From: Amoebidium appalachense
Taxonomy: Eukaryota; Protista; Ichthyosporea
Direction of reading: 5' to 3'
Assembly: GCA_963693365.1 (NCBI GenBank)
Contig: CAVNZM010000023.1
Coordinates: forward strand, 9,077-73,076
Length of the DNA: 64,000 nt
Shown: in pieces, positions 1-64,000 of the stretch
Position numbering within the stretch: position 1 is the stretch's first letter
Layout of the letters: the number at the start of each line of letters is the position of its first letter
Notes under the pieces: model-generated
The model's input: the letters and a program-made list of their open reading frames with translations, nothing else
Database searches by the model: none
Told to the model about the DNA's origin: nothing
Program-made: the position numbers and the translations under genes

Positions 1-161
1 CTCGATGTGTACACAGATCTAAGATATCGGTGCACACGGAAACAGAAAGGAAAGAAAGAAAGGAAGAAAGGAAAAGGGAAAAGGAAACAAACTACAACAA
101 ACTAATAAACATATATAAAAACTCAACTTCTAAGTCTTGCCGTTAATCATGGGAAGATGAC

Positions 162-192
<31 letters not shown>

Positions 193-973
193 ACACCACC
201 ACCACCACCACCACCACCACCACCACCACAACAACAACAACCACCACCACCAACTCCCACCCCCTAATAACAATCCCACATCCACCGACCCACACACATT
301 ACCCCTAATTCATTATCATTACGAAACATAGGGTTACTTACACTTCACTCACTACCTATATACCACTTTTACCTTACTCATCCCCCCACCCACACACCAC
401 ATTTCACCCATCACCCACCAACCAAGCTGCCCCTTCCCCCCCCCCCCTCCCCCCCCCCCCCCCCCTCCACACCTCCCGAGGAACTACACATGACAGGACT
501 ATGCATACACAACATGTAAATATGTGCACAGGTAGAGGTGTTTTGTGTGTGTGTAAAGGCGACTCACTAGGGTGTTCGTTAGCAATAAAGTTTTCAGGGT
601 AGCTGTGTCTGTCCATGCCATGATGAATGTAGTTGGCCTGGGGAGGCTCGGGCACTGATGTGTGGCTTCCCGAGGACGAATGCCCTCCAGAACTGCTGTA
701 GGGTTGCAAACGTGCACCTGGGGAACAGTGTTAACAATGCTCATTGTTCCTCAAAGTATCTATCTTCATTGTAACCCTTACTCTCCTTACAGGAACTTAG
801 CCAGTTGCTCACGACCAGCGACCAAAAACAGCATGTTGGCGGTGGTGTCAACTTGTGCATGTATGTGTGAGCGAAGGTGCGGGTATGGCTATGTCAAAGA
901 GTGTGGGGGCGTTTTTTGTGTTTTCCCTTTCCCTTTTCTTTCTTTTTTCTTTTCTTTTCTTTCTTTCTTTTTT

Positions 974-1004
<31 letters not shown>

Positions 1005-1580
1005 GGGGGAGAAGTGGGGGGGAGGGGGGGGGGGGGGGGGGGGGGGTCAATGAAGCACCAGTCAAGATGAAGATGAGAATGATGAGAAAAAAACATGTTG
1101 GGAGGCACGGGGGTGGGGAGGCGGAAGGGGAGGGGAGGGGAGGGGAAGGGAGGGGAGGGGAGGCAGGGGGGGGGGTGGGTTCGAATACCTTGACCAGGTC
1201 TTTGTGTTGGAGTATAAGCAGTGTATTGCCGGTCTGGCACCCAGGGGTGTGCTGGAGACATAACCTCTGGTTAGAACCCATGTACATATGAAATACAAAT
1301 TCAAACAGCAACCAATTAGACAGACATTATGTAAAAAGAGATGTGGGCACAAGGGGCACCCCGCCCTCCCGTCTTTCTGCTGTACTTTCGCCCCTCCCTA
1401 TCCTTCTTCTTCCCCCCCCCCCCCCCCCCCCCCCCCCCTGGGGTGTCCCTTCTCCCTTCCCCGTCCCCGGCCTCTTTTCTGCAAGACACATATACTTTAT
1501 ATACACAAAGAGATACTATCAGTACTATGTCCCCGGAACAGATTACCGTACGTTAACAGATGCACATACTATTATGCCTT

Positions 1581-1611
<31 letters not shown>

Positions 1612-2009
1612 CTTACCCCTGCCCCCCCCCCCTCCCCCTTCCCCCCCGCCCCGCCTCCCCACACACACACACTTTTGTGGGTCACAAGAGGCATATATAT
1701 TACAATCTATGGCAGAACAGGCAAACACCAAGACCCCAACTGATTATGCAGATATATAAAAAATGAGATACCGAGAAACCCATGAACAAGCAGTTGCTTT
1801 TTCAATGCTCCAGAGGAGTACGGGAAGAGTGGGGATTGGAAATCACTTGATAAACCGCAGCACGGTTTTTCTGACTTTTGCTTCTTTGACCAACGTGGGG
1901 CACACACATACACCTCACTACATCCTCCTTCTTACGTTAAGCTCTTTCCTTCCCATCCTGCACTGTGATGACTCTCTCTCTCTCCGTAAACCCATACACG
2001 GCAAAAGTT

Positions 2010-3697
2010 ACAGCTTCTCTTCTAGCCTCCTTGGCCTCCTATCACAAACAAGCAGCATAACACTACAACAACACAAACGCACGCACCCACTGTTCATGTC
2101 TTCCCCCCCCCCCCCCCCCCACCGCCCCACAAACACACAGCACAACAATTCAAAACAAAGAACCCACCGTTCCCCCTCCCCCCCCCCCCCCCCCCCCCCG
2201 GGCCCTTACTAGCCTAGGCCTTGTACCCCAGCTATCCCGCACACAGCTATCCCCCAAAGCGCGCCGACACACTCGCACACAAAAACACGTACGCACCACA
2301 CTTCATACTTAACAACAGCCACACCAGACCAAACCCCCCCCCCCCCCCTCCCCTCCCTCCCATCCTACACCCCCCTCCAACCACGAAGGAAAAAGAAGCC
2401 CCACCGTTACACATCCCCATATTTAGAAAACCCCGCCTCCTCTCTTCCTAACCTCTTTCAATCCTACGGCACCACCTCCCCCCCCCCTCCCCCCTCCTCC
2501 TTCAACCCCACACAGCCCATGTCTCCCCTCCTCCTACTCATGTCCCACATCCCTCACTATTACCCCGTGCCCTACACCCATTTCAACCTCCTTCCCCCCC
2601 ACAAAACCAGTCCAGTACCTGTTAGGTCATAATGGGGCTGCCCTTGTGCCTCGACAGCACAAGAAGTTGGCCAGGCAGCGGAAGGCCACGCATTGGTAGG
2701 CCGGCCACCTACAGTCACGGGAGAGAGGTAAGCGAGGGACGAAAGGAAATGGGAAACGAACATAGTCGGAAAGTAAAGTTCCAAACGCACCGGAAACAGT
2801 CACCATTCCACAGGCGGTTGGTGCGTGTGCGGTCGAAGCCACGCCAAGCAGAACAAGGAAGAGCCTTGGATTTGTATTGTCTGTGTGCATTCAACCGTTG
2901 ACGGTTACAAAAAAAGGCGCGGAGGGAACCGAAGGAAAAGGCGAGGAAAAGGCGTGGAGTGTGAGGCTGAAAAGGCGCGGAGGGAAGCGAAGTTTTTCAC
3001 GGCAAAAAAGACTTTGGCGCCAACAACAGGGAACACATCAGGCACTCGCAAAGACAACAGGAACGCAAAAAGGCGAGAATACGCGTTCATGATTGGCACG
3101 TGATCGTCAAGGGAAAAGAAGAGATGGGCAAAAGAGGAATTCAAGGGTTTCATTGGAGGGTGTGTCACAGCCAATCAACAAGAAAAAGCATACATGTGGG
3201 ACCCCCCAAACCCCCGTCTCTCTAGATTATACTGGATAGAGATCTATGGATAGGAGAGGTATGGTCAACCCCCCCCCCCCCCCCCCCCCCAACAATAAGT
3301 ATTGGCTTGGTTTGAGAAGAGGCTCTACGTAGGTTCCACACTTTGTGTGTGTGCATTAGGTGTTCCTGGGCATGGTGACTTTAAATTTGTACTGTGTACC
3401 ACACTATAGTACAACACGCACATGTTGCCCTCAGGCTGAGCTACTGAACTCAATGTCATTCATCTCTCTTCCCCCCTCCCCCCCCCCCCCCCCCGGGGGC
3501 CTGTAACACACACACACACATACGCACACGTGCACATCACATAGACATACACACACATACACACACACACACTCACACTCACACTCACACTCACACGCAC
3601 GGAGTCTCAGAGAATTACGCCCCTCCTCTTCTTCTACATCGAAACACCATGGGCCCTGTTCTTTCTCAATTTTGTGGACTATGCTTTTCCATTCCAC

Positions 3698-3745
<48 letters not shown>

Positions 3746-4779
3746 AAAACCAAAACAAAAAAAAAAAACAGCATCACCACTGACGTCGACATGTTTTCTT
3801 TTGCATACTATTATGATATTATTGTGTCTGCGGTAAAGTCGCCCCTTTGTACATCAGCGGCCAAATAAAAACCATGCCCGCGAAACTTTGTTTGTGTCGA
3901 TGCATAATGACCCGAACAGTTTTTGCCCCCCCCCCCCCCCCCTTCCGCTTCCTCCCCATGGCAATGAACCCGTAGTGTATACGTACTTCGTAATATGTAA
4001 AAGGTCTGACAGTGTGGCTTTAGCGGCCGTGGCCGTGTAGTAGGTACCAATAATAAGGGGTAGTCCCTCGTCTGTATTATGATGTACATATATCATGCAT
4101 ATGGGGCACATGATGTGTTTCTGGATTGGCCGGAGGGAGCGGCCAATAAATTTTAAAGTGCAATGATCCCACGTTCTAACCCCTCCCCCCTCCCCCCCCC
4201 CCCTTTTCCCCATCCTCCCCCCCCCTCCCCCCCCCCCCCCCCCCCCCCCCGCCCTTGGACCTTCCCCCCCTCCCCATGGCGATGAACCCGTAGTGTATAC
4301 GTACTTCGTAATATGTAACACCTTCCTAACCCCCCCCCCCTCCCCCCCCCCCCCCCCCCGGCCCCGGGGCCTACTCACATCCCCCTTTCCCCGGGGGCCA
4401 CCTCCCGCCTTTGAATCCGGCCCCAAACCAATCACCCTGGGCCACAAGCAGGTGTCATGCAAGTGTACCAATACAAAAACACAAACATCATGCGGTTTGA
4501 GCCATACACAAACTGTGTTTTTTTTTTCAGCGTTAGAGAACGTGAATACAACCATGTACGTGCACGTGTCCCCGTGGGTTCGCACACAGACCCACGTTCA
4601 GACTCGGTCGGTACCATGGCACGCGCGCGCACACACACACTGCGCGCACACCCACCCACCCACCCACCCACACACACACACACACATGCACACGACGCAC
4701 ACACAAACACACACACAAGCATGTGCGCGCGCATACACACCACTCTATGCATAATAGAAACACAACTTTTTTTTTTTTT

Positions 4780-4810
<31 letters not shown>

Positions 4811-4867
4811 GGGGGGAGGGGGGGCATACACGCCACATACTATAGATAATAAGTAAAAGCCCACCTT

Positions 4868-4898
<31 letters not shown>

Positions 4899-5342
4899 GG
4901 GGGTATACACGCCACATACTATAGATTATAAGTAAAAGCCCACCTTTTTTTTTTTGTGGGGGGGGGGGGGGGGGGGGGGGGGGAGGGGAAGGGGGGTTGA
5001 CCATACCTCTCCTATCCATAGATCTCTATCCAGTATAATCCAGAGAGACGGGGGTTTGGGGGGTCCCACATGTATGCTTTTTTCTTGTTCATTGGCTGTG
5101 ACACACCCTCCAATGAAACCCTTGAATTCCTCTTTTGCCCACCTCTTCAAAGTTTTCCCTTGATGATCACGTGCCAATTATGAGCACTTAAGCTTCTTGT
5201 GCTGTGAGTTTGTGGGGCGGTGGGGGGGGGGGGGGGGGGGGGGGGGGGGAAGACATGAACAGTGGGTGCGTGCGTTTGTGTTGTTGTAGTGTTGTGCTGC
5301 TTGTTTGTGATAGGAGGCCAGGGAGGCTAGAAGAGAAGCTGT
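2010..5342. repeat. Second inverted repeat pair (~95 bp) enclosing the first: 2010-2105 and 5248-5342
   Basis: cagcttctcttctagcctcc...tgttcatgtcttc at 2010-2105 reappears reverse-complemented at 5248-5342. Confidence 0.75.
3085..5185. mobile_element. Putative non-autonomous foldback/MITE-like element bounded by ~190 bp inverted repeats
   Basis: 3085-3275 (gattggcacgtgatc...atggtcaacc) is the near-exact reverse complement of 4991-5185. The interior is low-complexity with short direct repeats. No TSD was identified. Confidence 0.55.
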
Positions 5343-5511
5343 TGCTAGTGGCACTCCGTGCGTGCGTGCGACCGTCCGTGCGTATGTGTGTGCGTGTACA
5401 TGTGTGCGTGTGTGCGTGTGCCTCCATGTTCAACGTGTATCACATTCATGATGACTGACAATGTGTGTACGTGTGTGTACATGTGTGTGTGGTTTCGTGT
5501 CACGGTGCACG

Positions 5512-5544
<33 letters not shown>

Positions 5545-5623
5545 TTCCGGCCCCCCGGAGCCCCCTCTTCCCCGGCCCGGGGGCCCCTGTCCTGTGGGTC
5601 CTTGTCTTGGGCTGCGGGAGTTT

Positions 5624-5655
<32 letters not shown>

Positions 5656-5937
5656 GGGGGGGGGGCTGTTCGAAAATGTGTGCAATATACTATGTGTCTG
5701 TGACTGAGTACATTTGGATTTTGTGTTCGTTTGTCACTCGGTGTGTTTGTATGTGTGGCCATGGTGTGTCACCATGCACATGTGTGCGTGGGCACCTGTA
5801 TACCACAATGTGTGTGTGTGTGTGTGACCAGAAAAAGAAAGAAAAGAAAAAGAAAGAAAGAAAGAAAAAGGAAAGAAAAAAGGAAAAAAGAAAAACTCAC
5901 GTAGCCAAGAAATTTTTAAGCAACCCTGCCAGGGCAA

Positions 5938-5970
<33 letters not shown>

Positions 5971-6385
5971 AAGATCTAGATAATCATGAACCCTACCTAC
6001 GGCCGAGTCTCAGAAACCTAAGATTTTAGACCCTAAGCCGTATTAAAGTTTACCTGTTATCTTCAAGTGACTGGTGAGTCAGACCCCTGTATGTGAATCC
6101 TACGGCCGACACCCTAAGTAAGATTGCAGACCCCCTTACGCAAGGTACCCTCGATCTACCAGTTATCTGAAAAGCGAGTCACCCCTCTATGTACTGAGTA
6201 TTGCAAGAAAAGTCTCAGAAAGCGCAACTTGAACTACTATCAACCCTTAATAATCAAAGTTTAACCGTAGCCGCGCCGCGGTCACCCAGGTTCCGTATCC
6301 AAGTGGCTTTGCATCATCAAGTCAGAGTCTCAGCAAAGAAAGGAATCTATTCACACCATGTCCAACAATTAGAGCGGCTCAGAGC

Positions 6386-6416
<31 letters not shown>

Positions 6417-6524
6417 CACACACACACCCTCATTCCCTTGCGTCGGACATGTGCACGGTGTTGTGTTGTGGCACAATCATGGTGTGTGTACATGTTTGTG
6501 TACAGGTTTGTGTACATGTTTGTG

Positions 6525-6555
<31 letters not shown>

Positions 6556-6958
6556 CACGTGTACTTGTACGTGTAGGTGGCCGGTAGGCTCCAGGCCGTT
6601 GTCCGTGACTTCAGGCTTGACACGCAAGGCATACGGTTTATCTTTGCACCTGTACATGCACTTACTTGACTTTGCACTGTTACACCGCTTAAAATGGCCG
6701 GGAGATAGTATTTCAAGGAAAGGGATTCCAGGAAAGAAAAGAAAACGAGTATAGACAGCCATTCACCTATATCACTCTTAGACCCTTTACACTGATGAGG
6801 GACTGGTGGGGCCGACTCCCGGCATTCTATGAGTGACCTTGTCCTTTTACTTTTATGATGCCGTTACATATAAATACAAACACAAACACAAATCTCCAAA
6901 GTCCGACACACATCATAAACACCCGAGGAGGGAGAAGACTGTGCTATATTGTGTCTGT

Positions 6959-6998
<40 letters not shown>

Positions 6999-7059
6999 CT
7001 GTGTGTGTGTGTGTGTGTGTGTGCATGTGTTTCAACTAGTGGGGCGTCATGGTAGTGAA

Positions 7060-8791
7060 TTATGTGCGGTAATCAGCGTTGATTTTGACGTAATCATACG
7101 ACAGGTCATGTGTCCAGTATGTGAGCGGCTCCGTCGATGCGTTCTCACCGAGGTTTAGGCGGAAGTCAATGTCCGTGTGCTCGAGAATCTTGGCCGCACT
7201 GTGGAATAAACGGGAATATGAGTGGAATAAACGGGAATATGAGTGCAAGACATGGGCACTTGAATGATAAGCACGGGCACGTGGATGGAATAGACCGGAG
7301 TGCGAGTTGAATGCACGGGAACACCAGTGGAATATTCGGATTCATTAGTGAAATACACGGCAATGTGATTAGGATACACAGGAATACCAGTGGAATATGG
7401 CATTGTGAGTACTTAAGTGGAATAGACGGGCATGTGACCGGAATACACGAAAAGGTGACGGAATAAGTGGAATAATTAAGTCGCACATGGCTTCCTTCAA
7501 AGGTTTGAACGAAAGAGTCACTCACACATTTCGGAATACTCGTTTGTTTCTGCATATTGTTCTACTTCCTTTGCAACGGCGTGAAATGCAAGATCATAGT
7601 AACCGCTCTAGAGCAAAGAGAAACACAGTTTGGGAAAACCGCTCTAGAGCAAAGACAAACAGCCCCCCGAACTGTGGGTATAGCCGTTAGGGACAAAAAC
7701 AGACTGAGCTCTGAGCAGCAACTTCCGGCTAACCCCCCAATTTTCCAGCACGAATTTGGAATCAGTATGGTCAGTGGCCAGGCCAGGTTACACAACACGA
7801 AGCACACATCCACCACGGACAAGACGAGATATTCTTGCCCCCCCCCCCCCCCCCCCCCCCCCACACACACACACAAAAAAAAAAAGAAAAAAAAGAGAGA
7901 GAAAAAGAAGAAGAAGAGGAGGAAGGAGGTCTTTTTTGGGGGGGAGAGGGAGGGCATACCGAGGCTCATCAATCTCATATGGGGCACCGTCCTTGAACAA
8001 GTGGAGAGAGTCAATCACCTTACCGTCCTTGGCTGGGGAGAAAAACAGGGTGAGAACAGGCACGCTACACACACCGTGACACACACACACATACACACAA
8101 ACGCCCACGTGCATGCACACACACACACAAGTTGTCAAACGCACACACACACACACAAACATGCACACACACATACAGTTAACCCCGAGCCGATTGCCCG
8201 GAAGTCAAAATCTCTCAAACTTGAAAAATAGAAAAAAAATCATTTAACACAGTCTAAGTGGACAAAAATGCAACAAGCACATGTATATATGTCTATTCTT
8301 GTGTCCCATAAAAAGAAACGGCGTGTTCCTATGCATCCGCACGTGTTATGAACACGCGATTTGTGTTGAATTTGTCGACCACGGCGGGATTTCTTCCAAG
8401 AGAGTTACGTAATATGAATCCCCGTAAAGATCTCAGCAAATCGGATTGAAGCAATTATCAGGCGATTGATTCCAGGGTTGGAAACTGTGATTCCCGGGCA
8501 TCCCCTTGCCGCCAGCCTTCGAAAATTGGGGGGCCGCTCAATGAAAATATAGACACAGTTAGACTGAACACCCACGAGAAACAGAAGAACTTAGTCAACC
8601 CGGTGTTTTTGGTGTCTTCCGAAAGCAGAAAACATATACTCAATTAGGCAAACTCCTGGCGCCAATACTATTGCGCAACAGGCGCTATTGAATTCAAAGA
8701 GTCACTGATGCATATATTTTTGAAACTCATGCAAAAGTGCATCGGCGATCGGCTCGGAGTTCACACACACACACAAGGAACTTAACACACA

Positions 8792-8833
<42 letters not shown>

Positions 8834-8842
8834 TACACCCAT

Positions 8843-8879
<37 letters not shown>

Positions 8880-9213
8880 CCGTGAGAACTGGCGCGCAGA
8901 CGTTTACATACATGGGAGAGGGGGGGGAGGGGGAGGGGGTGTGTTAGAACGCGCTACAGTGTACGAAGTACACACACGGTCACGACGGACACCACAATGC
9001 ATGGGCTGAGGGGGAGAGGTAGAGCCGGGGCAGGGCGCCCCAGGGGGAGGGAAGGGGCTGGAGGGGGGGGGGGGGGGGGAGGGGGGGGGGGGGGGGGGGG
9101 GCTGGCTGGGAAGGAACTCACCCGTGCTCATGTGCAGCTGAACTTTGCTGGGGTCAAACTCGGCACCACTGTAGCCCAGAGCACACACAATACGCCCCCA
9201 GTTGGCATCCCGG

Positions 9214-9261
<48 letters not shown>

Positions 9262-10209
9262 CGCACACGCGTGTGGGTGGTTTGTTTGTGTGTGGTATGG
9301 GTACGTGTGTGATGGATGGGTAGGGACTGGTGGTGGTGGTTGGGGGAGGTGGGAGGGGGCGGAGAGAGGGGGGGAATGCCCGAGGGGTGGATGGAGGGTA
9401 GAATGCTGCACACAGTGGCAAGCATTAAACAACTAAATGATAACCGTAAGGCGAACATATATATATATAAAAGGGGCAGACACACGTAGTGTGAAAAGCC
9501 AGTAGAGTCCAGAAGGGGGAGGGGGGGGGGGGGGGGGGTTGAATGCAGAACACGGTACGAAGTATGCATACACGAAGAGAAGCATGGTGCAGGACACATG
9601 CCAAGGCAAACATCCAAGTATGCAACATCAGCAATGTGCACAGTATGAATCATAAACAAAGCCCATCCTCAGGGAGGGCCCAAGTCATCAATTGCGTCTC
9701 AGTTTCGACCCTTTAGCCCCGCATATACACGACTCTCCAACTCAGACAGCAGCATCAACTGAACTTGGGAGGGTCAACCCGTCTTGATCAAAAGAGGAGC
9801 AGGGTTGCTTATGCAAGCAAGGGGAGCAAAAGGGTGAAGACGTGTGTGCAAACTAATGCAGCGAGAGAGCGAGAGAGCGAGAGAGCGAGAGAGAGAGAAG
9901 AGGGAAGAGAAGAATAAGGAGAAAGAGGGGATAAAGGCTGAAAAAAAAACAAGGGGGGAACCCCCCCCCCCCCCCCCTCCCCCCCCAGAAAGATAGGGGG
10001 AAGAAACACACACCGAAAATGGCGGTTTTAACGAGGCACGAAGTAGCAATGGCGGTGGCAGCCAGACGGGCCTGTTGGGAATTCTTAGCAGCCTCAATGG
10101 TGATAGTCACAAACTTGGTGGCACCCTCCCCGTCACGGATCTGCAGTTGTGCCTGCGTGTGTGTGTATGTGTGTGTATAGACGTGTGTGTGTGTGTGTAC
10201 GTGTACGTG

Positions 10210-10297
<88 letters not shown>

Positions 10298-10574
10298 AGA
10301 CGGGGGTACGGTGGGGCGAAAGGGGTTGGTTTGGTTAGTATCGTGTCCACAAATGAAAAACCATGCACACAGACAGGCGCGAAGATACACCACGCACACA
10401 CACACACAGGAACGATCGGATGTGCACCTACCACAGGCGCGTGCACACACACCCACACACTCACCCACCACACACATACACACAATCACCCACACTCCGA
10501 CCACACCCCCACCCACTCACACCAACCCAACTCCCCCCCCCCCCCCCCCCCCCCCCAAAGACACACACACACAG

Positions 10575-10610
<36 letters not shown>

Positions 10611-11074
10611 TCAAAGACACACACACAACAGCCCCTACTCCCAACCCCACCCCCATCTACCCAACCCCATCCTCCCCTCCCCCCCACACACGCACACACA
10701 GACCCCCCCCAGCCCCACCCACAACCCCCCAACACATTCACTTTTACACACGCACAACACACACACACACACACACACGGAGAGAGAGAGACACACCAGT
10801 TTCTGTGCCGTGGTGGTGATCTCCTTCATGAGCGCCTGGAAGGCGGGGTCGTTGGGGTCGCTGATCTGCCGGCTGCCTGACGCACCATTGGCCAGAATCT
10901 ACCAATCAAACGCAAGTGTCAAAATCTAACAATCAAAAACCACTGTTATACTCATTACAGCGGGACATGCAACTCGTACACATTTCCCACATGCAATCCT
11001 GCATCATGGACGTAATGATCGCAGGCTTTAGAAACACACGCCTCCCAGGGTCTTCCACTATCATAATACACACA

Positions 11075-11114
<40 letters not shown>

Positions 11115-11448
11115 ACACACGCGCACGTCAAAGTATAAGTATGAGTACTTAGCCTAGCCTCTATTCATACCACCACGCTACCAGCCTTGCATTTTAAGAT
11201 ACATAACATCGGAAAAGAGACCGAAGGAAGAAGGAGGGAGGGCATAAGATTGTGCTACGGGGAACGAAGTACGCATTCACGATGGGACAACACATTGCAG
11301 ATTTTGCAAAGTAAAACACACAAGGTAAACATAAAAAGCAGAGCCACTTCCTAGGGCCGGGGCAAAGTCATCCAAACAATTGAGTTTGCTGCTAGGGGTG
11401 GGTGGGTGGATGGGTGGATGGTGGTGGTGGTGATAGCAGGAGGGGAGA

Positions 11449-11499
<51 letters not shown>

Positions 11500-11657
11500 G
11501 GGGGGGGGGGGGGGGGGGGGGGGGTGACGGCGTAAACGTACCACGAACGAGTCGTTCGTGCTGGTGTCACCATCCACAGAAATGCAGTTGAAGGACCGGT
11601 CGGCAGAATAGCGCACAGCCTGTGTGTATGTGTGTGGGTGGGTGTGGGTGGGTGGGT

Positions 11658-11718
<61 letters not shown>

Positions 11719-11769
11719 GTTGTGTTGTGTTGTGTTGTGTTGTGTTGTGTTGTGTTGTATTGTGTTGGG

Positions 11770-11804
<35 letters not shown>

Positions 11805-11947
11805 TGTGTCCGTGTGCGCGTGAGTGAGAGAACGAGTGTCTTTGTATCTTTTTGCGCACACATGTGCGAGTGTGTATGTTCAAGTGTCAGAGCCCTTCGT
11901 ATAGGTACACGCTCACACTCATGTGTTTGTGCCTTTTAACGTGCTCG

Positions 11948-11985
<38 letters not shown>

Positions 11986-12016
11986 TGAACGAGAGAGAGA
12001 GAGAGACAGGGAAAGA

Positions 12017-12094
<78 letters not shown>

Positions 12095-12833
12095 ATATAT
12101 ATATATATATATATGGAGAGAAAAGAGAGTGTATTTGTTGTCAAGTGCCACCAGGGTTGTGTGTGTGTGTGTGTGTGCGCGCGCCCCACACGTGTGTGCA
12201 CGTTTTCATTACAGTGTGTGTGTATGTGTGTGTGGAGCGCCGGGAGGAAGGGGGGGGGGGGGGGGGGGGGGGGGGGGGAGTATTTTTGTTACCTGGTTCA
12301 AAAGGTTGGGGTGGATGTTGGCATCGGTGGCCATCACACACAGCATCGTGGCCTGCAACCAGAAAGGGTTAAAGGGGAATTGTTTGACCGAGATCTTTCT
12401 TTTTCTTTTTCTTCTTTTTTCTTTTTTTCTTGGTCATTCTGAGGCAAGTTTTTCTTGTGGAGAGGTTGACAGGCAGTACAAGGCTGGTCGTGTTAGTGAA
12501 GGAAGGTGTCCATGTGTGTGTGTGCCGGGAGAAAGACGTTGGCTCGGGTGGGGTGGGGTGGGGGGATGGGAGGAGAGGGGTAAGGGGGGGGATTTGTAGG
12601 AATCAAGAGCTCTATGAAAGAAAAAGAGGAAGGAGGGCCACGAGGAGCTATCCGTATGTACAGAGACGGGGAGCATGCAGCAAGCATGTGTGTTGCGCTT
12701 ATGTGGGTGTGGTTGCTCGGGGGGTGGGGAAGGGGTGGGGTACGGCCCGGGGGGAGGGGGGGGAATCATATGCAAGAGCAAGAATAACGGAGAGCGCGCG
12801 CAAACGCGCAAGCGCGCGCACACACACACACAC

Positions 12834-12882
<49 letters not shown>

Positions 12883-14689
12883 GACACCATTTATCTGAAG
12901 CACACACAAAATGACACCCAGCCAATCAAAGATGAGCCATATTTGAGTACAGTGTTTTCCACCGTCCCACAACATGCACACCTAGCCAGCCTAAACCATA
13001 ATTAAGGTTGGGCACAGTTCACAATATGTCATGCATTAAAGGAACTATAGACCTCTCCGTGAGCCACCGACTGGATTAAAACTTCGCCAAACTTTTTCAA
13101 TATACCATATGGATCCGGCCTTATCCATCGATTATGGCGGTGTTAATACACACTAAGCCTAGACATCCTTAGCGCAGAATACGCAGCATGAAAAAAGGCG
13201 TTTTTTGACACCATTCGTTGCCTAGCACGACGCGACACCGGAAACTTCTTATAAGTAGAACTCTATTCAACCAGCTCAACTTAGCCGCCACAAATAAGAA
13301 AATTTTGGTTCACCAATCTGATCGAGCGAAGGTCAAATGCTGCAGGCTGCAACGCCGCCGCCAAAGGGGAGAAAAACATGGTTGTACTAAGTAAACCTTT
13401 GCAACTTAGCGTCTCGCTTAGGAATAAATGGTACCAATTGACGCGTATTATTCTCCTGGGTTGTTTGTGAGTTTTTGGTTAGGTTCTGTCAACTTTAAAG
13501 CCTAGAAAATCGAAGAAAACCACCAGCAACATGGTAAATTTTGGTCGTCGCTGACGAAGATATAATCCCGTGTGATTTCAGCCGGCCGACCGTGGAGAGG
13601 TCTATTGATGCAAACTATAAGAAGTAAAGTTATGAGCCAGAAAAAGCACCTGCCATAAAAAGCAGGACCTACCATATTTGGGTGGATCATGCCCACGCCC
13701 TTAGTGATACCGGTGAGGGTGATCTCCTCCTTCACCCCGGGCAGCTCCACAGACCGCGTCAGCAGCTTGTGCTGCATACCATTCCCAAATTAGGTTATCA
13801 ACCGACCCAAGTGGTTTGTGAATATGCTCCTAAGTCGTGCTACCAACTAACCATTGTGGTTGGTGAAAAAACTAGTCACAATCTTGCTATTCCTCTCCTC
13901 CGCATAGCACACATCTTGTATCCGACACGACCCCCTCCCCCCTTCCCCGCCCAAAAAAAAAACCCCACCTTCTTTCGTTCCACATACCCATGGCCGTTAC
14001 CAGCCCCCCCCCCCCCCCCCCCCCCCCCCTCTCCCCCCCCACCACAATAGCAGGCCCCCCGTCCCCTCAACTACACCCATCGTTCCTTTTCTCCCCCCCC
14101 CCCCACACCACCACCACCACACAAGCATAGACGTATATAAGCTTACAGACCATACTACTTTCGTTCCCTCCCCTCCCCCGCCCCACACCCCCCACACACA
14201 CACAAACACAGAAAAAGTATATAACTATCCTCTCCTTCTCTTTTCTTCCACCTTTCCGCCACCTTCCTTGCCCCCCCCCCCCCCCCCCCCCCTACACACA
14301 CACTCCCTCCCCGTCCTCCTTCCTGGCACACACCCCTTCCCCCTCCCTTCCCCCCTCCCCACCCACACACACACACATTTCCACTCCCCTTACCCCCCAA
14401 CAGACACACACCCTCCCTCTAACCCCCCTTCCCCCCCCCCCCAATCCCCCCCCCCCCCCCCACACACACACACGTACCACCGTGTCTGTGGTCATGATGC
14501 CCTTTGCTGCGTGGGTCCACCCCTCATAGCTCTCAGAAAGGCTGCCGGCAGCAGTCTTGATCCCTGCACAAAGCATCAACACCAACAAAAAAAGTCAGCA
14601 ATAACCAATATATATTCCAGTCGGAATGTGAATAACCTGTCGGTGTTTCTTGATGGCACACCATGTATGGTGATATTGAAAAAGACGAC

Positions 14690-14742
<53 letters not shown>

Positions 14743-15356
14743 GTAGGCATAAAAACAGTCGTTGTGCTTAGTGACATCGACGGCGAAATCAGTGGCGTGG
14801 TTGGTGACGTCAATACAATACGTTTCCATTTCCATCCATCTACTCTATATATAGCTCAATGACCAACCGACGGGCAACTAAAGAAAACAGATTAAATAGA
14901 ATCGGCTCCAATCGATCTGGAGCAAATCGGGTCCGAGCCGGGTCGAGTCGAGGCAACCACACGTACCGTTTGCAATTTTTATCCATGGGCGGGTGCTGGC
15001 CAATCACGCCCGTGGACATAAGTGTGAGATCTCCTAAATGTTTCTATAGCAATCTATCTATTTCTATGAAATCTATTTTGCGTCCAACCGACACATAACT
15101 ACATTCATGGAGACACCGACCAAACCGACTCGGGTCGGGTCAGGTCGGGCCAGACCACACACGTACCGTTTGCGATCTTATCCATGGGTAGGTGCTGGCC
15201 AATCACACCCGTTGACATGACCAGTGTGCTCAGGCCCTTAACCAATCCGTAGTCAGAACCCAACTGGGCCATCTGACGAGCATTCTCCAGCCCCTGCTCA
15301 CCAGTGCAGGCGTTGGCACAGCCGCTGCATGTGTATACGTGTGTGCACGTGTGTGT

Positions 15357-15387
<31 letters not shown>

Positions 15388-16029
15388 GGGGAGATACGTA
15401 TGTGTGCGTGTGTGGGCAGGGGGGGGGGAGGGGTACGTGTGTGTGGGTGGATGGGTGTACGTGTGCACATGTGTATACATGTGTGTGCGTGTATGTGTGT
15501 GTTTGTGTGTGTGCATATGTGTGTGGAGGGAAATGGAAGAAGGGGAGGTGAGCTGGGAAGGATAAGGTGTTTGGGGGGGGGGGGGAGGAGGGATATGTGT
15601 GAAAGGGTCAACGAATGCATGAGTGTGATAGTGTGTGGTTGAAACGGATAAGAGAGGGAGTGAAAAGGGCAGAAGGAGGATATTTCTATATGTATGTGTG
15701 TATGTGTGGGTGGGTAGGCCCCGGGGAAGGGGGGGGGGGGGGGGGTGATTAAGAGTACAAGTATGGCTATGATCTGAAAAAGGAAGAGGAAAAAAACCAG
15801 TGGTTTTTGTGCGGTAGGGAGCGGTGAACAGAGAAAGAGTCGGAATGGCAGAAAGGGGGTAGGGTGTGAAGTGGAGTCGACTAGGGTTGGGGTGGACTGT
15901 GGCTGGAGACGAGAGGGGGAGGGCCACGGAAACAAAATGGATGCAGAGATGATGAAGTATGAGGGGACGGGGGGAGGGGGGGGGGGGGGGGGGGGGGATG
16001 TGTGGAGGGTTTGTATGTGTTTGTGTGTA

Positions 16030-16068
<39 letters not shown>

Positions 16069-16093
16069 CACTGTGTGTGTGTGTGTGTGTGAC

Positions 16094-16160
<67 letters not shown>

Positions 16161-16330
16161 CACTGTGTGTGTGTGGGGTGGGGTTGGGGGGAGTGTGGGG
16201 GGGGAGGGAGCAGATTGCGGGCGGCAGGTGATGTGTATGAAAGGTATGTGTGGGTGGTGGCAATACTAGAGCCATGGTGGTGGTGGTTCAGGGGGGGGGG
16301 GGGGGGGGGGGGGGAGGGGGAGGGGGGGAA

Positions 16331-16362
<32 letters not shown>

Positions 16363-16708
16363 GAGGGGGGAAGCACCTATTGACAACAACATTTCCAATG
16401 CCGTTATTTCCGTGGGCCTGGAGGTTGGCCCGGGAAATAATCACGGGGGCAGCCGTGAAGCGGTTCTAAGGTGTGTGTGTGCTTATTAGAGAGGCGCGGA
16501 AAACCGGCATGCAGAATTATTTTTGTCAATGATGAAAGGAGGAATGAATAACGGGCCTGGCTATATCCGAAGAAGGTCAGGAGGAACAAGGCCGGGGGGA
16601 GGGGGCAAAGGGGGGGGGGGGGGGGGGGGGACGACAGAGTGATGACGAAAAAGGTAAGTTAAGAAAAAAAGAGATGACGAGGGACCGGTCGTTGTTGTGG
16701 ATGGGTCC

Positions 16709-16754
<46 letters not shown>

Positions 16755-16942
16755 GGAAGGGGGGGAGGGGGGAACATACACACGGAGAGAAAACTCTGTT
16801 CGGAGCCAAAAAGGAAGGTGTGGGAGGGGTATGGCACCATCGTGACCGAAAATGGAAATTTAACTTCTGCTTCTACACACGAGAGCGCGTGTGCGCACGC
16901 GCACACACACACACACACAGACACACACAGACACACACAGAC

Positions 16943-16993
<51 letters not shown>

Positions 16994-17126
16994 GTGTAAA
17001 CACGCCAGCAGCGTTGCACGGGCGATCACTCGAGATGAAGGCCACATCGAGTCCGCCCCTCTTCTTGATGAAGGTTTCCGCAGCTGCAGCCCGGAACCCA
17101 CGGGCAACCTTCGTGGTAGCTGCCAT
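7060..17126 (-). CDS. argJ: Host ArgJ-family glutamate N-acetyltransferase / ornithine acetyltransferase (Arg7-like), 12 exons, 416 aa
   Basis: Exons joined by hand, all GT-AG with consistent phases: 17126-16992, 16465-16377, 15324-15167, 14563-14478, 13771-13673, 12352-12293, 11619-11542, 10898-10797, 10152-10014, 9214-9122, 8032-7960, 7198-7060 (1251 nt). Product has the ArgJ motifs [42 protein letters not shown] (autocleavage Thr), [24 protein letters not shown] and [15 protein letters not shown]-stop. Confidence 0.95.
8183..8759. mobile_element. piggyBac-like MITE inside argJ intron 10
   Basis: TTAA-CCCCGAGCCGATTGCC on the left and GGCGATCGGCTCGGAG-TTCA on the right (imperfect TIR, degenerate TTAA TSD). 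About 580 bp of unique sequence sits inside a CA microsatellite tract. Confidence 0.45.
14957..15020 (-). pseudogene. Duplicated, frameshifted copy of the 3' end of argJ exon 3 plus its donor site
   Basis: Encodes [14 protein letters not shown](+1)IANG followed by gtacgt, matching 15218-15161. Confidence 0.8.
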
Positions 17127-18309
17127 TTTCTGCAATGCAATGTGCTTTTTAACTCTTGCTGGTTCTCATGAGTGATGGCCTCTTTACCCCTCCTCCCCCC
17201 GCTCTCCTCCTCCTCAAACTCCCCCCCTCTCCCCTCCCTCCTTCCCCTCCCACTCCCTATGCCAACACCACCACCACCACTACCACACACGCACACACAC
17301 ACACACATAGCCACTCTTCCCAACCCTACCCCCTTCCCTACCAACCCACCACCCATACTCCCCTTATCCCCTCCTCCCTCCCCCCCTCCTCCTCGGGCTC
17401 TCTTCCAACCCACCCTTGTTCCCTTGACCGGGTCTCTTTTTCCTATATCATCTACCTATCATCATCTGGATTCATGGTGCTCCATCTGTCGACGTTAAGA
17501 CAGAGCACTCTGCTATTGGTAGCTTTCACTACAGCTTCTCCTAAATAGTCCAACAACTCGTGGCTATCCGTCAATGGCCGGCTTTTTTTTGTTCTGACCA
17601 CCTTCTGTGAGCTCCCTCCCCAAAACCCCTTCCCGGGTTGCTGATAAACTACACGGAGCTCTCAGCAAAAAAAAATTATAAAATTTATTAATTGAGCTTC
17701 AGAATCTCTTGCATATGTGTGTTGCAGTCTGAATTTGCGTATGCCATAGAATAAGGGAAGTCATGTTAGCTAACCTTTAGATGTTGGGTCCGCGAAGCAA
17801 ACAAGCGAAAGAGACGACAGACCGATCATGAAGCATGGATACCTGACTGTCTTTGTTTATATACTGTGAGCAAATCGGATGTAGCCGGCAATATCACAAA
17901 GCCTTTACTATACGTTAAATCCCTATGGCGTTTGCTCAAGCATTCGATAAAAGTTAAATTACATTGTAGTTTTATCTTTAGCAGAAATCACGAAATATCT
18001 ATGTAAGACCTAAAGATCGAGGTTTTACATATTCCTATTGGTTGTTCTACCTTTTCTGGCTTCCGGTTCGTTGGTGATCATGTCTCAGTGTAACATCCGA
18101 TAACGACGACGGATTTTATTGGGCATTAGCGCGCCAAAACCGGTTTCCGCCAGGTCACTGAGTAAGTAAATACTTCGTTTGCACAGCTGAAGGAAGGGGG
18201 ACAAAAAATAAAAGACAACAAAGCTGTAAAAGATACTGGCAGCCGAATGCGGGGCTCCCGTCTGCTAAAAAGGGGCCAGAGGCCATGCCCCTCTCGCAAA
18301 AAACGTTTT

Positions 18310-18369
18310 TATGCATGTGCTTGTGTTGAAGTGCGTGCTGTGTGTCACAGTGTGTGTGCGTGTGTGTGT

Positions 18370-18412
<43 letters not shown>

Positions 18413-18741
18413 CGTGCGTGTATGCGTGTCACAATAACGGTGCGTGCACGTGTAGTCTATTTTGATCTACGGTGTGTGTGGGTGGGCGGTGTGTATATGG
18501 GTGTATATCATGGTGTGTGTCTGGTGTGCACGTGTGTGTGTGCGCGCGCGTGTGATTTAATTGCGTGTGTGTGTGTGTGTGTGTGTGCACGTTTGTGTGC
18601 ATCTTTGTGTGTGTGTGTGTGTGTGTGACTGTGTGTGTGTGTGCACGTGTGTGTGTGCACGAGAAAGAGAGATTGAGAGTGGGTGTGTGGGTGTGTGTGT
18701 GTATGTGTTTGTGTTTCTGCCGGTGCGTCCTTTTTTTTTTT

Positions 18742-18782
<41 letters not shown>

Positions 18783-19897
18783 AGGGGGGAAGGGTGTTGA
18801 TAAACACTCTTCCCACGGCAACTTGGGACAGAAAGAGTTTCTTTGTAGATGGGTGGTCATATGGTTTTAGACACTTGACCAAAACAAAAATTGCAGGGTG
18901 GGGGTTCCACCCTAGTGGTACCGTGTGGGCATGTTTCATCCACAACGCAGGCAGGCTCGGAGAAAAAGACATGGGTATGGTTGGCTCCCCTACCTTGGGG
19001 GGAAATCACCATACGCCCATTTCCAGAAGGACACTGCACCACCTGCAAGCAATTGAAAACTGTCAGCATGTGTGTTTGTTTTGCACATTCAGTGTGTGTG
19101 TGTGTGTTGAGTGTATGTGTGTGCAGCATGTGTATGTGTGTGTATGTGTGTGTGACTGTGCTTGTGCGGAGTGTGCGTGTGTGCACGTGTGTGGGTTGTG
19201 TGCCTGTTATTGTGTGTGTATGTGGGTGGGTTTGTGTGCGTATGTACACGTGTGCAGACGCTTTTGCCTATAAAAGAACGTGTGCGTTATGTGCGTGCCA
19301 GCAGACAAGTGTGTGAGCAAGCTTTGCTTGCACGTGTTTATGACTTGTCAACATTCAAGTGTGTGCGTATGTGTGCGCACGTGTGTGTGTGTGTGTGTGT
19401 GTTTGTGTTTGTGGGTGTGGGTGTGCAATGTGTGTCTGTGTTTTTCTTTTTGGTTTGTGGTGTTTGTGGTATTCTGTTGGTGCTTATGCTTGCCCATGTG
19501 TACGCATGTCATGCACGTTTGTGTATGAGTGTGCATGCGTGTGTGTATGAGTGTGGCTTGTGTGTGTGTCTGTGTGTGTCACGGTGTGTGTGTGTGTGTG
19601 TGAACGAGTGTGTGAACGTGTGCGGATCTGGTTGCCTGCACGTGTGTGTATGTGTGCATGGTGCGCATGTGCACGTGTACCCATGTGCACGCGTTTCAGT
19701 CATGCACGTGTGTGAATGTGTGTGCAGGCGTGTGTGTCTCTTTGTGTGTGTATGTGTGTGTGTGTGTGTGTGTGTTGTGTGTGTGTGTGTAGTGCATGTG
19801 CACGTGTGAATGTTTGCCCATGCGCGCGCATTCCAGTCAAGCACGTGTGTGTATGTGTGTCCAGGCGTGTGTGTCTCTTTGTGTGTGTATGTCACTG

Positions 19898-19938
<41 letters not shown>

Positions 19939-20140
19939 TGCATGTGCACGTGTGAATGTTTGCCCATGTGCACGCATTTCAGTCATGCATGTGTGTGTAT
20001 GTGTGTCCAGGCGTGTGTGTCTCTTTGTGTGTGTATGTCACTGTGTGTGTGTGTGTGTGCGCGCGCGTGTGCACGTGTGCGGATCTGGGTGCCTGCGTGT
20101 GTGTGTGTGTGTGCATGTGTTCATGTGTTCATGTGTGCAA

Positions 20141-20210
<70 letters not shown>

Positions 20211-20999
20211 ATCTTTGTGTGTGTGTGTGTATATGTGTGTGACTGTGTGTGTGTGTGTGCACGTGTGTGTGTGCACGAGAAAGAGAGATTGAGAGTGGGT
20301 GTGTGGGTGGGTGTGTGTATGTGTTTGTGTTTCTGCCGGTGTGTCCTTTTTTTTGTGTGTGTTTTTTTTGTGTGTTTGTGTGTGTGTGTTTGTGTTTGTG
20401 GGTTTGGGTGTGCGTGGTGTGTCTGTGTTTTTCTTTTTGGTTTGTGGTGTTTGTGGTATTCTGTTGGTGCTTATGCTTGCCCATGTGTACGCGTGTCATG
20501 CACGTTTGTGTATGAGTGTGCATGCGTGTGTGTATGAGTGTGCATGTGTGTGTGTCTGTGTGTGTCACGGTGTGTGTATGAGTGTGTGTGTGTGAACGAG
20601 CATGTGCACGTGTGCGGATCTGGTTGCCTGCACGTGTGTGTATGTGTGCATGGTGCGCATGTGCACGTGTAAATGTTTGCCCATGTGCGCGCGTTTCAGT
20701 CGTGCACGTGTGTGTATGTGTGTGAAGGCGTGTGTGTCTCTTTGTGTGTGTATGTGTGCGTGTGTATGTGTGTGTGTAGTGCATGTGCGCGCATTTCAGT
20801 CATGCACGTGTGTGTATGTGTGTCCAGGCGTGTGTGTCTCTTTGTGTGTGTATGTCACTGTGTGTGTGTGCGTGTGTGCGCGTGTGCACGTGTGCGGATC
20901 TGGGTGCCTGCACGTGCGTGTGTGTGTGCATGTGTTCATGTGTGCAAGTGCGTGTGCGTGTGCGTGTGTGTGTGTGTGTGTGGGTGTGTGTGTGGGTGT

Positions 21000-21032
<33 letters not shown>

Positions 21033-21090
21033 TGCGTGTACGTGTGCAGGTATATGTGTAAGTGTGCTTGTGAGTGTGTTTGCGTGTGTC
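18310..21090. repeat. Complex (TG)n-based satellite with internal segmental duplications
   Basis: TG microsatellite matrix. Block ~19400-19750 recurs at ~20390-20750, and block ~18650-18725 recurs at ~20270-20342. Confidence 0.85.
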
Positions 21091-22094
21091 TGTACAAATC
21101 CGACGTTTCATGCAGGAAGGAAAACCCAAAACGCAGAATTTCTAACGCTTCATGGGGACACAAGCAATTACACACCTGAAATCCAAAAGCAGCGGCGGCG
21201 TTGGGTGTCACATTGACACATGTCATGTTGCCAGCCTGATCGGACACATCTGAAGCAACCTGAGGTAATGAGAACAAAAATCACTCCCTGGTTCACATAA
21301 AAACGTGACACGAGCACACACAGGCAGGTAGATAATGAAACGACGGCATACATTGGCTTCTACTTATACAGACTAAGATGCTCATTGGACTAGGCATGTA
21401 CCTGTGGTGCTGCCGAAGGTGCAACCAGCAGCAGCACAAAGAGCACGAGCGAGAAGACCACGCCCAACGCCTTACGCGGCGTTCCTTTCAAAAAACCCCC
21501 CATTGCTTCTATTAGTATCCGCAGTAAGTCGGTCGACCACTATGCAAAAACAAAACGTTTTCTTCAAGTTGCGCTCCGACGTCTGGTCAGGCTCCAAACA
21601 TCATGATCACGGAAACGGTATTTTTACCGTGCTTATGCTGTTCTTTTGCCAGGTATCAGCGCTAAACCGGAAATTTCGATTCGCAAATCAAAGTACACTC
21701 AAATACATTTAAAGCTCCCAACGAAATATTGTTCGAACCCATATTTACCTAAATAACAGATGTAATATAAACTAAATGATTCCCGATTTCGCTGACAGGG
21801 TAACAATTACTATCTAGTTGCCGCGCGCCTGGAAGCGAATCCAATGCGTTATCTCTCATTCCATTGACCCAGGAGCCAATCCAATCGAGTTTTTGAAAGT
21901 GGTTTTTGCCCATTGGACTAGTCACGTGGCCTGGTAACTTTGAGATCACACCACACCAAACCATCTCCGATCCGATCGCGATCAATCTATTTCCTACTTC
22001 CCACTTTTACCACTTAAAAATTGAAAAAGAGAAAAAAAAAAGAGACAAAACAAACGATACAGCATTACCCACTTCTAAGTGGGAAAGTGGCCAG

Positions 22095-22225
22095 AGAGAG
22101 AGAGAGAGAGAGAAGAGAGAGAGAGAAAAAAGCTAAGTCTACACGAGAGAGAGAGAGAGAAGAGAGAGAGAAAAAAGCTAAGTCTACACGAGAGAGAGAG
22201 AGAGAAAAAAGCTAAGTCTACACGA
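22095..22225. repeat. Three tandem copies of (GA)n-AAAAAAGCTAAGTCTACAC
   Basis: Direct inspection; lies at the host/virus transition. Confidence 0.85.
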
Positions 22226-22267
22226 GCTAAGTCTTGACCCGGGCAGGGGGGGGGGGGGGAGGGGGGG

Positions 22268-22442
22268 GGCAGGTGAGGCAGGGGGGGCACGTGAGGCAGG
22301 GGGGGCACGTGAGGCAGGAGGGGCAGGGGGGGCAGGTGAGGCAGGGGGGGCACGTGAGGCAGGGGGGGCACGTGAGGCAGGAGGGGCACGCGAGGCAGGG
22401 GGCACGCGAGGCAGGGGGCACGTGAGGCACGTGAGGCAGGGG
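22268..22442. repeat. G-rich 9/18-bp periodic repeat (GGCACGTGAGGCAGGGGG)
   Basis: About ten GCA(C/G)G(T/C)GAG units separated by G-runs. Confidence 0.85.
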
Positions 22443-22691
22443 GGCCGGGGGCCGGGGGGGGGGGGTTTATTTAGAAAATATTCACCAAACATATCGAGTA
22501 ACAACACAATGAAACTTTTACATATATATATATATATATATTGACAAGCCAAGTCGATATAAGAAACAAGCACAGAAACACATATGCATACTAATAGAAG
22601 CCGAATCTACTGTTAAGACTAAGAACACGCATACATCGACACTAATGACATGATTTACATCCGTGTAACGCATCGTAAAGCAACACAAAAC

Positions 22692-23850
22692 CTATTCATC
22701 AGGCTTTGACTCGTCTTCGATTCTCTTCTGCCAGGCCGCAATTTTAGCCTGTTTAGCCTGCTCCTCTGTCAATATATTCTTCTTTACCAGTTTACAAATA
22801 TTCTTGCAAGTATCCATATATTCAGAAAATGCACGTTTTCTACTCTCTGGGTTATTACAGTCGGCAATGTTGTTGGGTGCGGGCGATTGGGGCGAGGGAG
22901 CCGACTTAGACTTCTCAGACTTCTTGGGCTTAGACTTCTTGGGCTTGGAGTGCTTTTGAACACCGGCATTCGCGATCTTCCGAAGTGCCTCGGCAGTCCC
23001 GGGGGGGGGTCTTGCCCACCCATGGAATCGCCAACTTGCGGCCAGTGGTCTTACTGATCCCATTAGAGACGACGGGCTGAGCGACAGGCGGACGATCTTG
23101 AGTGGTGTCATCGTCAGAGGAAACATCGATCGAAGCGGTTTGGGGGGCGGCGATTGGATGGCGTGACTCGACAAAGATCGGATTGCCCAGTTCATCGAAC
23201 CGCGAGGCTGGCACATCGATAACCACGTTGTCCTGGCTCTCACGATTCTTCTGCATAAGACTGTAGAACTCTTTGAGACAGATAGCCCCCTTGTTGTCAT
23301 CGTTGTCATCGTTGTCATCGTCATCAGATGAAGACGAAGACGATTCGGTATCAGACCTACTACTGGAGCTCCTTGCCGAATTGTGATCACCCGCCTTAGT
23401 ATCATCTGGGTCTTGCTCGGCCATCTCGGTGTCGACATCTTGAGGCGGAACCATGGGGGCGACATCTTGAGGCGGGGCGATGGGGGCGGCACCCATAGAC
23501 TGGTCGAGATCACCGGCACGTGATTCGACATTCCGAGCAATCTTGGCGTTGCGGTTGCTACTCTTGCAGTAAGAAACGATGGCGGTCCTCAGACTCTCTT
23601 CGTCTTCTGAAGTGAAACCCCTCGGGTATTGCGGTATCCCTTCAGGTAACATACACTTGATAGCAGAAAGGATTTCCTTGAGCCCCTCGTCGTGGGTATA
23701 GTCGGCAAAAGTAGCCATCAGATCACGGACAACACATCCGAACCCAGCAACGCGCACAAGGTTTTTGACATTCCTAGGAATGGCAAGGGCCGCCTCGATT
23801 GCAGCACCATCAACCCCCAAGTCGTAGTCTCGAGAGCTAAGGTTAGACAT
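22692..23850 (-). CDS. Hypothetical viral protein (~385 aa), split by a +1 frameshift in the G9 run at 23001-23009
   Basis: ORF from ATG 23850 (MSNLSSRDY...) joins the 22692 frame (GTAEALRKIANAG...DESKPDE) if one base of the homopolymer is removed. Acidic/Ser-rich middle, Lys-rich tail. Confidence 0.65.
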
Positions 23851-24086
23851 GTTGAAAACAGCCTCGTTGAGAGCTAGAGTAGATGTGAAGAGAAAGCTGC
23901 GACTGTAGGATGAGCATACTGACACACACGCAACACTTCTTATAGCCAGGAGACACACAACGTAGCGACAAAAACAAAGTATCAAGAGACATCCATTAAT
24001 TGGACCGCCCGGTTTAAGATTGTTGTACACCAATCACAGAAGGAGGATAAAATAACAAAAAAAACAACAACAGAAATATCACACAT

Positions 24087-25261
24087 CAGATTGCGCGTTC
24101 GACACGATAGGGTCTTCGAACTCTTGACCACACGACCACGCCCCAACCGCGCGTTCCGATTTGTCGCCACACAGAACTCGTTTCCGTCCCACCAATCGGA
24201 TTGCGCGTCCGACACGACAGGGTCTTCGATGATGCTCCTACTCTTGACCGCAGTCCCGTCACCACGACCACGCCCCAACCGCGCGTTCCGATTGGTCGCC
24301 ACACAGAACCCGTTTCCGTCCCACCAATCGGATTGCGCGTCCGACACGACAGGGTCTTCGATGATGCTCCTACTCTTGACCGCAGTCCCGTCACCACGAC
24401 CACGCCCCAACCGCGCGCTCCGATTTGTCGCCACACAGAACTCGTTTCCGTCCCACCAATCGGATTGCGCGTCCGACACGACAGGGTTTTCGATGATGCT
24501 CCTACTCTTGACCGCAGTCCCGTCACCACGACCACGCCCCAACCGCGCGTTCCGATTGGTCGCCACACAGTACCCGTGTTTCCGTCCCACCAATCAGATT
24601 GCGCGTCCGACACGACAGGGTCTTCGATGATGCTTCTACTCTTGACCGCAGCCCCGTCACCACGACCACGCCCCAACCGCGCGTTCCGATTGGTCGCCGC
24701 ACAGAACCCGTGTTTCCGTCCCACCAATCAGATTGCGCGTCCGACACGACAGGGTCTTCGATGATGCTTCTACTCTTGACCGCAGCCCCGTCACCACGAC
24801 CACGCCCCAACCGCGCGTTCCGATTGGTCGCCGCACAGAACCCGTGTTTCCGTCCCACCAATCAGATTGCGCGTCCGACACGACAGGGTCTTCGATGATG
24901 CTTCTACTCTTGACCGCAGCCCCGTCACCACGACCACGACCCAACCGCGCGTTCCGATTGGTCGCCACACAGAACCCGTGTTTCCGTCCCACCAATCAGA
25001 TTGCGCGTCCGACACGACAGGGTCTTCGATGATGCTTCTACTCTTGACCGCAGCCCCGTCACCACGACCACGCCCCAACCGCGCGTTCCGATTGGTCGCC
25101 ACACAGAACCCGTGTTTCCGTCCCACCAATCAGATTGCCCGTCCGACACGACAGGGTCTTCGATGATGCTTCTACTCTTGACCGCAGCCCCGTCACCACG
25201 ACCACGCCCCAACCGCGCGTTCCGATTGGTCGCCACACAGAACCCGTGTTTCCGTCCCACC
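24087..25261. repeat. Tandem array of nine 132-134 bp units between divergent genes
   Basis: Unit starts at 24087 (110 bp, deleted), 24197, 24329, 24461, 24595, 24729, 24863, 24997 and 25131. Units carry GATTGG (GATTTG in two) and CCAATC(A/G)GATTG at the junctions. Confidence 0.97.
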
Positions 25262-25347
25262 AGACTAGCCGATTGGCGTGTCTGTTACGAGACCAATAAT
25301 TTGTCGCTCGGGCGGTGTCGATATTTTCACAGCAATGATAAGCAGAA

Positions 25348-26328
25348 ATGTCAACCGACAACGAAGAAATTCTAAGCGGAATTCGGAATTCACTGAGCGC
25401 CACACACGATGACATCGTCAGATTGTTATCGAAAATGCCAAAAGAAAGCGACACCGCTGGATCGGGAACAGTTGGGGGTGGCACTGATGTCGACGACCCA
25501 AACAAAATAGACGACATTAAAAATATAATAAACATGTTTAACAGAACCTCCACACAGACACTCAAAATTTTGAACCATTTCACGACGATGGCTGCTCATT
25601 TGCAACCAGGCACAACAGAAAAAACCAAAGACGATCCACTCGAGAAGGGATTGGAAAATATCATGTCGCAAATAAGCAATGCGATCAAGCTCTTAAATAA
25701 TCAGAACAGGCTTATAAATTCATTACAAGAGACGGAAAAGGATAACATTAGGCTTCACCACGAACTCGCCAATTACAAAAGACTCTACCAGGAAAATAAC
25801 GAACCCCAACAGAAAACGGCCACATCGAGGGACCCAAACATCCATAGAATTGCATTTCTGGATGTACACGGCGGCCGCGTATTCACACACGGATCGTCTC
25901 CGTGGATGACATACGACGGGACAGTTCACGGGGCAATATCTTCAGGACTGATCCACTTCTCTGGAGACAAACAGAGCCCCTGTTGGACCGTCAAGGGTGC
26001 TTTTGAAGGCACATATGTTGCGTTTCCACTGCACGACTGTGGAACGGTCACGGCCGTCAAATCCGGCTCGACAACAATCTCAAAAACACTGGCGAGATGC
26101 GAGTCTTTCTTCGACGACAAAGCATTTGCATGTGCATCCCTCAAGGCATACCAAGTGACACTCGCGTCAAGCCGAACAATCGCGACTCTCACGACAAATT
26201 TCTTTGTCGGCCACGAACGCAAGCTCGACCCGTACGCACAATCCACAACACAAACGCAACACACACATAGCTGCCCTGCAAGGGACGCCGCACCCACCCG
26301 AGGATACATCGAATCAGTGGTCATATGA
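25348..26328 (+). CDS. Hypothetical viral protein with N-terminal coiled coil, 326 aa
   Basis: Long ATG ORF with normal amino-acid composition and a heptad-like region. Confidence 0.7.
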   Translation: MSTDNEEILSGIRNSLSATHDDIVRLLSKMPKESDTAGSGTVGGGTDVDDPNKIDDIKNIINMFNRTSTQTLKILNHFTTMAAHLQPGTTEKTKDDPLEKGLENIMSQISNAIKLLNNQNRLINSLQETEKDNIRLHHELANYKRLYQENNEPQQKTATSRDPNIHRIAFLDVHGGRVFTHGSSPWMTYDGTVHGAISSGLIHFSGDKQSPCWTVKGAFEGTYVAFPLHDCGTVTAVKSGSTTISKTLARCESFFDDKAFACASLKAYQVTLASSRTIATLTTNFFVGHERKLDPYAQSTTQTQHTHSCPARDAAPTRGYIESVVI

Positions 26329-26632
26329 GACTAACCCATTATTTTACTTGCTATTATCGAGCATGCACGGAACGGGGAACAACACACAGATACAGATACA
26401 GTTTATATATAATGTTTGATGGATACAAACTTTGGCAGTGCTGGCAAACAGAAGCAAAGACTATGAACCGTCGACACATGTCGGTGTGCAATTACATATC
26501 TTAGTGCCAACACCGAAACCAAATGACAGAACACGGTGTGTAAATTGAATACTAATAAGCGAGCACGAAAGCAAAAATAGCCAGCTGTGTAGCTTCAAAT
26601 CGTTAGTACACCGGGCAATAGTAGCCCACACA

Positions 26633-27943
26633 TCACTCGATCTTCCACCGAAAAACCTGAAAGATACTCCCTCCATCGGCGGTCACGTGTGCCCCCAAAA
26701 CAACGAATCGACTGGCGACACTCATGGTCAGCGCGTGCACGACACCATCCAGAAACACGCGATGCTGGCTGACAAGACGCACCACATCGTCAGCGCCGAC
26801 TTCGTATATCAGCACATCGCTATCCCCTCTACTGAAACCCAGGCGACCAACATACAATCGGTCGCCCCCGCGGCACAACACCGTCCTCTCGTACATATCC
26901 ACCCAACAAGTACATAACGCACGCTTGGCAAAGTATCGATGTGTGGGCTCGAGGGGTGCCTTTGAACAGAATGCACACCCGACTTCATCACCGCACCAAT
27001 GAGGTCTACAAGTCGTCAGCATATCCACTCTGCATTCCCCAAGAAGTCGGCCGTCCCGCAGACCGATCGCGTCCACCACCGCGAGCGTCCCGTCCTCACC
27101 TGGCGCATGATTGTGGTACAGAACACGGATATCGACACTCGACACCGACAACACCCCCATCGCGCCCATCCACCCACCCAGACAGACACTCCAGTTCCGC
27201 GCACCCGTGACCCAATCAACCGACACAACAAACGTCGATCCTCGCTCTCCCCGACACAACACAACAAGTGAGTCGCCCACAGAACACGGATGCTCGGAGA
27301 CCACATGTCGGTCCATCGACCAAAGCGGCAACCCGGGTCCTTTCCCAGCCCCGGCAGTACCGGTCCCATATCCCCGGAGCTGCGGACAGGCCCAGTCACC
27401 CAGATCTGGGCTGCTGTGGATCAAAAATACCACGACCCCGTGGCGACCGCTGTATCCAACGAGACGCGCACCGGTTACATCGAACGGCAGCAAGACGTCC
27501 AGCGCGAGTATGTCACCCGACGCGGCCCCAACCCGCCTATCCGCGTTTGCACTGCCCGGTGACGCGCGCAGCAACGCTGATTGGCCAACGCCAGGTTCCG
27601 CGCGATGGCGATTAACCAACGAGATTGTACATTTGCCCCACACAACAAACGTCGGATAATCGACTACCAGCACGACGTACGCTGTGGTCAACTCGCAAAA
27701 CCGCGCCAGACCAGCGCTCGCGAAGCCAACGGGGCCCGTCTCAAGGCTCCACCTCTCGACACCCCCAAATGGATTGTAGGCACGGGGTCGGGCTAGGAAC
27801 ACGGAGGCTCCTTCGACAGGATGGTTGAAAAAGCACAGCGGCACACAACTCGCCCCGGTCGTCGCAAAACGCATCTTGGGGTTCACACGGACAAATCCAA
27901 CCAATGATCGAAACGTCGGGCTCGCGGTCGATGACATCGTCAT
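26633..27943 (-). CDS. Hypothetical beta-rich viral protein, 436 aa
   Basis: Long ATG ORF, Val/Gly-rich; no family recognised. Confidence 0.65.
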   Translation of the reverse strand: MTMSSTASPTFRSLVGFVRVNPKMRFATTGASCVPLCFFNHPVEGASVFLARPRAYNPFGGVERWSLETGPVGFASAGLARFCELTTAYVVLVVDYPTFVVWGKCTISLVNRHRAEPGVGQSALLRASPGSANADRRVGAASGDILALDVLLPFDVTGARLVGYSGRHGVVVFLIHSSPDLGDWACPQLRGYGTGTAGAGKGPGLPLWSMDRHVVSEHPCSVGDSLVVLCRGERGSTFVVSVDWVTGARNWSVCLGGWMGAMGVLSVSSVDIRVLYHNHAPGEDGTLAVVDAIGLRDGRLLGECRVDMLTTCRPHWCGDEVGCAFCSKAPLEPTHRYFAKRALCTCWVDMYERTVLCRGGDRLYVGRLGFSRGDSDVLIYEVGADDVVRLVSQHRVFLDGVVHALTMSVASRFVVLGAHVTADGGSIFQVFRWKIE

Positions 27944-28066
27944 TTATAATCGTCGATGACGCAAGCAGAACAAGACTCGATGACGCAAGCAGAACCAAGA
28001 CTCGATGACGTAGGCACCACGACATCGCCGAAAACACCACAAAATATTATGTGTGTGTAATAGCAA

Positions 28067-28492
28067 ATGGGAAAACCAAACACCGAGATCTCCAATGTAG
28101 AGAGCTTGAAGGGCGTTTTGCGTGACTATGCAACCCTCCACGCACAGATCAAGGAGCACGCGGCACAGACAAAACCTGTTACCAAGAAAATGAATACTAT
28201 AAAGAAGGCAATTCTGAAGTACATGTCGTCTGGAAATGTCAGGTCACTCGAGCTTCCCACGAAAGACCTTCTGATTCTTCAAGAATCAATCAAAAAGCCA
28301 CAACTAAGCGAACAGTATCTCCGCCGTCAGCTTGAAACGTACTTCAAGGACACGAAAAAGGCCAACGACCTGGTATCCTTCCTGACTGCCATACCGGACA
28401 AAGACCTCGCCACAAAGCAATCACTCAAACACGTCGACAAGGACAACTATATAGAAACAGATTCCATCCTCGACGACGGCGACTCGGAGTAG
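28067..28492 (+). CDS. NCLDV conserved coiled-coil protein (DUF5760-like), 141 aa
   Basis: Pattern LRDYATLHAQIK...KKAILKYM...KKPQLSEQYLRRQLETYF resembles this giant-virus family (recognised by eye). AATAAA follows the stop. Confidence 0.65.
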   Translation: MGKPNTEISNVESLKGVLRDYATLHAQIKEHAAQTKPVTKKMNTIKKAILKYMSSGNVRSLELPTKDLLILQESIKKPQLSEQYLRRQLETYFKDTKKANDLVSFLTAIPDKDLATKQSLKHVDKDNYIETDSILDDGDSE

Positions 28493-28947
28493 AACGTCCG
28501 ACCCGAGAGACTCAATAAAGCAAAACAACATACCGATGCATCTTCCAACGTGATACGATTGAGCAACCAATCACAGCACGGGAATCTTTTAGCCCAAAAC
28601 ACTTGCATGACGTCTAGCCAATTAAAATAACAGAAAAGCAATTTGTAGATATATGACCAGTGGTTGAAGATCAGCGATCCAACAAGTCAAGAAAAATGCG
28701 AGACATTTCGACAAACCAATCATTAATGACACATGGCAACAGCCCATTTGTTGGCTGAATATCATCCAATCACCGATTTCCTATCGAAATAACGATTGGT
28801 TGTTGGTTCATCGGAAGTGAACGATTGGCTGCGCGACTCTTTGATAAAGAAAAAAACGTACAAAACCCAGCCCTGGCCAAATAAGCTGCCACAATGTACT
28901 AAATCGCTAGGCCGAAAATGCGTAAGAATTCGTAGACTCCGCGAGAT

Positions 28948-31381
28948 ATGGACCGAGCACAGTTTGCATGCTTATTGCGCCTGTACGCCCCAGGCACTAT
29001 TGGAGTCAGAGTTGGTGAAGATCGATATTTTGAGGCAGCGTTAGTGACGAGGGGAGATGATGTGTTTTTGGATGTGACTATAGATAAATCGTGCGCGTTG
29101 GGCGAGTGCACAGAAGACCACAACCACGTTTGTGTACCTTCTACAAAAACAGGACCAAATACGCCGTTCCACCATTTCATTCACGTTGCTTCACATTCTT
29201 CATCGCGCACACAGCCAGATGAACACATCACGACACCTTCGCTTTCTGATTTCCTCCGCCTGAGAAAAACAGCCGGGATACTAAGGCATGTAGCCGATGA
29301 GTTGAAAGTCCTCTATGTTGAACCTTTAACGGCTACACGTTTGACCGGTGTGAACACGTGGGTTTATCCGTGTTCATTGGCAACATTTTTGCAACGTTTT
29401 ACACCCGGAAAGACTTTCCGCCCTTCGATGACAATTCAGCCCCAGGACATAGATTGGTTGGCGATTGAAAGTTTCGAGTGGTTGCTCCCACAAGAGGAAG
29501 TGATTGATTTTCCTGTAGATTGGTTTCCCGATATCAATCTTCCACCCGCGACAGCACCGTCCTCTGCATCCCCGTTCGATCTTCCACCCCTGACAGCACC
29601 GTCCTCTGCATCCCCGGCAGCTCCCACCACGGGACCCCAAACCACGACCGGCGGCACCAAAAACAGACCAATTCTACCCAACACTCTCGACCCTCGGCAA
29701 TTCGGGTTTCAGCCACAACCAATGACACGGCCTCTGCAGGCCTCTCCACAGCCTATACCATTTGCACAGCCACGACTCTTCTCTCCTGGGGCACACACGG
29801 GGCAACACCAACCATTTTCCACGACCGGACTGTTCCATTCGCCTGCTGGGGCCCAGCAACAGAAACAGCTGCAGAGTCAGCGGCGAGGGGAGGCGCGAAA
29901 TAACCGAGAGAGCGCAAGGTTGGATCGAGAAATGGAGCGAAAGAAGCGAAAGGATCGAGAGGACAACAAGAGAGAGAAGGAGCGAGAGAAGGAGCGAGAG
30001 AAGGAGCGAGAGATGGAACGAGAGAAGGAGCGAGAGAAGGAGCGAGAGAAGAAGGAGCGAGAGAAGGAGCGAGAGAAGGAGCGAGAGATGGAACGAGAGA
30101 AGGAGCGAGAGATGGAGCGAGAGAAGAAGGAGCGAGAGAAGGAGCGAGAGAAGAAGGAGCGAGAGAAGAAGGAGCGAGAGATGGAGCGAGAGAAGAAGGA
30201 GCGAGAGAAGGAGCAAGCGGAGGGAGCGAGTGCGAGAGAAGGAGCGAGAGATGGAGCGAGAGAAGGAGCAAGCGGAGGAGCGAGAGAAGGAGCAAGCGGA
30301 GGAGCGAGTGCGAGAGAAGGAGCGAGAGAAGAAGGAGCGGGCGGAGGAGCGAGAGAAGGAGCAAGCGGAGGAGCGAGTGCGAGAGAAGGAACGAGAGATG
30401 GAGCGAGCGGAGGAGCGAGAGAAGGAGAGAGAGGAGCAAGTGCGAGAGGAGCGAGATTTGGAACGAGATCCACAGAACGAGGGAACGGAGCGAGATGAGC
30501 GTGAAGAGAACAAGGGAGCGGAGCGAGAGTTCGAACGAGAACGAGAGACTGAGAAGGAGCGAGCGGAGGAGCAGGAGCAAGACGTTAGACGGCCCGCGCG
30601 CCTCGCACTCCCACCCTCAGCCGACCCCTTGAGCGACCTATCCGGTCTACTCGGCGGCGACTCCGTGGCCACTATGGAGGTGGTTTCCACCGTCACGCGC
30701 CTCGTCGGCATGGTTTCGGAGCGGCACCGCGCGCAGATCGTTAAGCTCGAGCAGGAAAGCGCGACGCTGAAGCAAAATTTGAAGATCGCAGTCGTGGGAG
30801 GAAAAGAGACGAGGGAAAAATTAGACAAGCTTAGCGCGGAGAAGGACGCGAAGATCGAGGAGCTCACACGTCGTAACAACGCGGACTCGACAACGATCAA
30901 CGGCCTCGAAGAGAAAGTTCGCAAACTCGAAGCCGAAAATACGAAATGGAAGGAGACCAAGGAAACGGAGCGAAAACGCCTCGAGCGGGAAATTAAAGAA
31001 CTCGAGACGGAACTCGCTGGCCAGATAGGGAAGGTGGCCAAACTCACACGGGAGCTTTCAAAGACCACACAGAACTATGAGACTGAACATAACAAGAACC
31101 AGAAATGGGAATCGAAATGGGAATCCTATTATTCGAGGATTGCCGAACTGGTCAAGGAAAAAGAAGACCTGGAAAAAGACATAGAATCTCGCATCGAGGC
31201 TGGGGTCGGCGCCCGGTTGAAGGGTTTAATGGAAGTGTTCGAGTCGCAATCCGCCCAGAAAAGGCGGAGGTCGGAGGCGGACGATGGCGACGGGCGGGAC
31301 GAAGAAACACCTCGCAGACGCCATCGCGCCGACGGCCCCGGCAACGACGAGCCCCCCTCCAACGCGGCCGCGGCCTTGTAG
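28948..31381 (+). CDS. Large viral protein (~810 aa) with EKER charged repeats and C-terminal coiled coil; +1 frameshift at ~30222
   Basis: ORF 28948 joins the 29762-31381 frame. The repeat unit gcggaggagcga reads gcggagggagcga at 30217-30229 (one extra G). Confidence 0.75.
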
Positions 31382-31383
31382 AC

Positions 31384-31620
31384 TTACACACGGGAAATGT
31401 TGTAGTGTAGGGGGTACTCGTAGCTTGTGATGTCCCACCCGTTTTTGGTTGTCATGGTCGGTATGCCGGTCACATAGTCAAGTACACGATAGGATGGTTC
31501 CCATATGCGTTTTAGATGTTTCTTTTGGACTTTGTACTTTTTTCGTGCGTTTCGGAGCTTTCGGCGGTAGATCCGTTTGTCTCTTCTACAGTACCGTCCC
31601 TTGACATACTTGGGCTTCAT
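31384..31620 (-). CDS. Small basic hypothetical protein
   Basis: MKPKYVKGRYCRRDKRIYRRKLRNARKK..., very Lys/Arg-rich; start uncertain. Confidence 0.4.
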   Translation of the reverse strand: MKPKYVKGRYCRRDKRIYRRKLRNARKKYKVQKKHLKRIWEPSYRVLDYVTGIPTMTTKNGWDITSYEYPLHYNISRV

Positions 31621-31879
31621 TGTATAATATATTAACCATAAAGCAGTCATGGTGTCACTGGATCCGTTTTCACCCACCATACAGGCACCTGGCCACCCGG
31701 ACCAGCACACTTGCACAAAAAAACAAAATTTCAAATTGATAAAGCGGTACCTGTTGATGCTCTATCTTACCGTACACCCCTTTGTCGTATATATACTGCC
31801 GATGCCGCTACTGCGACTGATGGCCGGGGCTGGGGTGTAGTCGGTGGACTGTGTCCATCTACACACATCGCCGTGCAAG

Positions 31880-32536
31880 TTATATAAAGTCGGGAATGTG
31901 ACAAATCGCCGTGTCTTGGTCCTCTGTCTCCCATCCCTGCAGCTCGTGGTCTGCGCGTATGTCTAACACTTTGGCCTGAAAACTCATTAATGTCTTGCCG
32001 TGCTTGGCCCACCACTCCTTGTCCCGCGGGATCTCGTCGATGCGCAGCGACCCGTCGCGCGGGTCGAACTGCACAAAGTCCGCGACCTCCAGCCCCAGCA
32101 CAAACAGCTGTGTCTGCACCTGCGCCACATAGTGCTCGGGGATCGGCTGTCCGTCCATGAACTTGCGCTTGTACGGCACCTTGATCTCCACCGCGCGCCC
32201 GCACAGCGTCACCCGGTCCGGGCTCGCCCCCAGCCACCGGTGCTCCGCGTGCCGGATCAGCCCCAGCTCGATGCACGAGCGCCCCGTCGCGCGCATGTAC
32301 GCGTCCGCCGCGTTGGCCTCGTGCTTGTGTCCGAATGCCACGAACACGGGGTCCACGACCCGCCGCTTCAGCCCGGACTTGTGCTCGATCAACTCGCGGC
32401 GGGACTCATAGGGATTCACACCCAGCGCGGCGCCCACGTCCGAGGCCGTGAGCATGCATGCGCGCGCGCGCAGCCACGCCGCGCTGCCCTGCGGGTACGG
32501 CACTTCGTGCTGTTGGATGCGAGTGATGAAGTCCAT
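31880..32536 (-). CDS. YqaJ-like viral recombinase / lambda-type exonuclease
   Basis: QGSAAWLRAR..LTASDVGAALG, FGHKHE, WLGASPDRV, VEIKVP and HYVAQVQTQL motifs; TATAAAA 36 nt upstream of ATG 32536. Confidence 0.92.
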   Translation of the reverse strand: MDFITRIQQHEVPYPQGSAAWLRARACMLTASDVGAALGVNPYESRRELIEHKSGLKRRVVDPVFVAFGHKHEANAADAYMRATGRSCIELGLIRHAEHRWLGASPDRVTLCGRAVEIKVPYKRKFMDGQPIPEHYVAQVQTQLFVLGLEVADFVQFDPRDGSLRIDEIPRDKEWWAKHGKTLMSFQAKVLDIRADHELQGWETEDQDTAICHIPDFI

Positions 32537-32733
32537 TCTGCGGACATCTCTCGTGCGAGTCGGGTTTTTATATGCGCAATTTGGATGCAAACCAACTGGC
32601 AATCACTCATCTTGAGTGATTGCTTGAGTGATTCGTGATCTTCAAAGATGATGCGAAGTAGACGGTTTTATAGGTGCGGTTCGTGAACACAGAAGTCCTT
32701 GACTGGTTCACGGACATCCAGATACATCCAGAA

Positions 32734-34125
32734 TCAGACAAAGCGGATGTCGTCGTCCCCGTACACCTCCTTGAACGCGTTTGACACGCGCACGTAGTCC
32801 GCCGCGAACATCTCGCGCTTGTTGCCCACCATCACGCGCACCTGCTTGAGCTGGTTCTGCACCAGCTTTTCGAACTGCTCCGCCTCGTTCTTGTTGCGGT
32901 GGGGCATACATATGATGATGAGCTCCTTCATGTCGTGGGACCACAGGTCATACTTGTAGCGCTGGAAAAGCGAGTTGCCCGTGTGCCCGATCTTAATGTA
33001 GCCGTCGATGTGCAGCGCATACACACACGCCCCACCGGCCGCCTTGAGCGACCAGTCGAAGTTCAGCTGCCGCCAGGCCACGAAGTGCACGTCCAGACCC
33101 TTGAGCTCGGCCTTCATCTCGCGCACTGCCTTCACCATGGCAAGCGTCGAGTCGATGCCCCGCTGGATCGTGTCCTGCTTGGCCCGCTCCTGTCGCTCTA
33201 CCTCCTCCGCGCGCTTGACCGCCGCGAGTGCCTCGGGGCAGTAGTTGGTGCAGATGTCGCGGTGCGCGGTGGTGATGAACTTGTTGAGTTGCTCGAGCGC
33301 GGTGTCGAAATCCACTCCCGGCTTGAACCAAATGCCCGGTTCCAGCATCGCGTCCAGCGGGTTGCGCTTGGCCACCTGCTGCTCCCCGTCGTCTTCGCGC
33401 TCACGCTTGCCCGCGCGCGGGCCCTCCGCGTCCGCGGCCTCCATGTCAATGTGCACGGACTTGGTCTTGGCCCCGTCGCCGCGTCCTTGGTCGGCGATGC
33501 GCACCAGGTCCGCGAAGTAGTCCATCTGGCCCAGGTGCGACTTGACCATCACGTTGTCCCAGAAGTCCCGCAGCGCGGGAAAGCAGTAGCGCAGAAACGG
33601 CGCGGTCAGCTCGAACGCGAACCAGGTCCCGCGGTACATCTCGATGGCGGGTATCAGACCGTGCGTTGCGAAGGCGTAGGCGACAGAGCCATCGGTGTGG
33701 GATATTGCGGGTAGCTTCTTGATCCGCGAAAACGCGCTTTGAACAAGCACCCGGGACGAACTTGGAGCCACGTCCAAGTTCCCTCCTTCCAGATCCATCG
33801 TCTCCACATTCATCCGAGTCAACTCCAACACCCGATCAACCGTGTCCTGATTATGCCTAACCCAATTAACAGGATTCTTCCATGTTCCGCCCGCCTCCTT
33901 GCTCCCTAGCGACGCGGAGTACCCCGCGTTGAAGAACACGTGCCCGTCGAACTTCGTCAGGTACGTCAGCACCTTCTCCCCGTCCGGCGCGAAGAACGGG
34001 CGCACGCCGGGCCACGCGGGCACCGACGACGTGTCCACGCGCGACTCGTGGCCCGCGGGCGGGCGCCAGTCGGGGCCAAGAGGGGTGGGAGAGTAAGAGG
34101 GTGGGGGAGACGTGTTTGAAGTCAT
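32734..34125 (-). CDS. KilA-N-like DNA-binding protein with C-terminal T5orf172/GIY-YIG-like domain, 463 aa
   Basis: N-terminal DGHVFFNA...NWVR...RGTWF (KilA-N pattern); C-terminal CVYALHIDGYIKIGHTG...EKLVQNQLK...REMF. Confidence 0.75.
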   Translation of the reverse strand: MTSNTSPPPSYSPTPLGPDWRPPAGHESRVDTSSVPAWPGVRPFFAPDGEKVLTYLTKFDGHVFFNAGYSASLGSKEAGGTWKNPVNWVRHNQDTVDRVLELTRMNVETMDLEGGNLDVAPSSSRVLVQSAFSRIKKLPAISHTDGSVAYAFATHGLIPAIEMYRGTWFAFELTAPFLRYCFPALRDFWDNVMVKSHLGQMDYFADLVRIADQGRGDGAKTKSVHIDMEAADAEGPRAGKREREDDGEQQVAKRNPLDAMLEPGIWFKPGVDFDTALEQLNKFITTAHRDICTNYCPEALAAVKRAEEVERQERAKQDTIQRGIDSTLAMVKAVREMKAELKGLDVHFVAWRQLNFDWSLKAAGGACVYALHIDGYIKIGHTGNSLFQRYKYDLWSHDMKELIIICMPHRNKNEAEQFEKLVQNQLKQVRVMVGNKREMFAADYVRVSNAFKEVYGDDDIRFV

Positions 34126-34414
34126 TTCAGAGTAAGACTGCGATTTTATTTTGCGCGCGGCGCCTTTTGTACCCGGCCAGCGGGAGGGTGCAACACATCC
34201 ACTTCACTCGAACTGATGGTCTGGTTAACCATTTCAAAGGCCTCAATTTGAGGCATTTGGCTGCCAAGTTACCCAGTGCCTAGCAAAATCACAACCGGTC
34301 ACATTGACCGATTGCAGGCTGCGGGTTACGGCACACACACACACACAACCAAAATGGCTATCGATCGATCACATTGATCGATTGCCAATTGCTTACCAAA
34401 ATACACACCCGGGT

Positions 34415-35890
34415 TCAAACGCCGTCGATGGGCACAAAATCCAATTCCGGCAGCACCTGCTCCTGGTAGTAACGACCAAGGGCGTAATCCTTGCCCTCGC
34501 GGGTGTCGTGGACGTACCATTTCGGAACCTCGGGTCCCCACAAGCTGGTTGGGTTCAGCTCCGCATCCCTGTGCTGTTGGAGTGCGTGTGCGAACCCGGG
34601 GGGCATCGCTTCGCCGCGCCGCCAATCAATATTGATCTTGAATGCAAATAGCTCTATGTAGCCCGGGGTGTATTCCATGTCATCGTCAAACTTTGTAAAC
34701 GCGGGGAGAACAGTATTTGCCGCCGACAGGAAATCCCGCACTGCCAGTGGCTTGGGCTGTCTTTCGATCAGCCCTTTGAGCTCTCCGGCAAAGCTGTCTG
34801 TCCCCGAGGGTGACTGAAAAATCTCCCGAATGCGCCGAGACATTGGCGCCATCGCAGCCTGCTTGATTAGATTGAGGATGTCCGATGTGGAATACGACTT
34901 GAGAAACATCCAGTACGCCAACTTCTGCAGGGCCTCTCGCGGGGTGTGAACCCCGTCATTGACTACTAGCAGCGTTGGGTCGACGCTCAGGGGATACTCC
35001 GCTTGGAACTCTTCCAATTTTTCCAATATCAGTTCGAGGATGTCGATCGGTAGCGGCAGGTCAACAAACACGCGAACGGGAAATCGCCTCAGAATCGCCC
35101 GGTCCAGGTCGAACGGCAGGTTTGTCGCGGCCACGTACAGCATATGGTCATTGTTCTTGCGCAGCCCGTCGTACTCCGAAAGAAACTGGTTTGTGATCTT
35201 GTACGAGTTGCCCGACCCGCTCGCACTGTTGCGGTTTCGGGAGCCCAGTATCGACTCGGCCTCGTCCAGAAACATGACAGTGGGACGCAGGCACCTTGCG
35301 AGCGAAAACACCGCCTGCACCGCCTTCTCCGAGTTGCCCTCCCACTTTGAGTTGAGCACAGCGGACGACACGTTCATAAACGTCGACCTGCCCACCTGCG
35401 CCAACTTGCTGGCAATAAACGTCTTGCCGGTCCCGGGTGGACCAAACATCAGAATTCCCCGCCCAGGCGTTCGCAGGCTGCGGAACAGTTCGGGGACAAA
35501 CCGTGGAACAATAACGGTTTCCAAAAGCTTCTGCTTCGCCTCCTTCAGCCCATTAATGTTCATAAACTCTGCCAGGTCCTCGTCGCGTGGCTCGAGGCCT
35601 TCACCGTCGGGCGGGAAGACGATCTGTCTGATTGGGGTCGTGATCTCGCGGTTTTCTACGTCGTTGTGGATACTGGCAAAGATATCGCAGTTGGTCATGT
35701 AGTCCTTGTACAGCGCGTCCCTTTGCTCCGGTGTCAACTTGCTTGAAGCCCCCACCGCGTCCGCACGGTCCCTTGCACGGTCGGCGGTCAGCTGCCAAAT
35801 CCCGGAGAACCATGAGGTGAGCGGGTCATCGTCCTCCGGTTCCTCCGTTCTGGGGCGTTTCGGGGGTCTGCCGCGCGGGCGTGAACTCAT
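34415..35890 (-). CDS. AAA+ ATPase of the Vps4/katanin/spastin (meiotic) clade with N-terminal AT-hook-like motif
   Basis: GILMFGPPGTGKT (Walker A), SKWEGNSEK (pore loop), MFLDEAE (Walker B), ATNLPFDLDRAILRRF (SRH). Probable start ATG 35890 (MSSRPRGRPPKRPR). Confidence 0.9.
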   Translation of the reverse strand: MSSRPRGRPPKRPRTEEPEDDDPLTSWFSGIWQLTADRARDRADAVGASSKLTPEQRDALYKDYMTNCDIFASIHNDVENREITTPIRQIVFPPDGEGLEPRDEDLAEFMNINGLKEAKQKLLETVIVPRFVPELFRSLRTPGRGILMFGPPGTGKTFIASKLAQVGRSTFMNVSSAVLNSKWEGNSEKAVQAVFSLARCLRPTVMFLDEAESILGSRNRNSASGSGNSYKITNQFLSEYDGLRKNNDHMLYVAATNLPFDLDRAILRRFPVRVFVDLPLPIDILELILEKLEEFQAEYPLSVDPTLLVVNDGVHTPREALQKLAYWMFLKSYSTSDILNLIKQAAMAPMSRRIREIFQSPSGTDSFAGELKGLIERQPKPLAVRDFLSAANTVLPAFTKFDDDMEYTPGYIELFAFKINIDWRRGEAMPPGFAHALQQHRDAELNPTSLWGPEVPKWYVHDTREGKDYALGRYYQEQVLPELDFVPIDGV

Positions 35891-36558
35891 TGCTCCTCGA
35901 CTACAAAATCGGAAGCGGCGGAGGCGCACACACAACCAAAATGGCCATCGGTCATATTGGTGGGTGGCTGCCCAAAACCCGGCGTGAAAATTCCCGCGCC
36001 GGGGCGGGGCGTGGGGGCATGCGTGGCACGCGTGGCACGCGTGGCTCGCCGGGCGGGCGGGCCTCCCAGGCCTCGCGGGCCTCGCGGGCCTCTCGGGGGT
36101 GGGCGGGGGCATTTGATTGGTGTATCGTGTTTTTGTGTCGTCTCTGAGTTGTCTCTGCTTCGTCTCTTAGCCATAAAATGCCGCATTTTCATTGGTTCCC
36201 AAGAATTCATAGACATTGTTTATTGTTTGTCTCTGTGTCTCTGGGTAAACAGCAATGTTGGTGATCAGGCTTGGGTGTCTTTATTTTCATATATAAAATT
36301 AACACGTGTAAGCGGCTAAGTGGTGTAAGTGCTGTTACACACATCACCCCCCAACCACCAAAAACACACCCCAACAGCCAATCAAAACACTTGAAATGCC
36401 TCTTATACTCGCCCCCCGCCGACTCAGAAGTTCTACTTATTCTACTTACACATATAAAATTCTAGTTACAAAAGTTACAAACATAGAAATGGTGCGATTT
36501 GATTGGCTGTTGGGGCGGGGTTACATCCACTTACACGTTACAGAACAGCCATTACACA

Positions 36559-38055
36559 TTACACACGGACGCCAATAAGCCGGCGGTCGATGGTATAGCA
36601 ACCAGCGACCCCAGATACTGCAGTGCAAGCCTCGGCCCCGAACTTTATGGCTGTAACTCGGGTGCTCTTCACCTTGCCGAGGATGGCCGTCATCGCGATG
36701 CCGAAGTCCCGCTGCACAGGCCTCTTGGACTTCTCGGGTGTGTTTTGGTCGAACCATATCTGGTATAGGCCGAATAGTGCACTGGGGGTGACTCTGTCGC
36801 CGTCTTCCAATAAAGGGGCACCATCACACCCGTTCTCGCGATGCAAGAGATCGTGCAGAAACTGCAGCTCCAATGGTCCACTGAGGTCCTGCAGCTCACG
36901 CTTGAGCGTTGTCATGGGGGGTGGTACCCTATTCGGGTCGGAAATGGGGGTACGCATGAGCCAGTGGTAAACATGCGCCAGGGCTGGGGCTCCGGGTTGG
37001 TACTTCTCGATAAGGGCGCGGAAGTACCTGTCGTCGCCAACTCGCTTGTCAGACACCTCCATGCAGGCGTACCGGCGGTCAGTACGGCTCACGGGAATTG
37101 GATGCTGCTCGTTGGACATCAAGATCCACCGTTCACATGACTTGACCTTGACCGCGTCGATGCCCTTAGACTCGTACGTCATCGTGTCGTCAGTAATGAG
37201 AGTCTTCAGATGGTTGGGGGTCCGGTGGCTCTTTCCGTAGGTGACCTCGTTGCACACAACTAACATCTTGAACGTTATGCCTATGTTGAACCGGGTGGCC
37301 AGGCGATCCTCCGTCTCCACCACACCGACCAGATCGTCGCCCAATACGTTTTGGATGATCTTCACGAACACGTTCTTGCCTGTGCCCTCGATGCTGCGCA
37401 TGAGCCAGGCCGATTCCGGTTTGCGCGCTGGAAACTGAAACATGTGCCCCAACCATTCGATGACATAGCGATATAGGCCGCCGTCTCCCGCACATATAAC
37501 CTCCTTTGCGTGATTCTTGAAGGGAGCGATGAGGGCCTCGTCGACCACAAAGGCGGGGTCGTAGATGAACTTGAATCCCGGAAAACTGTTGAATGCGCGA
37601 TTGTAGACGTCGGTGTAGGTAGGGTTACGCTCACCCGTTTTAGGGTCTGGGTCGCTCGGGTCAAAGACAATGCCTTTGTAGTACACCAGGATTCCATTCA
37701 CATCGTTGACGTATGTGGACCCCTTGTAGTAGTCAAGCTCCCCCTTTTCGTTGAAGTATTTGAATTCGTATTTGGACATCATGTCAATCGCCTTCTCCTT
37801 TGACCTGATCTGATGGACGAACCGACCGTCTTCAAAATGCTTCACGATATACACCTGGTCTTTGTTTGAGTAAGCGAGCAATGTCCGACAGAAAGTGTAC
37901 ACCTGGTCCATGTTCCAGATGTAATTGCCTATGTAGCTTGGAGGAATCCAGTTGTTGCAGGTGCCGGTGAGTCGTTCAAATTCCTCAAACGCAACACGGA
38001 GCCGTTCCCGATGAACATGGCACCCCAGCTCCAAATCCGAACGGATGGCCTCCAT
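36559..38055 (-). CDS. D5-like SF3 helicase (DUF5906/NrS-1 type), no evident primase domain, 498 aa
   Basis: WLGHMFQFP, SIEGTGKNVF (Walker A), LVVCNEV (Walker B), LKTLITD, ILMSNE (motif C), DRRYACMEVS. Confidence 0.88.
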   Translation of the reverse strand: MEAIRSDLELGCHVHRERLRVAFEEFERLTGTCNNWIPPSYIGNYIWNMDQVYTFCRTLLAYSNKDQVYIVKHFEDGRFVHQIRSKEKAIDMMSKYEFKYFNEKGELDYYKGSTYVNDVNGILVYYKGIVFDPSDPDPKTGERNPTYTDVYNRAFNSFPGFKFIYDPAFVVDEALIAPFKNHAKEVICAGDGGLYRYVIEWLGHMFQFPARKPESAWLMRSIEGTGKNVFVKIIQNVLGDDLVGVVETEDRLATRFNIGITFKMLVVCNEVTYGKSHRTPNHLKTLITDDTMTYESKGIDAVKVKSCERWILMSNEQHPIPVSRTDRRYACMEVSDKRVGDDRYFRALIEKYQPGAPALAHVYHWLMRTPISDPNRVPPPMTTLKRELQDLSGPLELQFLHDLLHRENGCDGAPLLEDGDRVTPSALFGLYQIWFDQNTPEKSKRPVQRDFGIAMTAILGKVKSTRVTAIKFGAEACTAVSGVAGCYTIDRRLIGVRV

Positions 38056-38138
38056 GATGTAAGAAGGCTGAGATTATATTTTGTTGGATCCCTTGGGCTT
38101 ACATATATACCTGTGGCCCGGCAAGGATTTCGGGATGC

Positions 38139-38657
38139 TCAGTCTGGATGTAGAGGTCTTCCATACTGTCCGTTACTCTTGGGATAGATAATATCTGACG
38201 GGCCCTGGGTCATGTTTGCCAGTTTTTGTGCGGCTGGAGGGACCACCAGCTCGGGGTGCGCGTTCAGCACATGGTGGTTGAGCGCGGGAGACCGCATAAA
38301 CGTACACTCGCACCCCACAGATGGACACCGAAGGGTACCACGCACCCGCCGCGTGCGTGTTTCATTCCCGGTATGGACCGCGCGGCGGTGCAGCCATAAC
38401 GCAGCGTGGGACGGGTAGTCAGCACCACACGAGTCACAGATGTACGGCCGCTCGCCCGTATGCATCCTGACGTGCACCTTCATGTGGTCGCTGCGCGCAA
38501 AGGTGGCAAAGCAGCCATTGTGGGGGCAGGTGTACGGGCGGGTAACCGAGTGCGTGGCGGCGTGATGTCTCTTCATGTTGGCTTTGATGGTAAAGGTCTG
38601 ACCGCAGTCGGGGCACGCAAAGACTTTCTTGGGTGTGGTGTTGCATGGAAGATCCAT
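38139..38657 (-). CDS. C2H2 zinc-finger protein (4 fingers), 172 aa
   Basis: CPDC..HHAATH, CPHNGC..HVRMH, CDSC..HRRAVH and CPSVGC..HVLNAH, with a canonical TGERPY linker. Confidence 0.92.
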   Translation of the reverse strand: MDLPCNTTPKKVFACPDCGQTFTIKANMKRHHAATHSVTRPYTCPHNGCFATFARSDHMKVHVRMHTGERPYICDSCGADYPSHAALWLHRRAVHTGNETRTRRVRGTLRCPSVGCECTFMRSPALNHHVLNAHPELVVPPAAQKLANMTQGPSDIIYPKSNGQYGRPLHPD

Positions 38658-38720
38658 TGTGTGAATGGATAGAAAATAAACGCGGTGCTGCTTATGTACC
38701 CGCGAGGCGCGCGCGGCCGT

Positions 38721-39671
38721 TTACTGCCACCCGAGCACGTGCTTCTCCAGGAAGCGCACGGGGTACACCTTGACGGGCCGCATGTCGCCCTGCACCATCT
38801 TGAGCGTCTCCTCGGGCTCGCCGCCCTCCTGGTCGCGCCAGGCGCGCGCGAGCTGGCGGCCGAGCGCGCTGCTGGACCTGTCCGTGATGCCGCGGTCGAC
38901 GAGGAACTTCCCGACGGTCACGTAGTCGGCGAGCGCGGAGTCCGACGCCTCGATGGCCCGGCGGTCCGCGGTGGGCACCAGCATGTTGGCCACGGTGTCG
39001 TTGAGCAGCATGCGCATGCGCGGGTCCCTGTCGAGACCGAAGTCGCCGAGCATGGTGCGGTACGCGGCAAGGGACTCTATCTCCTTCACGCGGTTGGCGA
39101 TCTCCTTGGCGCGCACGTCGGCCTCCAGGTCGCGCACGGCCGCCTCCTCGCGGCGCAGACGCAGCCGGCGCTCGCCCTCGAGCTCCTCGCGGCGGCGCTT
39201 GCGGTCGGGGGTCTCGTCGGTGCCGTTGCGGAAGAAGTCGCGCTCCTCGGGCGTGCTGGCGTCGAAGCGGGCCTCGATCTCGGGGATGAGTGACAAGTCT
39301 CCGGACATCAGACGGGCGATGTAGGTGGCACAGGACTTGCGGAACTCATGCGCACGTTTGCCGGGCAGCAGGAGGATGATCTCGAGGAGGACCTTGAAGG
39401 GGGCCACATCAGTGTCATTGCCCTTGCCATTGATTTTTAACCCGTGAGTGCGACTCACGAGTTCCCTCACGGGTGGATCCTTGGTATCCTTCAAGGTCTT
39501 CCATGCCTGACGAGCAGCATCGCGGTTCCCGAGGACAATGGCTGCAGTGTCCAGGACACTGCCCTCGGCATCCTTGCCCTCTCCGTGCACCCTGAACTGG
39601 GCGCCCTTAAACTGGGGGAACTCCTTCCAGAGAAGCGACATGCCACATCCTTTGATCTGCTCGCCAGCCAT
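38721..39671 (-). CDS. Bro-N/antirepressor-like viral DNA-binding protein, 316 aa
   Basis: SVLD..AARQAW...LLLPGKRAHEFR...IARLMSGDLSLIPEI, then a coiled coil and C-terminal ALGRQLARAW..RPVKVYP; strongly GC3-biased codons. Confidence 0.65.
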   Translation of the reverse strand: MAGEQIKGCGMSLLWKEFPQFKGAQFRVHGEGKDAEGSVLDTAAIVLGNRDAARQAWKTLKDTKDPPVRELVSRTHGLKINGKGNDTDVAPFKVLLEIILLLPGKRAHEFRKSCATYIARLMSGDLSLIPEIEARFDASTPEERDFFRNGTDETPDRKRRREELEGERRLRLRREEAAVRDLEADVRAKEIANRVKEIESLAAYRTMLGDFGLDRDPRMRMLLNDTVANMLVPTADRRAIEASDSALADYVTVGKFLVDRGITDRSSSALGRQLARAWRDQEGGEPEETLKMVQGDMRPVKVYPVRFLEKHVLGWQ

Positions 39672-39799
39672 CGTGTGTCAGACTGACTGCTTTTGGTTGG
39701 GTGGGTTTCTTTTACACCTGTGCGTCCACGCAGCAATGCACACACACACACATCCGGACAGCCCGCGAGGCCTGCGAGGCGGGTGTGGCGCGGGTGCTG

Positions 39800-39885
39800 C
39801 TGCGGCGGCGCTTGCGGTCGGGGTCTCGTCTGTGCGGTTGCGGAAGAAGTCGCGCTCCTCGGGCGTGCTGTTGTCGAAGCGGGCG
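39800..39885 (-). pseudogene. Remnant duplicate of the middle of the 38721-39671 gene
   Basis: Encodes ARFDNSTPEERDFFRNRTDETP, nearly identical to 39190-39272. Confidence 0.75.
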
Positions 39886-40068
39886 GCTGACAATGTCAGC
39901 TTGACCAGAGATGTCGCGTGAACAGCAGGTGACAACTTCCCTCCCTTAACAAACGAGCAATTGGTCAAAGTGACCAATGGGTCCCTGTCGCATCCAATAG
40001 ATGACGACCTATGAATTTTCCTGGCCACATCGATAACGTTCTGGAGCGGACAGTTTAAAGGTAGGGAG

Positions 40069-40581
40069 GTGCGCACGACCCCTGAGAACAAGCCAGGCGA
40101 GGTGCCTCGGGCAAGCGCCATAGACATCATTATGGTCATTAACGACTGTAGCACCGAGAGAGCTCAGGCAACCTGGACCTATCAAAAAGGAAAAGAATGG
40201 GCAGTCCGTGAAAAATTCACGGACTGGCAATTCCCAGGAGAGCGCCAGCGAAGAACACCCACACTAACAGCGAGCCAAGTAGTCAAGCTCATCAACGCGC
40301 TGCCAGGCCCGAAGGCGGCCGCGTTCCGCGACGAGAGCGCCGATGTGTTCGTGAGATACCTTGGTGGGGACGAACCCCTGTGCGCCGAGGTTAAGGACAA
40401 CCGCCTGAAAGCATCCGAGACTCCCGAGGGCGTGAATGCGTTCGCTGCCGCCTCCCCAGCACCCCCGCAGCCCACCAGAACCCCTGACTCGCTGGGATTG
40501 CTATTGGATGCAAATACGCGATACACAACAGCTCAGTCCAATCACATGCCTTTTTATTTTAAGTTCAGCGACCGAATGTGA
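40069..40581 (+). CDS. Short Bro-N-like paralog (possibly truncated)
   Basis: SAIDII...QFPGERQRRTP...LINALPGPKAAAFR...VRYLGGDEPLCAEV aligns with the N-terminal domain of 38721-39671. Confidence 0.6.
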   Translation: MRTTPENKPGEVPRASAIDIIMVINDCSTERAQATWTYQKGKEWAVREKFTDWQFPGERQRRTPTLTASQVVKLINALPGPKAAAFRDESADVFVRYLGGDEPLCAEVKDNRLKASETPEGVNAFAAASPAPPQPTRTPDSLGLLLDANTRYTTAQSNHMPFYFKFSDRM

Positions 40582-40760
40582 TTGGGCAGAAATATCATTC
40601 CGGTACCATTGGCTCGTTTTGTTCAATTTTATGGCCATTGCGTCATCGTGGTCCAGTCGGGTGGGTTTTGATTGCGTCACCGCGGCTCACAGTCATGTAT
40701 TCAGCCCGACAACGTTGACAAGCAGCCAGTAGCGAGCAGTCTGTCCATCCATGATCCACA

Positions 40761-43700
40761 ATGAGCCACCCCGGAAACGTTGTTCTTAGGGATGTCGAAC
40801 GGGACTGGGAGCGCCTGGTGGGGCGCAGGATCGACCGGACCCTGCACCAATTCTGCGGCCTCACGCAGGAGGATATACCCGCTTTGGCGCGCCTGTGTAT
40901 TGCGCTTCTGGACCACGACTACACCATCCGGAGGAGCGGCGTCGAACCCGTTTACGCGGTCAAGTCGGTGGTTTCGCAAATCCGCAACACCCCGCTGCCC
41001 AACGCGAAACCTTACGACCCCCTGTTCACGATCCTGTCCGGCAAGTGCCAGGTGGGCAAAACGTACGAGATCTGCCTCCTGTGCTGGGTCTCGTACTTCA
41101 TTGACGGGTGCATCCCCGCCGTTCTCATCAAGACCCGTGGGGGCGTGGCTGCCGGGCCCACGTTCCAGGCGAGTTTCTCAAAGTCCTTCAACACGGTCAT
41201 CGCCCGGCTGCTTGTCGAGCATCGCGAAGACTGGGGCCTGCCCACCGAATGGTTCCGCGTTAACGCGGAGGGGGTTGTGGAAGCGATCGAGGCATATACC
41301 GGGCGGTTCTACATCGGCTCCACGCCCCCCTCCCCGAAGTACCGACCAAACGAGGTGCGGGGGGTACTGAACGAGGCACGCATACTGCTGTCAAACGACA
41401 CACAGGTGCCCAACTTTGTGAGGTATTTGGGGGCGGCGACCAATCGGATCGGCTTCAAGCGTGATTCTCTTGGGGGTTGGCGGTTTCGGGCTACTTTGAT
41501 CCTGGACGAAATCCACGAGACGGCCACCGGACGCCACGGCGACACGTTTTAACGCCTGGGAGAATCTCTTTTATTATTTTAACCCGACGCTTGCCCGCGT
41601 GTGGGACAGTGCTCGAGAGTTTTGGGACCTCCCCCAGCAAGACTTCAAGAGCTTCGCGGGGGCCGCGTTCAAGTGCGTGGGCGTGACGGCCACGCCTGTT
41701 GCCATGCTCAGCTGCCCGTTCCCCCTGCGAATCGTTGACATGCCCGTGCCGGACACCTACATAGGCTACGCGGCGCCGGGGCATGTGTACCGGCCACACT
41801 ACGAGATCGAGCGTCGGTTCACGCCTGAGCGACTCAGCAACGCGCCAGTCGCCAAGTCCCTTTTCTACGACGTCGTCGTCTCTGGCCTGAATGATAACCT
41901 GACGGTCAACGAGGTGTTGGAGCAGGGGGGGTACCCACGTGGGCGAATCACGGCTAAGGCAAAGGCGACCATTCCGTACCTGGCGGCCGTTGTGGGGCGC
42001 CTGGACGCGATGCTCAAGGAGCGCGTCACCGCCGAGCGCGTTGACGAGGAAGGCATCAACATGGCCATTGCCGATATGCTCGAGTCCGACACATGGTGCG
42101 AGCAACTGCTGGTCATGACCGACAAGACCAAGGTCCTTACCACGCAGGAGCCCATCTTCAGGCACATCGCCGGCTTCGTCGACGACGGCCTCGTGGTTGT
42201 GTTGTGGCGCTACAACAAGCTGCAAATCAGGGCACACGTGGACCTGTACAAGTGGCTGGTGGAGGCCGCGAACGCCGTGCTGGAGAGTGTCAGCGTCGAC
42301 GACGATGCAAGGGCGTATGTGGAGCGTAAGATCATCGGTGGCGACGATGACGATTCGGACAGCGAAACCGGAGAGGCCTACACGTTCACTATCAAACACA
42401 AGCCCCTCCTGATCATCGGGATGCCGCTCGATGCCCTCTGGCGTTGGTCCGACGAAATGGGCCGCCCGTTCAAGGTGGCCATCATAGCGGGTGACATGGC
42501 CCGATGCGGGGTCACGTTCAAGCCCACCCACAAGTGCGGGCGCAACATGCACCGCGGCCTGCTGACGCGCATGTATGCTGGCTTCACTTGCTTGGCAGGG
42601 ATGCGGTCGGGATCGGGATCCACCTCGAGGACGATCCACCTCGAAGCGGCCTCGCAGATATGTGGACGGCTGTGCTCCATTGCCCCCGACCCATCCGCGG
42701 TCACCCAAGCCCCCATACTCTATGCGCCCGAGACGGTGCATGCGCTCCACGAGCTCGCGCTGTTGGTGATGGCACGTGTGGGCGAAGCCACCAGGCTGTA
42801 CGATAGGGCTGTTGGCTTCGAAATACTCGTTCGCCAAGCGCTTGCGGACGATCCCGTGTACTTCGAATGTCTGGGGGCGGTGTGTCGGCAGCTCGAGGCG
42901 GTCGACGGCAATGACAGGATGCACCGGGGGGATATCTGCGTGTCGCGACCAGAACTCCAGAAGAGAACATTCAAGAGAGCCTATGGTGCCCTGCGCGTTG
43001 AGTACGGTGAGGACCTTCCTGGCTACGACATGGTCAAGAGGATCCGCCCAGACAGACCGCTTGTCACGAAGGACGACGTGCGGTCCATGGACCTCAGCGA
43101 CGCACGCGCCCTCCCCCCGCCTCCGCCGCCCACAAAGACGCTGGCTAAACTGCTCGCCACGGTGGTCGTGCGCCTGGTCATCGAGCCAAGCGAAGCGTGG
43201 CACTACCGCGCCGAGAACTATTTCGCGCGGCCGACGGGCAAGAACGGCGCGCCCACGGCCAGCGTGGTGACGATCAAGGAAAAGCTGCCCGCACTTCGCC
43301 ACCTGGTCGTGGGGTTTGAGTTCGTGTCCCTGGATGAGGCCGCGGATGCCACAGGGACGCTCGCACAGTATGTGGACGCGGGTGCGAACGACGAGGCCGC
43401 GCGTCCATGGACCGCCACACCGGACGACCTTGCTCGGCGCCTGCGCGTGTGCAACGACGGCGAATACAAGATGGAGGTCGCGGCCACACTCGAGGCCCAG
43501 GAGGCGCTCTTGGCCACACTCGGTGTGCCGCTTGTGGACGGCGTGTTCACGGTGCCGACGGTGCTGCGCGACGCCATCGTCGACTGCTACCGCAAGACCG
43601 TGGGGTCCGCGGGGCAGCAGGCCCGTAGGCGCAAGGGCGGGCGTGCCGCGGAGGACGGGGTCGGGTCGCGGCCAAGAAGGGCAACGCGCGCGCGCCGGGG

Positions 43701-44223
43701 TGCTGCAGCGGAGGACCACGAAGTTCCAGCCCCGGCCGCGGCCGAGGTCGGGCCGCAACCGGGGCGGGCCAAGCGTGCACGCCGCGGGGCTGCAGGCGCC
43801 GCCGCGGGCGCGGCGCCCAGTCCCGAGATCGCTCGCATTTTCCAATGTCTTCTCAGGGACGACTTTGTCGCCATGTCGTTGCTGCTGGAAGAGGGCGTGG
43901 ACATGTCGACGTTCCAGTGGCGCAAACAGGCGGCGCGCGGCAAGAAGTGGATGCAGGCGTACCAGCCATGGATCGAATACGTGCCGAAATCCGGGGAGAA
44001 CGACTTGACGCTGCACATGCTGGCCGCGGCGTTCATCCACGGCAGGGGCGACGTGCGCGGCGTGGCGCGCGAGGGTGTAATGACAAAGCAGTGGCAATGC
44101 CATTTGACCAAGTTCGTCACGGGTAGCAAGGGAAATACATGGCGGTCTTACGTTTCCGGTGGTCCGGTGCTCGTTAAGGAAGGGAAAGTCTGGCGACTCA
44201 ACCCATTGAGCCCACTTGCATGA
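40761..44223 (+). CDS. SF2 ATPase/helicase of the Z1-domain type (~1150 aa); +1 frameshift in T4 at 41547-41550
   Basis: Walker A SGKCQVGKT and Walker B LILDEIHE lie in the first ORF. VGVTATP, PDTYIG, IIAGDMARCGVTF and QICGRLC lie in the second. Removing one T gives DTFNAWENLFYYFNPTLARVWD, an open join. Confidence 0.75.
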
Positions 44224-44225
44224 TG

Positions 44226-45128
44226 TCACGATGTTGGTTCGAGTGGGGGGGGCAAGTTGGTTAATATTAACGATGCAAACCTCGGTGGTACGGCGTTTGC
44301 TATTAGAATATGCATTGCAATGATGTTTAGCGGGAGCTCTGTTATGTAGCCAGTTGGGAACGTCTGGACGCTCTCTTTTTCTGTAATAGTCATGTTGCGT
44401 ATATATCGAAACTCGGCATCCCATAAATAAAACCCTTTTGATGTCATCGTGAACAGAAGACCGTCAATTGGACGTGGGGCCCCCACACCATGGCGGTATT
44501 TCAAGCCCCCCTCTAACCACGCCTCCAAACGCCCCTGCGACAATGAACTGTTTGTTATCCATGCCGTGTCTCTGGACGTTATTACATCTTTGGGAGATGG
44601 GGTTTGAACGAAGGGCAATGTCGACGGATCCCACCCATCGTATGCAATGAGTCGTCTGCGGGTCTGGCACACTCCGTGGTCGGCCATGTTGACGATGACA
44701 TATGGCACTCCTTCTCGACCTAGAAGACTTCTTAGACGTGGGTGGTTGACCTCCTCCACGGAGAAACTGTCATATGGCAAGGAATCAAAGAGATCGAGCA
44801 TGTACAAAATCAGCTCCAATGTGTTGTCCTGGTCCCCCGCGTGATTGCGCGCGCTCGACAGCTCCTGGCACGGCGGGCTCGCATGCACGTGCAGGTGGTC
44901 GCCTGCCTCCATGGCCGGTACGGCCTCCATCAGCTCGCGCGCAAAGTCCTCTGCGGGCACGTCGCCTATGGTGCGCAGCATGTGCACGGCCCCGGGGTGG
45001 CGGGTGCGGTGCACCTCCAGCGCCACGTCCCAGCTGTCGACCGCCACCGCCACCACCGCACCCGCCTGTCGCGCACCCTCACTGAACCCTCCCGCGCCAC
45101 AGAACAGGTCGATCACGTACACCACCAT
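44226..45128 (-). CDS. C5 cytosine DNA methyltransferase (Dcm/HhaI-like), copy 1, intact
   Basis: Motif I IDLFCGAGG, IV SPPCQ, VI VEEV (ENV variant), VIII QTRRRL, IX QTFP, X IANAVPP. Confidence 0.93.
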   Translation of the reverse strand: MVVYVIDLFCGAGGFSEGARQAGAVVAVAVDSWDVALEVHRTRHPGAVHMLRTIGDVPAEDFARELMEAVPAMEAGDHLHVHASPPCQELSSARNHAGDQDNTLELILYMLDLFDSLPYDSFSVEEVNHPRLRSLLGREGVPYVIVNMADHGVCQTRRRLIAYDGWDPSTLPFVQTPSPKDVITSRDTAWITNSSLSQGRLEAWLEGGLKYRHGVGAPRPIDGLLFTMTSKGFYLWDAEFRYIRNMTITEKESVQTFPTGYITELPLNIIAMHILIANAVPPRFASLILTNLPPPLEPTS

Positions 45129-45259
45129 GCTTGTGGATGCCTCGGATTTTTTGTGGATGGATCGGGGCTTCTCAAAACAAAAAACAGCCAAATACAGACT
45201 TAATTACATCCAAGCCTGCTCACAACGCGTCCGTGCCCGGGTACGGGAACCCGACACCC

Positions 45260-46281
45260 TCACGCGTGGTCATGTCGCGGTACGTGTCGGGGTTGACCCG
45301 GGGCATCTGCATGGCCCCGGGCTTGAGACACCGGCGCCGCCGAAATTGTATTCAGAATTGCGCAGGCCATCGCCGGCGGGACTGCGTTGGCGATTAACGT
45401 TTCTCTGCTCTCTTTCGAAGGCACGCTTAGAGCCGTGATGTAGCCACATGGGAATGTCTGGAGCTTTTCCAATTCAGATGTTTGGATCCGTCTTATATAT
45501 TCGAAACGTTCGTTCCATAGGTAGAACGGACTTCGCACGACCGTGTAGAAATATGCATTGCTAGGTAGCGATTTCCATGTCGGAAACACCTGGGTTTTCT
45601 TGGGGATAGTAACTTCCATGTCGATGGTCCTTGTATTTTCCATTGGTCCCACTCCCTTGTCTCCCTCCATGTTTGCATTCGTATTGGGTAAATGCTCGCG
45701 GGGGTAATCCACGTAGCGTGCGGGGTTGGGTCTAGTTGGCTTAGTAGCGTCGGGGGCGAGGATCTGGGCATAGCGTAAGGGTTCCAACCGTCATATGCAA
45801 ATAAACGCCTACGTGTCTGGCATACCCCATACTCCCACATGTTCAGCACAATGTACGGCACGCCTTCCTCCGCGAACAGCTCTCTCAACCCGCGGTTGTT
45901 GACCTCCTCGATTGAGAAGCTGTCGTACGGCACGCAATCGAGGAGGTCCAATGTGTATCTTACCAACTGCAACGTGTCACCCACACGCCCCAGCCCCAGG
46001 CGCATCTCCGACAGCTCCTGGCACGGCGGGCTCGCGTGCACGTGTAGGTGGTCGCCGGCCTCCATGGCCGGCACGGCCGCCATCAGCTCGCGTGCAAAGT
46101 CCTCTGCGGGCACGTCGCCTATGGTGCGCAGCATGTGCACGGCCCCGGGGTGGCGGGCGCGGTGCACCTCCAGCGCCACGTCCCAGCTGTCGACCGCCAC
46201 CGCCACCACCGCACCCGCCTGTCGCGCGCCCTCGCTGAACCCTCCCGCGCCACAGAACAGGTCGATGACGTACACCACCAT
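45260..46281 (-). CDS. C5 cytosine DNA methyltransferase, copy 2, frameshifted at ~45590-45650 (pseudogene or assembly error)
   Basis: Motifs I-VIII are in the 46323 frame; FYLW..QTFP..IANAVPP are in the 45787 frame. N-terminal part is nearly identical to copy 1. Confidence 0.85.
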
Positions 46282-46368
46282 GCTTGTGGATGCCACTGAT
46301 TTTTTGTGAATGGAACAGGGCATCTCAAAACAATAAACACCCGAATCGAACTTTATAATACAGCCTGC

Positions 46369-47484
46369 TCACGCCGCGTCCGTGCGCGGATACGGGAACG
46401 CCACGCCCTCGCGCATGGTCATGTTGTCGCGGTACGTGTCGGGGTTGACCCCGGGCATCTGCATCGGTCCGGGCGCCTGCTGCTGGCCCATGCCCATGCC
46501 CATGTCGTCGGCCCGCATGCGCTTGAGGCTGTCGCCGAAGTCGTCCAGCTCGGATTCCCGCTTGCGCGCGAGCATGGCCGCGAAGTCCGCCGTGGGCCGC
46601 GCGTTCATGGCCGCGCCGGATGCCGCCAGCAGCGCGTTGTTCTGCGCCTGCAGGCTGCTGTTGAACGCCTGCACGGACACCTGCTGCTGGAAGTTGCGCA
46701 TGCGCGTGTACTCGTCGCGCTCGGCGGCCTCGAACATGGCCATGCGCTGCGACACGTCCTCCTGGGCCTTGAACCACGGAAGCAGGAAGTTCTTCTCGAG
46801 CGCGGCCTCCTGCGCCTTGAGCTGCTCGTTCTCGGCCTGCAGGCGGAAGTACTCGAGCTCCAGCTCCATCAGGCACTGCTGTAGCAGCTTGATCTCGCGG
46901 TCGCGCTTGGTGATCTCGATGGAGTCGGCCGGCTTGCTCTGGCGCACGAGGTCGGAGAACTGCGCGGCCACCTTGTCGAACCCCGGGTCCACGCGCACGC
47001 TCAGCGCGGCCATGGTGGTCGGCGGAACGGGGTGCTCGGCCTTGACGCGGCGGCGCTGCAAGGCTTTTGTGTGCACGGGAGCCGCCAAACGCTCGATGGC
47101 TGCCGCGAGCGCGGCATCGAAAGCCTCGGGGGTCGTGTCTGGTTCCAGCCTCAGCCAGTTCTCTGCGTACTCCTCCATGCTTGCGGTTGGGTTGGGTAGG
47201 TGGCGGGGGTGGAACGCATTCGCAAACATCGGCAGCGCGAGCACGCGCCAGTCGATGCCCGGGACCATCACCGTGCCGTCGCCCGACGACGTTACATTGA
47301 TCAGAGGCGCTCCGCTCGGCTGTGTGAGCCATGCGTGCAGCACGGCGAGCAGCACACCGAGGGACGTGACCATTGTGGCGTGCGCGGGACCAAACGATTC
47401 TGGATCAGGCGAAATGGCTAGCTTGATTTTTTTGGGTCTTCCCGCCAGGATCTGGTTGAGCACATCGGGGTCCATGGATTCCAT
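46369..47484 (-). CDS. Hypothetical viral coiled-coil protein (~371 aa)
   Basis: GC3-biased ORF. Probable start MESMDPD lies just after the stop of the upstream gene. Confidence 0.75.
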   Translation of the reverse strand: MESMDPDVLNQILAGRPKKIKLAISPDPESFGPAHATMVTSLGVLLAVLHAWLTQPSGAPLINVTSSGDGTVMVPGIDWRVLALPMFANAFHPRHLPNPTASMEEYAENWLRLEPDTTPEAFDAALAAAIERLAAPVHTKALQRRRVKAEHPVPPTTMAALSVRVDPGFDKVAAQFSDLVRQSKPADSIEITKRDREIKLLQQCLMELELEYFRLQAENEQLKAQEAALEKNFLLPWFKAQEDVSQRMAMFEAAERDEYTRMRNFQQQVSVQAFNSSLQAQNNALLAASGAAMNARPTADFAAMLARKRESELDDFGDSLKRMRADDMGMGMGQQQAPGPMQMPGVNPDTYRDNMTMREGVAFPYPRTDAA

Positions 47485-47486
47485 AA

Positions 47487-48608
47487 TTATGTGTAGCAGG
47501 CAAAATCGGTCGCGTCCACTGTGCTGTGCAGCATTGCCGTGAGCCACGCTAGGAGGACGACGTGGGTCAAGTAAACCGAGGCCTTGGTATACGATTGTTC
47601 CCGTATAAAGTCTCTTAGTTGAGCATGCCCAATCTCTGTACCATTTGCACCCCGTTTCCTGTTTGCCAGTGCTAGGTTCCACACGACATCTGTATACCCG
47701 CTCGATGCGTCGTAGTATCTATACGGGTGACCGGCGGGAGAGATCTGGGATGCCGTGTTCTTCTGTGCAATCCTGGCCGTGTTCACTATATCGGCGATGG
47801 TTAGGTCGGTCGCGGCGATGGCTAGCTGGGTTACAACAGCCGATGTCGCCGATGGGTACTCCGGATCTGCGCCTAAACATGACTGGACCAGTGCCTCGAC
47901 CACCACGCGCGACTCGTCGTCACGCACCGCTGGCCAAGCCAGTGTGCTGGTGAAATAGGATCGCACCGAACAACCCTTCTCTGAAGCCGTACTGGCAATA
48001 CCAACTACCATGCGTCTGTCCACCAACTCCAGTGTAAGCACCATCATCGATTCGTCCGTCAGATTGTGAGCATCACGGATGACCAACACGGCGCGCTTGT
48101 CGTTCTTTGCGATCCATTGGATGGCACGACGGGTGTCCGGATCGAGCAGGTCCTGGACCGTCAGGACCCATGGGAAGAGGTCAAGGGTCTTGCACACCTG
48201 GAAGACACACGTAAGCTTGCCCGCACCACTTGGGCCGTAGAGCAGCAACCGCCCGCCGCCCCCCATTTCCGCGTGCACTCGCGATACTTCCGGCCGATTC
48301 GCGAGGATGTCGTCGACGATGTCCTCGCTTGGCGTCGACCGTTGCAGCATCACGCCAAGTTGTTTTGACAACTCGGTGTCGATGTCGGAATCGACGGAAA
48401 TCCCAAGGTAATCCAACATATGCTTTCTACCCGCGCCCTTGGTGACCGCCTTTCTGATCTCAGCCTGTACACGAAGATAGCCCTTCAGTGTCCTCATTTC
48501 ATTTAAGGCCTCCAACGCCTGCTGCTTTGTCGACGTCGGGGACCGTGCGTGATCTTCAACGTCGGGGTTTACACCCTCGAAAGAAACGTCCATATCATGC
48601 CCGTACAT
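47487..48608 (-). CDS. Divergent AAA-type P-loop ATPase, 373 aa
   Basis: LLLYGPSGAGKLT Walker A; degenerate Walker B VLVIRDAH. Confidence 0.7.
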   Translation of the reverse strand: MYGHDMDVSFEGVNPDVEDHARSPTSTKQQALEALNEMRTLKGYLRVQAEIRKAVTKGAGRKHMLDYLGISVDSDIDTELSKQLGVMLQRSTPSEDIVDDILANRPEVSRVHAEMGGGGRLLLYGPSGAGKLTCVFQVCKTLDLFPWVLTVQDLLDPDTRRAIQWIAKNDKRAVLVIRDAHNLTDESMMVLTLELVDRRMVVGIASTASEKGCSVRSYFTSTLAWPAVRDDESRVVVEALVQSCLGADPEYPSATSAVVTQLAIAATDLTIADIVNTARIAQKNTASQISPAGHPYRYYDASSGYTDVVWNLALANRKRGANGTEIGHAQLRDFIREQSYTKASVYLTHVVLLAWLTAMLHSTVDATDFACYT

Positions 48609-48989
48609 TTATTTCGGCGCGCCCCACCGGTGCAGGGGGGCGCGCGCGGGCTCGCGGTGCAGCTGGGTGAGGTCGTCGCCCATCTGCATGACGACCCACC
48701 GCAGGCGCACGATCTCGCGCACGAACCCATCCTGGTCGTGTTGCAGGTCAGCCAGTCGGTCTATAAGCTCTCCCACCTTGTCGTAGACGGCGTGCAGGTC
48801 GCGGCGAAATTCGTCCAGCTGCCGTGCGTACATCTCCACGAGCTCCGCCCTGCGGCCCACCTCGTGCTCCAGGCGCTCGACATTGTCCCGTAGGCGCCGC
48901 ACCGTTGAGTATTCATCGTTGCGCATGGCGCGCCCTAGCAGCACCGCGTCCGAAAGGGCCGTGAGTGGCCGCATGACGGTAAGCGACAT
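48609..48989 (-). CDS. Small coiled-coil hypothetical protein
   Basis: ATG 48989 (MSLTVMRP), heptad pattern, abuts the next gene. Confidence 0.6.
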   Translation of the reverse strand: MSLTVMRPLTALSDAVLLGRAMRNDEYSTVRRLRDNVERLEHEVGRRAELVEMYARQLDEFRRDLHAVYDKVGELIDRLADLQHDQDGFVREIVRLRWVVMQMGDDLTQLHREPARAPLHRWGAPK

Positions 48990-49048
48990 TTTGTTTGGCG
49001 GGTGCACGCGTCTTTGCACGTAGAAAAAACAGCGTGATTCGAGAAACA

Positions 49049-49376
49049 TTTACGCGGCCGGCCGCGGTGATACGAGAATCAGACTTAGAAAAAAAAAACG
49101 AGTTTTATTTACGCGGCCGGCCGCGGTGATACGAGAATCAGACTTAGAAAAAAAAAAACGAGTTTTATTTACGCGGCCGGCCGCGGTGATACGAGAATCA
49201 GACTTAGAAAAAAAAACGAGTTTTATTTACGCGTGCCGCGGTGATACGAGAATCAGACTTAGAAAAAAAAACGAGTTTTATTTACGCGGCCGGCCGCGGT
49301 GATACGAGAATCAGACTTAGAAAAAAAAAAACGAGTTTTATTTACGCGGCCGGCCGCGGTGATACGAGAATCAGAC
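49049..49376. repeat. Tandem array A: six ~60 bp units with a 14-bp palindrome CGCGGCCGGCCGCG and an A-tract
   Basis: Unit tttacgcggccggccgcggtgatacgagaatcagacttagaaaaaaaaaacgagtttta at 49049, 49108, 49168, 49226 (palindrome deleted), 49281 and 49341 (partial). Confidence 0.97.
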
Positions 49377-49508
49377 GAGATACAGAAAAAGACGAACCCA
49401 GTTCGAACAGGCAGGGGTTATACATACAAACCCCAAAGACAATCAAATAACATATAACTCCCGAGCTCACTACACTCCACTACCACTTTGCTTACAACTT
49501 GTCTTTGC

Positions 49509-50696
49509 TTACAACTTGGGACCGACATAATCGCCAAAGGCGCGGAGGGTCATCGGCATCATGTACTCGAGCTCCTCCCATTCGGGGGACAAGGGGCCAT
49601 CGGCACGAACCACGTAGATAACGTTGTTGCGGTTAGTTCTGATGCCGGTGGCTTGGTACAACCATTCGAGGTAATCGATTTCCTCGGTGCTGCTGATCTG
49701 ACAACGAAAGTGCACGTGCCCGTAGTGTCGAAACCGAGGCTCGAACGTGCCCAACGCATGAACGAACTCTGCTCCCCAATGTTTACCGTTTTGAAAAACC
49801 CCGAGGAGGAAACGACCCCTGGCAGGCATGCGGTCATCAACCTGGTGGGGTTGCCACGCCGCAATCTTCCGGTGTTCGGGCATGTCTGATGCGAGGCTAG
49901 CCAGGGCATACGGTGCACACGACGCGAAGTATGGAATCGGCCCCCCCTTGTCGCGGAAAATTTCACCATTGTAGTGTGCACGGACGCCGTTCTCGTCGGC
50001 AGGGGGTAGCGGTAAGTTGATCCCCCACACCATTAAATCTTGCAAGCCAAAGAATTCATCCTCGCACAGAACGTTCCCAATGGCAAGAAGTTTGCCGTCT
50101 TCGCCGTGTGTACTCTTGGGCTTGGGTGCGGGCTGGGCTTTCTGGGGGGCACGGGGCTTTGGGGACTGGCACGGCGAGGCTGCTTGTTCGTCGTCGCGGT
50201 TCCCGATGAGAAGACTTGCCTGTTTGACAATTTCATCCAAATAGGCACCACATGAAGTCTCCGATCCTTCTTCCAAGTTCTCGCGGGTGCAGACGCATCC
50301 GAAACGCGCAAAACTCGTGCTTTTGGTTACGTTTTCGCGGTACTCGTCGCTCCGACCGACCCCGGTCAGTCGTGTCAGAATGATGGTGGAACGTTTGAAT
50401 ATCTGCTTTTCCTCCTCACTCGCCCAAGTGGTGATTTTGTCGGCGTGGAAACGGGCGATCAACTTCTTGATACCGCTCAACGACGCGGACTGGAGACACC
50501 CAACCCACTTGGTCAGAAGGTGCGGCGAGCAGCCAGCCGCCTCCGCCGCAATGGACAAATTGGTAAAATCCGTGTTGTCGATGAACTCGGACACGGACTT
50601 GTCGGCGTCGCCCTCCACCGATGCGAGGTAGCGCAGACCGCGGTGAATGCAATCTGGGTCAAACCTCTTGTAGTCTACAACGAGTTTGTTCGCCAT
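49509..50696 (-). CDS. Unknown viral protein, paralog of 51521-52927 (HAD variant of J-like motif)
   Basis: Shares RAHYNGE, PY.LA.LA.D, PA.GRFL.G and NN.IY.VRAD.PLS.EWEELE..PMTLR.F..YVGPK with the paralog. Probable start MANKLVVDY. Confidence 0.85.
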   Translation of the reverse strand: MANKLVVDYKRFDPDCIHRGLRYLASVEGDADKSVSEFIDNTDFTNLSIAAEAAGCSPHLLTKWVGCLQSASLSGIKKLIARFHADKITTWASEEEKQIFKRSTIILTRLTGVGRSDEYRENVTKSTSFARFGCVCTRENLEEGSETSCGAYLDEIVKQASLLIGNRDDEQAASPCQSPKPRAPQKAQPAPKPKSTHGEDGKLLAIGNVLCEDEFFGLQDLMVWGINLPLPPADENGVRAHYNGEIFRDKGGPIPYFASCAPYALASLASDMPEHRKIAAWQPHQVDDRMPARGRFLLGVFQNGKHWGAEFVHALGTFEPRFRHYGHVHFRCQISSTEEIDYLEWLYQATGIRTNRNNVIYVVRADGPLSPEWEELEYMMPMTLRAFGDYVGPKL

Positions 50697-50804
50697 GTTT
50701 TTTCCACGTCTGGTTGATTGTCTGTGTGGTTGTGATCCATTTATTCCGCGTCTGTTGTTTATATATCTCAAATGGGATCTAAATGGCAAAAAATCAAGAC
50801 AAAA

Positions 50805-51484
50805 AATCGATATCGCAATATGATTGGTCCGCCATGATGTAAAGATATTTTCGCGCCAAATGATTGGTTCGCGGGCGGTTCACGTGTCACTTCGTGTCAC
50901 TTGGCTATTTCGATTGGTCCGCCCTGAATTAAAAACCGGTTTCGGCCGGGCGGACCAATAAAAAGTTCGCCCAGATGCCAGCCATTGGATGGAGTCAGAG
51001 GAATTATTTTTGATTAGTTCACATGGTTAAATTTGAAGCTCTGATTTGTCGCCATGGGTCGCGTGTTCTTCATCTATTGGTTTATTGTTGAAGCATAAAT
51101 TTCATTGCAAGTCTGAAGCGCCCAACGCGGTGCACATCGATATATATATATATTCCGCGGCTCACGGATCGAAACACCATCAAATAATCGAAATCGCAAT
51201 ATGATTGGTCCGCCATGATGTGAAGATATTTGCGCGCGAAATGATTGGTTTGCTGACGGTTAACGGGCCAATCATAAGTTCGCCAAGGTGCCAGCCATTG
51301 GAAGGAGTCGGAGGAATTATTTTTGGTTTGTTCATACGGTTTTCAACAAAGGTCTGATTGGTTGCGGTGGGTCGCGTGTTCTTCATCTATTGGCTTATTG
51401 TGTTGAAAGCTTAATTTTCATTGGATATCTGAAGCGCCCAACGCGGTGTACATCGATATATATACGCGGCACGCGGGTCGAAAC
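50805..51484. promoter_or_regulatory. Duplicated CCAAT-rich divergent promoter region (direct repeat 50805-51175 / 51186-51484)
   Basis: Two diverged copies run from atcgcaatatgattggtccgccatgatgt to tgaagcgcccaacgcggtg(c/t)acatcgatatatata, with many ATTGG/CCAAT boxes. Promoter role is inferred. Confidence 0.7.
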
Positions 51485-51520
51485 CCTCAGTGCACACAAG
51501 TAAAAGACACATCATTCAGT

Positions 51521-52927
51521 ATGGCGCACCTCGACAGCTTCCTTCCTGATTTTACCCAGTTAGACGCGGAGTGTGCCCATCGGGGTTTCGGTTTGCTTGC
51601 CTCCCAATCCCCAACGTTCGAAGATGACGTGCGTCTGTTCCTGAAAAGCATGAAGCCGTCCGCCAGAATCCAAGACATAGCCGCTGAAGCCGGCAGGTCA
51701 ACACTCCTGTTCACCACCAAGTTTGCACAACTCCAGGCCTTAGACTCGGGCGGGATCAGGAGAGTTGCAAAGACTTTTCACCCGGACAAGCAGTCACCGA
51801 ACTTGTCCGCGGAGCTAAGCAAGGCGATGACGGACACCTACATCGTCCTCGGTCGCTTGTCGTGTGGAAAGAATGCCGAGACCTACATCGCTTCGGTGGA
51901 ATTTCACGAGAGTTACCTCCACTACGGTTGCGTATTCAGCCGCGCTAACCGCGAGAACGACGAGAAAGAAACGCGTTGTGGCCAATACCTCAAAGATTGG
52001 GTGGAAGGTCTTCAACGCGCAGGAAAGATTAACAACCACGGTTTGACACAGGACGCAGAGTGCATCACGATCACGGACACGGACACGGACACGGGAACGG
52101 AGACACCGGACTCGGACTCTGATGACACGGGCATACAGGACCACTCGGACACGAACAAAAACGTTCTTGCCATAGAGCCACCCATCACACACGACGACCA
52201 ATTCAACCTCCTGTCCGTCACGGAGGCAGTCAAGAAGAAGTCCGGTGGCAAGGAGGCTCGGAAGCACGCGGGTGTGTTGGTGTGGGGGGTCGACCGGGAG
52301 CTTCCCAAGGCAAACGAATGGGGAGAACGTGCACACTACAACGGCGAGTTTGTTCGCAAAAAAGACGACCCCATTCCCAAAATCGGCAAAGTGGGCGATC
52401 CCTATGTGCTGGCAACCCTTGCTGCAGACATCGAACACAAGCATGCTACCTGGCCATCCCACCTTGCCGACTCTCGTCTTCCCGCACTAGGACGCTTCCT
52501 TGCAGGGTTTCTCGACAAGCGTCGCACAGCCCCAAAAGTGTGGCCCCCACCTGTGCATTTTGCGCACGTGCAGATCCGTCTCAACTTCGCATTCAGAGAC
52601 TACGATCAACTCGAACCCTTAGTATACAATAGCAAGGACAAGACTACGATGGGCCACACCCGTTGGCTTAATACGTACGGCATTGAGCGCAACCAAAACA
52701 ACATCATTTACATTGTCCGGGCCGACAACCCCCTTTCAGTCGAGTGGGAGGAACTGGAGGGGAAGCTCCCTATGACACTGCGAGATTTCGCAAGATATGT
52801 CGGTCCGAAGGCAAAGCGCCTGGCCGCTCCCAGCGCCGAGGGCATGCAGGCCAGCAAGAGCACAAGGCGCAAACGGGAGGCCACCCCCCCCACCAAGCCA
52901 GCCAAGAAGGCCAGGAAGACCATGTAG
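51521..52927 (+). CDS. Unknown viral protein with J-domain-like HPD motif, paralog of 49509-50696
   Basis: GIRRVAKTFHPDK...AMTDTYIVL, acidic DT/DS linker, shared C-terminal domain and basic tail PAKKARK. Confidence 0.85.
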   Translation: MAHLDSFLPDFTQLDAECAHRGFGLLASQSPTFEDDVRLFLKSMKPSARIQDIAAEAGRSTLLFTTKFAQLQALDSGGIRRVAKTFHPDKQSPNLSAELSKAMTDTYIVLGRLSCGKNAETYIASVEFHESYLHYGCVFSRANRENDEKETRCGQYLKDWVEGLQRAGKINNHGLTQDAECITITDTDTDTGTETPDSDSDDTGIQDHSDTNKNVLAIEPPITHDDQFNLLSVTEAVKKKSGGKEARKHAGVLVWGVDRELPKANEWGERAHYNGEFVRKKDDPIPKIGKVGDPYVLATLAADIEHKHATWPSHLADSRLPALGRFLAGFLDKRRTAPKVWPPPVHFAHVQIRLNFAFRDYDQLEPLVYNSKDKTTMGHTRWLNTYGIERNQNNIIYIVRADNPLSVEWEELEGKLPMTLRDFARYVGPKAKRLAAPSAEGMQASKSTRRKREATPPTKPAKKARKTM

Positions 52928-53349
52928 GCATGTCAGACCTGCAACAAGACCATGTAGGCATGTAGGCAATAACGCTGGCGTTGCGTGGATGTGTGTGTGT
53001 GGTCATGGTATTGGTGATATTGCGTAAGGCTGCTACAGCGATGGCTATTTTTGCTTTCGTGTTCAACCATCAGTATTCAATTTACACACCATGTTCTGTC
53101 TTTTGGTTTCGGTGTTGGCAATAGAGATATGTAATTGCACACCGACATGTGTCAACGGTTCGTAGTCTTTGCTTCTGTTTGTCAGCACTGCCAAGGTTTG
53201 TATCCATCAAAAATATATCTGAATATCAAATGGAATACGTGGTCACGAATGTCCACCACAGCGCTGTGCGTTGTGTGTTGTGTTGTATGTATTGTCATGT
53301 GTATATGAAAATAAAGTATTTTCAGGTCCTTGTATTTTTTCGGTTTCGT

Positions 53350-54038
53350 CTTTTGAGTCTTTAAGGCTTTCGGCAAAACGCAACTCTTGCAAAGTCTTTC
53401 GGTTCCGCACCGCGGCCAACACGACTCTTGCAATTTTTCATTTTTCAGAGTCTTTGGGCTCCGCACCGCGGCCAACGCGACTCTTGCAATTTTTCTGAGT
53501 CTTTCGGCTCCGCACCGCGGCCAACACGACTCTTGCAATTTTTCATTCTTCAGAGTCTTTGGGCTCCGCACCGCGGCCAACGCGACTCTTGCAATTTTTC
53601 TGAGTCTTTCGGCTCCGCACCGCGGCCAACACGACTCTTGCAATTTTTCATTTTTCAGAGTCTTTGGGCTCCGCACCGCGGCCATTTTTTTCTGGTCTTT
53701 CGGCTCCGCACCGCGGCCAACACGACTCTTGCAATTTTTCATTTTTCAGAGTCTTTGGGCTCCGCACCGCGGCCAACACGACTCTTGCAATTTTTCATTT
53801 TTCAGAGTCTTTGGGCTCCGCACCGCGGCCAACGCGACTCTTGCAATTTTTCTGAGTCGCCCGCGGCACACGACTCTTGCATTTTTCATTTTTCAGAGTT
53901 TTGGGCTCCGCACCGCGGCCAACGCGACTCTTGCAATTTTTCATTTTTCAGAGTCTTTGGGCTCCGCACCGCGGCCAACGCGACGCTTGCAATTTTTCTA
54001 GTCTTTCGGCTCCGCACCGCGGCCAACGCGACGCTTGC
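53350..54038. repeat. Tandem array B: ~13 units of mostly 56/49 bp (GGCTCCGCACCGCGGCCAAC(A/G)CGACTCTTGCAATTTTT...)
   Basis: Unit starts at 53401, 53457, 53506, 53562, 53611, 53667, 53702, 53758, 53814, ~53859, 53904, 53960 and 54008. Confidence 0.97.
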
Positions 54039-54639
54039 GTACACAATCTTGCGCGGGAAGAACGCGGGATGGTCTTTCTTGTTGTCTCCGCAGCGCGCGT
54101 TTCTCAAGCCTTGATTATGGTTACGATCTCTTCGCTAAGAAAAGTCTCCACATCACCGGCGAGTACGGTTCTAGGAATTGGTCGGCGTACACAAACATGC
54201 GGCGACGGCGCCGCGCTCGTGCCCTGGCTGCGTGGGTCTTCTTTCTTTTGCGAATACACATAACACAAACGGTTGATATCCTGAGTGTAGCCCGCTGCCA
54301 GGGCCTATTTCGTTGATTTTTCGAACGCGCTGCATGCCGATCGCAACCCCAGATTAGCTAATCAAATGCCGTCGATTGACATTTTCACAAATCGAATGTC
54401 TTGCCAATCAATTGGATCTGGTATAGGTCAATCAAATGCCGTCAATTGACATTTCAACCAATCGAATATCTCACCAACCAATAGGAGCGTCCGTTCCAGA
54501 CTGCGCCGAATGCAAAGCCAATCACGTCAGTTTCTTTAATAATCATCCAATCCAAGCGACCCAAGAATGCTTAAAATCGATGCGCACTTGCAACCATCCC
54601 ACCACTTTTCTTCTGGTCTTTCGCCGCGCCAGCAGCAAC

Positions 54640-55524
54640 ATGGCGGCACATACTGTCAGGTATTATGCGGACTGGCTTGGCCTGTCTCCTACAACAAACC
54701 ACATCCGCCTCGTCATTAGCGATGCATACATAGGGAAAATTTCCTCGGATATAACGGCTTCTTGTGCCCTTGTGGACCTCTCGAGGAATGCAAACAGGCT
54801 TGTCACAGGCGCTCTCCGCCGTCTTGAAATACTCGTCGACTACCCTACGCCATATGGAGGCGAGGATCAGGGCAGAAATGCCGCGGCAGCGTCCAGATTC
54901 TATGGTGAATGGTTCCATTGGCTCGAGGGTACAGAGGTTGAGCCCGAAAGCTTTTTGGTGCTCGACAGATTCAAACACGCGGACCCCAAACCGTCACTCC
55001 TTCGACAACACGTGCTTTCGGCACCCACGCCCAATCAGCACCCCATGGAAAACCCGTCGCCCGCTTTCCTGGCCCACCTCGACCACCTCACCATTGACTT
55101 CGTTCGCCCAAAGGAGGCCGTGAAAAACTTCAACTCATGGTGCGAGCTGCGGCTCAATGAACTCACAGCCAACACCTGGAAATGCCAATCGACCGAGAAG
55201 ATCGATACCTTCACCTACACACTTTCTCGCTCCAACTACGACATGTACCGTTCCGTTTTTACTGCAACGGTCCCCATGGACACCTCGAGTCCTGCAACGC
55301 CACCCCCAGCCCCCGCCGAGTCAACCACCTCCGAGCCCGCGCCCACACCCACAGCACTCACCCCCCCGCAACCACCCGCAGCCATGTCGGCGCCGCCCCA
55401 TCACTCAACCCCTCGCACGCCACATCGCCCGGTCGTGCCTGCGTGGACAAAGGGTCGCGGAAGCACCCGGGCCGCGCGCCGCGCGTCCCTACCCGTGTCC
55501 TCCCGCACGCGTTCCCGCAAGTAG
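54640..55524 (+). CDS. Hypothetical viral protein with Pro-rich/basic C-terminus
   Basis: Long ORF with probable start aacATGGCG at 54640, preceded by a CCAAT-rich region containing a ~70 bp duplication. Confidence 0.65.
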   Translation: MAAHTVRYYADWLGLSPTTNHIRLVISDAYIGKISSDITASCALVDLSRNANRLVTGALRRLEILVDYPTPYGGEDQGRNAAAASRFYGEWFHWLEGTEVEPESFLVLDRFKHADPKPSLLRQHVLSAPTPNQHPMENPSPAFLAHLDHLTIDFVRPKEAVKNFNSWCELRLNELTANTWKCQSTEKIDTFTYTLSRSNYDMYRSVFTATVPMDTSSPATPPPAPAESTTSEPAPTPTALTPPQPPAAMSAPPHHSTPRTPHRPVVPAWTKGRGSTRAARRASLPVSSRTRSRK

Positions 55525-55620
55525 ACGTGCCCTGCGGGTTCGGTGTGTATGTGTAGTCTGTATGTCGTTTGTATGTCTTGGCATTGGGGTTTGTCTGTAG
55601 TTGTTTATTATGGCTTTGTA

Positions 55621-56139
55621 CTAGTGACAATCGGCCGCGCACTGGTCGGTGCGCCAGGGGCCGTCGATCACTTGCATGTGCACGAGTATGTGCCGCTTTG
55701 AGCCCGGCACGGGCTTGATTTCACACGAGTCAATAAAGTCTCCGGGTCTGAGGCCCGCGGTCCACATGTCCCCACAGCAGCGCACAAACACGACTTCTCC
55801 CGTGTTCATACCTTGTCGGATGTAAACATCCACGCAGCGCGCTGCGCAGTCGTGTTCGTGCAAGTCTTCGTGTGTGTGTTTCACAACCTTCACCATAGAC
55901 CTTCGACCGGGATTTCCGTGGTCACTCCAGGTCTGTGCCCCCGACAACGCCTTGCACGCGCGCGGGGGTGTCGCCGTGGGCTCGGTGTGGTGCGTTCTGG
56001 GACGCTTGCCCAACCATCCTTGCAGCATCCACAACAGCCGCCGCATCGGGTCGGCGGCGTGTCTTCGGTGTCGGAATGTCGTGGGCATCTGGTTGTAATG
56101 GTACCTGGTCCACTTGGGTCCCTTGCCTACTGCTACCAA
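55621..56139 (-). CDS. Possible hypothetical protein
   Basis: ORF fills the gap and has a downstream AATAAA on the minus strand; start uncertain. Confidence 0.35.
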   Translation of the reverse strand: MVAVGKGPKWTRYHYNQMPTTFRHRRHAADPMRRLLWMLQGWLGKRPRTHHTEPTATPPRACKALSGAQTWSDHGNPGRRSMVKVVKHTHEDLHEHDCAARCVDVYIRQGMNTGEVVFVRCCGDMWTAGLRPGDFIDSCEIKPVPGSKRHILVHMQVIDGPWRTDQCAADCH

Positions 56140-56204
56140 TTACTTGGGCCGCGATTGTATAAAAGCGCCATCGCGGCCTCTCAGTCTGCTGTCAGCTCGC
56201 ACAG

Positions 56205-56732
56205 ATGCCAAAAATACACTTGGAAACGGAAGCCCTCGCAGCCTTCACCTCCAGCCTTACTCGGTTTGTCTCCGGTGCACGCTTCAATGGCCAGGGTTAT
56301 GCCGCCGTCGACCTCGTGCCGCTCAAACTCAGGGCCGTCCTGGAAAAGGCCGGCACGGTGTATGCGGAGACGACTGCCCCGCTTGCGTTCCTCGAAGCGT
56401 CCAACCGCGACGGTCTGAACCATTTCCGCTTTTTATACACCGACACCACCGGTCTGTCCGACACGATCTTTGTCGACCTACAGCCCGGTATCGCGTTCCG
56501 TATGTGCTGGGTCCGCTGCGACATCGATCTGGCCTTGCTCCCACACGGGGACCCACTCGACGAACCCCTGCAGCGCGCGGTGCCCCTCAAGGCGACAAGC
56601 GCGAGCACCACCATGGTGAGCATCGACTTGATTAGGTGTGGCGCTAAAGTGCGCCACGCCGGCGGTTGCGACATTCTGATGCTTGAACTGGTTCCAGGCA
56701 ACAGGATAGAAAGGCGCAGCAATAGAGTGTAA
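56205..56732 (+). CDS. Hypothetical viral protein, 175 aa
   Basis: ATG ORF with TATAAAAG 47 nt upstream. Confidence 0.65.
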   Translation: MPKIHLETEALAAFTSSLTRFVSGARFNGQGYAAVDLVPLKLRAVLEKAGTVYAETTAPLAFLEASNRDGLNHFRFLYTDTTGLSDTIFVDLQPGIAFRMCWVRCDIDLALLPHGDPLDEPLQRAVPLKATSASTTMVSIDLIRCGAKVRHAGGCDILMLELVPGNRIERRSNRV

Positions 56733-56921
56733 CATAGAGAATGACACAGAACAAGCGCACGCCATCTGCTCCGGCACGGATGCAGCTCGCATACAGCAGC
56801 AGCGCCAGCATGGTGTCGTCCATTGCACGTATTTTTACCCCAAAATATAACTGCCCATGCCATTGCGTGCCTATAAAAGCCGCGTGCCCCGAACCAATCT
56901 TCATTCGCCCCCTTCTTAAAC

Positions 56922-58352
56922 ATGACCGACTACGCGATCTTCGAGGACCCCACCCGCGGCCCCCTCCACGACGTGCCCTTCGTGCCGCGCGAGTGCGCGC
57001 AGTACGATTGGTCCGAGAGTATGGCCGTCGACTACCTGCGCAGCGTGGTGGCTTGGATCAAGGGATCCTCGGCATACATCCTCAAGCAGTGGTCCGACGA
57101 ACGCCAACAGTTCGAGCACCGCATCGTGTCCAAGCGCGACGCGGTCGACACCCTCGGCAAGTTTCAGTTCACCATCCACTCGGACCGCGGCGCCCGTGTG
57201 GCAAAGTACACCGGTCGCGAGTACCTCAATGGCCCCGACATCCTGGTGTACGAGCGCGTCGTCTACGACCCCGCGGACCCCGATCCCCTGACCGGACGTC
57301 GCAGGTACACCACCGGCCCCTACCACGTCTTCAACCTGTTCCCTGGCTTCCGCCACCGCCCAAGCGACATGCCGTCGGAAGAGCGCGAGTCTCTGGCCGC
57401 GCCCTTCCTCGCGCACGCGCGCGACCTGTTGTGTGGTGGCAACGAGGTGCTGTTCGCGTACATGCTGACCTGGCTCGGGCATCTGTTTCAGTTCCCCGCC
57501 GCGAAGCCCGGCAGCGCGCTGCTGTTCGTGTCGCGCCAGGGAGCGGGCAAGAACGTGTTCTTCCAGGTCCTCACCGACGTCATCGGTGCAGAGCACACCG
57601 TCTACGTGAACCGCAAGGACAGGATCCAGAACCACTTCAACGCGCATCTCCAGAACAAGCTGCTCGTCATTGTCGACGAGGTGCTGTTCGGGAACTCGCG
57701 CGAGATCAACAACATCATGAAGTCGCACATCACCGAGTCTACTAACCTGGTCGAGAAGAAGGGTCATGACGCCCATACCGTTCGCTCGTGCGAGCGCTAC
57801 GTGCTGCTGACGAACGAATCGTTGCCCGTGTTGGTCGAGGCCAGTGACAGGCGCTACGCCTGCATGGAGGTGTCCGGTGAGAGGATCGGCGACACTGCCT
57901 ACTTCGGCTCGTTCGTCGCCCACCACGCCCAACCGAAGGCCCTGCAGGCCATTCACGACACACTCGTGCGTCTGCCCAACGTCCCCCCCGTGCTGCCCCC
58001 GCCCCCGATGACCGAGCTGAAGCAGGAACTGCGACAGGCAAACATGGGCGACGTCATGCTGTTCCTGCGCGACATCGCGTATGGAACAGACGGCTGCGAG
58101 GACCTGGCCATCGCCGACGGCGCCCACGTCACCACCACGGGCATGGCCGAGCTCATGCGCACCTGGGCCGCGCGAAATGGCCGCGACCCCGCGACAGTAA
58201 GTGTCAGGAAGCTGGGGTCCACCATGGGCAAGCTGTTCGGCGGGCGCACGAAGCGGCCGAGGCAGGATGTGGCCGTAGGCGGGGAGGGGGCGGGAGACAC
58301 GGAGTGGGTGCATGCGTACACGTTCGTACACGAGAAGGTCGTGGGGGTGTAA
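56922..58352 (+). CDS. D5-like SF3 helicase (DUF5906 type), paralog of 36559-38055, 476 aa
   Basis: WLGHLFQFP, SRQGAGKNVF, LVIVDEV, VLLTNE and DRRYACMEVS motifs; TATAAAAG 50 nt upstream. Confidence 0.9.
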   Translation: MTDYAIFEDPTRGPLHDVPFVPRECAQYDWSESMAVDYLRSVVAWIKGSSAYILKQWSDERQQFEHRIVSKRDAVDTLGKFQFTIHSDRGARVAKYTGREYLNGPDILVYERVVYDPADPDPLTGRRRYTTGPYHVFNLFPGFRHRPSDMPSEERESLAAPFLAHARDLLCGGNEVLFAYMLTWLGHLFQFPAAKPGSALLFVSRQGAGKNVFFQVLTDVIGAEHTVYVNRKDRIQNHFNAHLQNKLLVIVDEVLFGNSREINNIMKSHITESTNLVEKKGHDAHTVRSCERYVLLTNESLPVLVEASDRRYACMEVSGERIGDTAYFGSFVAHHAQPKALQAIHDTLVRLPNVPPVLPPPPMTELKQELRQANMGDVMLFLRDIAYGTDGCEDLAIADGAHVTTTGMAELMRTWAARNGRDPATVSVRKLGSTMGKLFGGRTKRPRQDVAVGGEGAGDTEWVHAYTFVHEKVVGV

Positions 58353-58494
58353 GAAGCTGCCCCTGTGATCGAAGGGCCGGGTGGAATCCATCCTCAAATT
58401 CCTTGAGGCTGGCCTCCATTGATCTTGAGGCCGGCTTCCAGGCCATGGGTATAAAGGCTGGGCCTACCGCAAAATAAAACCTGTACCTAGATTG

Positions 58495-58920
58495 ATGGCC
58501 ACTCTCGCAATGCAGCCACCAGCGTACAACACGATTGCATCCCCCGCTCCGCAGTCCTCCCGGGCCCGCGTGGTGATGCGCAACGGGCAGGTGCTGGAGG
58601 AGGGGGAGGTGACGCCGATAAACGACGACGAGGGTAAAGTCCTCACCTATGGGGAAGTGCGTAACGGAGGAGAGCTTTGGGTGAATGTCACCTACATTGC
58701 TAAATCCAGCGGGAAGACGTGGAGCGATTGGTTTCGGCTAGATGGCACACACGCACTCTTAAATGAAATCGAGAAGAAAAGGAGTCCTGCAGCGAGTCCT
58801 GGGATTGTCCAGGACTCCTCTGATTGGTCGGTTGTCGATTCGGCTCGCATAAACTACAAGGGGAAAGACTGCGAGCGACTCCGCGGTACCTGGGTCTCAT
58901 TGGATTACACCGCCCAATAA
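58495..58920 (+). CDS. Short/truncated KilA-N domain protein
   Basis: WVNVTYIAKSSGKTWSDWFRL...RGTWV pattern; stops right after RGTWV. Confidence 0.7.
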   Translation: MATLAMQPPAYNTIASPAPQSSRARVVMRNGQVLEEGEVTPINDDEGKVLTYGEVRNGGELWVNVTYIAKSSGKTWSDWFRLDGTHALLNEIEKKRSPAASPGIVQDSSDWSVVDSARINYKGKDCERLRGTWVSLDYTAQ

Positions 58921-58978
58921 AGCCGTTTACTGTGGTTGTGTAGCGTTTACTGTTCGCGCACTCCGTGCGTGTCCGTGT

Positions 58979-59975
58979 CTACCCCAACAGCGTCGCGGCC
59001 AGCGACTCCGAGAACTCCTCGCGCTTGCTGATGTCCCGGAACCCGCTGATTGCCGGCAGGTTGTCCATGCCCGCGCTGTGGATCGTGGGGTCCGGTCGGA
59101 TCTGCAGGTTGCCGTTCTTCTTGTACACGGCGGGGGCCGCCACGTTGCGCGGCCGGCTGGTTGCCGCCAACACCTCCTGTGCGGACAGTTTGGCCACGCT
59201 GCTGCGTGCCCGCGGCTTCATCTCGCTCCCTTGGAACAACCCCGTGCCCTGGATCTTGGATATGGCGTCCATTGTGTTGTTGCTGACGTCCGGCCCCACC
59301 GTGTGCACGCTGTGCGTGAGCATGGGATGCACGCTGGGCCTCGTCGCCGCTCCGATTAGCCCGCTGGGTGTGCCCGATGGCACCACCGACGTCGGCTGCA
59401 GCGCCTTATGCGCCGGCGCTGGTCCCGGCACCACCACCTGCTGCCCCCCCCGCGTTGACAACCGTGGGTGCATTGGGCACGGGCGCGGCAGGCGGCGGCG
59501 CGGTTTGCTGTTGCGCCGCCGCGGGGGCGGGCGCGGGCGCGGGGACGGGCGCGGGCGCGGGGACGGGCGCGGGGTCCGCCATGGCGAAGTCGTAGAAGTC
59601 TGCGGTGGCATAGTGGTCATCATAGCCGAGCGCGTCATCGTCGTAGCCAGCTCGTGCGTACCCAAAGGCCGCGAGCGCGTCGTCGTCGTATGCTAGCGCG
59701 TAGTCGTCGTCGTCGTCGACCATGCCCTGGTTTCCATAGGCCAGGGCCGTATCCTCGGGTTCATAGGTCTCGGAGGCCAGCCCGTCCACGTCTGCAAGCG
59801 CGGTATCCTCATCGAAGGGGCCGTTCGCCCAGTCCTCGGTGTGCTGGTGGTGGTGCGAATCATCCTCGTACTCCAAGGAACCGCAGCCGCCATATGTCGG
59901 CTTGGTGAAGTAGTACACCCCCGCAGCCAGGAGGGCCATGTAGATCAGTGATCGGTCCATCGTCCCGGAGTTCAT
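58979..59975 (-). CDS. Putative minor capsid protein P11-like membrane-anchored protein; +1 frameshift in C8 run 59444-59451
   Basis: N-terminal hydrophobic helix LIYMALLAAGVYYF, acidic and Pro/Ala repeats, and C-terminal KNGNLQIRPDPTI resembling the NCLDV P11 C-terminal motif. Confidence 0.6.
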
Positions 59976-60057
59976 ACGGGGTGTATAGAAAAAAGCCCGA
60001 CCGCGGCAAGCCAAGGTATAAAAAGCCCCGTCAATCCACATTTCACGCCAGAACACA

Positions 60058-60843
60058 ATGCTCGTCAAGACCGTCCAGGTGAACACGTTCAAATGCGCAG
60101 TCGACAGCATCAAGGACATACTGGGCGAGGTCACCGTCGTCTTCAGCCCAAAAGACGGACTGGTCCTTCCGGCCGTGGACAACGCGAAGAAGGCATTTGT
60201 CCACATGCACTTCCCCGCGGACCGCTTTGAGATATTCGACGTCGCGGAGGAGTTCCGAGCCACGTTCGAGATTCAGAATCTCTACAAGATCGTCAAGAAC
60301 GCAGCCGCTCACAAGTTTAACAGCATTTCCTTCTGCTCGGAGGACAATGGCCTCAAGGTGAAGATGGAGACGACAGACGACGCGAGTGCAATTACCTACA
60401 CCATGACCCTGATAAAGGAGGAGAGGCCACTGTTGGTGACGCCGTCGCTCGACTACGACTGTGTCTTCGACATCCAGGCTCACGAACTCGCGAGGTACCT
60501 GCGCGACATCCAGTCCGTCTCGAACGTCGTGTGCATCAGCGTATCCGACGGCTGCATGAGGCTGCGTGCGGTAGGTGCGCTCGGCAAGTGTCGCATCGAC
60601 ATACCCGAGCGCAGCCAGGACACCCTGAAAATCAGACGATGCAAGTCGTCTGGCGTGGTCTTCGTCAAGGCGCACGACGAGAAGGTGAAGGCCAAGTACA
60701 TGGTGAAATATCTGGCCGCGTTCTGCAAGGGTGCTTGTGTCAACAGTACGGTCAGGATACACGTGGCAAACAACAAACCCATCAGATTCGAATATATCGT
60801 CAGCGATTTGGGCGTCCTCGCATACCACCTGTGCCAGATGTAA
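60058..60843 (+). CDS. PCNA: Proliferating cell nuclear antigen (viral sliding clamp), 261 aa
   Basis: PCNA length and motifs FKCAVDSIKDIL, GLVLPAVDNAKKAFVHM, KYMVKYL..FCKG and KPIRFEYIVSDLGVLAYHL; intronless. Confidence 0.92.
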   Translation: MLVKTVQVNTFKCAVDSIKDILGEVTVVFSPKDGLVLPAVDNAKKAFVHMHFPADRFEIFDVAEEFRATFEIQNLYKIVKNAAAHKFNSISFCSEDNGLKVKMETTDDASAITYTMTLIKEERPLLVTPSLDYDCVFDIQAHELARYLRDIQSVSNVVCISVSDGCMRLRAVGALGKCRIDIPERSQDTLKIRRCKSSGVVFVKAHDEKVKAKYMVKYLAAFCKGACVNSTVRIHVANNKPIRFEYIVSDLGVLAYHLCQM

Positions 60844-60863
60844 GAATTATCCATGCCTGTGGC

Positions 60864-63800
60864 ATGAGCAGGCCTGGCTATATCGTCGTAGACCGATACA
60901 ACCACAATAAAGTCGTGGCCGACGCGTGGCCATGTGCCGAAGACCCATCCCGTTTTCGAATAGACCCCCGGGTCGACTCCCCGGTATCCAAAGACGCCAT
61001 CGAGCAGTCTGTGTCCACGGACCAGCAGTCCTCGCACACCCGCTTCCGCATCCGCGATCCCATGTTCGAAGACCCGCCCACAGAACCACGCGCACGCACG
61101 CACGAGACGTGGTGGGAGCGGTTCGTGGAGACCCGGCCTGACGCCGACGTGGCGGCGGAAACGCCGCACTTCCAGATGCACAGGAGCCTCATGGGCAAGG
61201 TGTACTCGAGAACCGCGTCGGCGGGCTACGTCAAGCTTGACGGCGTCACGGACTCCCGCGGGCAGGACCTCTTCAGGGAAGTCGCCCGCGGGCCAGCGCG
61301 GAAGAACGAAAGAGGCACGGTCCTGCCCCCCAAGCTTAAACCCCTACATCAACTCCCAGAGCCGCATCAGCCCGATCACCCCGAGCGCATCAGGACAGTG
61401 TACCGGTACATCGCCGACGCCGAGAAGGCCCATGCAGACAAGGTCAAGAAGTTCCTGAAAGAAGAGTCAGGGCGACCGGGCGTGGATACGACTGCCCTTG
61501 GAATCCTGGACGACGACGACGACGACAACGAGGAGGCCGGTGAGCGGAACATGGTCAACTCGCTTGCCATCATCGCCCCCGGACTGCCGCTGCCCGAGTA
61601 CGAGGAGCCAGTCGGCGACAGCGTCACCGAACGGAACTTTGCGTACAAGCACGCGATCCACACGCTGATCCAGGAGCGCGCGAAGATGGCAAAGGAGCTC
61701 GCGAAGGCCGTCCGCGACGGCCGCATCTCCAAGGCATGGAGCAAGGACGCCCTGATGGCGCACACGCAGAAGGTCGCGTTGGCCCTCGCCGAAAAGCCCC
61801 ACAACGCCGGCATCAGGCCCCTGCTGGAGAGCCTCGCCGACGGCAGGGAGCTCGAACGCCCCCCTCGAGTCCAAAGGCGAAGCCGTCAAAGTGTTCATGG
61901 ACTTCAGGAGAGCCCGCACAGAGAACGCCGTCGACGACGACCTCGCCGCGTCGCGTGAATCGGTCCTCCGCGAGCCAGCCCGCACCCTCCGCCGCGCTGA
62001 GTACTCGGACAGGGACAAGGCCAGAGACTTCGAGTCGGCCGCGAAAAGCTTGGGGTTGGCGCCGTCGGTCGCCAGCAGGGCGGTCACGGACTTCACGAGG
62101 GTCCTGGGGCCCGCCCTCGCTCCATTGCAGGCGGCAGGGAAACCAGCCGCCGGTGCCGTGCGTGGCCGCGCCGCGGTCGCACCTAATACAACCACGGACA
62201 TCACCGACTCCGTGTGCGGGCTCGTTTACGTGTCGCCTGAGCTCAGGGAGCTCCGCTTCCGTCCGCTGGCGTACCTGGTCGTGCGCATGGACCGCTACGT
62301 CCCCCAACTCATGCTGGTGGCCCTCCACATCGCCCGCCCAAACGAGAAACCGCGCATCGTCAAGAGCTCGGCCTCGTTTGTGGGGGTGTACCATCTTGCC
62401 GCAGCACCAGCTCCATCACCCCCGCCCGCGCCGCTGGGCTTCTACCTGCTCGAGCTGCAGAAGTTCGAAGCCCTTCTAAACCCCGAGACCCCATTCATAG
62501 TCAACGCCCCGTCCACCGACGCCCCGTCGCCAATCCGCACCGTCATCTTCGAGCCCGTCCCCAACCGTAACATCAGGACATCGGAGGACCACTGGGTCCT
62601 CACCCTGCACGCCGACCGCCGCTGCGACATGGACCCTCCCGACAGCCCCACCGGGGCGCTGTGGATGCTGACTGACACCGGCGCCAGCCTGCTGCTGCTA
62701 CGCGATGGCCCCGAAGCGGTCTGGTACCCGGCGGATGCCGCAACCACCCCGGGCGTGGTGCGCGCGCGTGCCATCCACCAGGTCAACCCCACTGTCGGCA
62801 GGGTGGTGAGGGGGAAGGCGTACGACCAGGACGTGCGCGACGGCGTGCTGCTGGCCTACCTGCGCGGCGAGAAGGCCGCAAAGATCGCCCGCGTCATGAA
62901 GATCTCGCCGCAGACCGCGCGCAGGTACATCGAGCGCGCCATCAAGGGGCAGTACACCTCGCGCCAGGGCGTGAACATCTCCGAGCTCCACCAGCGCACC
63001 CAGAAGCTGACAGAGGAGCAGAAGATCGCCCTCTACCAGGTCACCACAAAGGTCCCGAGCGTCTCGAGCGAGAAACTCCTCGAGGTCTACAACCGCCTGT
63101 ACCCGGACGCAAAATTGTCCGTGTCCGTGTCCACGCTGAACAAGTGGCGCCGAAAGATGGGCCTGTCCTACAAGCGTGCCGAACAGGCCCCCACCAACAC
63201 CTTTGTACGGTCCATCGCCGCCGCCACCCAGTTCTTCGAAGTCGAACGCCTTCCGTTCCTCCAGAACCACCGCAAGAACCTCGTCTTCATCGACGAGTCC
63301 TCGCTCTACCTCGACGAGACCCCCGGCATGGTCTGGGGCCGCCGCGGTGGCCACCACCCCGCCCCCCAGACCAAGCTGACCGGGATCGGCACCAAGCTGG
63401 TCATCGCCGTCGGGTTTCCGTACGAGAACGCCGCGGGCAGCCTCACCGGCCTGGTCAAGTGCATGATTCTCAGCCCGCGTCCGATCAACGACTACCTCTA
63501 CAACTACAGGCACCTGGCGCCCGGCGGCGCCGAGCCCAAGGCCGACATCGACGCCAAGACGCTCGTCCCCGACTCGTTCGACGGCCGCGCCTTCTATCTG
63601 TTCCTCGAGCACGTGCTGGGGCGCGACCCCGCCACCGACGACGCCATTCTGTGCATGGACAACGCCCCCCAGCACAATGCAGAGGCGTTTCTGGACCAGA
63701 TTACCAGGCTGTCGCTGCGGAAGAGGTGGCGCGTCCAGTGGCTGCCCCCGTACAACTCGAAGTTCAACGTCGCCGAGCTTGCCATTGGCTTTGTCAAGCA

Positions 63801-64000
63801 CTACGTGCGCAAACGCTACCCAAAATCTTACATGCACCTGCGCATGCTGATGAAGGAGGCGTGTGCAGCCCTTACAAGGAACCCCCAGCACGTCGTAAAC
63901 TGGATGAAGAAATGCGGGTACGGCCTGTCGGTCAACATCACAAAGAACTCGAACATCCGCGTCGACAGGCTGGGCCAATTCGCACCGGACGGCACTGTTT
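60864..64000 (+). CDS. Large protein (>1000 aa, 3' partial) ending in an IS630/Tc1-mariner transposase; +1 frameshift in C6 at 61859-61864
   Basis: The frame starting at 61861 is open to the window end and is not in the ORF track. It contains HTH (KAYDQDVR..KIARVMKISPQTARRY), SVSTLNKWRRKMGLSYKR, VFIDES (D 63292), MDNAPQH (D 63658) and LPPYNSKFNVAE (E 63775). The join to the 60864 ORF is inferred. Confidence 0.8.

Follow-up and report, generated by a model that had tools for sequence, protein, structure and literature searches.

The locus analyzed here lies in a 64,000-nucleotide stretch of an Amoebidium appalachense contig (the window), where a split gene for a putative SF2-type ATPase meets genes encoding C5 cytosine methyltransferases (MTases) tail to tail. 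The question raised is what such a motor would do beside a DNA-modifying enzyme. A first-pass annotation of the DNA had proposed a restriction-modification (RM)-like module of viral origin, built around a Z1-type ATPase of the kind that accompanies Dcm methylases and MORC ATPases in prokaryotes.

The ATPase gene and its frame break

The features of the locus are as follows, with positions numbered from the start of the window.

40761..41552, + strand: 5' piece of the ATPase gene, 263 aa, with Walker A (GKCQVGKT) and Walker B (DEIH), ending at a frame break
41548..44223, + strand: 3' piece of the ATPase gene, with motif III, the Y motif and the second RecA-like domain (motifs V and VI)
within 41548..44223, + strand: rest of the 3' piece, ~500 aa without an assigned fold, the terminal part possibly winged-helix-like
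44068..44332, no strand: branch point, where contigs of runs X1 and X17 bridge the ATPase end and MTase 1
44226..45128, - strand: MTase 1, C5 cytosine methyltransferase, 300 aa, intact (PF00145, 61.3 bits; PADLOC MTase_II, E 3e-25)
44631..46474, no strand: tandem duplication with a period of about 1152 bp (44631-45322 versus 45784-46474, 81% identical)
45260..46281, - strand: MTase 2, C5 methyltransferase in two frames (PF00145, 44.5 bits for 45493-46281 and 26.8 bits for 45260-45787)

The ATPase gene is split over two frames, 40761-41552 and the open frame 41500-44223. All six motifs of the series reported previously were found on the + strand and in the order given, starting at nt 41040 (GKCQVGKT), 41496 (LILDEIHE), 41680 (GVTATP), 41749 (PDTYIG), 42481 (IIAGDMARCGVT) and 42655 (QICGRLC). 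The two pieces are considered one gene because a related protein, P0001 (1172 aa), aligns to both (41% and 38%), and because the break is crossed in a single frame by contigs from runs X1, X10 and X2 (X8 is without coverage there). With an X placed at the break, the read-through product is 1153 aa, in agreement with the ~1150 aa of the earlier repair. A programmed +1 frameshift was also considered and was rejected since the spanning contigs keep one frame. Alignment of P0001 with the 3' piece gave 37% identity (E 6e-88), and the Walker A of P0001 reads GDTQLGKT. The window contains a single match to a Walker-A-like pattern versus 0.02 expected, a weak test since the pattern was derived from the motif itself. 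The tail bears a weak likeness to that of the viral family described below (score 18 versus a shuffled maximum of 17). An HLT match in the window ATPase derives from the C-terminal tail rather than a family motif and was left uncounted. Two fold models of the ATPase had mean pLDDT values of 35-36, and the fold searches based on them were set aside. Two RecA-like folds and ATP-driven translocation on double-stranded DNA are predicted for the window ATPase from its motifs.

Relationship to DEAD-Z1 proteins and to a giant-virus family

The assignment of the ATPase to the Z1 group held in part: the protein is of the SF2 type and distantly related to Z1, although four defining features are absent and membership in the family itself did not stand. 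Features shared with DEAD-Z1 are the Gln-containing Walker A (GxxQxGKT; GKCQVGKT in the window) and the order of Walker B, motif III and Y motif, with DEIH instead of DDEAD followed by GVTATP and PDTYIG. This part aligned with Z1 by hhalign at 53.7% (E 1.3e-4, score 43; maximum of 30 shuffles, 22.8). The Z1-specific H/H motif is missing, LLVMTDK occupying the site in the window; its start pattern is present in 75 of 77 Z1 cores and 8 of 80 viral members, and in neither the window protein nor P0001. The motif V arginine (LSRGxT), found as a pattern in 76 of 77 Z1 cores, is replaced by Cys in the window and Ala in P0001. It is retained in 55 of 72 long viral family members and is required for the ATPase activity of H.CglI (PMC5861437). 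The branch comprising the window protein and P0001 may therefore be a weak motor. Motif VI has the spacing QxxxR (QICGR in the window, QALGR) instead of the short QxxR, and the DThhQXuRhFG signature present in 64 of 77 Z1 cores is missing from the window and all 80 viral members. The window ATPase had no PF10593 match at E≤10 and gave negative bits with a custom Z1 HMM, and none of 66 giant-virus family members matched PF10593. At the profile level, the window and P0001 together scored 45-54% against 77 prokaryotic Z1 cores by hhalign, and the giant-virus SF2 family scored 98.8-99.1% against Z1.

The same window and P0001 profile aligned with the 80 viral members by hhalign at 97.8% (E 9e-13, score 108, 551 columns; 15 shuffles scored at most 20). 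This came from a cleaner pair alignment used in place of a mis-stacked three-row alignment, with which profile comparisons had given 90.7% and 30.2%. A single-sequence hmmsearch of the window ATPase against the viral family was weak (13-15 bits). In the ESM Atlas, the best 30 clusters for positions 130-800 of P0001 all scored 0.95-0.96, and the matches listed were mostly Nucleocytoviricota. The profile comparisons place the window ATPase, as a divergent sequence, in an SF2 family of giant viruses that is related to Z1, and the viral context proposed for the locus is supported. Placement of the window/P0001 branch in the family tree is weakly supported, with 0.75 for the viral clade. The ATPase had no match in Pfam, PADLOC or PHROGs, and family profiles retrieved weak DEAD-box rows only from a sequence search of the PDB. 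Word-index searches yielded no match for the 3' piece (near lengths), the 5' piece (longer) or P0001 215-460 (shorter). A full HMMER scan with the ATPase gave three matches, P0001 to P0003, the latter two being repeat artefacts rejected as homologues. With window or P0001 queries, related-locus searches of viral, metagenome and genome collections found no relative, and tblastn of phages and plasmids returned chance matches only.

Methylase genes and copies of the locus

The ATPase stop (44221-44223) lies 2 nt from that of MTase 1, the spacing originally described. MTase 1 contains DLFCGAGG, PPCQ, EEV (a variant of ENV), QTRRR and ANAV, and gives the locus a methylase with catalytic motifs. The second methylase of the first-pass annotation is likewise present; that its window copy is frame-broken had gone unmentioned. 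Contigs of five runs differ at the site of the break, with changes that preserve one frame. The first 240 nt of MTase 2 are 92-100% identical to MTase 1 and the sequence beyond is 52-68% identical, with the 3' end extending into a duplicated fragment of the adjacent gene. The two-methylase tandem is the product of a local duplication and not a conserved feature. MTase 1 falls on its own long branch in the tree, outside the GTDCSGIEAP subfamily to which the methylases of the other tail-to-tail pairs belong, and a search of viral collections for related loci found no viral relative of it; its adjacency to the motor could therefore have arisen independently.

Other contigs of X1, X17 and X20 diverge from the window at 44072-44077 and carry a different ATPase tail. 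Contig depth in X1 (220 versus 23-31) hints at several copies, and is not a copy number. Since both the motor and MTase 2 are broken, the window copy is probably inactive or mis-assembled. The locus is best read as the endogenised copy of a two-gene giant-virus module, a degenerate and divergent example whose value lies in the family.

Linkage of the motor family to DNA-base modifiers

Long members were defined as at least 520 aa with at least 1.2 kb of downstream flank, in 90% clusters, and partner enzymes were identified by Pfam. A DNA-base modifier was located <450 bp downstream of 22 of the 38 long members (7 C5, 10 TET-like, 3 N6/N4 and 2 D12) and anywhere in the locus for 25, leaving 13 with none in the fetched flank. 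Among 12 short members, 2 had a modifier nearby and 10 were without a partner. The TET, D12 and N6 profiles were made from the neighbours themselves, and linked pairs were among the sequences that seeded the searches. As a control, 118 other viral loci yielded a modifier in 3 cases; these loci are unmatched, being mostly phage contigs rather than giant viruses. A reverse search starting from C5 methylases found the motor tail to tail within <300 bp in 18 of 58 clusters and in the locus in 25, with 33 clusters lacking it. With both search directions pooled, the C5 methylase is tail to tail with the motor in 23 of 96 family clusters, an arrangement shared by the window. No third gene is common to the 120 neighbours of the 23 linked loci, the biggest clusters having 4 and 3 members. 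In the motor tree the tail-to-tail pairs are scattered across many deep branches, and in 20 pairs the similarities of motor and methylase correlate (Spearman 0.68), to which kinship could contribute. The two best PDB matches of the TET-like profile are Naegleria Tet (E 0.005 and 0.008). The usual viral C5 partner, the GTDCSGIEAP subfamily, has a DNMT5-like N-terminus (best PDB match 7r76, E 0.024). Judged from these sequences, the motor-methylase link is real and wider than originally proposed, extending over C5, TET-like and adenine/N4 enzymes; the possibility that homologues are never linked to methylases in other viral genomes is contradicted.

Search for restriction components

None of the ORFs adjoining the ATPase encodes a cognate nuclease, the YqaJ and T5orf172 genes of the window being >6 kb away. 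Only 3 isolated nuclease-type matches occur among the 120 neighbours of linked loci, and none recurs. Downstream genes of motors without a C5 partner include 1 nuclease in 40, and the HNH-type ICEA-family gene downstream of the motor at locus L542 is the sole nuclease in the partner slot. The C-terminal ~400 aa, formerly the candidate effector, has no conserved nuclease motif. No MORC/GHKL ATPase gene was found among the 30 ORFs of the window or among 213 proteins from neighbouring genes, where the only GHKL domains belong to one Hsp90 and one histidine kinase. As a measure of target-site avoidance, 4-mer bias does not distinguish the 18 linked loci from the 27 unlinked ones (CCGG 0.83 and CTAG 0.69 in the window). 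In prokaryotic Z1 loci, a methylase is tail to tail in 0 of 75 and a same-strand gene lies directly downstream in 58 of 75. At locus L365, a C5 methylase 3.6 kb upstream has a 270-aa N-terminal extension that appears nuclease-like by eye.

Discussion

The best explanation, which we hold with moderate confidence, is a two-gene module that would work like DNMT5 or JBP2: an SF2-type motor paired with a DNA-base-modifying enzyme encoded directly downstream, here C5 methylases. The motor would use ATP to travel along double-stranded DNA and in doing so would open the viral genome to the modifier, in the manner of the SNF2 domains in the DNMT5 and JBP2 fusions. The ATPase and translocase activities are suggested by the motifs and by the assayed relative H.CglI, and cooperation with the partner by gene linkage; the presumed substrate is viral DNA. 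The purpose would be to mark viral DNA as self, protecting it from nucleases of the host or of rivals, or from host silencing. Because related motors in many giant viruses adjoin DNA-modifying enzymes and almost never DNA-cutting ones, the motor likely aids chemical marking of viral DNA rather than cutting of foreign DNA, and the several unrelated modifiers in the partner slot, TET-like dioxygenases among them, indicate a modification helper.

The RM-like system first proposed would have the methylase mark self while the motor, alone or with a nuclease encoded elsewhere, acts against unmarked DNA, whether it comes from rival viruses, virophages or the host, by attacking or blocking it. Exclusion without a nuclease is known from DISARM and BREX and provides a precedent. 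The relation to DEAD-Z1 restriction motors (98.8-99.1%), the L542 gene, the candidate nuclease extension at L365 and a difference between the window methylases in the variable region, like that of specificity alleles, also fit, as do the complete RM systems reported in marseilleviruses and chloroviruses (PMC7253447). However, the proposal is unsupported by the gene content, in which MORC is absent and no nuclease recurs (3 of 120 neighbours, 1 of 40 downstream genes) or is apparent in the C-terminal part; prokaryotic Z1 loci are laid out differently, and TET-like partners suit modification more than a classical RM pair. Such defence is considered unlikely.

It is equally improbable that the motor acts alone, with a role in, say, replication or the clearing of chromatin, and with the linkage explained by ancient co-inheritance or by expression timing shared through convergent 3' ends, and with the pairing to another methylase subfamily in the window incidental. 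The partnerless members (13 of 38 long, 10 of 12 short), the motor copies with another tail in the same runs and a co-variation of pairs of the kind that shared descent produces are consistent with a lone motor. Nevertheless, the pair persists while flanking genes are fully reshuffled, and the slot has been refilled, in both orientations, by four classes of enzyme that are mutually unrelated but of a single functional kind, for which descent alone is an insufficient explanation. The same linkage would also be produced by a motor that reads marks, sensing modified versus unmodified viral DNA and gating replication, packaging or release from silencing. Degenerate Walker A motifs in some linked members (L392, L458) and a TET encoded by a giant endogenous viral element (GEVE), linked to an unmethylated integrated virus (bioRxiv 10.64898/2026.10.09.758095), are compatible with a reader, yet no known reader domain was found in the motor and a single reader must fit 5mC, 6mA/4mC and oxidised bases; we regard this as very unlikely.

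The modification-helper reading can be extended, tentatively, to a widespread plug-in motor, derived from a bacterial restriction translocase minus its nuclease, that would power whichever modifier adjoins it, be it for 5mC, 6mA/4mC or TET-type oxidation. It would be a split viral counterpart of DNMT5 and JBP2, writing or erasing epigenetic marks on the chromatin of the virus and possibly of the host. If true, a restriction-type motor has become a modification helper in parallel to eukaryotic DNMT5 and JBP2. Most giant-virus methylases are called orphans of obscure purpose, for which a recurring motor partner is a directly testable answer. One ATPase and one small enzyme would also address how viral TET and DNMT enzymes without targeting domains gain access to DNA, and many natural combinations exist across giant viruses.

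The virus-encoded methylases already reported include the giant-virus orphans and the type II RM enzymes of marseilleviruses and chloroviruses (PMC7253447), and those of Amoebidium GEVEs, in which 10 of 18 DNMTs are located (PMC11244446). The word "helicase" does not occur in the main texts of these two papers, where a motor partner is undescribed. A GEVE-encoded TET is implicated in holding an integrated giant virus unmethylated, according to the preprint cited above. The CglI-type RM systems of H.CglI and N.NgoAVII share the Q-containing Walker A, the motif order I-II-III-Y-V-VI and a nearby C5 methylase; the window locus differs in the QxxxR motif VI and in lacking a PF10593 match, H/H, the motif V Arg and an R subunit. 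In the operons of MORC, SFII helicase (DThhQXuRhFG), RE-fold nuclease and Dcm (Iyer et al. 2008, PMC2292703), a distantly related helicase likewise adjoins a cytosine methylase, whereas the window locus has neither the signature motif nor a MORC or RE-fold gene and is not an operon. An SF2 ATPase is combined with a DNA-base modifier in DNMT5, a C5 methylase with the SNF2 domain at its C-terminus (PMC12344493), and in JBP2, a TET/JBP dioxygenase fusion in which the SWI2/SNF2 ATPase motifs are reported as needed for de novo base J (PMC2655668). The window methylase differs from DNMT5 in carrying an ordinary FxGxGG motif. In contrast to both fusions, the viral module consists of two unfused genes, the motor is related to Z1 and not SNF2, and coupling is suggested by linkage; the viral partners span both enzyme classes.

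Organization of the module and its genomic setting

The module is composed of three genes, the two methyltransferases (MTases) lying downstream of the ATPase:

40761..44223 (+), SF2-type ATPase, in two frames
44226..45128 (-), C5 methyltransferase, MTase 1
45260..46281 (-), second C5 methyltransferase, MTase 2, split over two frames

The ATPase motifs reported in the first-pass annotation were all found in the window where it had placed them. The ATPase coding sequence yields 1153 aa when read with an X at the frame break, and both pieces align to P0001 (1172 aa), the sole real homologue among 1.84 billion representatives. The database places P0001 on a contig of 183 kb in a Daphnia sinensis assembly, and its source may be an epibiont or virus within that assembly. 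Spanning contigs in three of four sequencing runs carry the gene in a single frame, the fourth run having no coverage there. Since contigs drop rare variants, the break is either an assembly error or a feature of the window copy alone. The MTase 1 gene is intact, with its stop codon 2 nt from that of the ATPase, and the MTase pair is the product of a duplication of ~1152 bp, near-identical over 240 nt and 52-68% identical thereafter. Contigs joining the ATPase to MTase 1 were seen in runs X1 and X17; other contigs (X1, X17 and X20) diverge from the window at 44072-44077 into an alternative ATPase tail and, therefore, the exact MTase 1 neighbour is not present in every copy.

Host sequence rich in introns and microsatellites gives way at ~24 kb of the window to a gene-dense viral region. 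There the CpG o/e climbs from 0.3-0.9 to 1.0-1.4, a step that is probably the edge of a viral insertion. The host is eukaryotic and is likely to be a protist. The features are as follows:

12300-17130 (-), ArgJ-family host gene with many introns, these rich in microsatellites, PF01960 match on one exon
24085-25262 and 53377-54038, tandem repeat arrays just outside the inverted repeat
26407-26593 and 53032-53218, inverted repeat of 188 bp, 90% identical, on either side of a 26.8-kb segment containing the module
31880-38657 and 56922-64000, YqaJ, T5orf172, AAA ATPase, two DUF5906 (D5-like) genes and a C2H2 finger, typical giant-virus genes
49509-50789 (-) and 51446-52927 (+), two divergent ORFs, paralogous-looking by eye, no Pfam match

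A candidate PCNA-like ORF (60058-60843) and a candidate IS630-like transposase (61891 to the end) were also discerned by eye. The layout resembles that of the endogenised giant viruses (GEVEs) of Amoebidium, in which 10 of the 18 DNMTs of this organism reside, as described in sections of PMC11244446.

Relationship to DEAD-Z1 proteins

The defining features of DEAD-Z1, a family of restriction motors, were taken from passages of PMC5861437 and PMC2292703, and the reference set comprised 77 prokaryotic cores from 120 motif matches, 43 being excluded as too short in the locus. The first-pass identification of the ATPase as a Z1 protein was not borne out: the Walker A motif with Gln is present, but the H/H motif, the motif-V Arg, the short motif VI and a Pfam Z1 match are all missing, and an HMM of the 77 cores did not detect the window protein. 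Profile-profile comparison gave 53.7% over motifs II-III-Y, exceeding 30 of 30 shuffles. Judged by these sequence features, the ATPase resembles Z1 and is not a member. Genuine DEAD-Z1 genes also occur on viral contigs (L126, L139, L144, L164 and others), with a C5 methylase in 12 of 13 such loci.

A family of giant-virus SF2 proteins

The P0001 core adjoins Nucleocytoviricota clusters in the ESM Atlas (scores 0.95-0.96). Scanning viral contigs twice for the motifs (240 loci) yielded 25 SF2-like proteins, 12 of which cluster together, six GVMAG contigs being represented in that group. The search was then extended through viral and metagenome contigs and from the methylase side, giving a family of 143 proteins (96 clusters at 90% identity). 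The window protein with P0001 matched the profile of 80 family representatives over the entire core (97.8%, E 9e-13), including the block IAGDLAGRGISF...HLT..Y...Q..(G)RLCG...PL.LY, with a score of 108 versus a maximum of 20 for 15 shuffles. The family profile matched Z1 at 98.8%; among 66 members, 14 had a weak DEAD match and none a Z1 match. In a FastTree tree of 79 members and 15 Z1 proteins, excluding members with no intact Q-GK[TS] or <300 aa, the window protein and P0001 form a long branch inside the viral clade (clade support 0.75). Having lost the motif-V Arg, this branch may have a weaker motor. The C-terminal region, advanced earlier as the candidate effector, contained no conserved nuclease motif, and its likeness to the family's tail is marginal.

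Linkage of the motor to DNA-base modifiers

Pairing with methylases, claimed from the window, recurs in other giant-virus contigs. In a first survey, 4 of 26 distinct members were followed at 40-81 bp by a C5 methylase in tail-to-tail orientation, compared with any C5 gene in 1 of 118 control loci. In the full set the arrangement was found in 7 of 38 long members (at least 520 aa) and 0 of 12 short ones. Searching from the methylase side with the best 80 of 334 matches, a motor was tail-to-tail in 18 of 58 C5 methylase clusters, 7 of 65 having been excluded for short flanks. The stops often overlap in such pairs, and nearly do so in the window. Three motors that overlap a C5 methylase tail-to-tail (L392:6884-9325, L458:6875-9202 and L450:6922-8967) have an altered Walker A (QSQKT, QSRKT and QAGKA).

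Downstream of 40 motors lacking a C5 gene were a TET/JBP-like dioxygenase (10), a D12 methylase (3), an N6/N4-type methylase (3, one assigned solely through homology) and an HNH-type gene (1), with 93 of 116 listed neighbours scanned. Altogether a modifier is directly downstream in 22 of 38 long members versus 3 of 118 control loci with a modifier anywhere, counts for which the search seeds included linked pairs, three profiles were built from neighbours, the control was mostly phage and the members are kin. For 23 linked loci, the closest neighbours (120 genes in all) showed no third common partner, three isolated nuclease-type matches and no MORC. A protein family of 190-250 aa is encoded immediately after five motors, most of them short (L376:9360-9932, L378, L380, L381 and L382).

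The window methylase belongs to a different subfamily from the usual C5 partner, reflecting either another partner exchange or coincidence. A large giant-virus C5 subfamily with motif I GTDCSGIEAP (L373:9633-10535, alignment A8) has an N-terminus best matching Cryptococcus DNMT5. Compact TET/JBP-like viral dioxygenases (~185 aa; L362:9856-10407, alignment A9), with no Pfam match, follow the motor in 11 of 50 clusters. A 677-aa C5 methylase (L365:2007-4037), 3.6 kb from a family motor, has an N-terminal extension that appears nuclease-like by eye.

Proposed role of the motor

The comparisons suggest, with about an even chance, that the motor is a helper of DNA modification by its neighbour enzyme, because the neighbours are of four unrelated modifier kinds, the flanks are reshuffled and no nuclease recurs. 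The RM-like Z1 module originally put forward retains its motifs and, in relatives, its methylase linkage, and loses its Z1 membership; RM-like exclusion, with the nuclease unlinked or lacking, is retained as an unlikely reading. Linkage with no cooperation between motor and modifier is likewise improbable, and a motor acting as a reader of the DNA mark beside these enzymes is very doubtful.

No description of a motor-modifier module was found among the papers listed for Z1 domains, giant-virus methylases or DNMT5- and JBP2-type enzymes of giant viruses, although subscription papers and supplements may mention it; in the portions available, giant-virus methylases are treated as RM or orphan (PMC7253447) and a GEVE TET is described without a motor (bioRxiv 10.64898/2026.10.09.758095). 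The viral family differs from prokaryotic Z1 loci, where a C5 gene is within the locus in 42 of 75 and tail-to-tail within 300 bp in 0 of 75. As a helper of modification, the motor would assist the neighbouring DNA modifier, with JBP2 and DNMT5 as working models. DNMT5 is ATP-dependent. It contains an SNF2 domain according to part of PMC12344493, and the SWI2/SNF2 ATPase motifs of JBP2 are required for de novo base J, as stated in part of PMC2655668.

Follow-up and report, generated by a model that had tools for sequence, protein, structure and literature searches.

Head-to-head orphan paralogs with a J-domain-like hairpin and related 3' repeat arrays in a viral island of Amoebidium appalachense

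Related viral systems

Giant-virus insertions in protist genomes have been described mostly as methylation-silenced cargo, and the literature surveyed names no viral factor that maintains latency. In the available part of their published account, the GEVEs of Amoebidium appalachense are intron-poor and gene-dense elements in an intron-rich, methylated host, and carry D5 primase, PCNA, viral DNMTs and membrane-fission genes (PMC11244446). The same description fits a viral island in the window studied here (the whole stretch of DNA that was analysed, 64,000 nucleotides), where membrane fission is represented by a Vps4/CdvC-like ATPase. That part of the account makes no mention of DnaJ or J-domain genes, latency, episomes or gene-linked repeat arrays (PMC11244446). 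Subscription journals, figures and bioRxiv supplements aside, no published description of the gene pair or of the arrays reported below was found.

Several known systems resemble parts of this locus, as far as the available portions of the cited papers describe them. Polyomavirus large T is, like the product of gene B, viral, early-type and nuclear, with an N-terminal HPD loop between two helices (PMC11720896); for gene B the nuclear and early-type character is predicted. Unlike large T, genes A and B encode no recognised origin-binding domain or SF3 helicase, HPD occurs in one of three family members, the consensus HPDKGG is absent and the host virus is a large DNA virus. The EBNA1/oriP system of EBV (PMC2660980) and the LANA/terminal repeat system of KSHV (PMC3798644) have tandem GC-cored repeats near the gene of a nuclear viral protein, as is the case here. 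However, the present locus has two arrays, each behind its own paralog, the element is integrated, and binding of the arrays is only putative. The E2/EBNA1/LANA fold found no match in the models of A and B, which are too poor to exclude one.

Baculovirus hrs (PMC4535591, PMC2834656) share with the arrays tandem units of about 60 nt, a palindromic core (in array A) and the presence of related arrays at more than one place. They differ in that only two arrays occur in the 41 kb of viral DNA available, each behind a member of a single gene family, and in that array B has no palindrome. The constitutively expressed genes of the latent Ectocarpus EVEc (PMC13236599) and the immediate-early genes of medusavirus (PMC8557863) are small gene sets that are read without viral activation and have orphan, nuclear products. 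Medusavirus encodes no RNA polymerase; most of its immediate-early genes are orphans, often with nuclear products (PMC8557863). The likeness of these sets to A and B is one of description, and the promoter here is of the CCAAT/TATA kind, compared to a palindrome in medusavirus.

Organization of the locus

The preliminary description gave the order of elements as array A, a leftward gene, a promoter, a rightward gene and array B, and this anatomy is confirmed (Table 1). The genes are an undescribed pair of paralogs in a viral context, as had been proposed, and a conserved cis word is kept beside each.

Table 1. Features of the locus, the viral island and the adjoining host DNA (window positions)
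Feature	Position	Strand	Remarks
Host ArgJ exons	10012..17126	-	intron-rich gene in CpG-depleted microsatellite DNA
Intron-poor viral island	22500..64000	.	left edge approximate
YqaJ	31880-32536		viral island
Vps4/CdvC-like AAA ATPase	34415-36112		viral island
D5-like DUF5906 proteins	36559-38055 and 56922-58352		viral island
C5 methylases	44226-46323		viral island
Array A	49048..49376	-	6 units (cores) of ~60 nt
Gene A (ORF A)	49509..50696	-	395 aa orphan, paralog of gene B
J-like hairpin of gene A	50373..50477	-	residues 74-108, HAD for HPD
Promoter region common to A and B	50697..51520	.	824 nt, divergent, CCAAT/TATA
Tandem promoter-unit duplication	50800..51484	+	copies 50800-51175 and 51181-51484, direct
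Gene B (ORF B)	51521..52927	+	468 aa orphan
J-domain-like helix-HPD-helix hairpin of gene B	51749..51853	+	residues 77-111, HPD 87-89
Bipartite NLS-like basic tail of gene B	52865..52921	+	residues 449-467, pattern match
187-nt 3' block	53032..53218	+	90% identical to 26407-26593
AATAAA, only one in gene B 3' flank	53310..53315	+	98 nt before first array-B core
Array B	53380..54038	+	49/56-nt units, 12 cores and one degenerate unit
KilA-N	58495-58920		viral island
PCNA	60058-60843		viral island

The island has a CpG o/e of ~1.1 and the adjoining host DNA around ArgJ is CpG-depleted. This compositional break and the intron-poor cluster of viral genes are as expected of a GEVE. The island belongs to an endogenous large DNA virus that may be Nucleocytoviricota-like, a mirusvirus or another lineage also being conceivable. 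The hallmark virion genes (major capsid, A32, VLTF3) and a JmjC gene were absent from the ORFs scanned; the island extends beyond the window. A search by way of the D5-like genes found no relatives of the virus. Local duplications occur elsewhere in the island, namely the methylase pair and a third array (array C, 24131-25262). Array C is unrelated to arrays A and B, with scores of 12-16 and a null mean of 15.

The A and B proteins

The proteins align end to end with 34% identity over 432 columns (E 1e-58), so that their likeness is not limited to a long C-terminal domain, as had been supposed. Identity is 36% at third codon positions and 54-58% at first and second positions, and four-fold sites agree in 16 of 44 cases (36%); the duplication is therefore old. 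The gene B protein consists of an N-terminal domain, an acidic linker, a conserved C-terminal domain of ~180 aa (about residues 255-432) and a basic tail, which we take to be NLS-like. The gene A protein has no basic C-terminal tail. The C-terminal domain is nearly neutral, with net charges of -2 and +4 in the two proteins.

No helicase, P-loop family or recognisable DNA-binding domain matched A or B. Single-sequence structure models are of low confidence (pLDDT 34; 41.6 for the C-terminal domain), and fold searches with them gave no hit at Z of at least 5 or E below 0.001, a result that argues neither for a new fold nor against a known one. A transglutaminase-like or papain-like fold (PF01841) was suggested by weak matches (Z 2.8-4.1) and gained no support, the hhalign probability being 0.14, no better than in 100 shuffles; this comparison used only 3 query sequences, with 24 of 30 loci extracted and at least one of them in the wrong frame.

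The C-terminal domain, for which the preliminary description recognised no family, has no assigned fold. The N-terminal half contains a J-domain-like hairpin. Comparison with the J-domain by hhalign gave a probability of 78, a pairwise E of 1.8e-5 and a score of 37.6 against a maximum of 22.2 in 150 shuffles. A PDB sequence search with a limit of E 10 gave seven matches, every one a J-domain (E 0.15-0.86), and the Atlas leads are DnaJ clusters with scores below 0.9. The alignment covers helices II-III only, 35 columns of a domain of ~65 residues. Pfam DnaJ (PF00226) has no match in A or B, neither reaching the cut-off for the full domain, and the gene A hairpin alone scores only E 0.21 against the J profile. 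The tripeptide is HPD in B, HAD in A and HSD in the homolog described next, and is thus intact in one of the three members. Judged from this motif, binding of Hsp70 is plausible for B and doubtful for A, which may be a J-like partner.

The preliminary description called for a homolog search, and one homolog came to light, though no homologous locus with its flanking context. This protein (P0001) has 400 aa (E 5e-26), lies on a contig of 2648 nt and is the only one found among 1.84 billion representatives; no helicase or P-loop family matched it. Profile searches, which covered forms of up to 819 aa, returned either P0001 alone or, at lengths 97-333, nothing, and the word-index candidates contained no gene B homolog. 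Metagenomes, IMG/VR, prokaryote genomes and phages gave no homologous locus, and the array word was not found in IMG/VR, a scan of which reported one relative without the locus. A candidate locus (L001), found in a pattern scan with the best-conserved of the six peptides of that scan, proved to be a chance match of 8 residues.

The repeat arrays and 3' flanks

Both arrays are situated 3' of their own gene, in the same orientation relative to the transcript. An array-A unit, read in the direction of gene A, consists of a T-tract, CTAAGTCT, N11 and CACCGCGGCC, followed by AATAAA; five units contain the perfect 14-bp palindrome CGCGGCCGGCCGCG. An array-B unit consists of a T-tract, C[AT]GAGTCT, N10 and CACCGCGGCC, and contains neither AATAAA nor the palindrome. 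Array B as a whole is a 105-nt higher-order repeat of the 49/56-nt units. Unit spacing is irregular, 35-60 nt in array B and 55-60 nt in array A, and a two-unit strand of array A folds at z -4.3. The bipartite motif that had been claimed in opposite orientation in the two arrays is present: TTTTC[TA][GA]AGTCT-N8-12-CACCGCGGC matches 5/6 array-A units and 7/12 array-B units, and nothing else in the 64 kb. The trailing CGCG, part of the same claim, is found in some array-B units, whereas others have CACG.

Comparison with shuffled controls had been set as a check beforehand, and the units of the two arrays are alike above that level: of 1000 dinucleotide shuffles, 11, 12 and 2 were as similar under the three scoring schemes. 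Of 998 further segments of the viral region, none attained the array score of 23, and at least 6 scored 22. The signal is therefore genuine, though modest. Exact inverted matches between the two arrays reach 10 nt at most, and a 13-nt match also exists upstream of both (23/2000 shuffles). The 22-nt bipartite word is still present beside A and B, whose synonymous sites are close to saturated; since the units are nevertheless alike above shuffles, the word is probably under selection.

The 3' flank that precedes the array is ~450 nt long for gene B and ~130 nt for gene A. In array A, AATAAA is present in 5/6 units and is followed by a T-tract, and in both flanks the common word lies downstream of AATAAA and a T-tract. 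The second copy of the 187-nt block in the gene B flank lies in the 3' flank of an unrelated gene (26633-27943, minus strand).

The promoter region

The common region contains 13 CCAAT boxes, and TATA-like words are located 69 nt before the ATG of A and 64 nt before that of B. One promoter copy has 7 CCAAT boxes, a number reached in 0/1000 shuffles. In a survey of 27 viral ORFs, A and B alone combined at least 5 CCAAT boxes with a TATA-like word, both within 300 nt, which counts as one observation, the region being common to both genes. The two promoter copies consist of blocks that are 89% and 81% identical, and a block of ~65 nt is missing from copy 2. A mirror-symmetric cassette with a duplicated CCAAT promoter had been proposed. 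The genes and arrays are indeed inverted and the promoter is duplicated, but the duplication is direct and recent, so that the mirror symmetry is only partial.

Possible roles of the gene pair and arrays

Our preferred reading, held tentatively, is that A and B are head-to-head orphan paralogs of an endogenous large DNA virus that encode J-like nuclear regulators and are read by host RNA polymerase II, the arrays being 3'-end or boundary elements. One viral regulator gene would have been duplicated long ago together with its 3' element and inverted, giving the head-to-head pair. Each 3' element would then have expanded and been homogenised separately into array A and array B, and the promoter unit would have been duplicated recently. 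The host polymerase likely transcribes both genes from their common CCAAT/TATA promoter, and the products are predicted to be nuclear regulators that recruit Hsp70. From their position and composition, the arrays are likely amplified terminators or boundaries that stop the A and B transcripts before the viral genes beyond. Outside the cassette, gene A points into same-strand viral genes starting with 48609-48989, and gene B into 54640-55524; read-through would matter here. The module may also help the virus to persist in the nucleus. Against this reading, the array similarity has a p of only about 0.002-0.012, and a word with T-rich and GC-rich parts might arise by convergence. Furthermore, AATAAA-like words of the island are often upstream of genes, and in the available text on medusavirus and mimivirus they lie on the promoter side or do not act as poly(A) signals (PMC8557863); array A could thus be an amplified promoter of the next gene.

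With its pair of orphan genes, host-type promoter and two well-delimited cis arrays, this locus is a candidate active island. Arrays that act as terminators or boundaries would illustrate how some viral genes remain expressed next to silent ones. Proteins that bind the arrays would make the locus a first giant-virus persistence system of the LANA/EBNA1 kind. Should neither be true, the locus is still a rare family of orphan J-like genes in a virus, accompanied by two minisatellites.

A plain gene duplication with two neutral, functionless minisatellites, in which a 3' flank expanded by slippage and the similarity is residual or due to chance, is unlikely, yet the most probable of the alternatives. 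The island has other local duplications and the unrelated array C, and the similarity between arrays A and B is modest. However, a 10-nt exact and a 12-nt near-exact word at fixed spacing, kept while four-fold sites fell to 36% identity, are hard to obtain neutrally, and both expansions are at the same homologous spot.

Next in probability, unlikely but a live alternative, is a persistence module such as the preliminary description had suggested, in which A and B would bind cognate arrays of the iteron, parS, oriP or terminal-repeat kind and the J-like domain would recruit Hsp70, driving replication or nuclear retention of a multi-copy genome. The word conserved beside each gene despite synonymous saturation, the palindrome in array A and the NLS-like tail of B agree with such a module, as do, in the available descriptions, the combination of J-domain and repeat binding in large T (PMC11720896) and of repeats and cognate protein in EBNA1 and LANA (PMC2660980). 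On the other hand, neither protein has a helicase or recognisable DNA-binding domain, the charge of the C-terminal domain is close to neutral, the units are irregularly spaced and array B has no palindrome. More doubtful still is an always-on, repeat-insulated latency cassette in an otherwise silenced provirus, whose J/J-like pair would bind its own arrays, recruit Hsp70 and keep the genome copied or quiet as a giant-virus counterpart of LANA, EBNA1 or large T.

It is improbable that the arrays are hr-like enhancers or promoter amplifications that serve downstream viral genes or lytic replication, their position behind A and B being incidental. The last array-A unit does close with a TAAATG start that leads in frame into ORF 48609-49049, the AAATAAAA of array A resembles words upstream of other viral ORFs, and one array-B unit has 17/18 nt repeated immediately ahead of gene 54640 (family D14). 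Baculovirus hrs are likewise palindromic repeat arrays that act as enhancers and origins, according to the part of the source available (PMC4535591). However, the D14 match is short and low in complexity, and the common word is confined to two arrays in 41 kb of viral DNA instead of being dispersed.

The preliminary description had also envisaged that the cassette is mobile or invertible and has subterminal repeats, or that it is the relic of a fused terminus. This is very improbable despite the outward symmetry of genes and arrays and an IS630/Tc1-like transposase ORF 8 kb away, because the cassette contains no recombinase or transposase, its outer ends have no target-site duplication or terminal inverted repeat (no direct repeat of at least 7 nt, no inverted repeat of at least 5 nt), its arms have exact words of only 10-14 nt in common, its centre is a direct repeat, and a contig of run X1 spans from the left viral flank into array A (46677-49077).

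Contigs from public runs

Contigs from public runs match both gene bodies almost letter for letter, and runs X1, X2, X5 and X6 cover 30/30 bins. No strand switch occurs among the joints covered, 15 of 17 in one set and 5 of 5 in another; the contigs break at the arrays and hence provide no test of inversion or excision. Island contigs have depths of ~300-580, versus 41-62 for diverged look-alike contigs, in X2, and ~1200-1900 versus 160-194 in X6, figures that give no copy number since the reference is look-alike contigs and not host single-copy DNA. No run recorded as RNA is among those listed as containing the locus, and two runs guessed to be RNA contain next to none of the words, which is not counted as evidence.

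In runs X17, X18 and X19, gene A is spanned by long contigs from 49347/49452 to 50712/50865, and gene B by others from 51394/51500 to 53194/53324, at depths of 60-275. These runs belong to one study, are recorded as 'DNA?', hold about half of the words each, were chosen with this stretch and were seen as contigs only. Their pattern is what would be expected of RNA libraries in which mainly A and B are on, a lead that is not counted as evidence, the library type being off record. Cover is sparse (0-30) in the middle of the promoter, in array B and in most of the viral genes nearby, with the exception of paralog-like matches at 38.7-40 kb.

Organization of the cassette

Genes A and B, two paralogous orphans arranged head to head, are each followed on the 3' side by a tandem repeat array. 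The order array A, gene, spacer, gene, array B, proposed in the preliminary description, is present in the sequence. So is a bipartite word common to the two arrays and oppositely oriented in them; its pattern matches five of the six A units and seven of the twelve B units, with no further match anywhere in the 64-kb window. No exact inverted match between the arrays is longer than the 10-nt core. The score of an A unit against the higher-order B unit was reached by 11, 12 and 2 of 1000 dinucleotide shuffles under three scoring schemes. A score of 23, obtained for A unit versus B unit, was reached by none of 998 other windows from the viral region, at least six of which reach 22. Because of these shuffle and window scores, homology of the two arrays is considered probable, but not overwhelming.

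Features of the cassette and its surroundings (window coordinates)
Feature	Position	Strand	Remarks
Host ArgJ (ornithine acetyltransferase)	10012-17126		intron-rich; introns packed with poly-G and TG repeats
Host/virus boundary repeats	22093-22470		34-45-nt repeat; G-rich 9/18-nt array with CACGTG
Left-edge array	24131-25262		134-nt unit, 8.5 copies, 97% alike; CCAAT-rich; between divergent genes
187-nt block, other copy	26407-26593		
Unrelated gene	26633-27943		436 aa
Viral AAA ATPase	34415-36112		nearest CdvC/Vps4 (NCBIfam E 1e-40)
Orphan gene	38721-39985		316 aa; internal 65-nt repeat (39208/39820)
C5 DNA methylase genes	44226-46323		in tandem; second copy split across two reading frames near 3' end
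Array A	49048-49376		6 units when split at cores
17-nt direct duplication	49486-49518		includes gene A stop codon
Gene A ORF	49509-50696	minus	395 aa
Spacer between A and B			824 nt
Promoter region with alternative joins	50795-51494		
Gene B ORF	51521-52927	plus	468 aa
187-nt block, gene B 3' flank	53032-53218		
Array B	53380-54038		12 units and one degenerate, split at cores
IS630/Tc1-like DDE transposase ORF	61897-63999		long N-terminal extension; continues past window end

The gene duplication is old, as follows from the low identity of A and B at third codon positions (36%, with 54% and 58% at the first two) and at four-fold sites (16 of 44 identical). Retention of the array word despite such synonymous saturation suggests selection, or later conversion.

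Proteins A and B

The two proteins had been described as sharing a long conserved C-terminal domain. The conservation of this domain stands (48% identity), but the proteins align end to end, at 34% over 432 columns (E 1e-58). The family has no Pfam or NCBIfam match, and its sole other member among 1.84 billion protein representatives is P0001, a protein of 400 residues. A three-way alignment delineates an N-terminal domain of ~165 residues and a C-terminal domain of ~180 residues, joined by a variable linker that in B and P0001 is acidic. The C-terminal domain is near neutral in charge, and its structure model is of low confidence, with no fold assigned.

Within the N-terminal domain of B, residues 77-111 resemble the J-domain in helix II, the HPD loop and helix III. 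All seven PDB matches of the N-terminal region at E values up to 10 are J-domains, and the leads from the Atlas search are DnaJ clusters, with scores under 0.9. Profile comparison with 29 prokaryotic J-domains gave, for a match that spans only 35 columns, a probability of 78 and a score of 37.6, whereas no score in 150 shuffles exceeded 22.2. The HPD tripeptide is intact only in B, being HAD in A and HSD in P0001. Cys19, His21, Cys135 and Cys152 (B numbering) are invariant in the three-way alignment and could be zinc ligands. Only B has a bipartite basic tail at its C-terminus; the 17-nt duplication at the gene A stop codon lies where gene B runs on into this tail.

Promoter and 3' flanks

The spacer is not mirrored but carries a direct tandem duplication with copies 81-89% identical, much younger than the duplication of the genes. 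It contains 13 CCAAT boxes, seven of them in one copy, a number reached by none of 1000 shuffles. TATA-like words are positioned 69 and 64 nt upstream of the two gene starts, and among 27 viral ORFs only A and B combine such a word with CCAAT boxes. This arrangement is a layout of host RNA polymerase II promoters. By analogy with the immediate-early genes of medusavirus (PMC8557863), it would be fitting for genes transcribed without viral factors.

The 3' flanks of A and B differ in length. The flank of B contains a 187-nt block, whose other copy, 90% identical, is found 3' of an unrelated gene in the same transcript orientation. In both flanks the array word, read in the direction of the transcript, comes after AATAAA and a T-tract. 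AATAAA is repeated in five of the six array A units, and the only AATAAA of gene B lies 98 nt before the start of array B. Same-strand viral genes, faced by both A and B, lie beyond the arrays. Within the island, however, words resembling AATAAA frequently occur on the promoter side, which counts against a 3'-end role of the arrays; in medusavirus such words are likewise promoter-side (PMC8557863).

The viral island

From ~22.5 kb to the window end the sequence is gene-dense, with CpG o/e of 1.0-1.3, whereas before this point it is microsatellite-rich (CpG o/e 0.45-0.58) and contains exons of the intron-rich ArgJ gene. The island encodes PCNA, two DUF5906 D5-like proteins, YqaJ, KilA-N, a T5orf172 domain, a C2H2 zinc finger, C5 DNA methylases and a Vps4/CdvC-like ATPase. 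It represents a large DNA virus endogenous to a eukaryote with DNA methylation and many introns; the presence of ArgJ speaks against an animal as host. The island is similar to the giant endogenous viral elements of PMC11244446. No capsid gene was found among the island ORFs scanned. The boundary repeats may represent a viral terminus. The left-edge array is unrelated to arrays A and B.

Possible origin and function

The reading that we favor, with somewhat less than even confidence, is that a gene together with its 3' element was duplicated in inverted form long ago, and that each 3' element would then have expanded separately into an array. The arrays would serve as 3'-end or boundary elements around the pair, which would be transcribed by the host and encode J-like nuclear regulators that may bind Hsp70. 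The leading alternative, itself unlikely, is that the arrays are neutral minisatellites. Next, and also unlikely, is a persistence module that would act like large T or EBNA1/LANA; these offer good precedents (PMC11720896 and PMC2660980, respectively), but no DNA-binding domain was recognized in A or B. It is quite improbable that the arrays are hr-like enhancers of the next genes. The mobile or invertible cassette suggested initially is highly improbable, with no recombinase, terminal repeats or target-site duplication found at the cassette.

Viral J-domain regulators and repeat arrays of large DNA viruses are already known kinds; no description of the A/B family and its arrays was found in the literature searched. 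They would be of far greater interest if A and B turned out to be the genes that are active within a silent provirus, and to bind the arrays. In a latent giant virus of brown algae 18 genes stay on (PMC13236599), therefore such genes exist, and the A/B pair is a concrete candidate.

Public sequencing runs

Contigs from public runs reproduce both gene bodies with only a few differences; the locus can thus not be an artefact of assembly. In contigs of runs X2 and X5, promoter positions are joined in other ways than in the window (51148 to 51494, 51401 to 51092 and 51148 to 50795); the number of promoter units therefore differs in other copies. Paralog-like contigs in several runs match only parts of the 316-aa orphan gene. 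Runs X17-X19 contain a branch at position 50385, inside gene A, where a variant runs into sequence absent from the window, which may reflect an insertion in a different copy of the gene.

Follow-up and report, generated by a model that had tools for sequence, protein, structure and literature searches.

Ordinary Tc1 transposases are proteins of about 350 amino acids (aa), flanked by terminal inverted repeats (TIRs) and a TA duplication. In Teratorn, as given in the available text of its description, the transposase gene lies internally and the TIRs stand at the virus ends (PMC10175614). The accessible part of another report names a tyrosine recombinase for phaeoviruses and a presumed retroviral-like integrase for punuiviruses (PMC13236599). 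The IS630-Tc1 genes of Punuivirus are described as selfish elements, and its GEVE as having 6-bp target-site duplications, in the portion available of a preprint (10.1101/2024.09.03.611062), and these two features together indicate that IS630-Tc1 is not the integrase of that virus. For Amoebidium, the available text presents GEVE integration as apparently stochastic and the inserts as incomplete (PMC11244446).

Here we analyzed a 64-kb stretch of Amoebidium appalachense DNA, referred to below as the window, in which a gene beside a PCNA sliding clamp gene encodes a very large protein built around an IS630/Tc1 core. The family of such proteins is apparently undescribed: no paper on a 1400–1600-aa IS630/Tc1 giant-virus protein was found in the literature searched, in which few subscription titles were covered, and the portions available of that literature, including PMC11890097, 10.1101/2025.04.19.649669 and 10.64898/2026.10.13.758929, contain no description of such a protein.

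The likely viral insert and its large gene

The window likely carries a giant-virus insert. An approximate junction of host and viral DNA was placed at 21000..23000 from a shift in repeats and CpG, with repeat-rich, CpG-poor host DNA to its left and an intron-poor, gene-dense element to its right. Simple repeats made up a share of as much as 0.33 per kb before position 23000, and beyond this position their share did not exceed 0.02 in 40 of 41 bins; the CpG observed/expected ratio was 0.52 in bases 1–21000 versus 1.12 from about 23000. This shift in composition and repeats at 21–23 kb points to a viral element joined to host DNA, and the large gene lies about 38 kb from the left junction. Domain searches identified a D5-like primase/helicase gene (DUF5906; 56916..58352, plus strand; Pfam and NCBIfam), a diverged D5-like paralog (36559–38055, minus strand; Pfam) and a KilA-N domain gene (58495..58920, plus strand; Pfam), and the element also encodes YqaJ, T5orf172, AAA ATPases and C5 methylases. 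Scans of 23, 8 and 20 proteins from the window revealed no gene for a capsid, an A32 packaging ATPase, PolB or VLTF3.

Several other features of the element were observed. At 44226–46323 (minus strand) there are two C5 DNA methylase genes in tandem, of which the second is split over two frames; a DUF5760-like protein scoring under the cut-off is encoded at 28067–28489 (plus strand), and a C2H2 zinc-finger protein at 38142–38657 (minus strand). Tandem arrays at 24046–25279 (134-nt units), 49048–49436 (about 60-nt units) and 53380–54038 (49/56-nt units) are possibly origins or homologous repeats. A paralog pair is present (49509–50696 and 51521–52927), the two D5-like genes lie in opposite orientation, and the insert may have been pieced together from at least two viral segments. 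At 58979–59984 (minus strand), two overlapping frames resemble one gene broken at a C-run at 59444, another allele of which is present in sequencing run X12; we take its C-terminal motif to recall a giant-virus minor capsid protein, an identity that found no support from Pfam or Atlas. TATA-like boxes stand 35–45 nt ahead of the PCNA, KilA-N and D5 starts (56880–60040), which suggests host nuclear transcription.

The large gene begins with an ATG at 60864, 20 nt past the stop of the PCNA gene directly 5′ of it (60058..60843, plus strand; Pfam PCNA_N and PCNA_C), and runs off the window end. Neither a TATA box nor a repeat was found in the 20-nt spacer (60844..60863, plus strand). The 5′ part of the gene (60864..61858, plus strand; about 331 codons), recognized by profile and pairwise matches to relatives, encodes a region with a conserved motif, an acidic tract and a helical block. 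It is followed by a C-run (61859..61864, plus strand), a polymorphic site that is a frameshift in the window copy, as seen from the alleles across runs and from a frame switch in third-position GC, which is 0.82 in the upstream frame until C-run 61859 and 0.83–0.90 in the downstream frame thereafter. The upstream frame overlaps the downstream one (61756–63999, plus strand), which comprises 748 codons, is open to the window end and contains the motifs FIDESS, CMDNAP and NVAELA. In the downstream frame 352 codons precede the HTH start GKAYD at 62812; about 315 of these lie 3′ of the C-run and make up the second half of the N-terminal region (61865..62811, plus strand; P0068 match and profile), which totals about 650 codons once the upstream frame is joined. 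The HTH DNA-binding region of IS630/Tc1 type (62812..63180, plus strand) was located by Pfam HTH_23, the NCBIfam IS630 match (stretch 364–540) and alignment, the first HTH being called by Pfam and the second inferred from the alignment. Next come the DDE catalytic domain (63286..63921, plus strand; Pfam), with an insertion between its two Asp, and the start of a C-terminal extension (63922..64000, plus strand) that aligns with relatives, its frame open at the window end. In total, the window holds at least about 1045 codons of the large gene.

What the initial annotation had observed in this gene was confirmed. D63292, D63658 and E63775 form the triad of an IS630/Tc1 HTH-DDE module about 650 codons into the gene, at exactly the positions it had given, and Pfam DDE_3 (43.2 bits, cut-off 28.6) and HTH_23 (27.6 bits, cut-off 24.6) both scored above their cut-offs; with NCBIfam transpos_IS630 the window protein reached 92.1 bits, below the cut-off of 100. 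The proposed spacing of 38 residues between the second Asp and the Glu (D2-E) was borne out, as was an insertion between the two Asp (D1-D2), which are 121 residues apart versus 78–106 in ordinary-length hits (335–437 aa; four with placeable motifs among 14 tried). The long N-terminal region in the same frame was also upheld, as were the continuation past the usual CGY end (26 residues beyond KCGY, to the window end) and the viral codon style, the codon use of the three gene parts correlating with that of four neighbouring viral genes at r 0.82, 0.84 and 0.90. By its sequence, the large protein would be expected to work like an IS630/Tc1 enzyme.

Full-length relatives and natural alleles

A phmmer search of 1.84 billion representatives gave 59 hits, four of which were set off from the rest by E-values of 1e-71 or better: P0004 (1619 aa), P0005 (1533 aa), P0006 (1390 aa) and P0007 (738 aa, starting inside the core). 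A second search added P0067 (1432 aa) and P0068 (1403 aa), giving a family of five full-length relatives (1390–1619 aa) and one partial (P0007), each recorded on a single contig, which for P0004 is 22 kb long. An N-terminal region of 560–606 aa precedes the HTH in the five full-length relatives, placing its start at residue 560–607, and C-terminal to KCG[YF] the relatives carry 411–625 more residues; about two thirds of the protein is non-transposase sequence. The DDE triad is intact in all seven family sequences, the window and six of six others, and the HTH region is kept in every member covering it. In the relatives D1-D2 is 133–164 residues, and D2-E is 39 in five of six and 41 in one. Identity among the five full-length relatives is 43–58% in the core, 22–37% in the N-terminus and 23–34% in the C-terminus; the higher core identity, together with the triad in all seven sequences, suggests long retention of catalysis within a large protein.

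Three pieces of the window match P0068 in order: the upstream piece (P0068 68–240, E 2e-9), the middle piece (P0001 139–209 against P0068 383–452, E 1e-5) and the core (P0068 606–1018, 49% identity). A profile of the five relatives' N-termini gave 27.8 bits for the upstream piece (best of 200 shuffles, 3.3) and 11.3 bits for the middle piece (best of 200 shuffles, −0.5). A quick tree, which took in 42 of 63 rows, placed the seven core sequences in one clade (SH-aLRT 100) with the window as sister to P0068 (95). A word-indexed search with the window core found no match among 7998 candidates of 411–1309 aa, and among forms of <764 aa (7998 candidates scored) there was no stand-alone N-terminal domain, the two matches being a Daphnia sinensis fragment and a chromodomain protein. 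Thus relatives keep the fusion on which the initial annotation had laid weight, since the five full-length relatives share the N-terminal region, the DDE core and the C-terminal extension; judged from these alignments, the fusion is a family trait.

The N-terminal region had no Pfam match under E 0.1 in any of five members, no PDB relative (best E 0.99) and no usable Atlas match. For the two extensions taken together, Pfam, PDB and Atlas likewise gave no match. AlphaFold models reached pLDDT 33.8 and 35.1 with no usable fold, and a fold search with the pLDDT 35.1 model gave TM 0.10 or less, a value uninformative at that confidence. No TnpB-type/Fanzor Pfam domain was fused in P0004–P0007, the four relatives scanned whole; a separate gene of this kind may lie downstream.

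Members of the family occur in the likely viral insert of a eukaryote, in the assemblies of two Daphnia species and in contigs from metagenomes or sequencing runs. The P0068 cluster includes fragments from assemblies of D. pulex and D. sinensis, and in D. sinensis its annotation is divided among three consecutive loci (GHT06_003798–003800) of a 183-kb scaffold; the D. pulex scaffold is 35 kb long. The gene-bearing scaffolds may be Daphnia DNA or may come from an associated protist. According to the available text, Amoebidium, which is rich in such inserts, came from freshwater arthropod cuticle (PMC11244446), and D. pulex is listed with a giant-virus core gene in the accessible part of another study (PMC5294986).

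The next-closest sequences form a second IS630-like group (P0008, P0010, P0012, P0013, P0015, P0016, P0024, P0050, P0056 and P0078; 573–1403 aa), which was not found in the literature searched. Its members carry the D1-D2 insertion at the same place as the large family (hhalign 99.95%, 392 columns), and the group is a possible, weakly supported sister of that family (SH-aLRT 91). It differs in having little or no N-terminal extension, a D2-E distance of 42–48 residues and a chromodomain, which the large family lacks. The D1-D2 span in the second group is 173–376 residues, the chromodomain is C-terminal and present in six of the ten proteins, and P0016 has a SAP-like match; P0015 comes from a 295-kb contig.

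The state of the gene in other samples was followed in sequencing runs, 20 of which are listed as containing the window stretch wholly or partly and 16 as containing half or more. In runs compared at 90%, the uninterrupted allele at C-run 61859 was present in X1, X4 and X10 (three samples) and the window allele in X7; X12, from the same sample as X7, contains both alleles, each at about half depth. The C-run frameshift is a natural allele, and the uninterrupted form in three of the four runs indicates a single gene of at least about 1045 codons that is intact in most samples compared and broken here. Allelic changes in the large gene are weakly biased to synonymous ones (6 of 13, expected share 0.245, p 0.07), as counted on 13 of the 17 listed changes with the four on minor contigs left out.

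These data bear on two further possibilities, the in-frame landing of an ordinary 350-aa transposon within a viral gene and a long frame produced by an assembly artefact, both of which are now highly improbable. The core does begin at GKAYD, as ordinary-length relatives do, and two further breaks in the window copy (59444 and the second methylase) could speak for an artefact. However, five independent full-length proteins carry the core at a similar position behind a homologous N-terminus, and short-read contigs from four samples are near-identical to the window, so that an in-frame landing or artefact is largely refuted by the relatives' fusion and the run contigs.

Resident gene, transposon or integrase

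The synteny with PCNA singled out in the initial annotation is kept in diverged copies. In runs compared at 80%, a diverged X12 contig links the 3′ part of PCNA to the N-terminus of the large gene, the diverged PCNAs of X17 and X19 are followed by a comparable spacer and ATG, and a diverged copy in X20 runs past CGY, as in the window; this evidence consists of short matches in diverged copies, with 24 of 79 loose ends listed. Unbroken contigs of X1 (59900–64000) and X4 (59934–64000), which extend 837 and 635 nt past the window, show no depth step at the PCNA boundary, and the flat depth and single contigs over this boundary argue against a near-identical multi-copy transposon.

No TIR linked to the gene's 5′ side was found within the window, and no repeat was shared between 60700–64000 and the rest of 21000–64000 beyond scattered 12–14-mers. 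There was no second near-identical copy of the gene in the window and no multi-copy signal in the runs compared, nor any empty site among the loose ends listed (12 of 14; 24 of 79). At the left junction no TIR or TA duplication marking an element end was identified, and the right end lies beyond the window. The ordinary-transposon outcome weighed in the initial annotation thus did not emerge: no close TIR, second near-identical copy or empty site was seen in the window and the runs compared, and the fusion is present in relatives. The kept fusion, the PCNA synteny and these negative results support a resident gene of the element over a transposon inserted in frame. Of the earlier proposal of a domesticated DDE recombinase, the part concerning residence is supported by fusion and PCNA synteny. 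The label "DD38E" has to be given up as a family signature in view of the spacing in relatives. The gene shares with IS630/Tc1 transposons a D-D-E domain with family motifs and an HTH region, internal here; it lacks two defining features, a stand-alone protein of about 350 aa and dispersed near-identical copies or empty sites, and is therefore not classed as an IS630/Tc1 transposon.

The only long inverted repeat is 188 nt (26407–26593 and 53032–53218, 90% alike, 26 kb apart). Its candidacy as a pair of element TIRs was dropped: the large gene falls outside the two arms, and each of these follows closely on a gene in sense orientation. A shared 3′ element, or a scar left by an inversion, is the likely explanation.

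A larger selfish entity deserves consideration, although we regard it as rather unlikely: an IS630/Tc1 transposon family of large size that rides in giant viruses and moves only its own element, the ends of which may lie further out or have decayed, with PCNA perhaps as cargo or favoured target. Virus-borne Mariner elements are known and can be single-copy and carry cargo genes, according to the accessible part of their description (PMC3627910), and several IS630-Tc1-Fanzor families occur in Punuivirus in the portion available of that preprint (10.1101/2024.09.03.611062). The enlarged DDE insertions of the second group and its chromodomains suit a chromatin-targeting transposon, and the 3′ flank of the large gene lies beyond the window, so that distant ends are possible. 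This account is opposed by the viral codon use, by the 20-nt gap between PCNA stop and ATG with its layout kept in diverged copies, and by the same lack of linking repeats and of multi-copy signal.

The resident-gene features would also suit a domesticated viral DDE nuclease with another job, host insertion proceeding by other means. Such a protein may resolve or trim genome ends in replication, cut host or rival DNA, or take part in recombination with PCNA; the tight PCNA linkage, the nearby D5 helicase, the large non-transposase share of the protein and the absence of an end signature from the tests above all accord with this. We nevertheless consider it improbable, since all covering members retain both HTH region and triad, as end-specific strand transfer expects, and a canonical PIP-box pattern occurs in one of the eight sequences scanned.

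The reading we put forward, tentatively and at slightly below an even chance, is that the virus has domesticated an IS630/Tc1 enzyme, which likely serves to integrate its genome. It is favoured by the location of the gene in a host-joined element, the ORFs scanned in 22–60 kb having yielded no other integrase and no tyrosine recombinase. Against it weigh the missing end signature, the selfish IS630-Tc1 genes and 6-bp duplications of Punuivirus, the apparently stochastic insertion of Amoebidium GEVEs, the lack of capsid, packaging ATPase, PolB and VLTF3 genes in the scans, and a bias of allelic changes to synonymous ones that is only weak. By analogy, we infer that the enzyme may be active, virus-owned and acting on viral genome ends. 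A more specific version, that a giant-virus lineage made an IS630/Tc1 transposase into a dedicated integrase of 1400–1600 aa beside PCNA that places whole genomes into TA sites, is plausible but is held with a little less confidence. In such a scheme, an ancestral IS630/Tc1 transposase would have been captured into a viral gene, losing its close ends. Inverted ends flanking the complete viral genome would be bound by the HTH region; their cleavage and strand transfer to TA sites of the host would fall to the DDE domain, the role that piggyBac plays for the herpesvirus in Teratorn. In targeting, virion loading or regulation, the extensions would take the place of factors from the host or the element, and the window allele would be unable to yield the full-length protein.

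If this integrase reading is true, active integration of giant viruses would have a named enzyme, one that takes another route than the phaeovirus tyrosine recombinase, and a Tc1-type enzyme would be able to move >40 kb. The family is a concrete candidate for the entry of giant viruses into host genomes, a step that in phaeoviruses apparently involves a tyrosine recombinase, and the reading predicts complete gene-bearing elements with TA-flanked inverted ends. Should it prove not to be an integrase, it would still be an IS630/Tc1 family whose proteins are four times as large as usual and include about 1000 uncharacterised residues.

Comparison with known systems

Proteins of the IS630/Tc1/mariner group (DDE_3 PF13358, NF033545) resemble the large protein in the order of HTH region and D-D-E domain and in their motifs. 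The large family differs in being about four times longer, with its core in mid-protein, D1-D2 of 121–164 and D2-E of 38–41 residues; here, moreover, there is no close TIR or multi-copy signal, and the score is below the NCBIfam cut-off. Virus-borne Mariner/Fanzor elements of PGv-1 type share with this locus an IS630/Tc1-type transposase in a giant-virus genome and may be single-copy. They have a 5′ transposase region of about 1 kb, TIRs, TA duplications and separate cargo ORFs (Fanzor, nuclease, methylase), whereas here a single ORF of 1400–1600 aa is present, no TIR was seen and Fanzor is not fused.

The Amoebidium GEVEs are alike in being intron-poor giant-virus inserts in a methylated eukaryote genome that are polymorphic among isolates, and according to the available text they encode PCNA, D5 primase, DNA methylases and unspecified integrases (PMC11244446). 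The portions searched of its main text and supplement do not mention a large IS630/Tc1 protein. Teratorn, in the available part of its description, differs from the present case in having a piggyBac enzyme, a herpesvirus and a fish host, in being a fusion of elements and not of protein domains, and in that end TIRs are shown there; it nonetheless offers a model of how the large protein may work, namely a DDE transposase that is encoded within a large DNA virus and works on the termini of its entire genome (PMC10175614).
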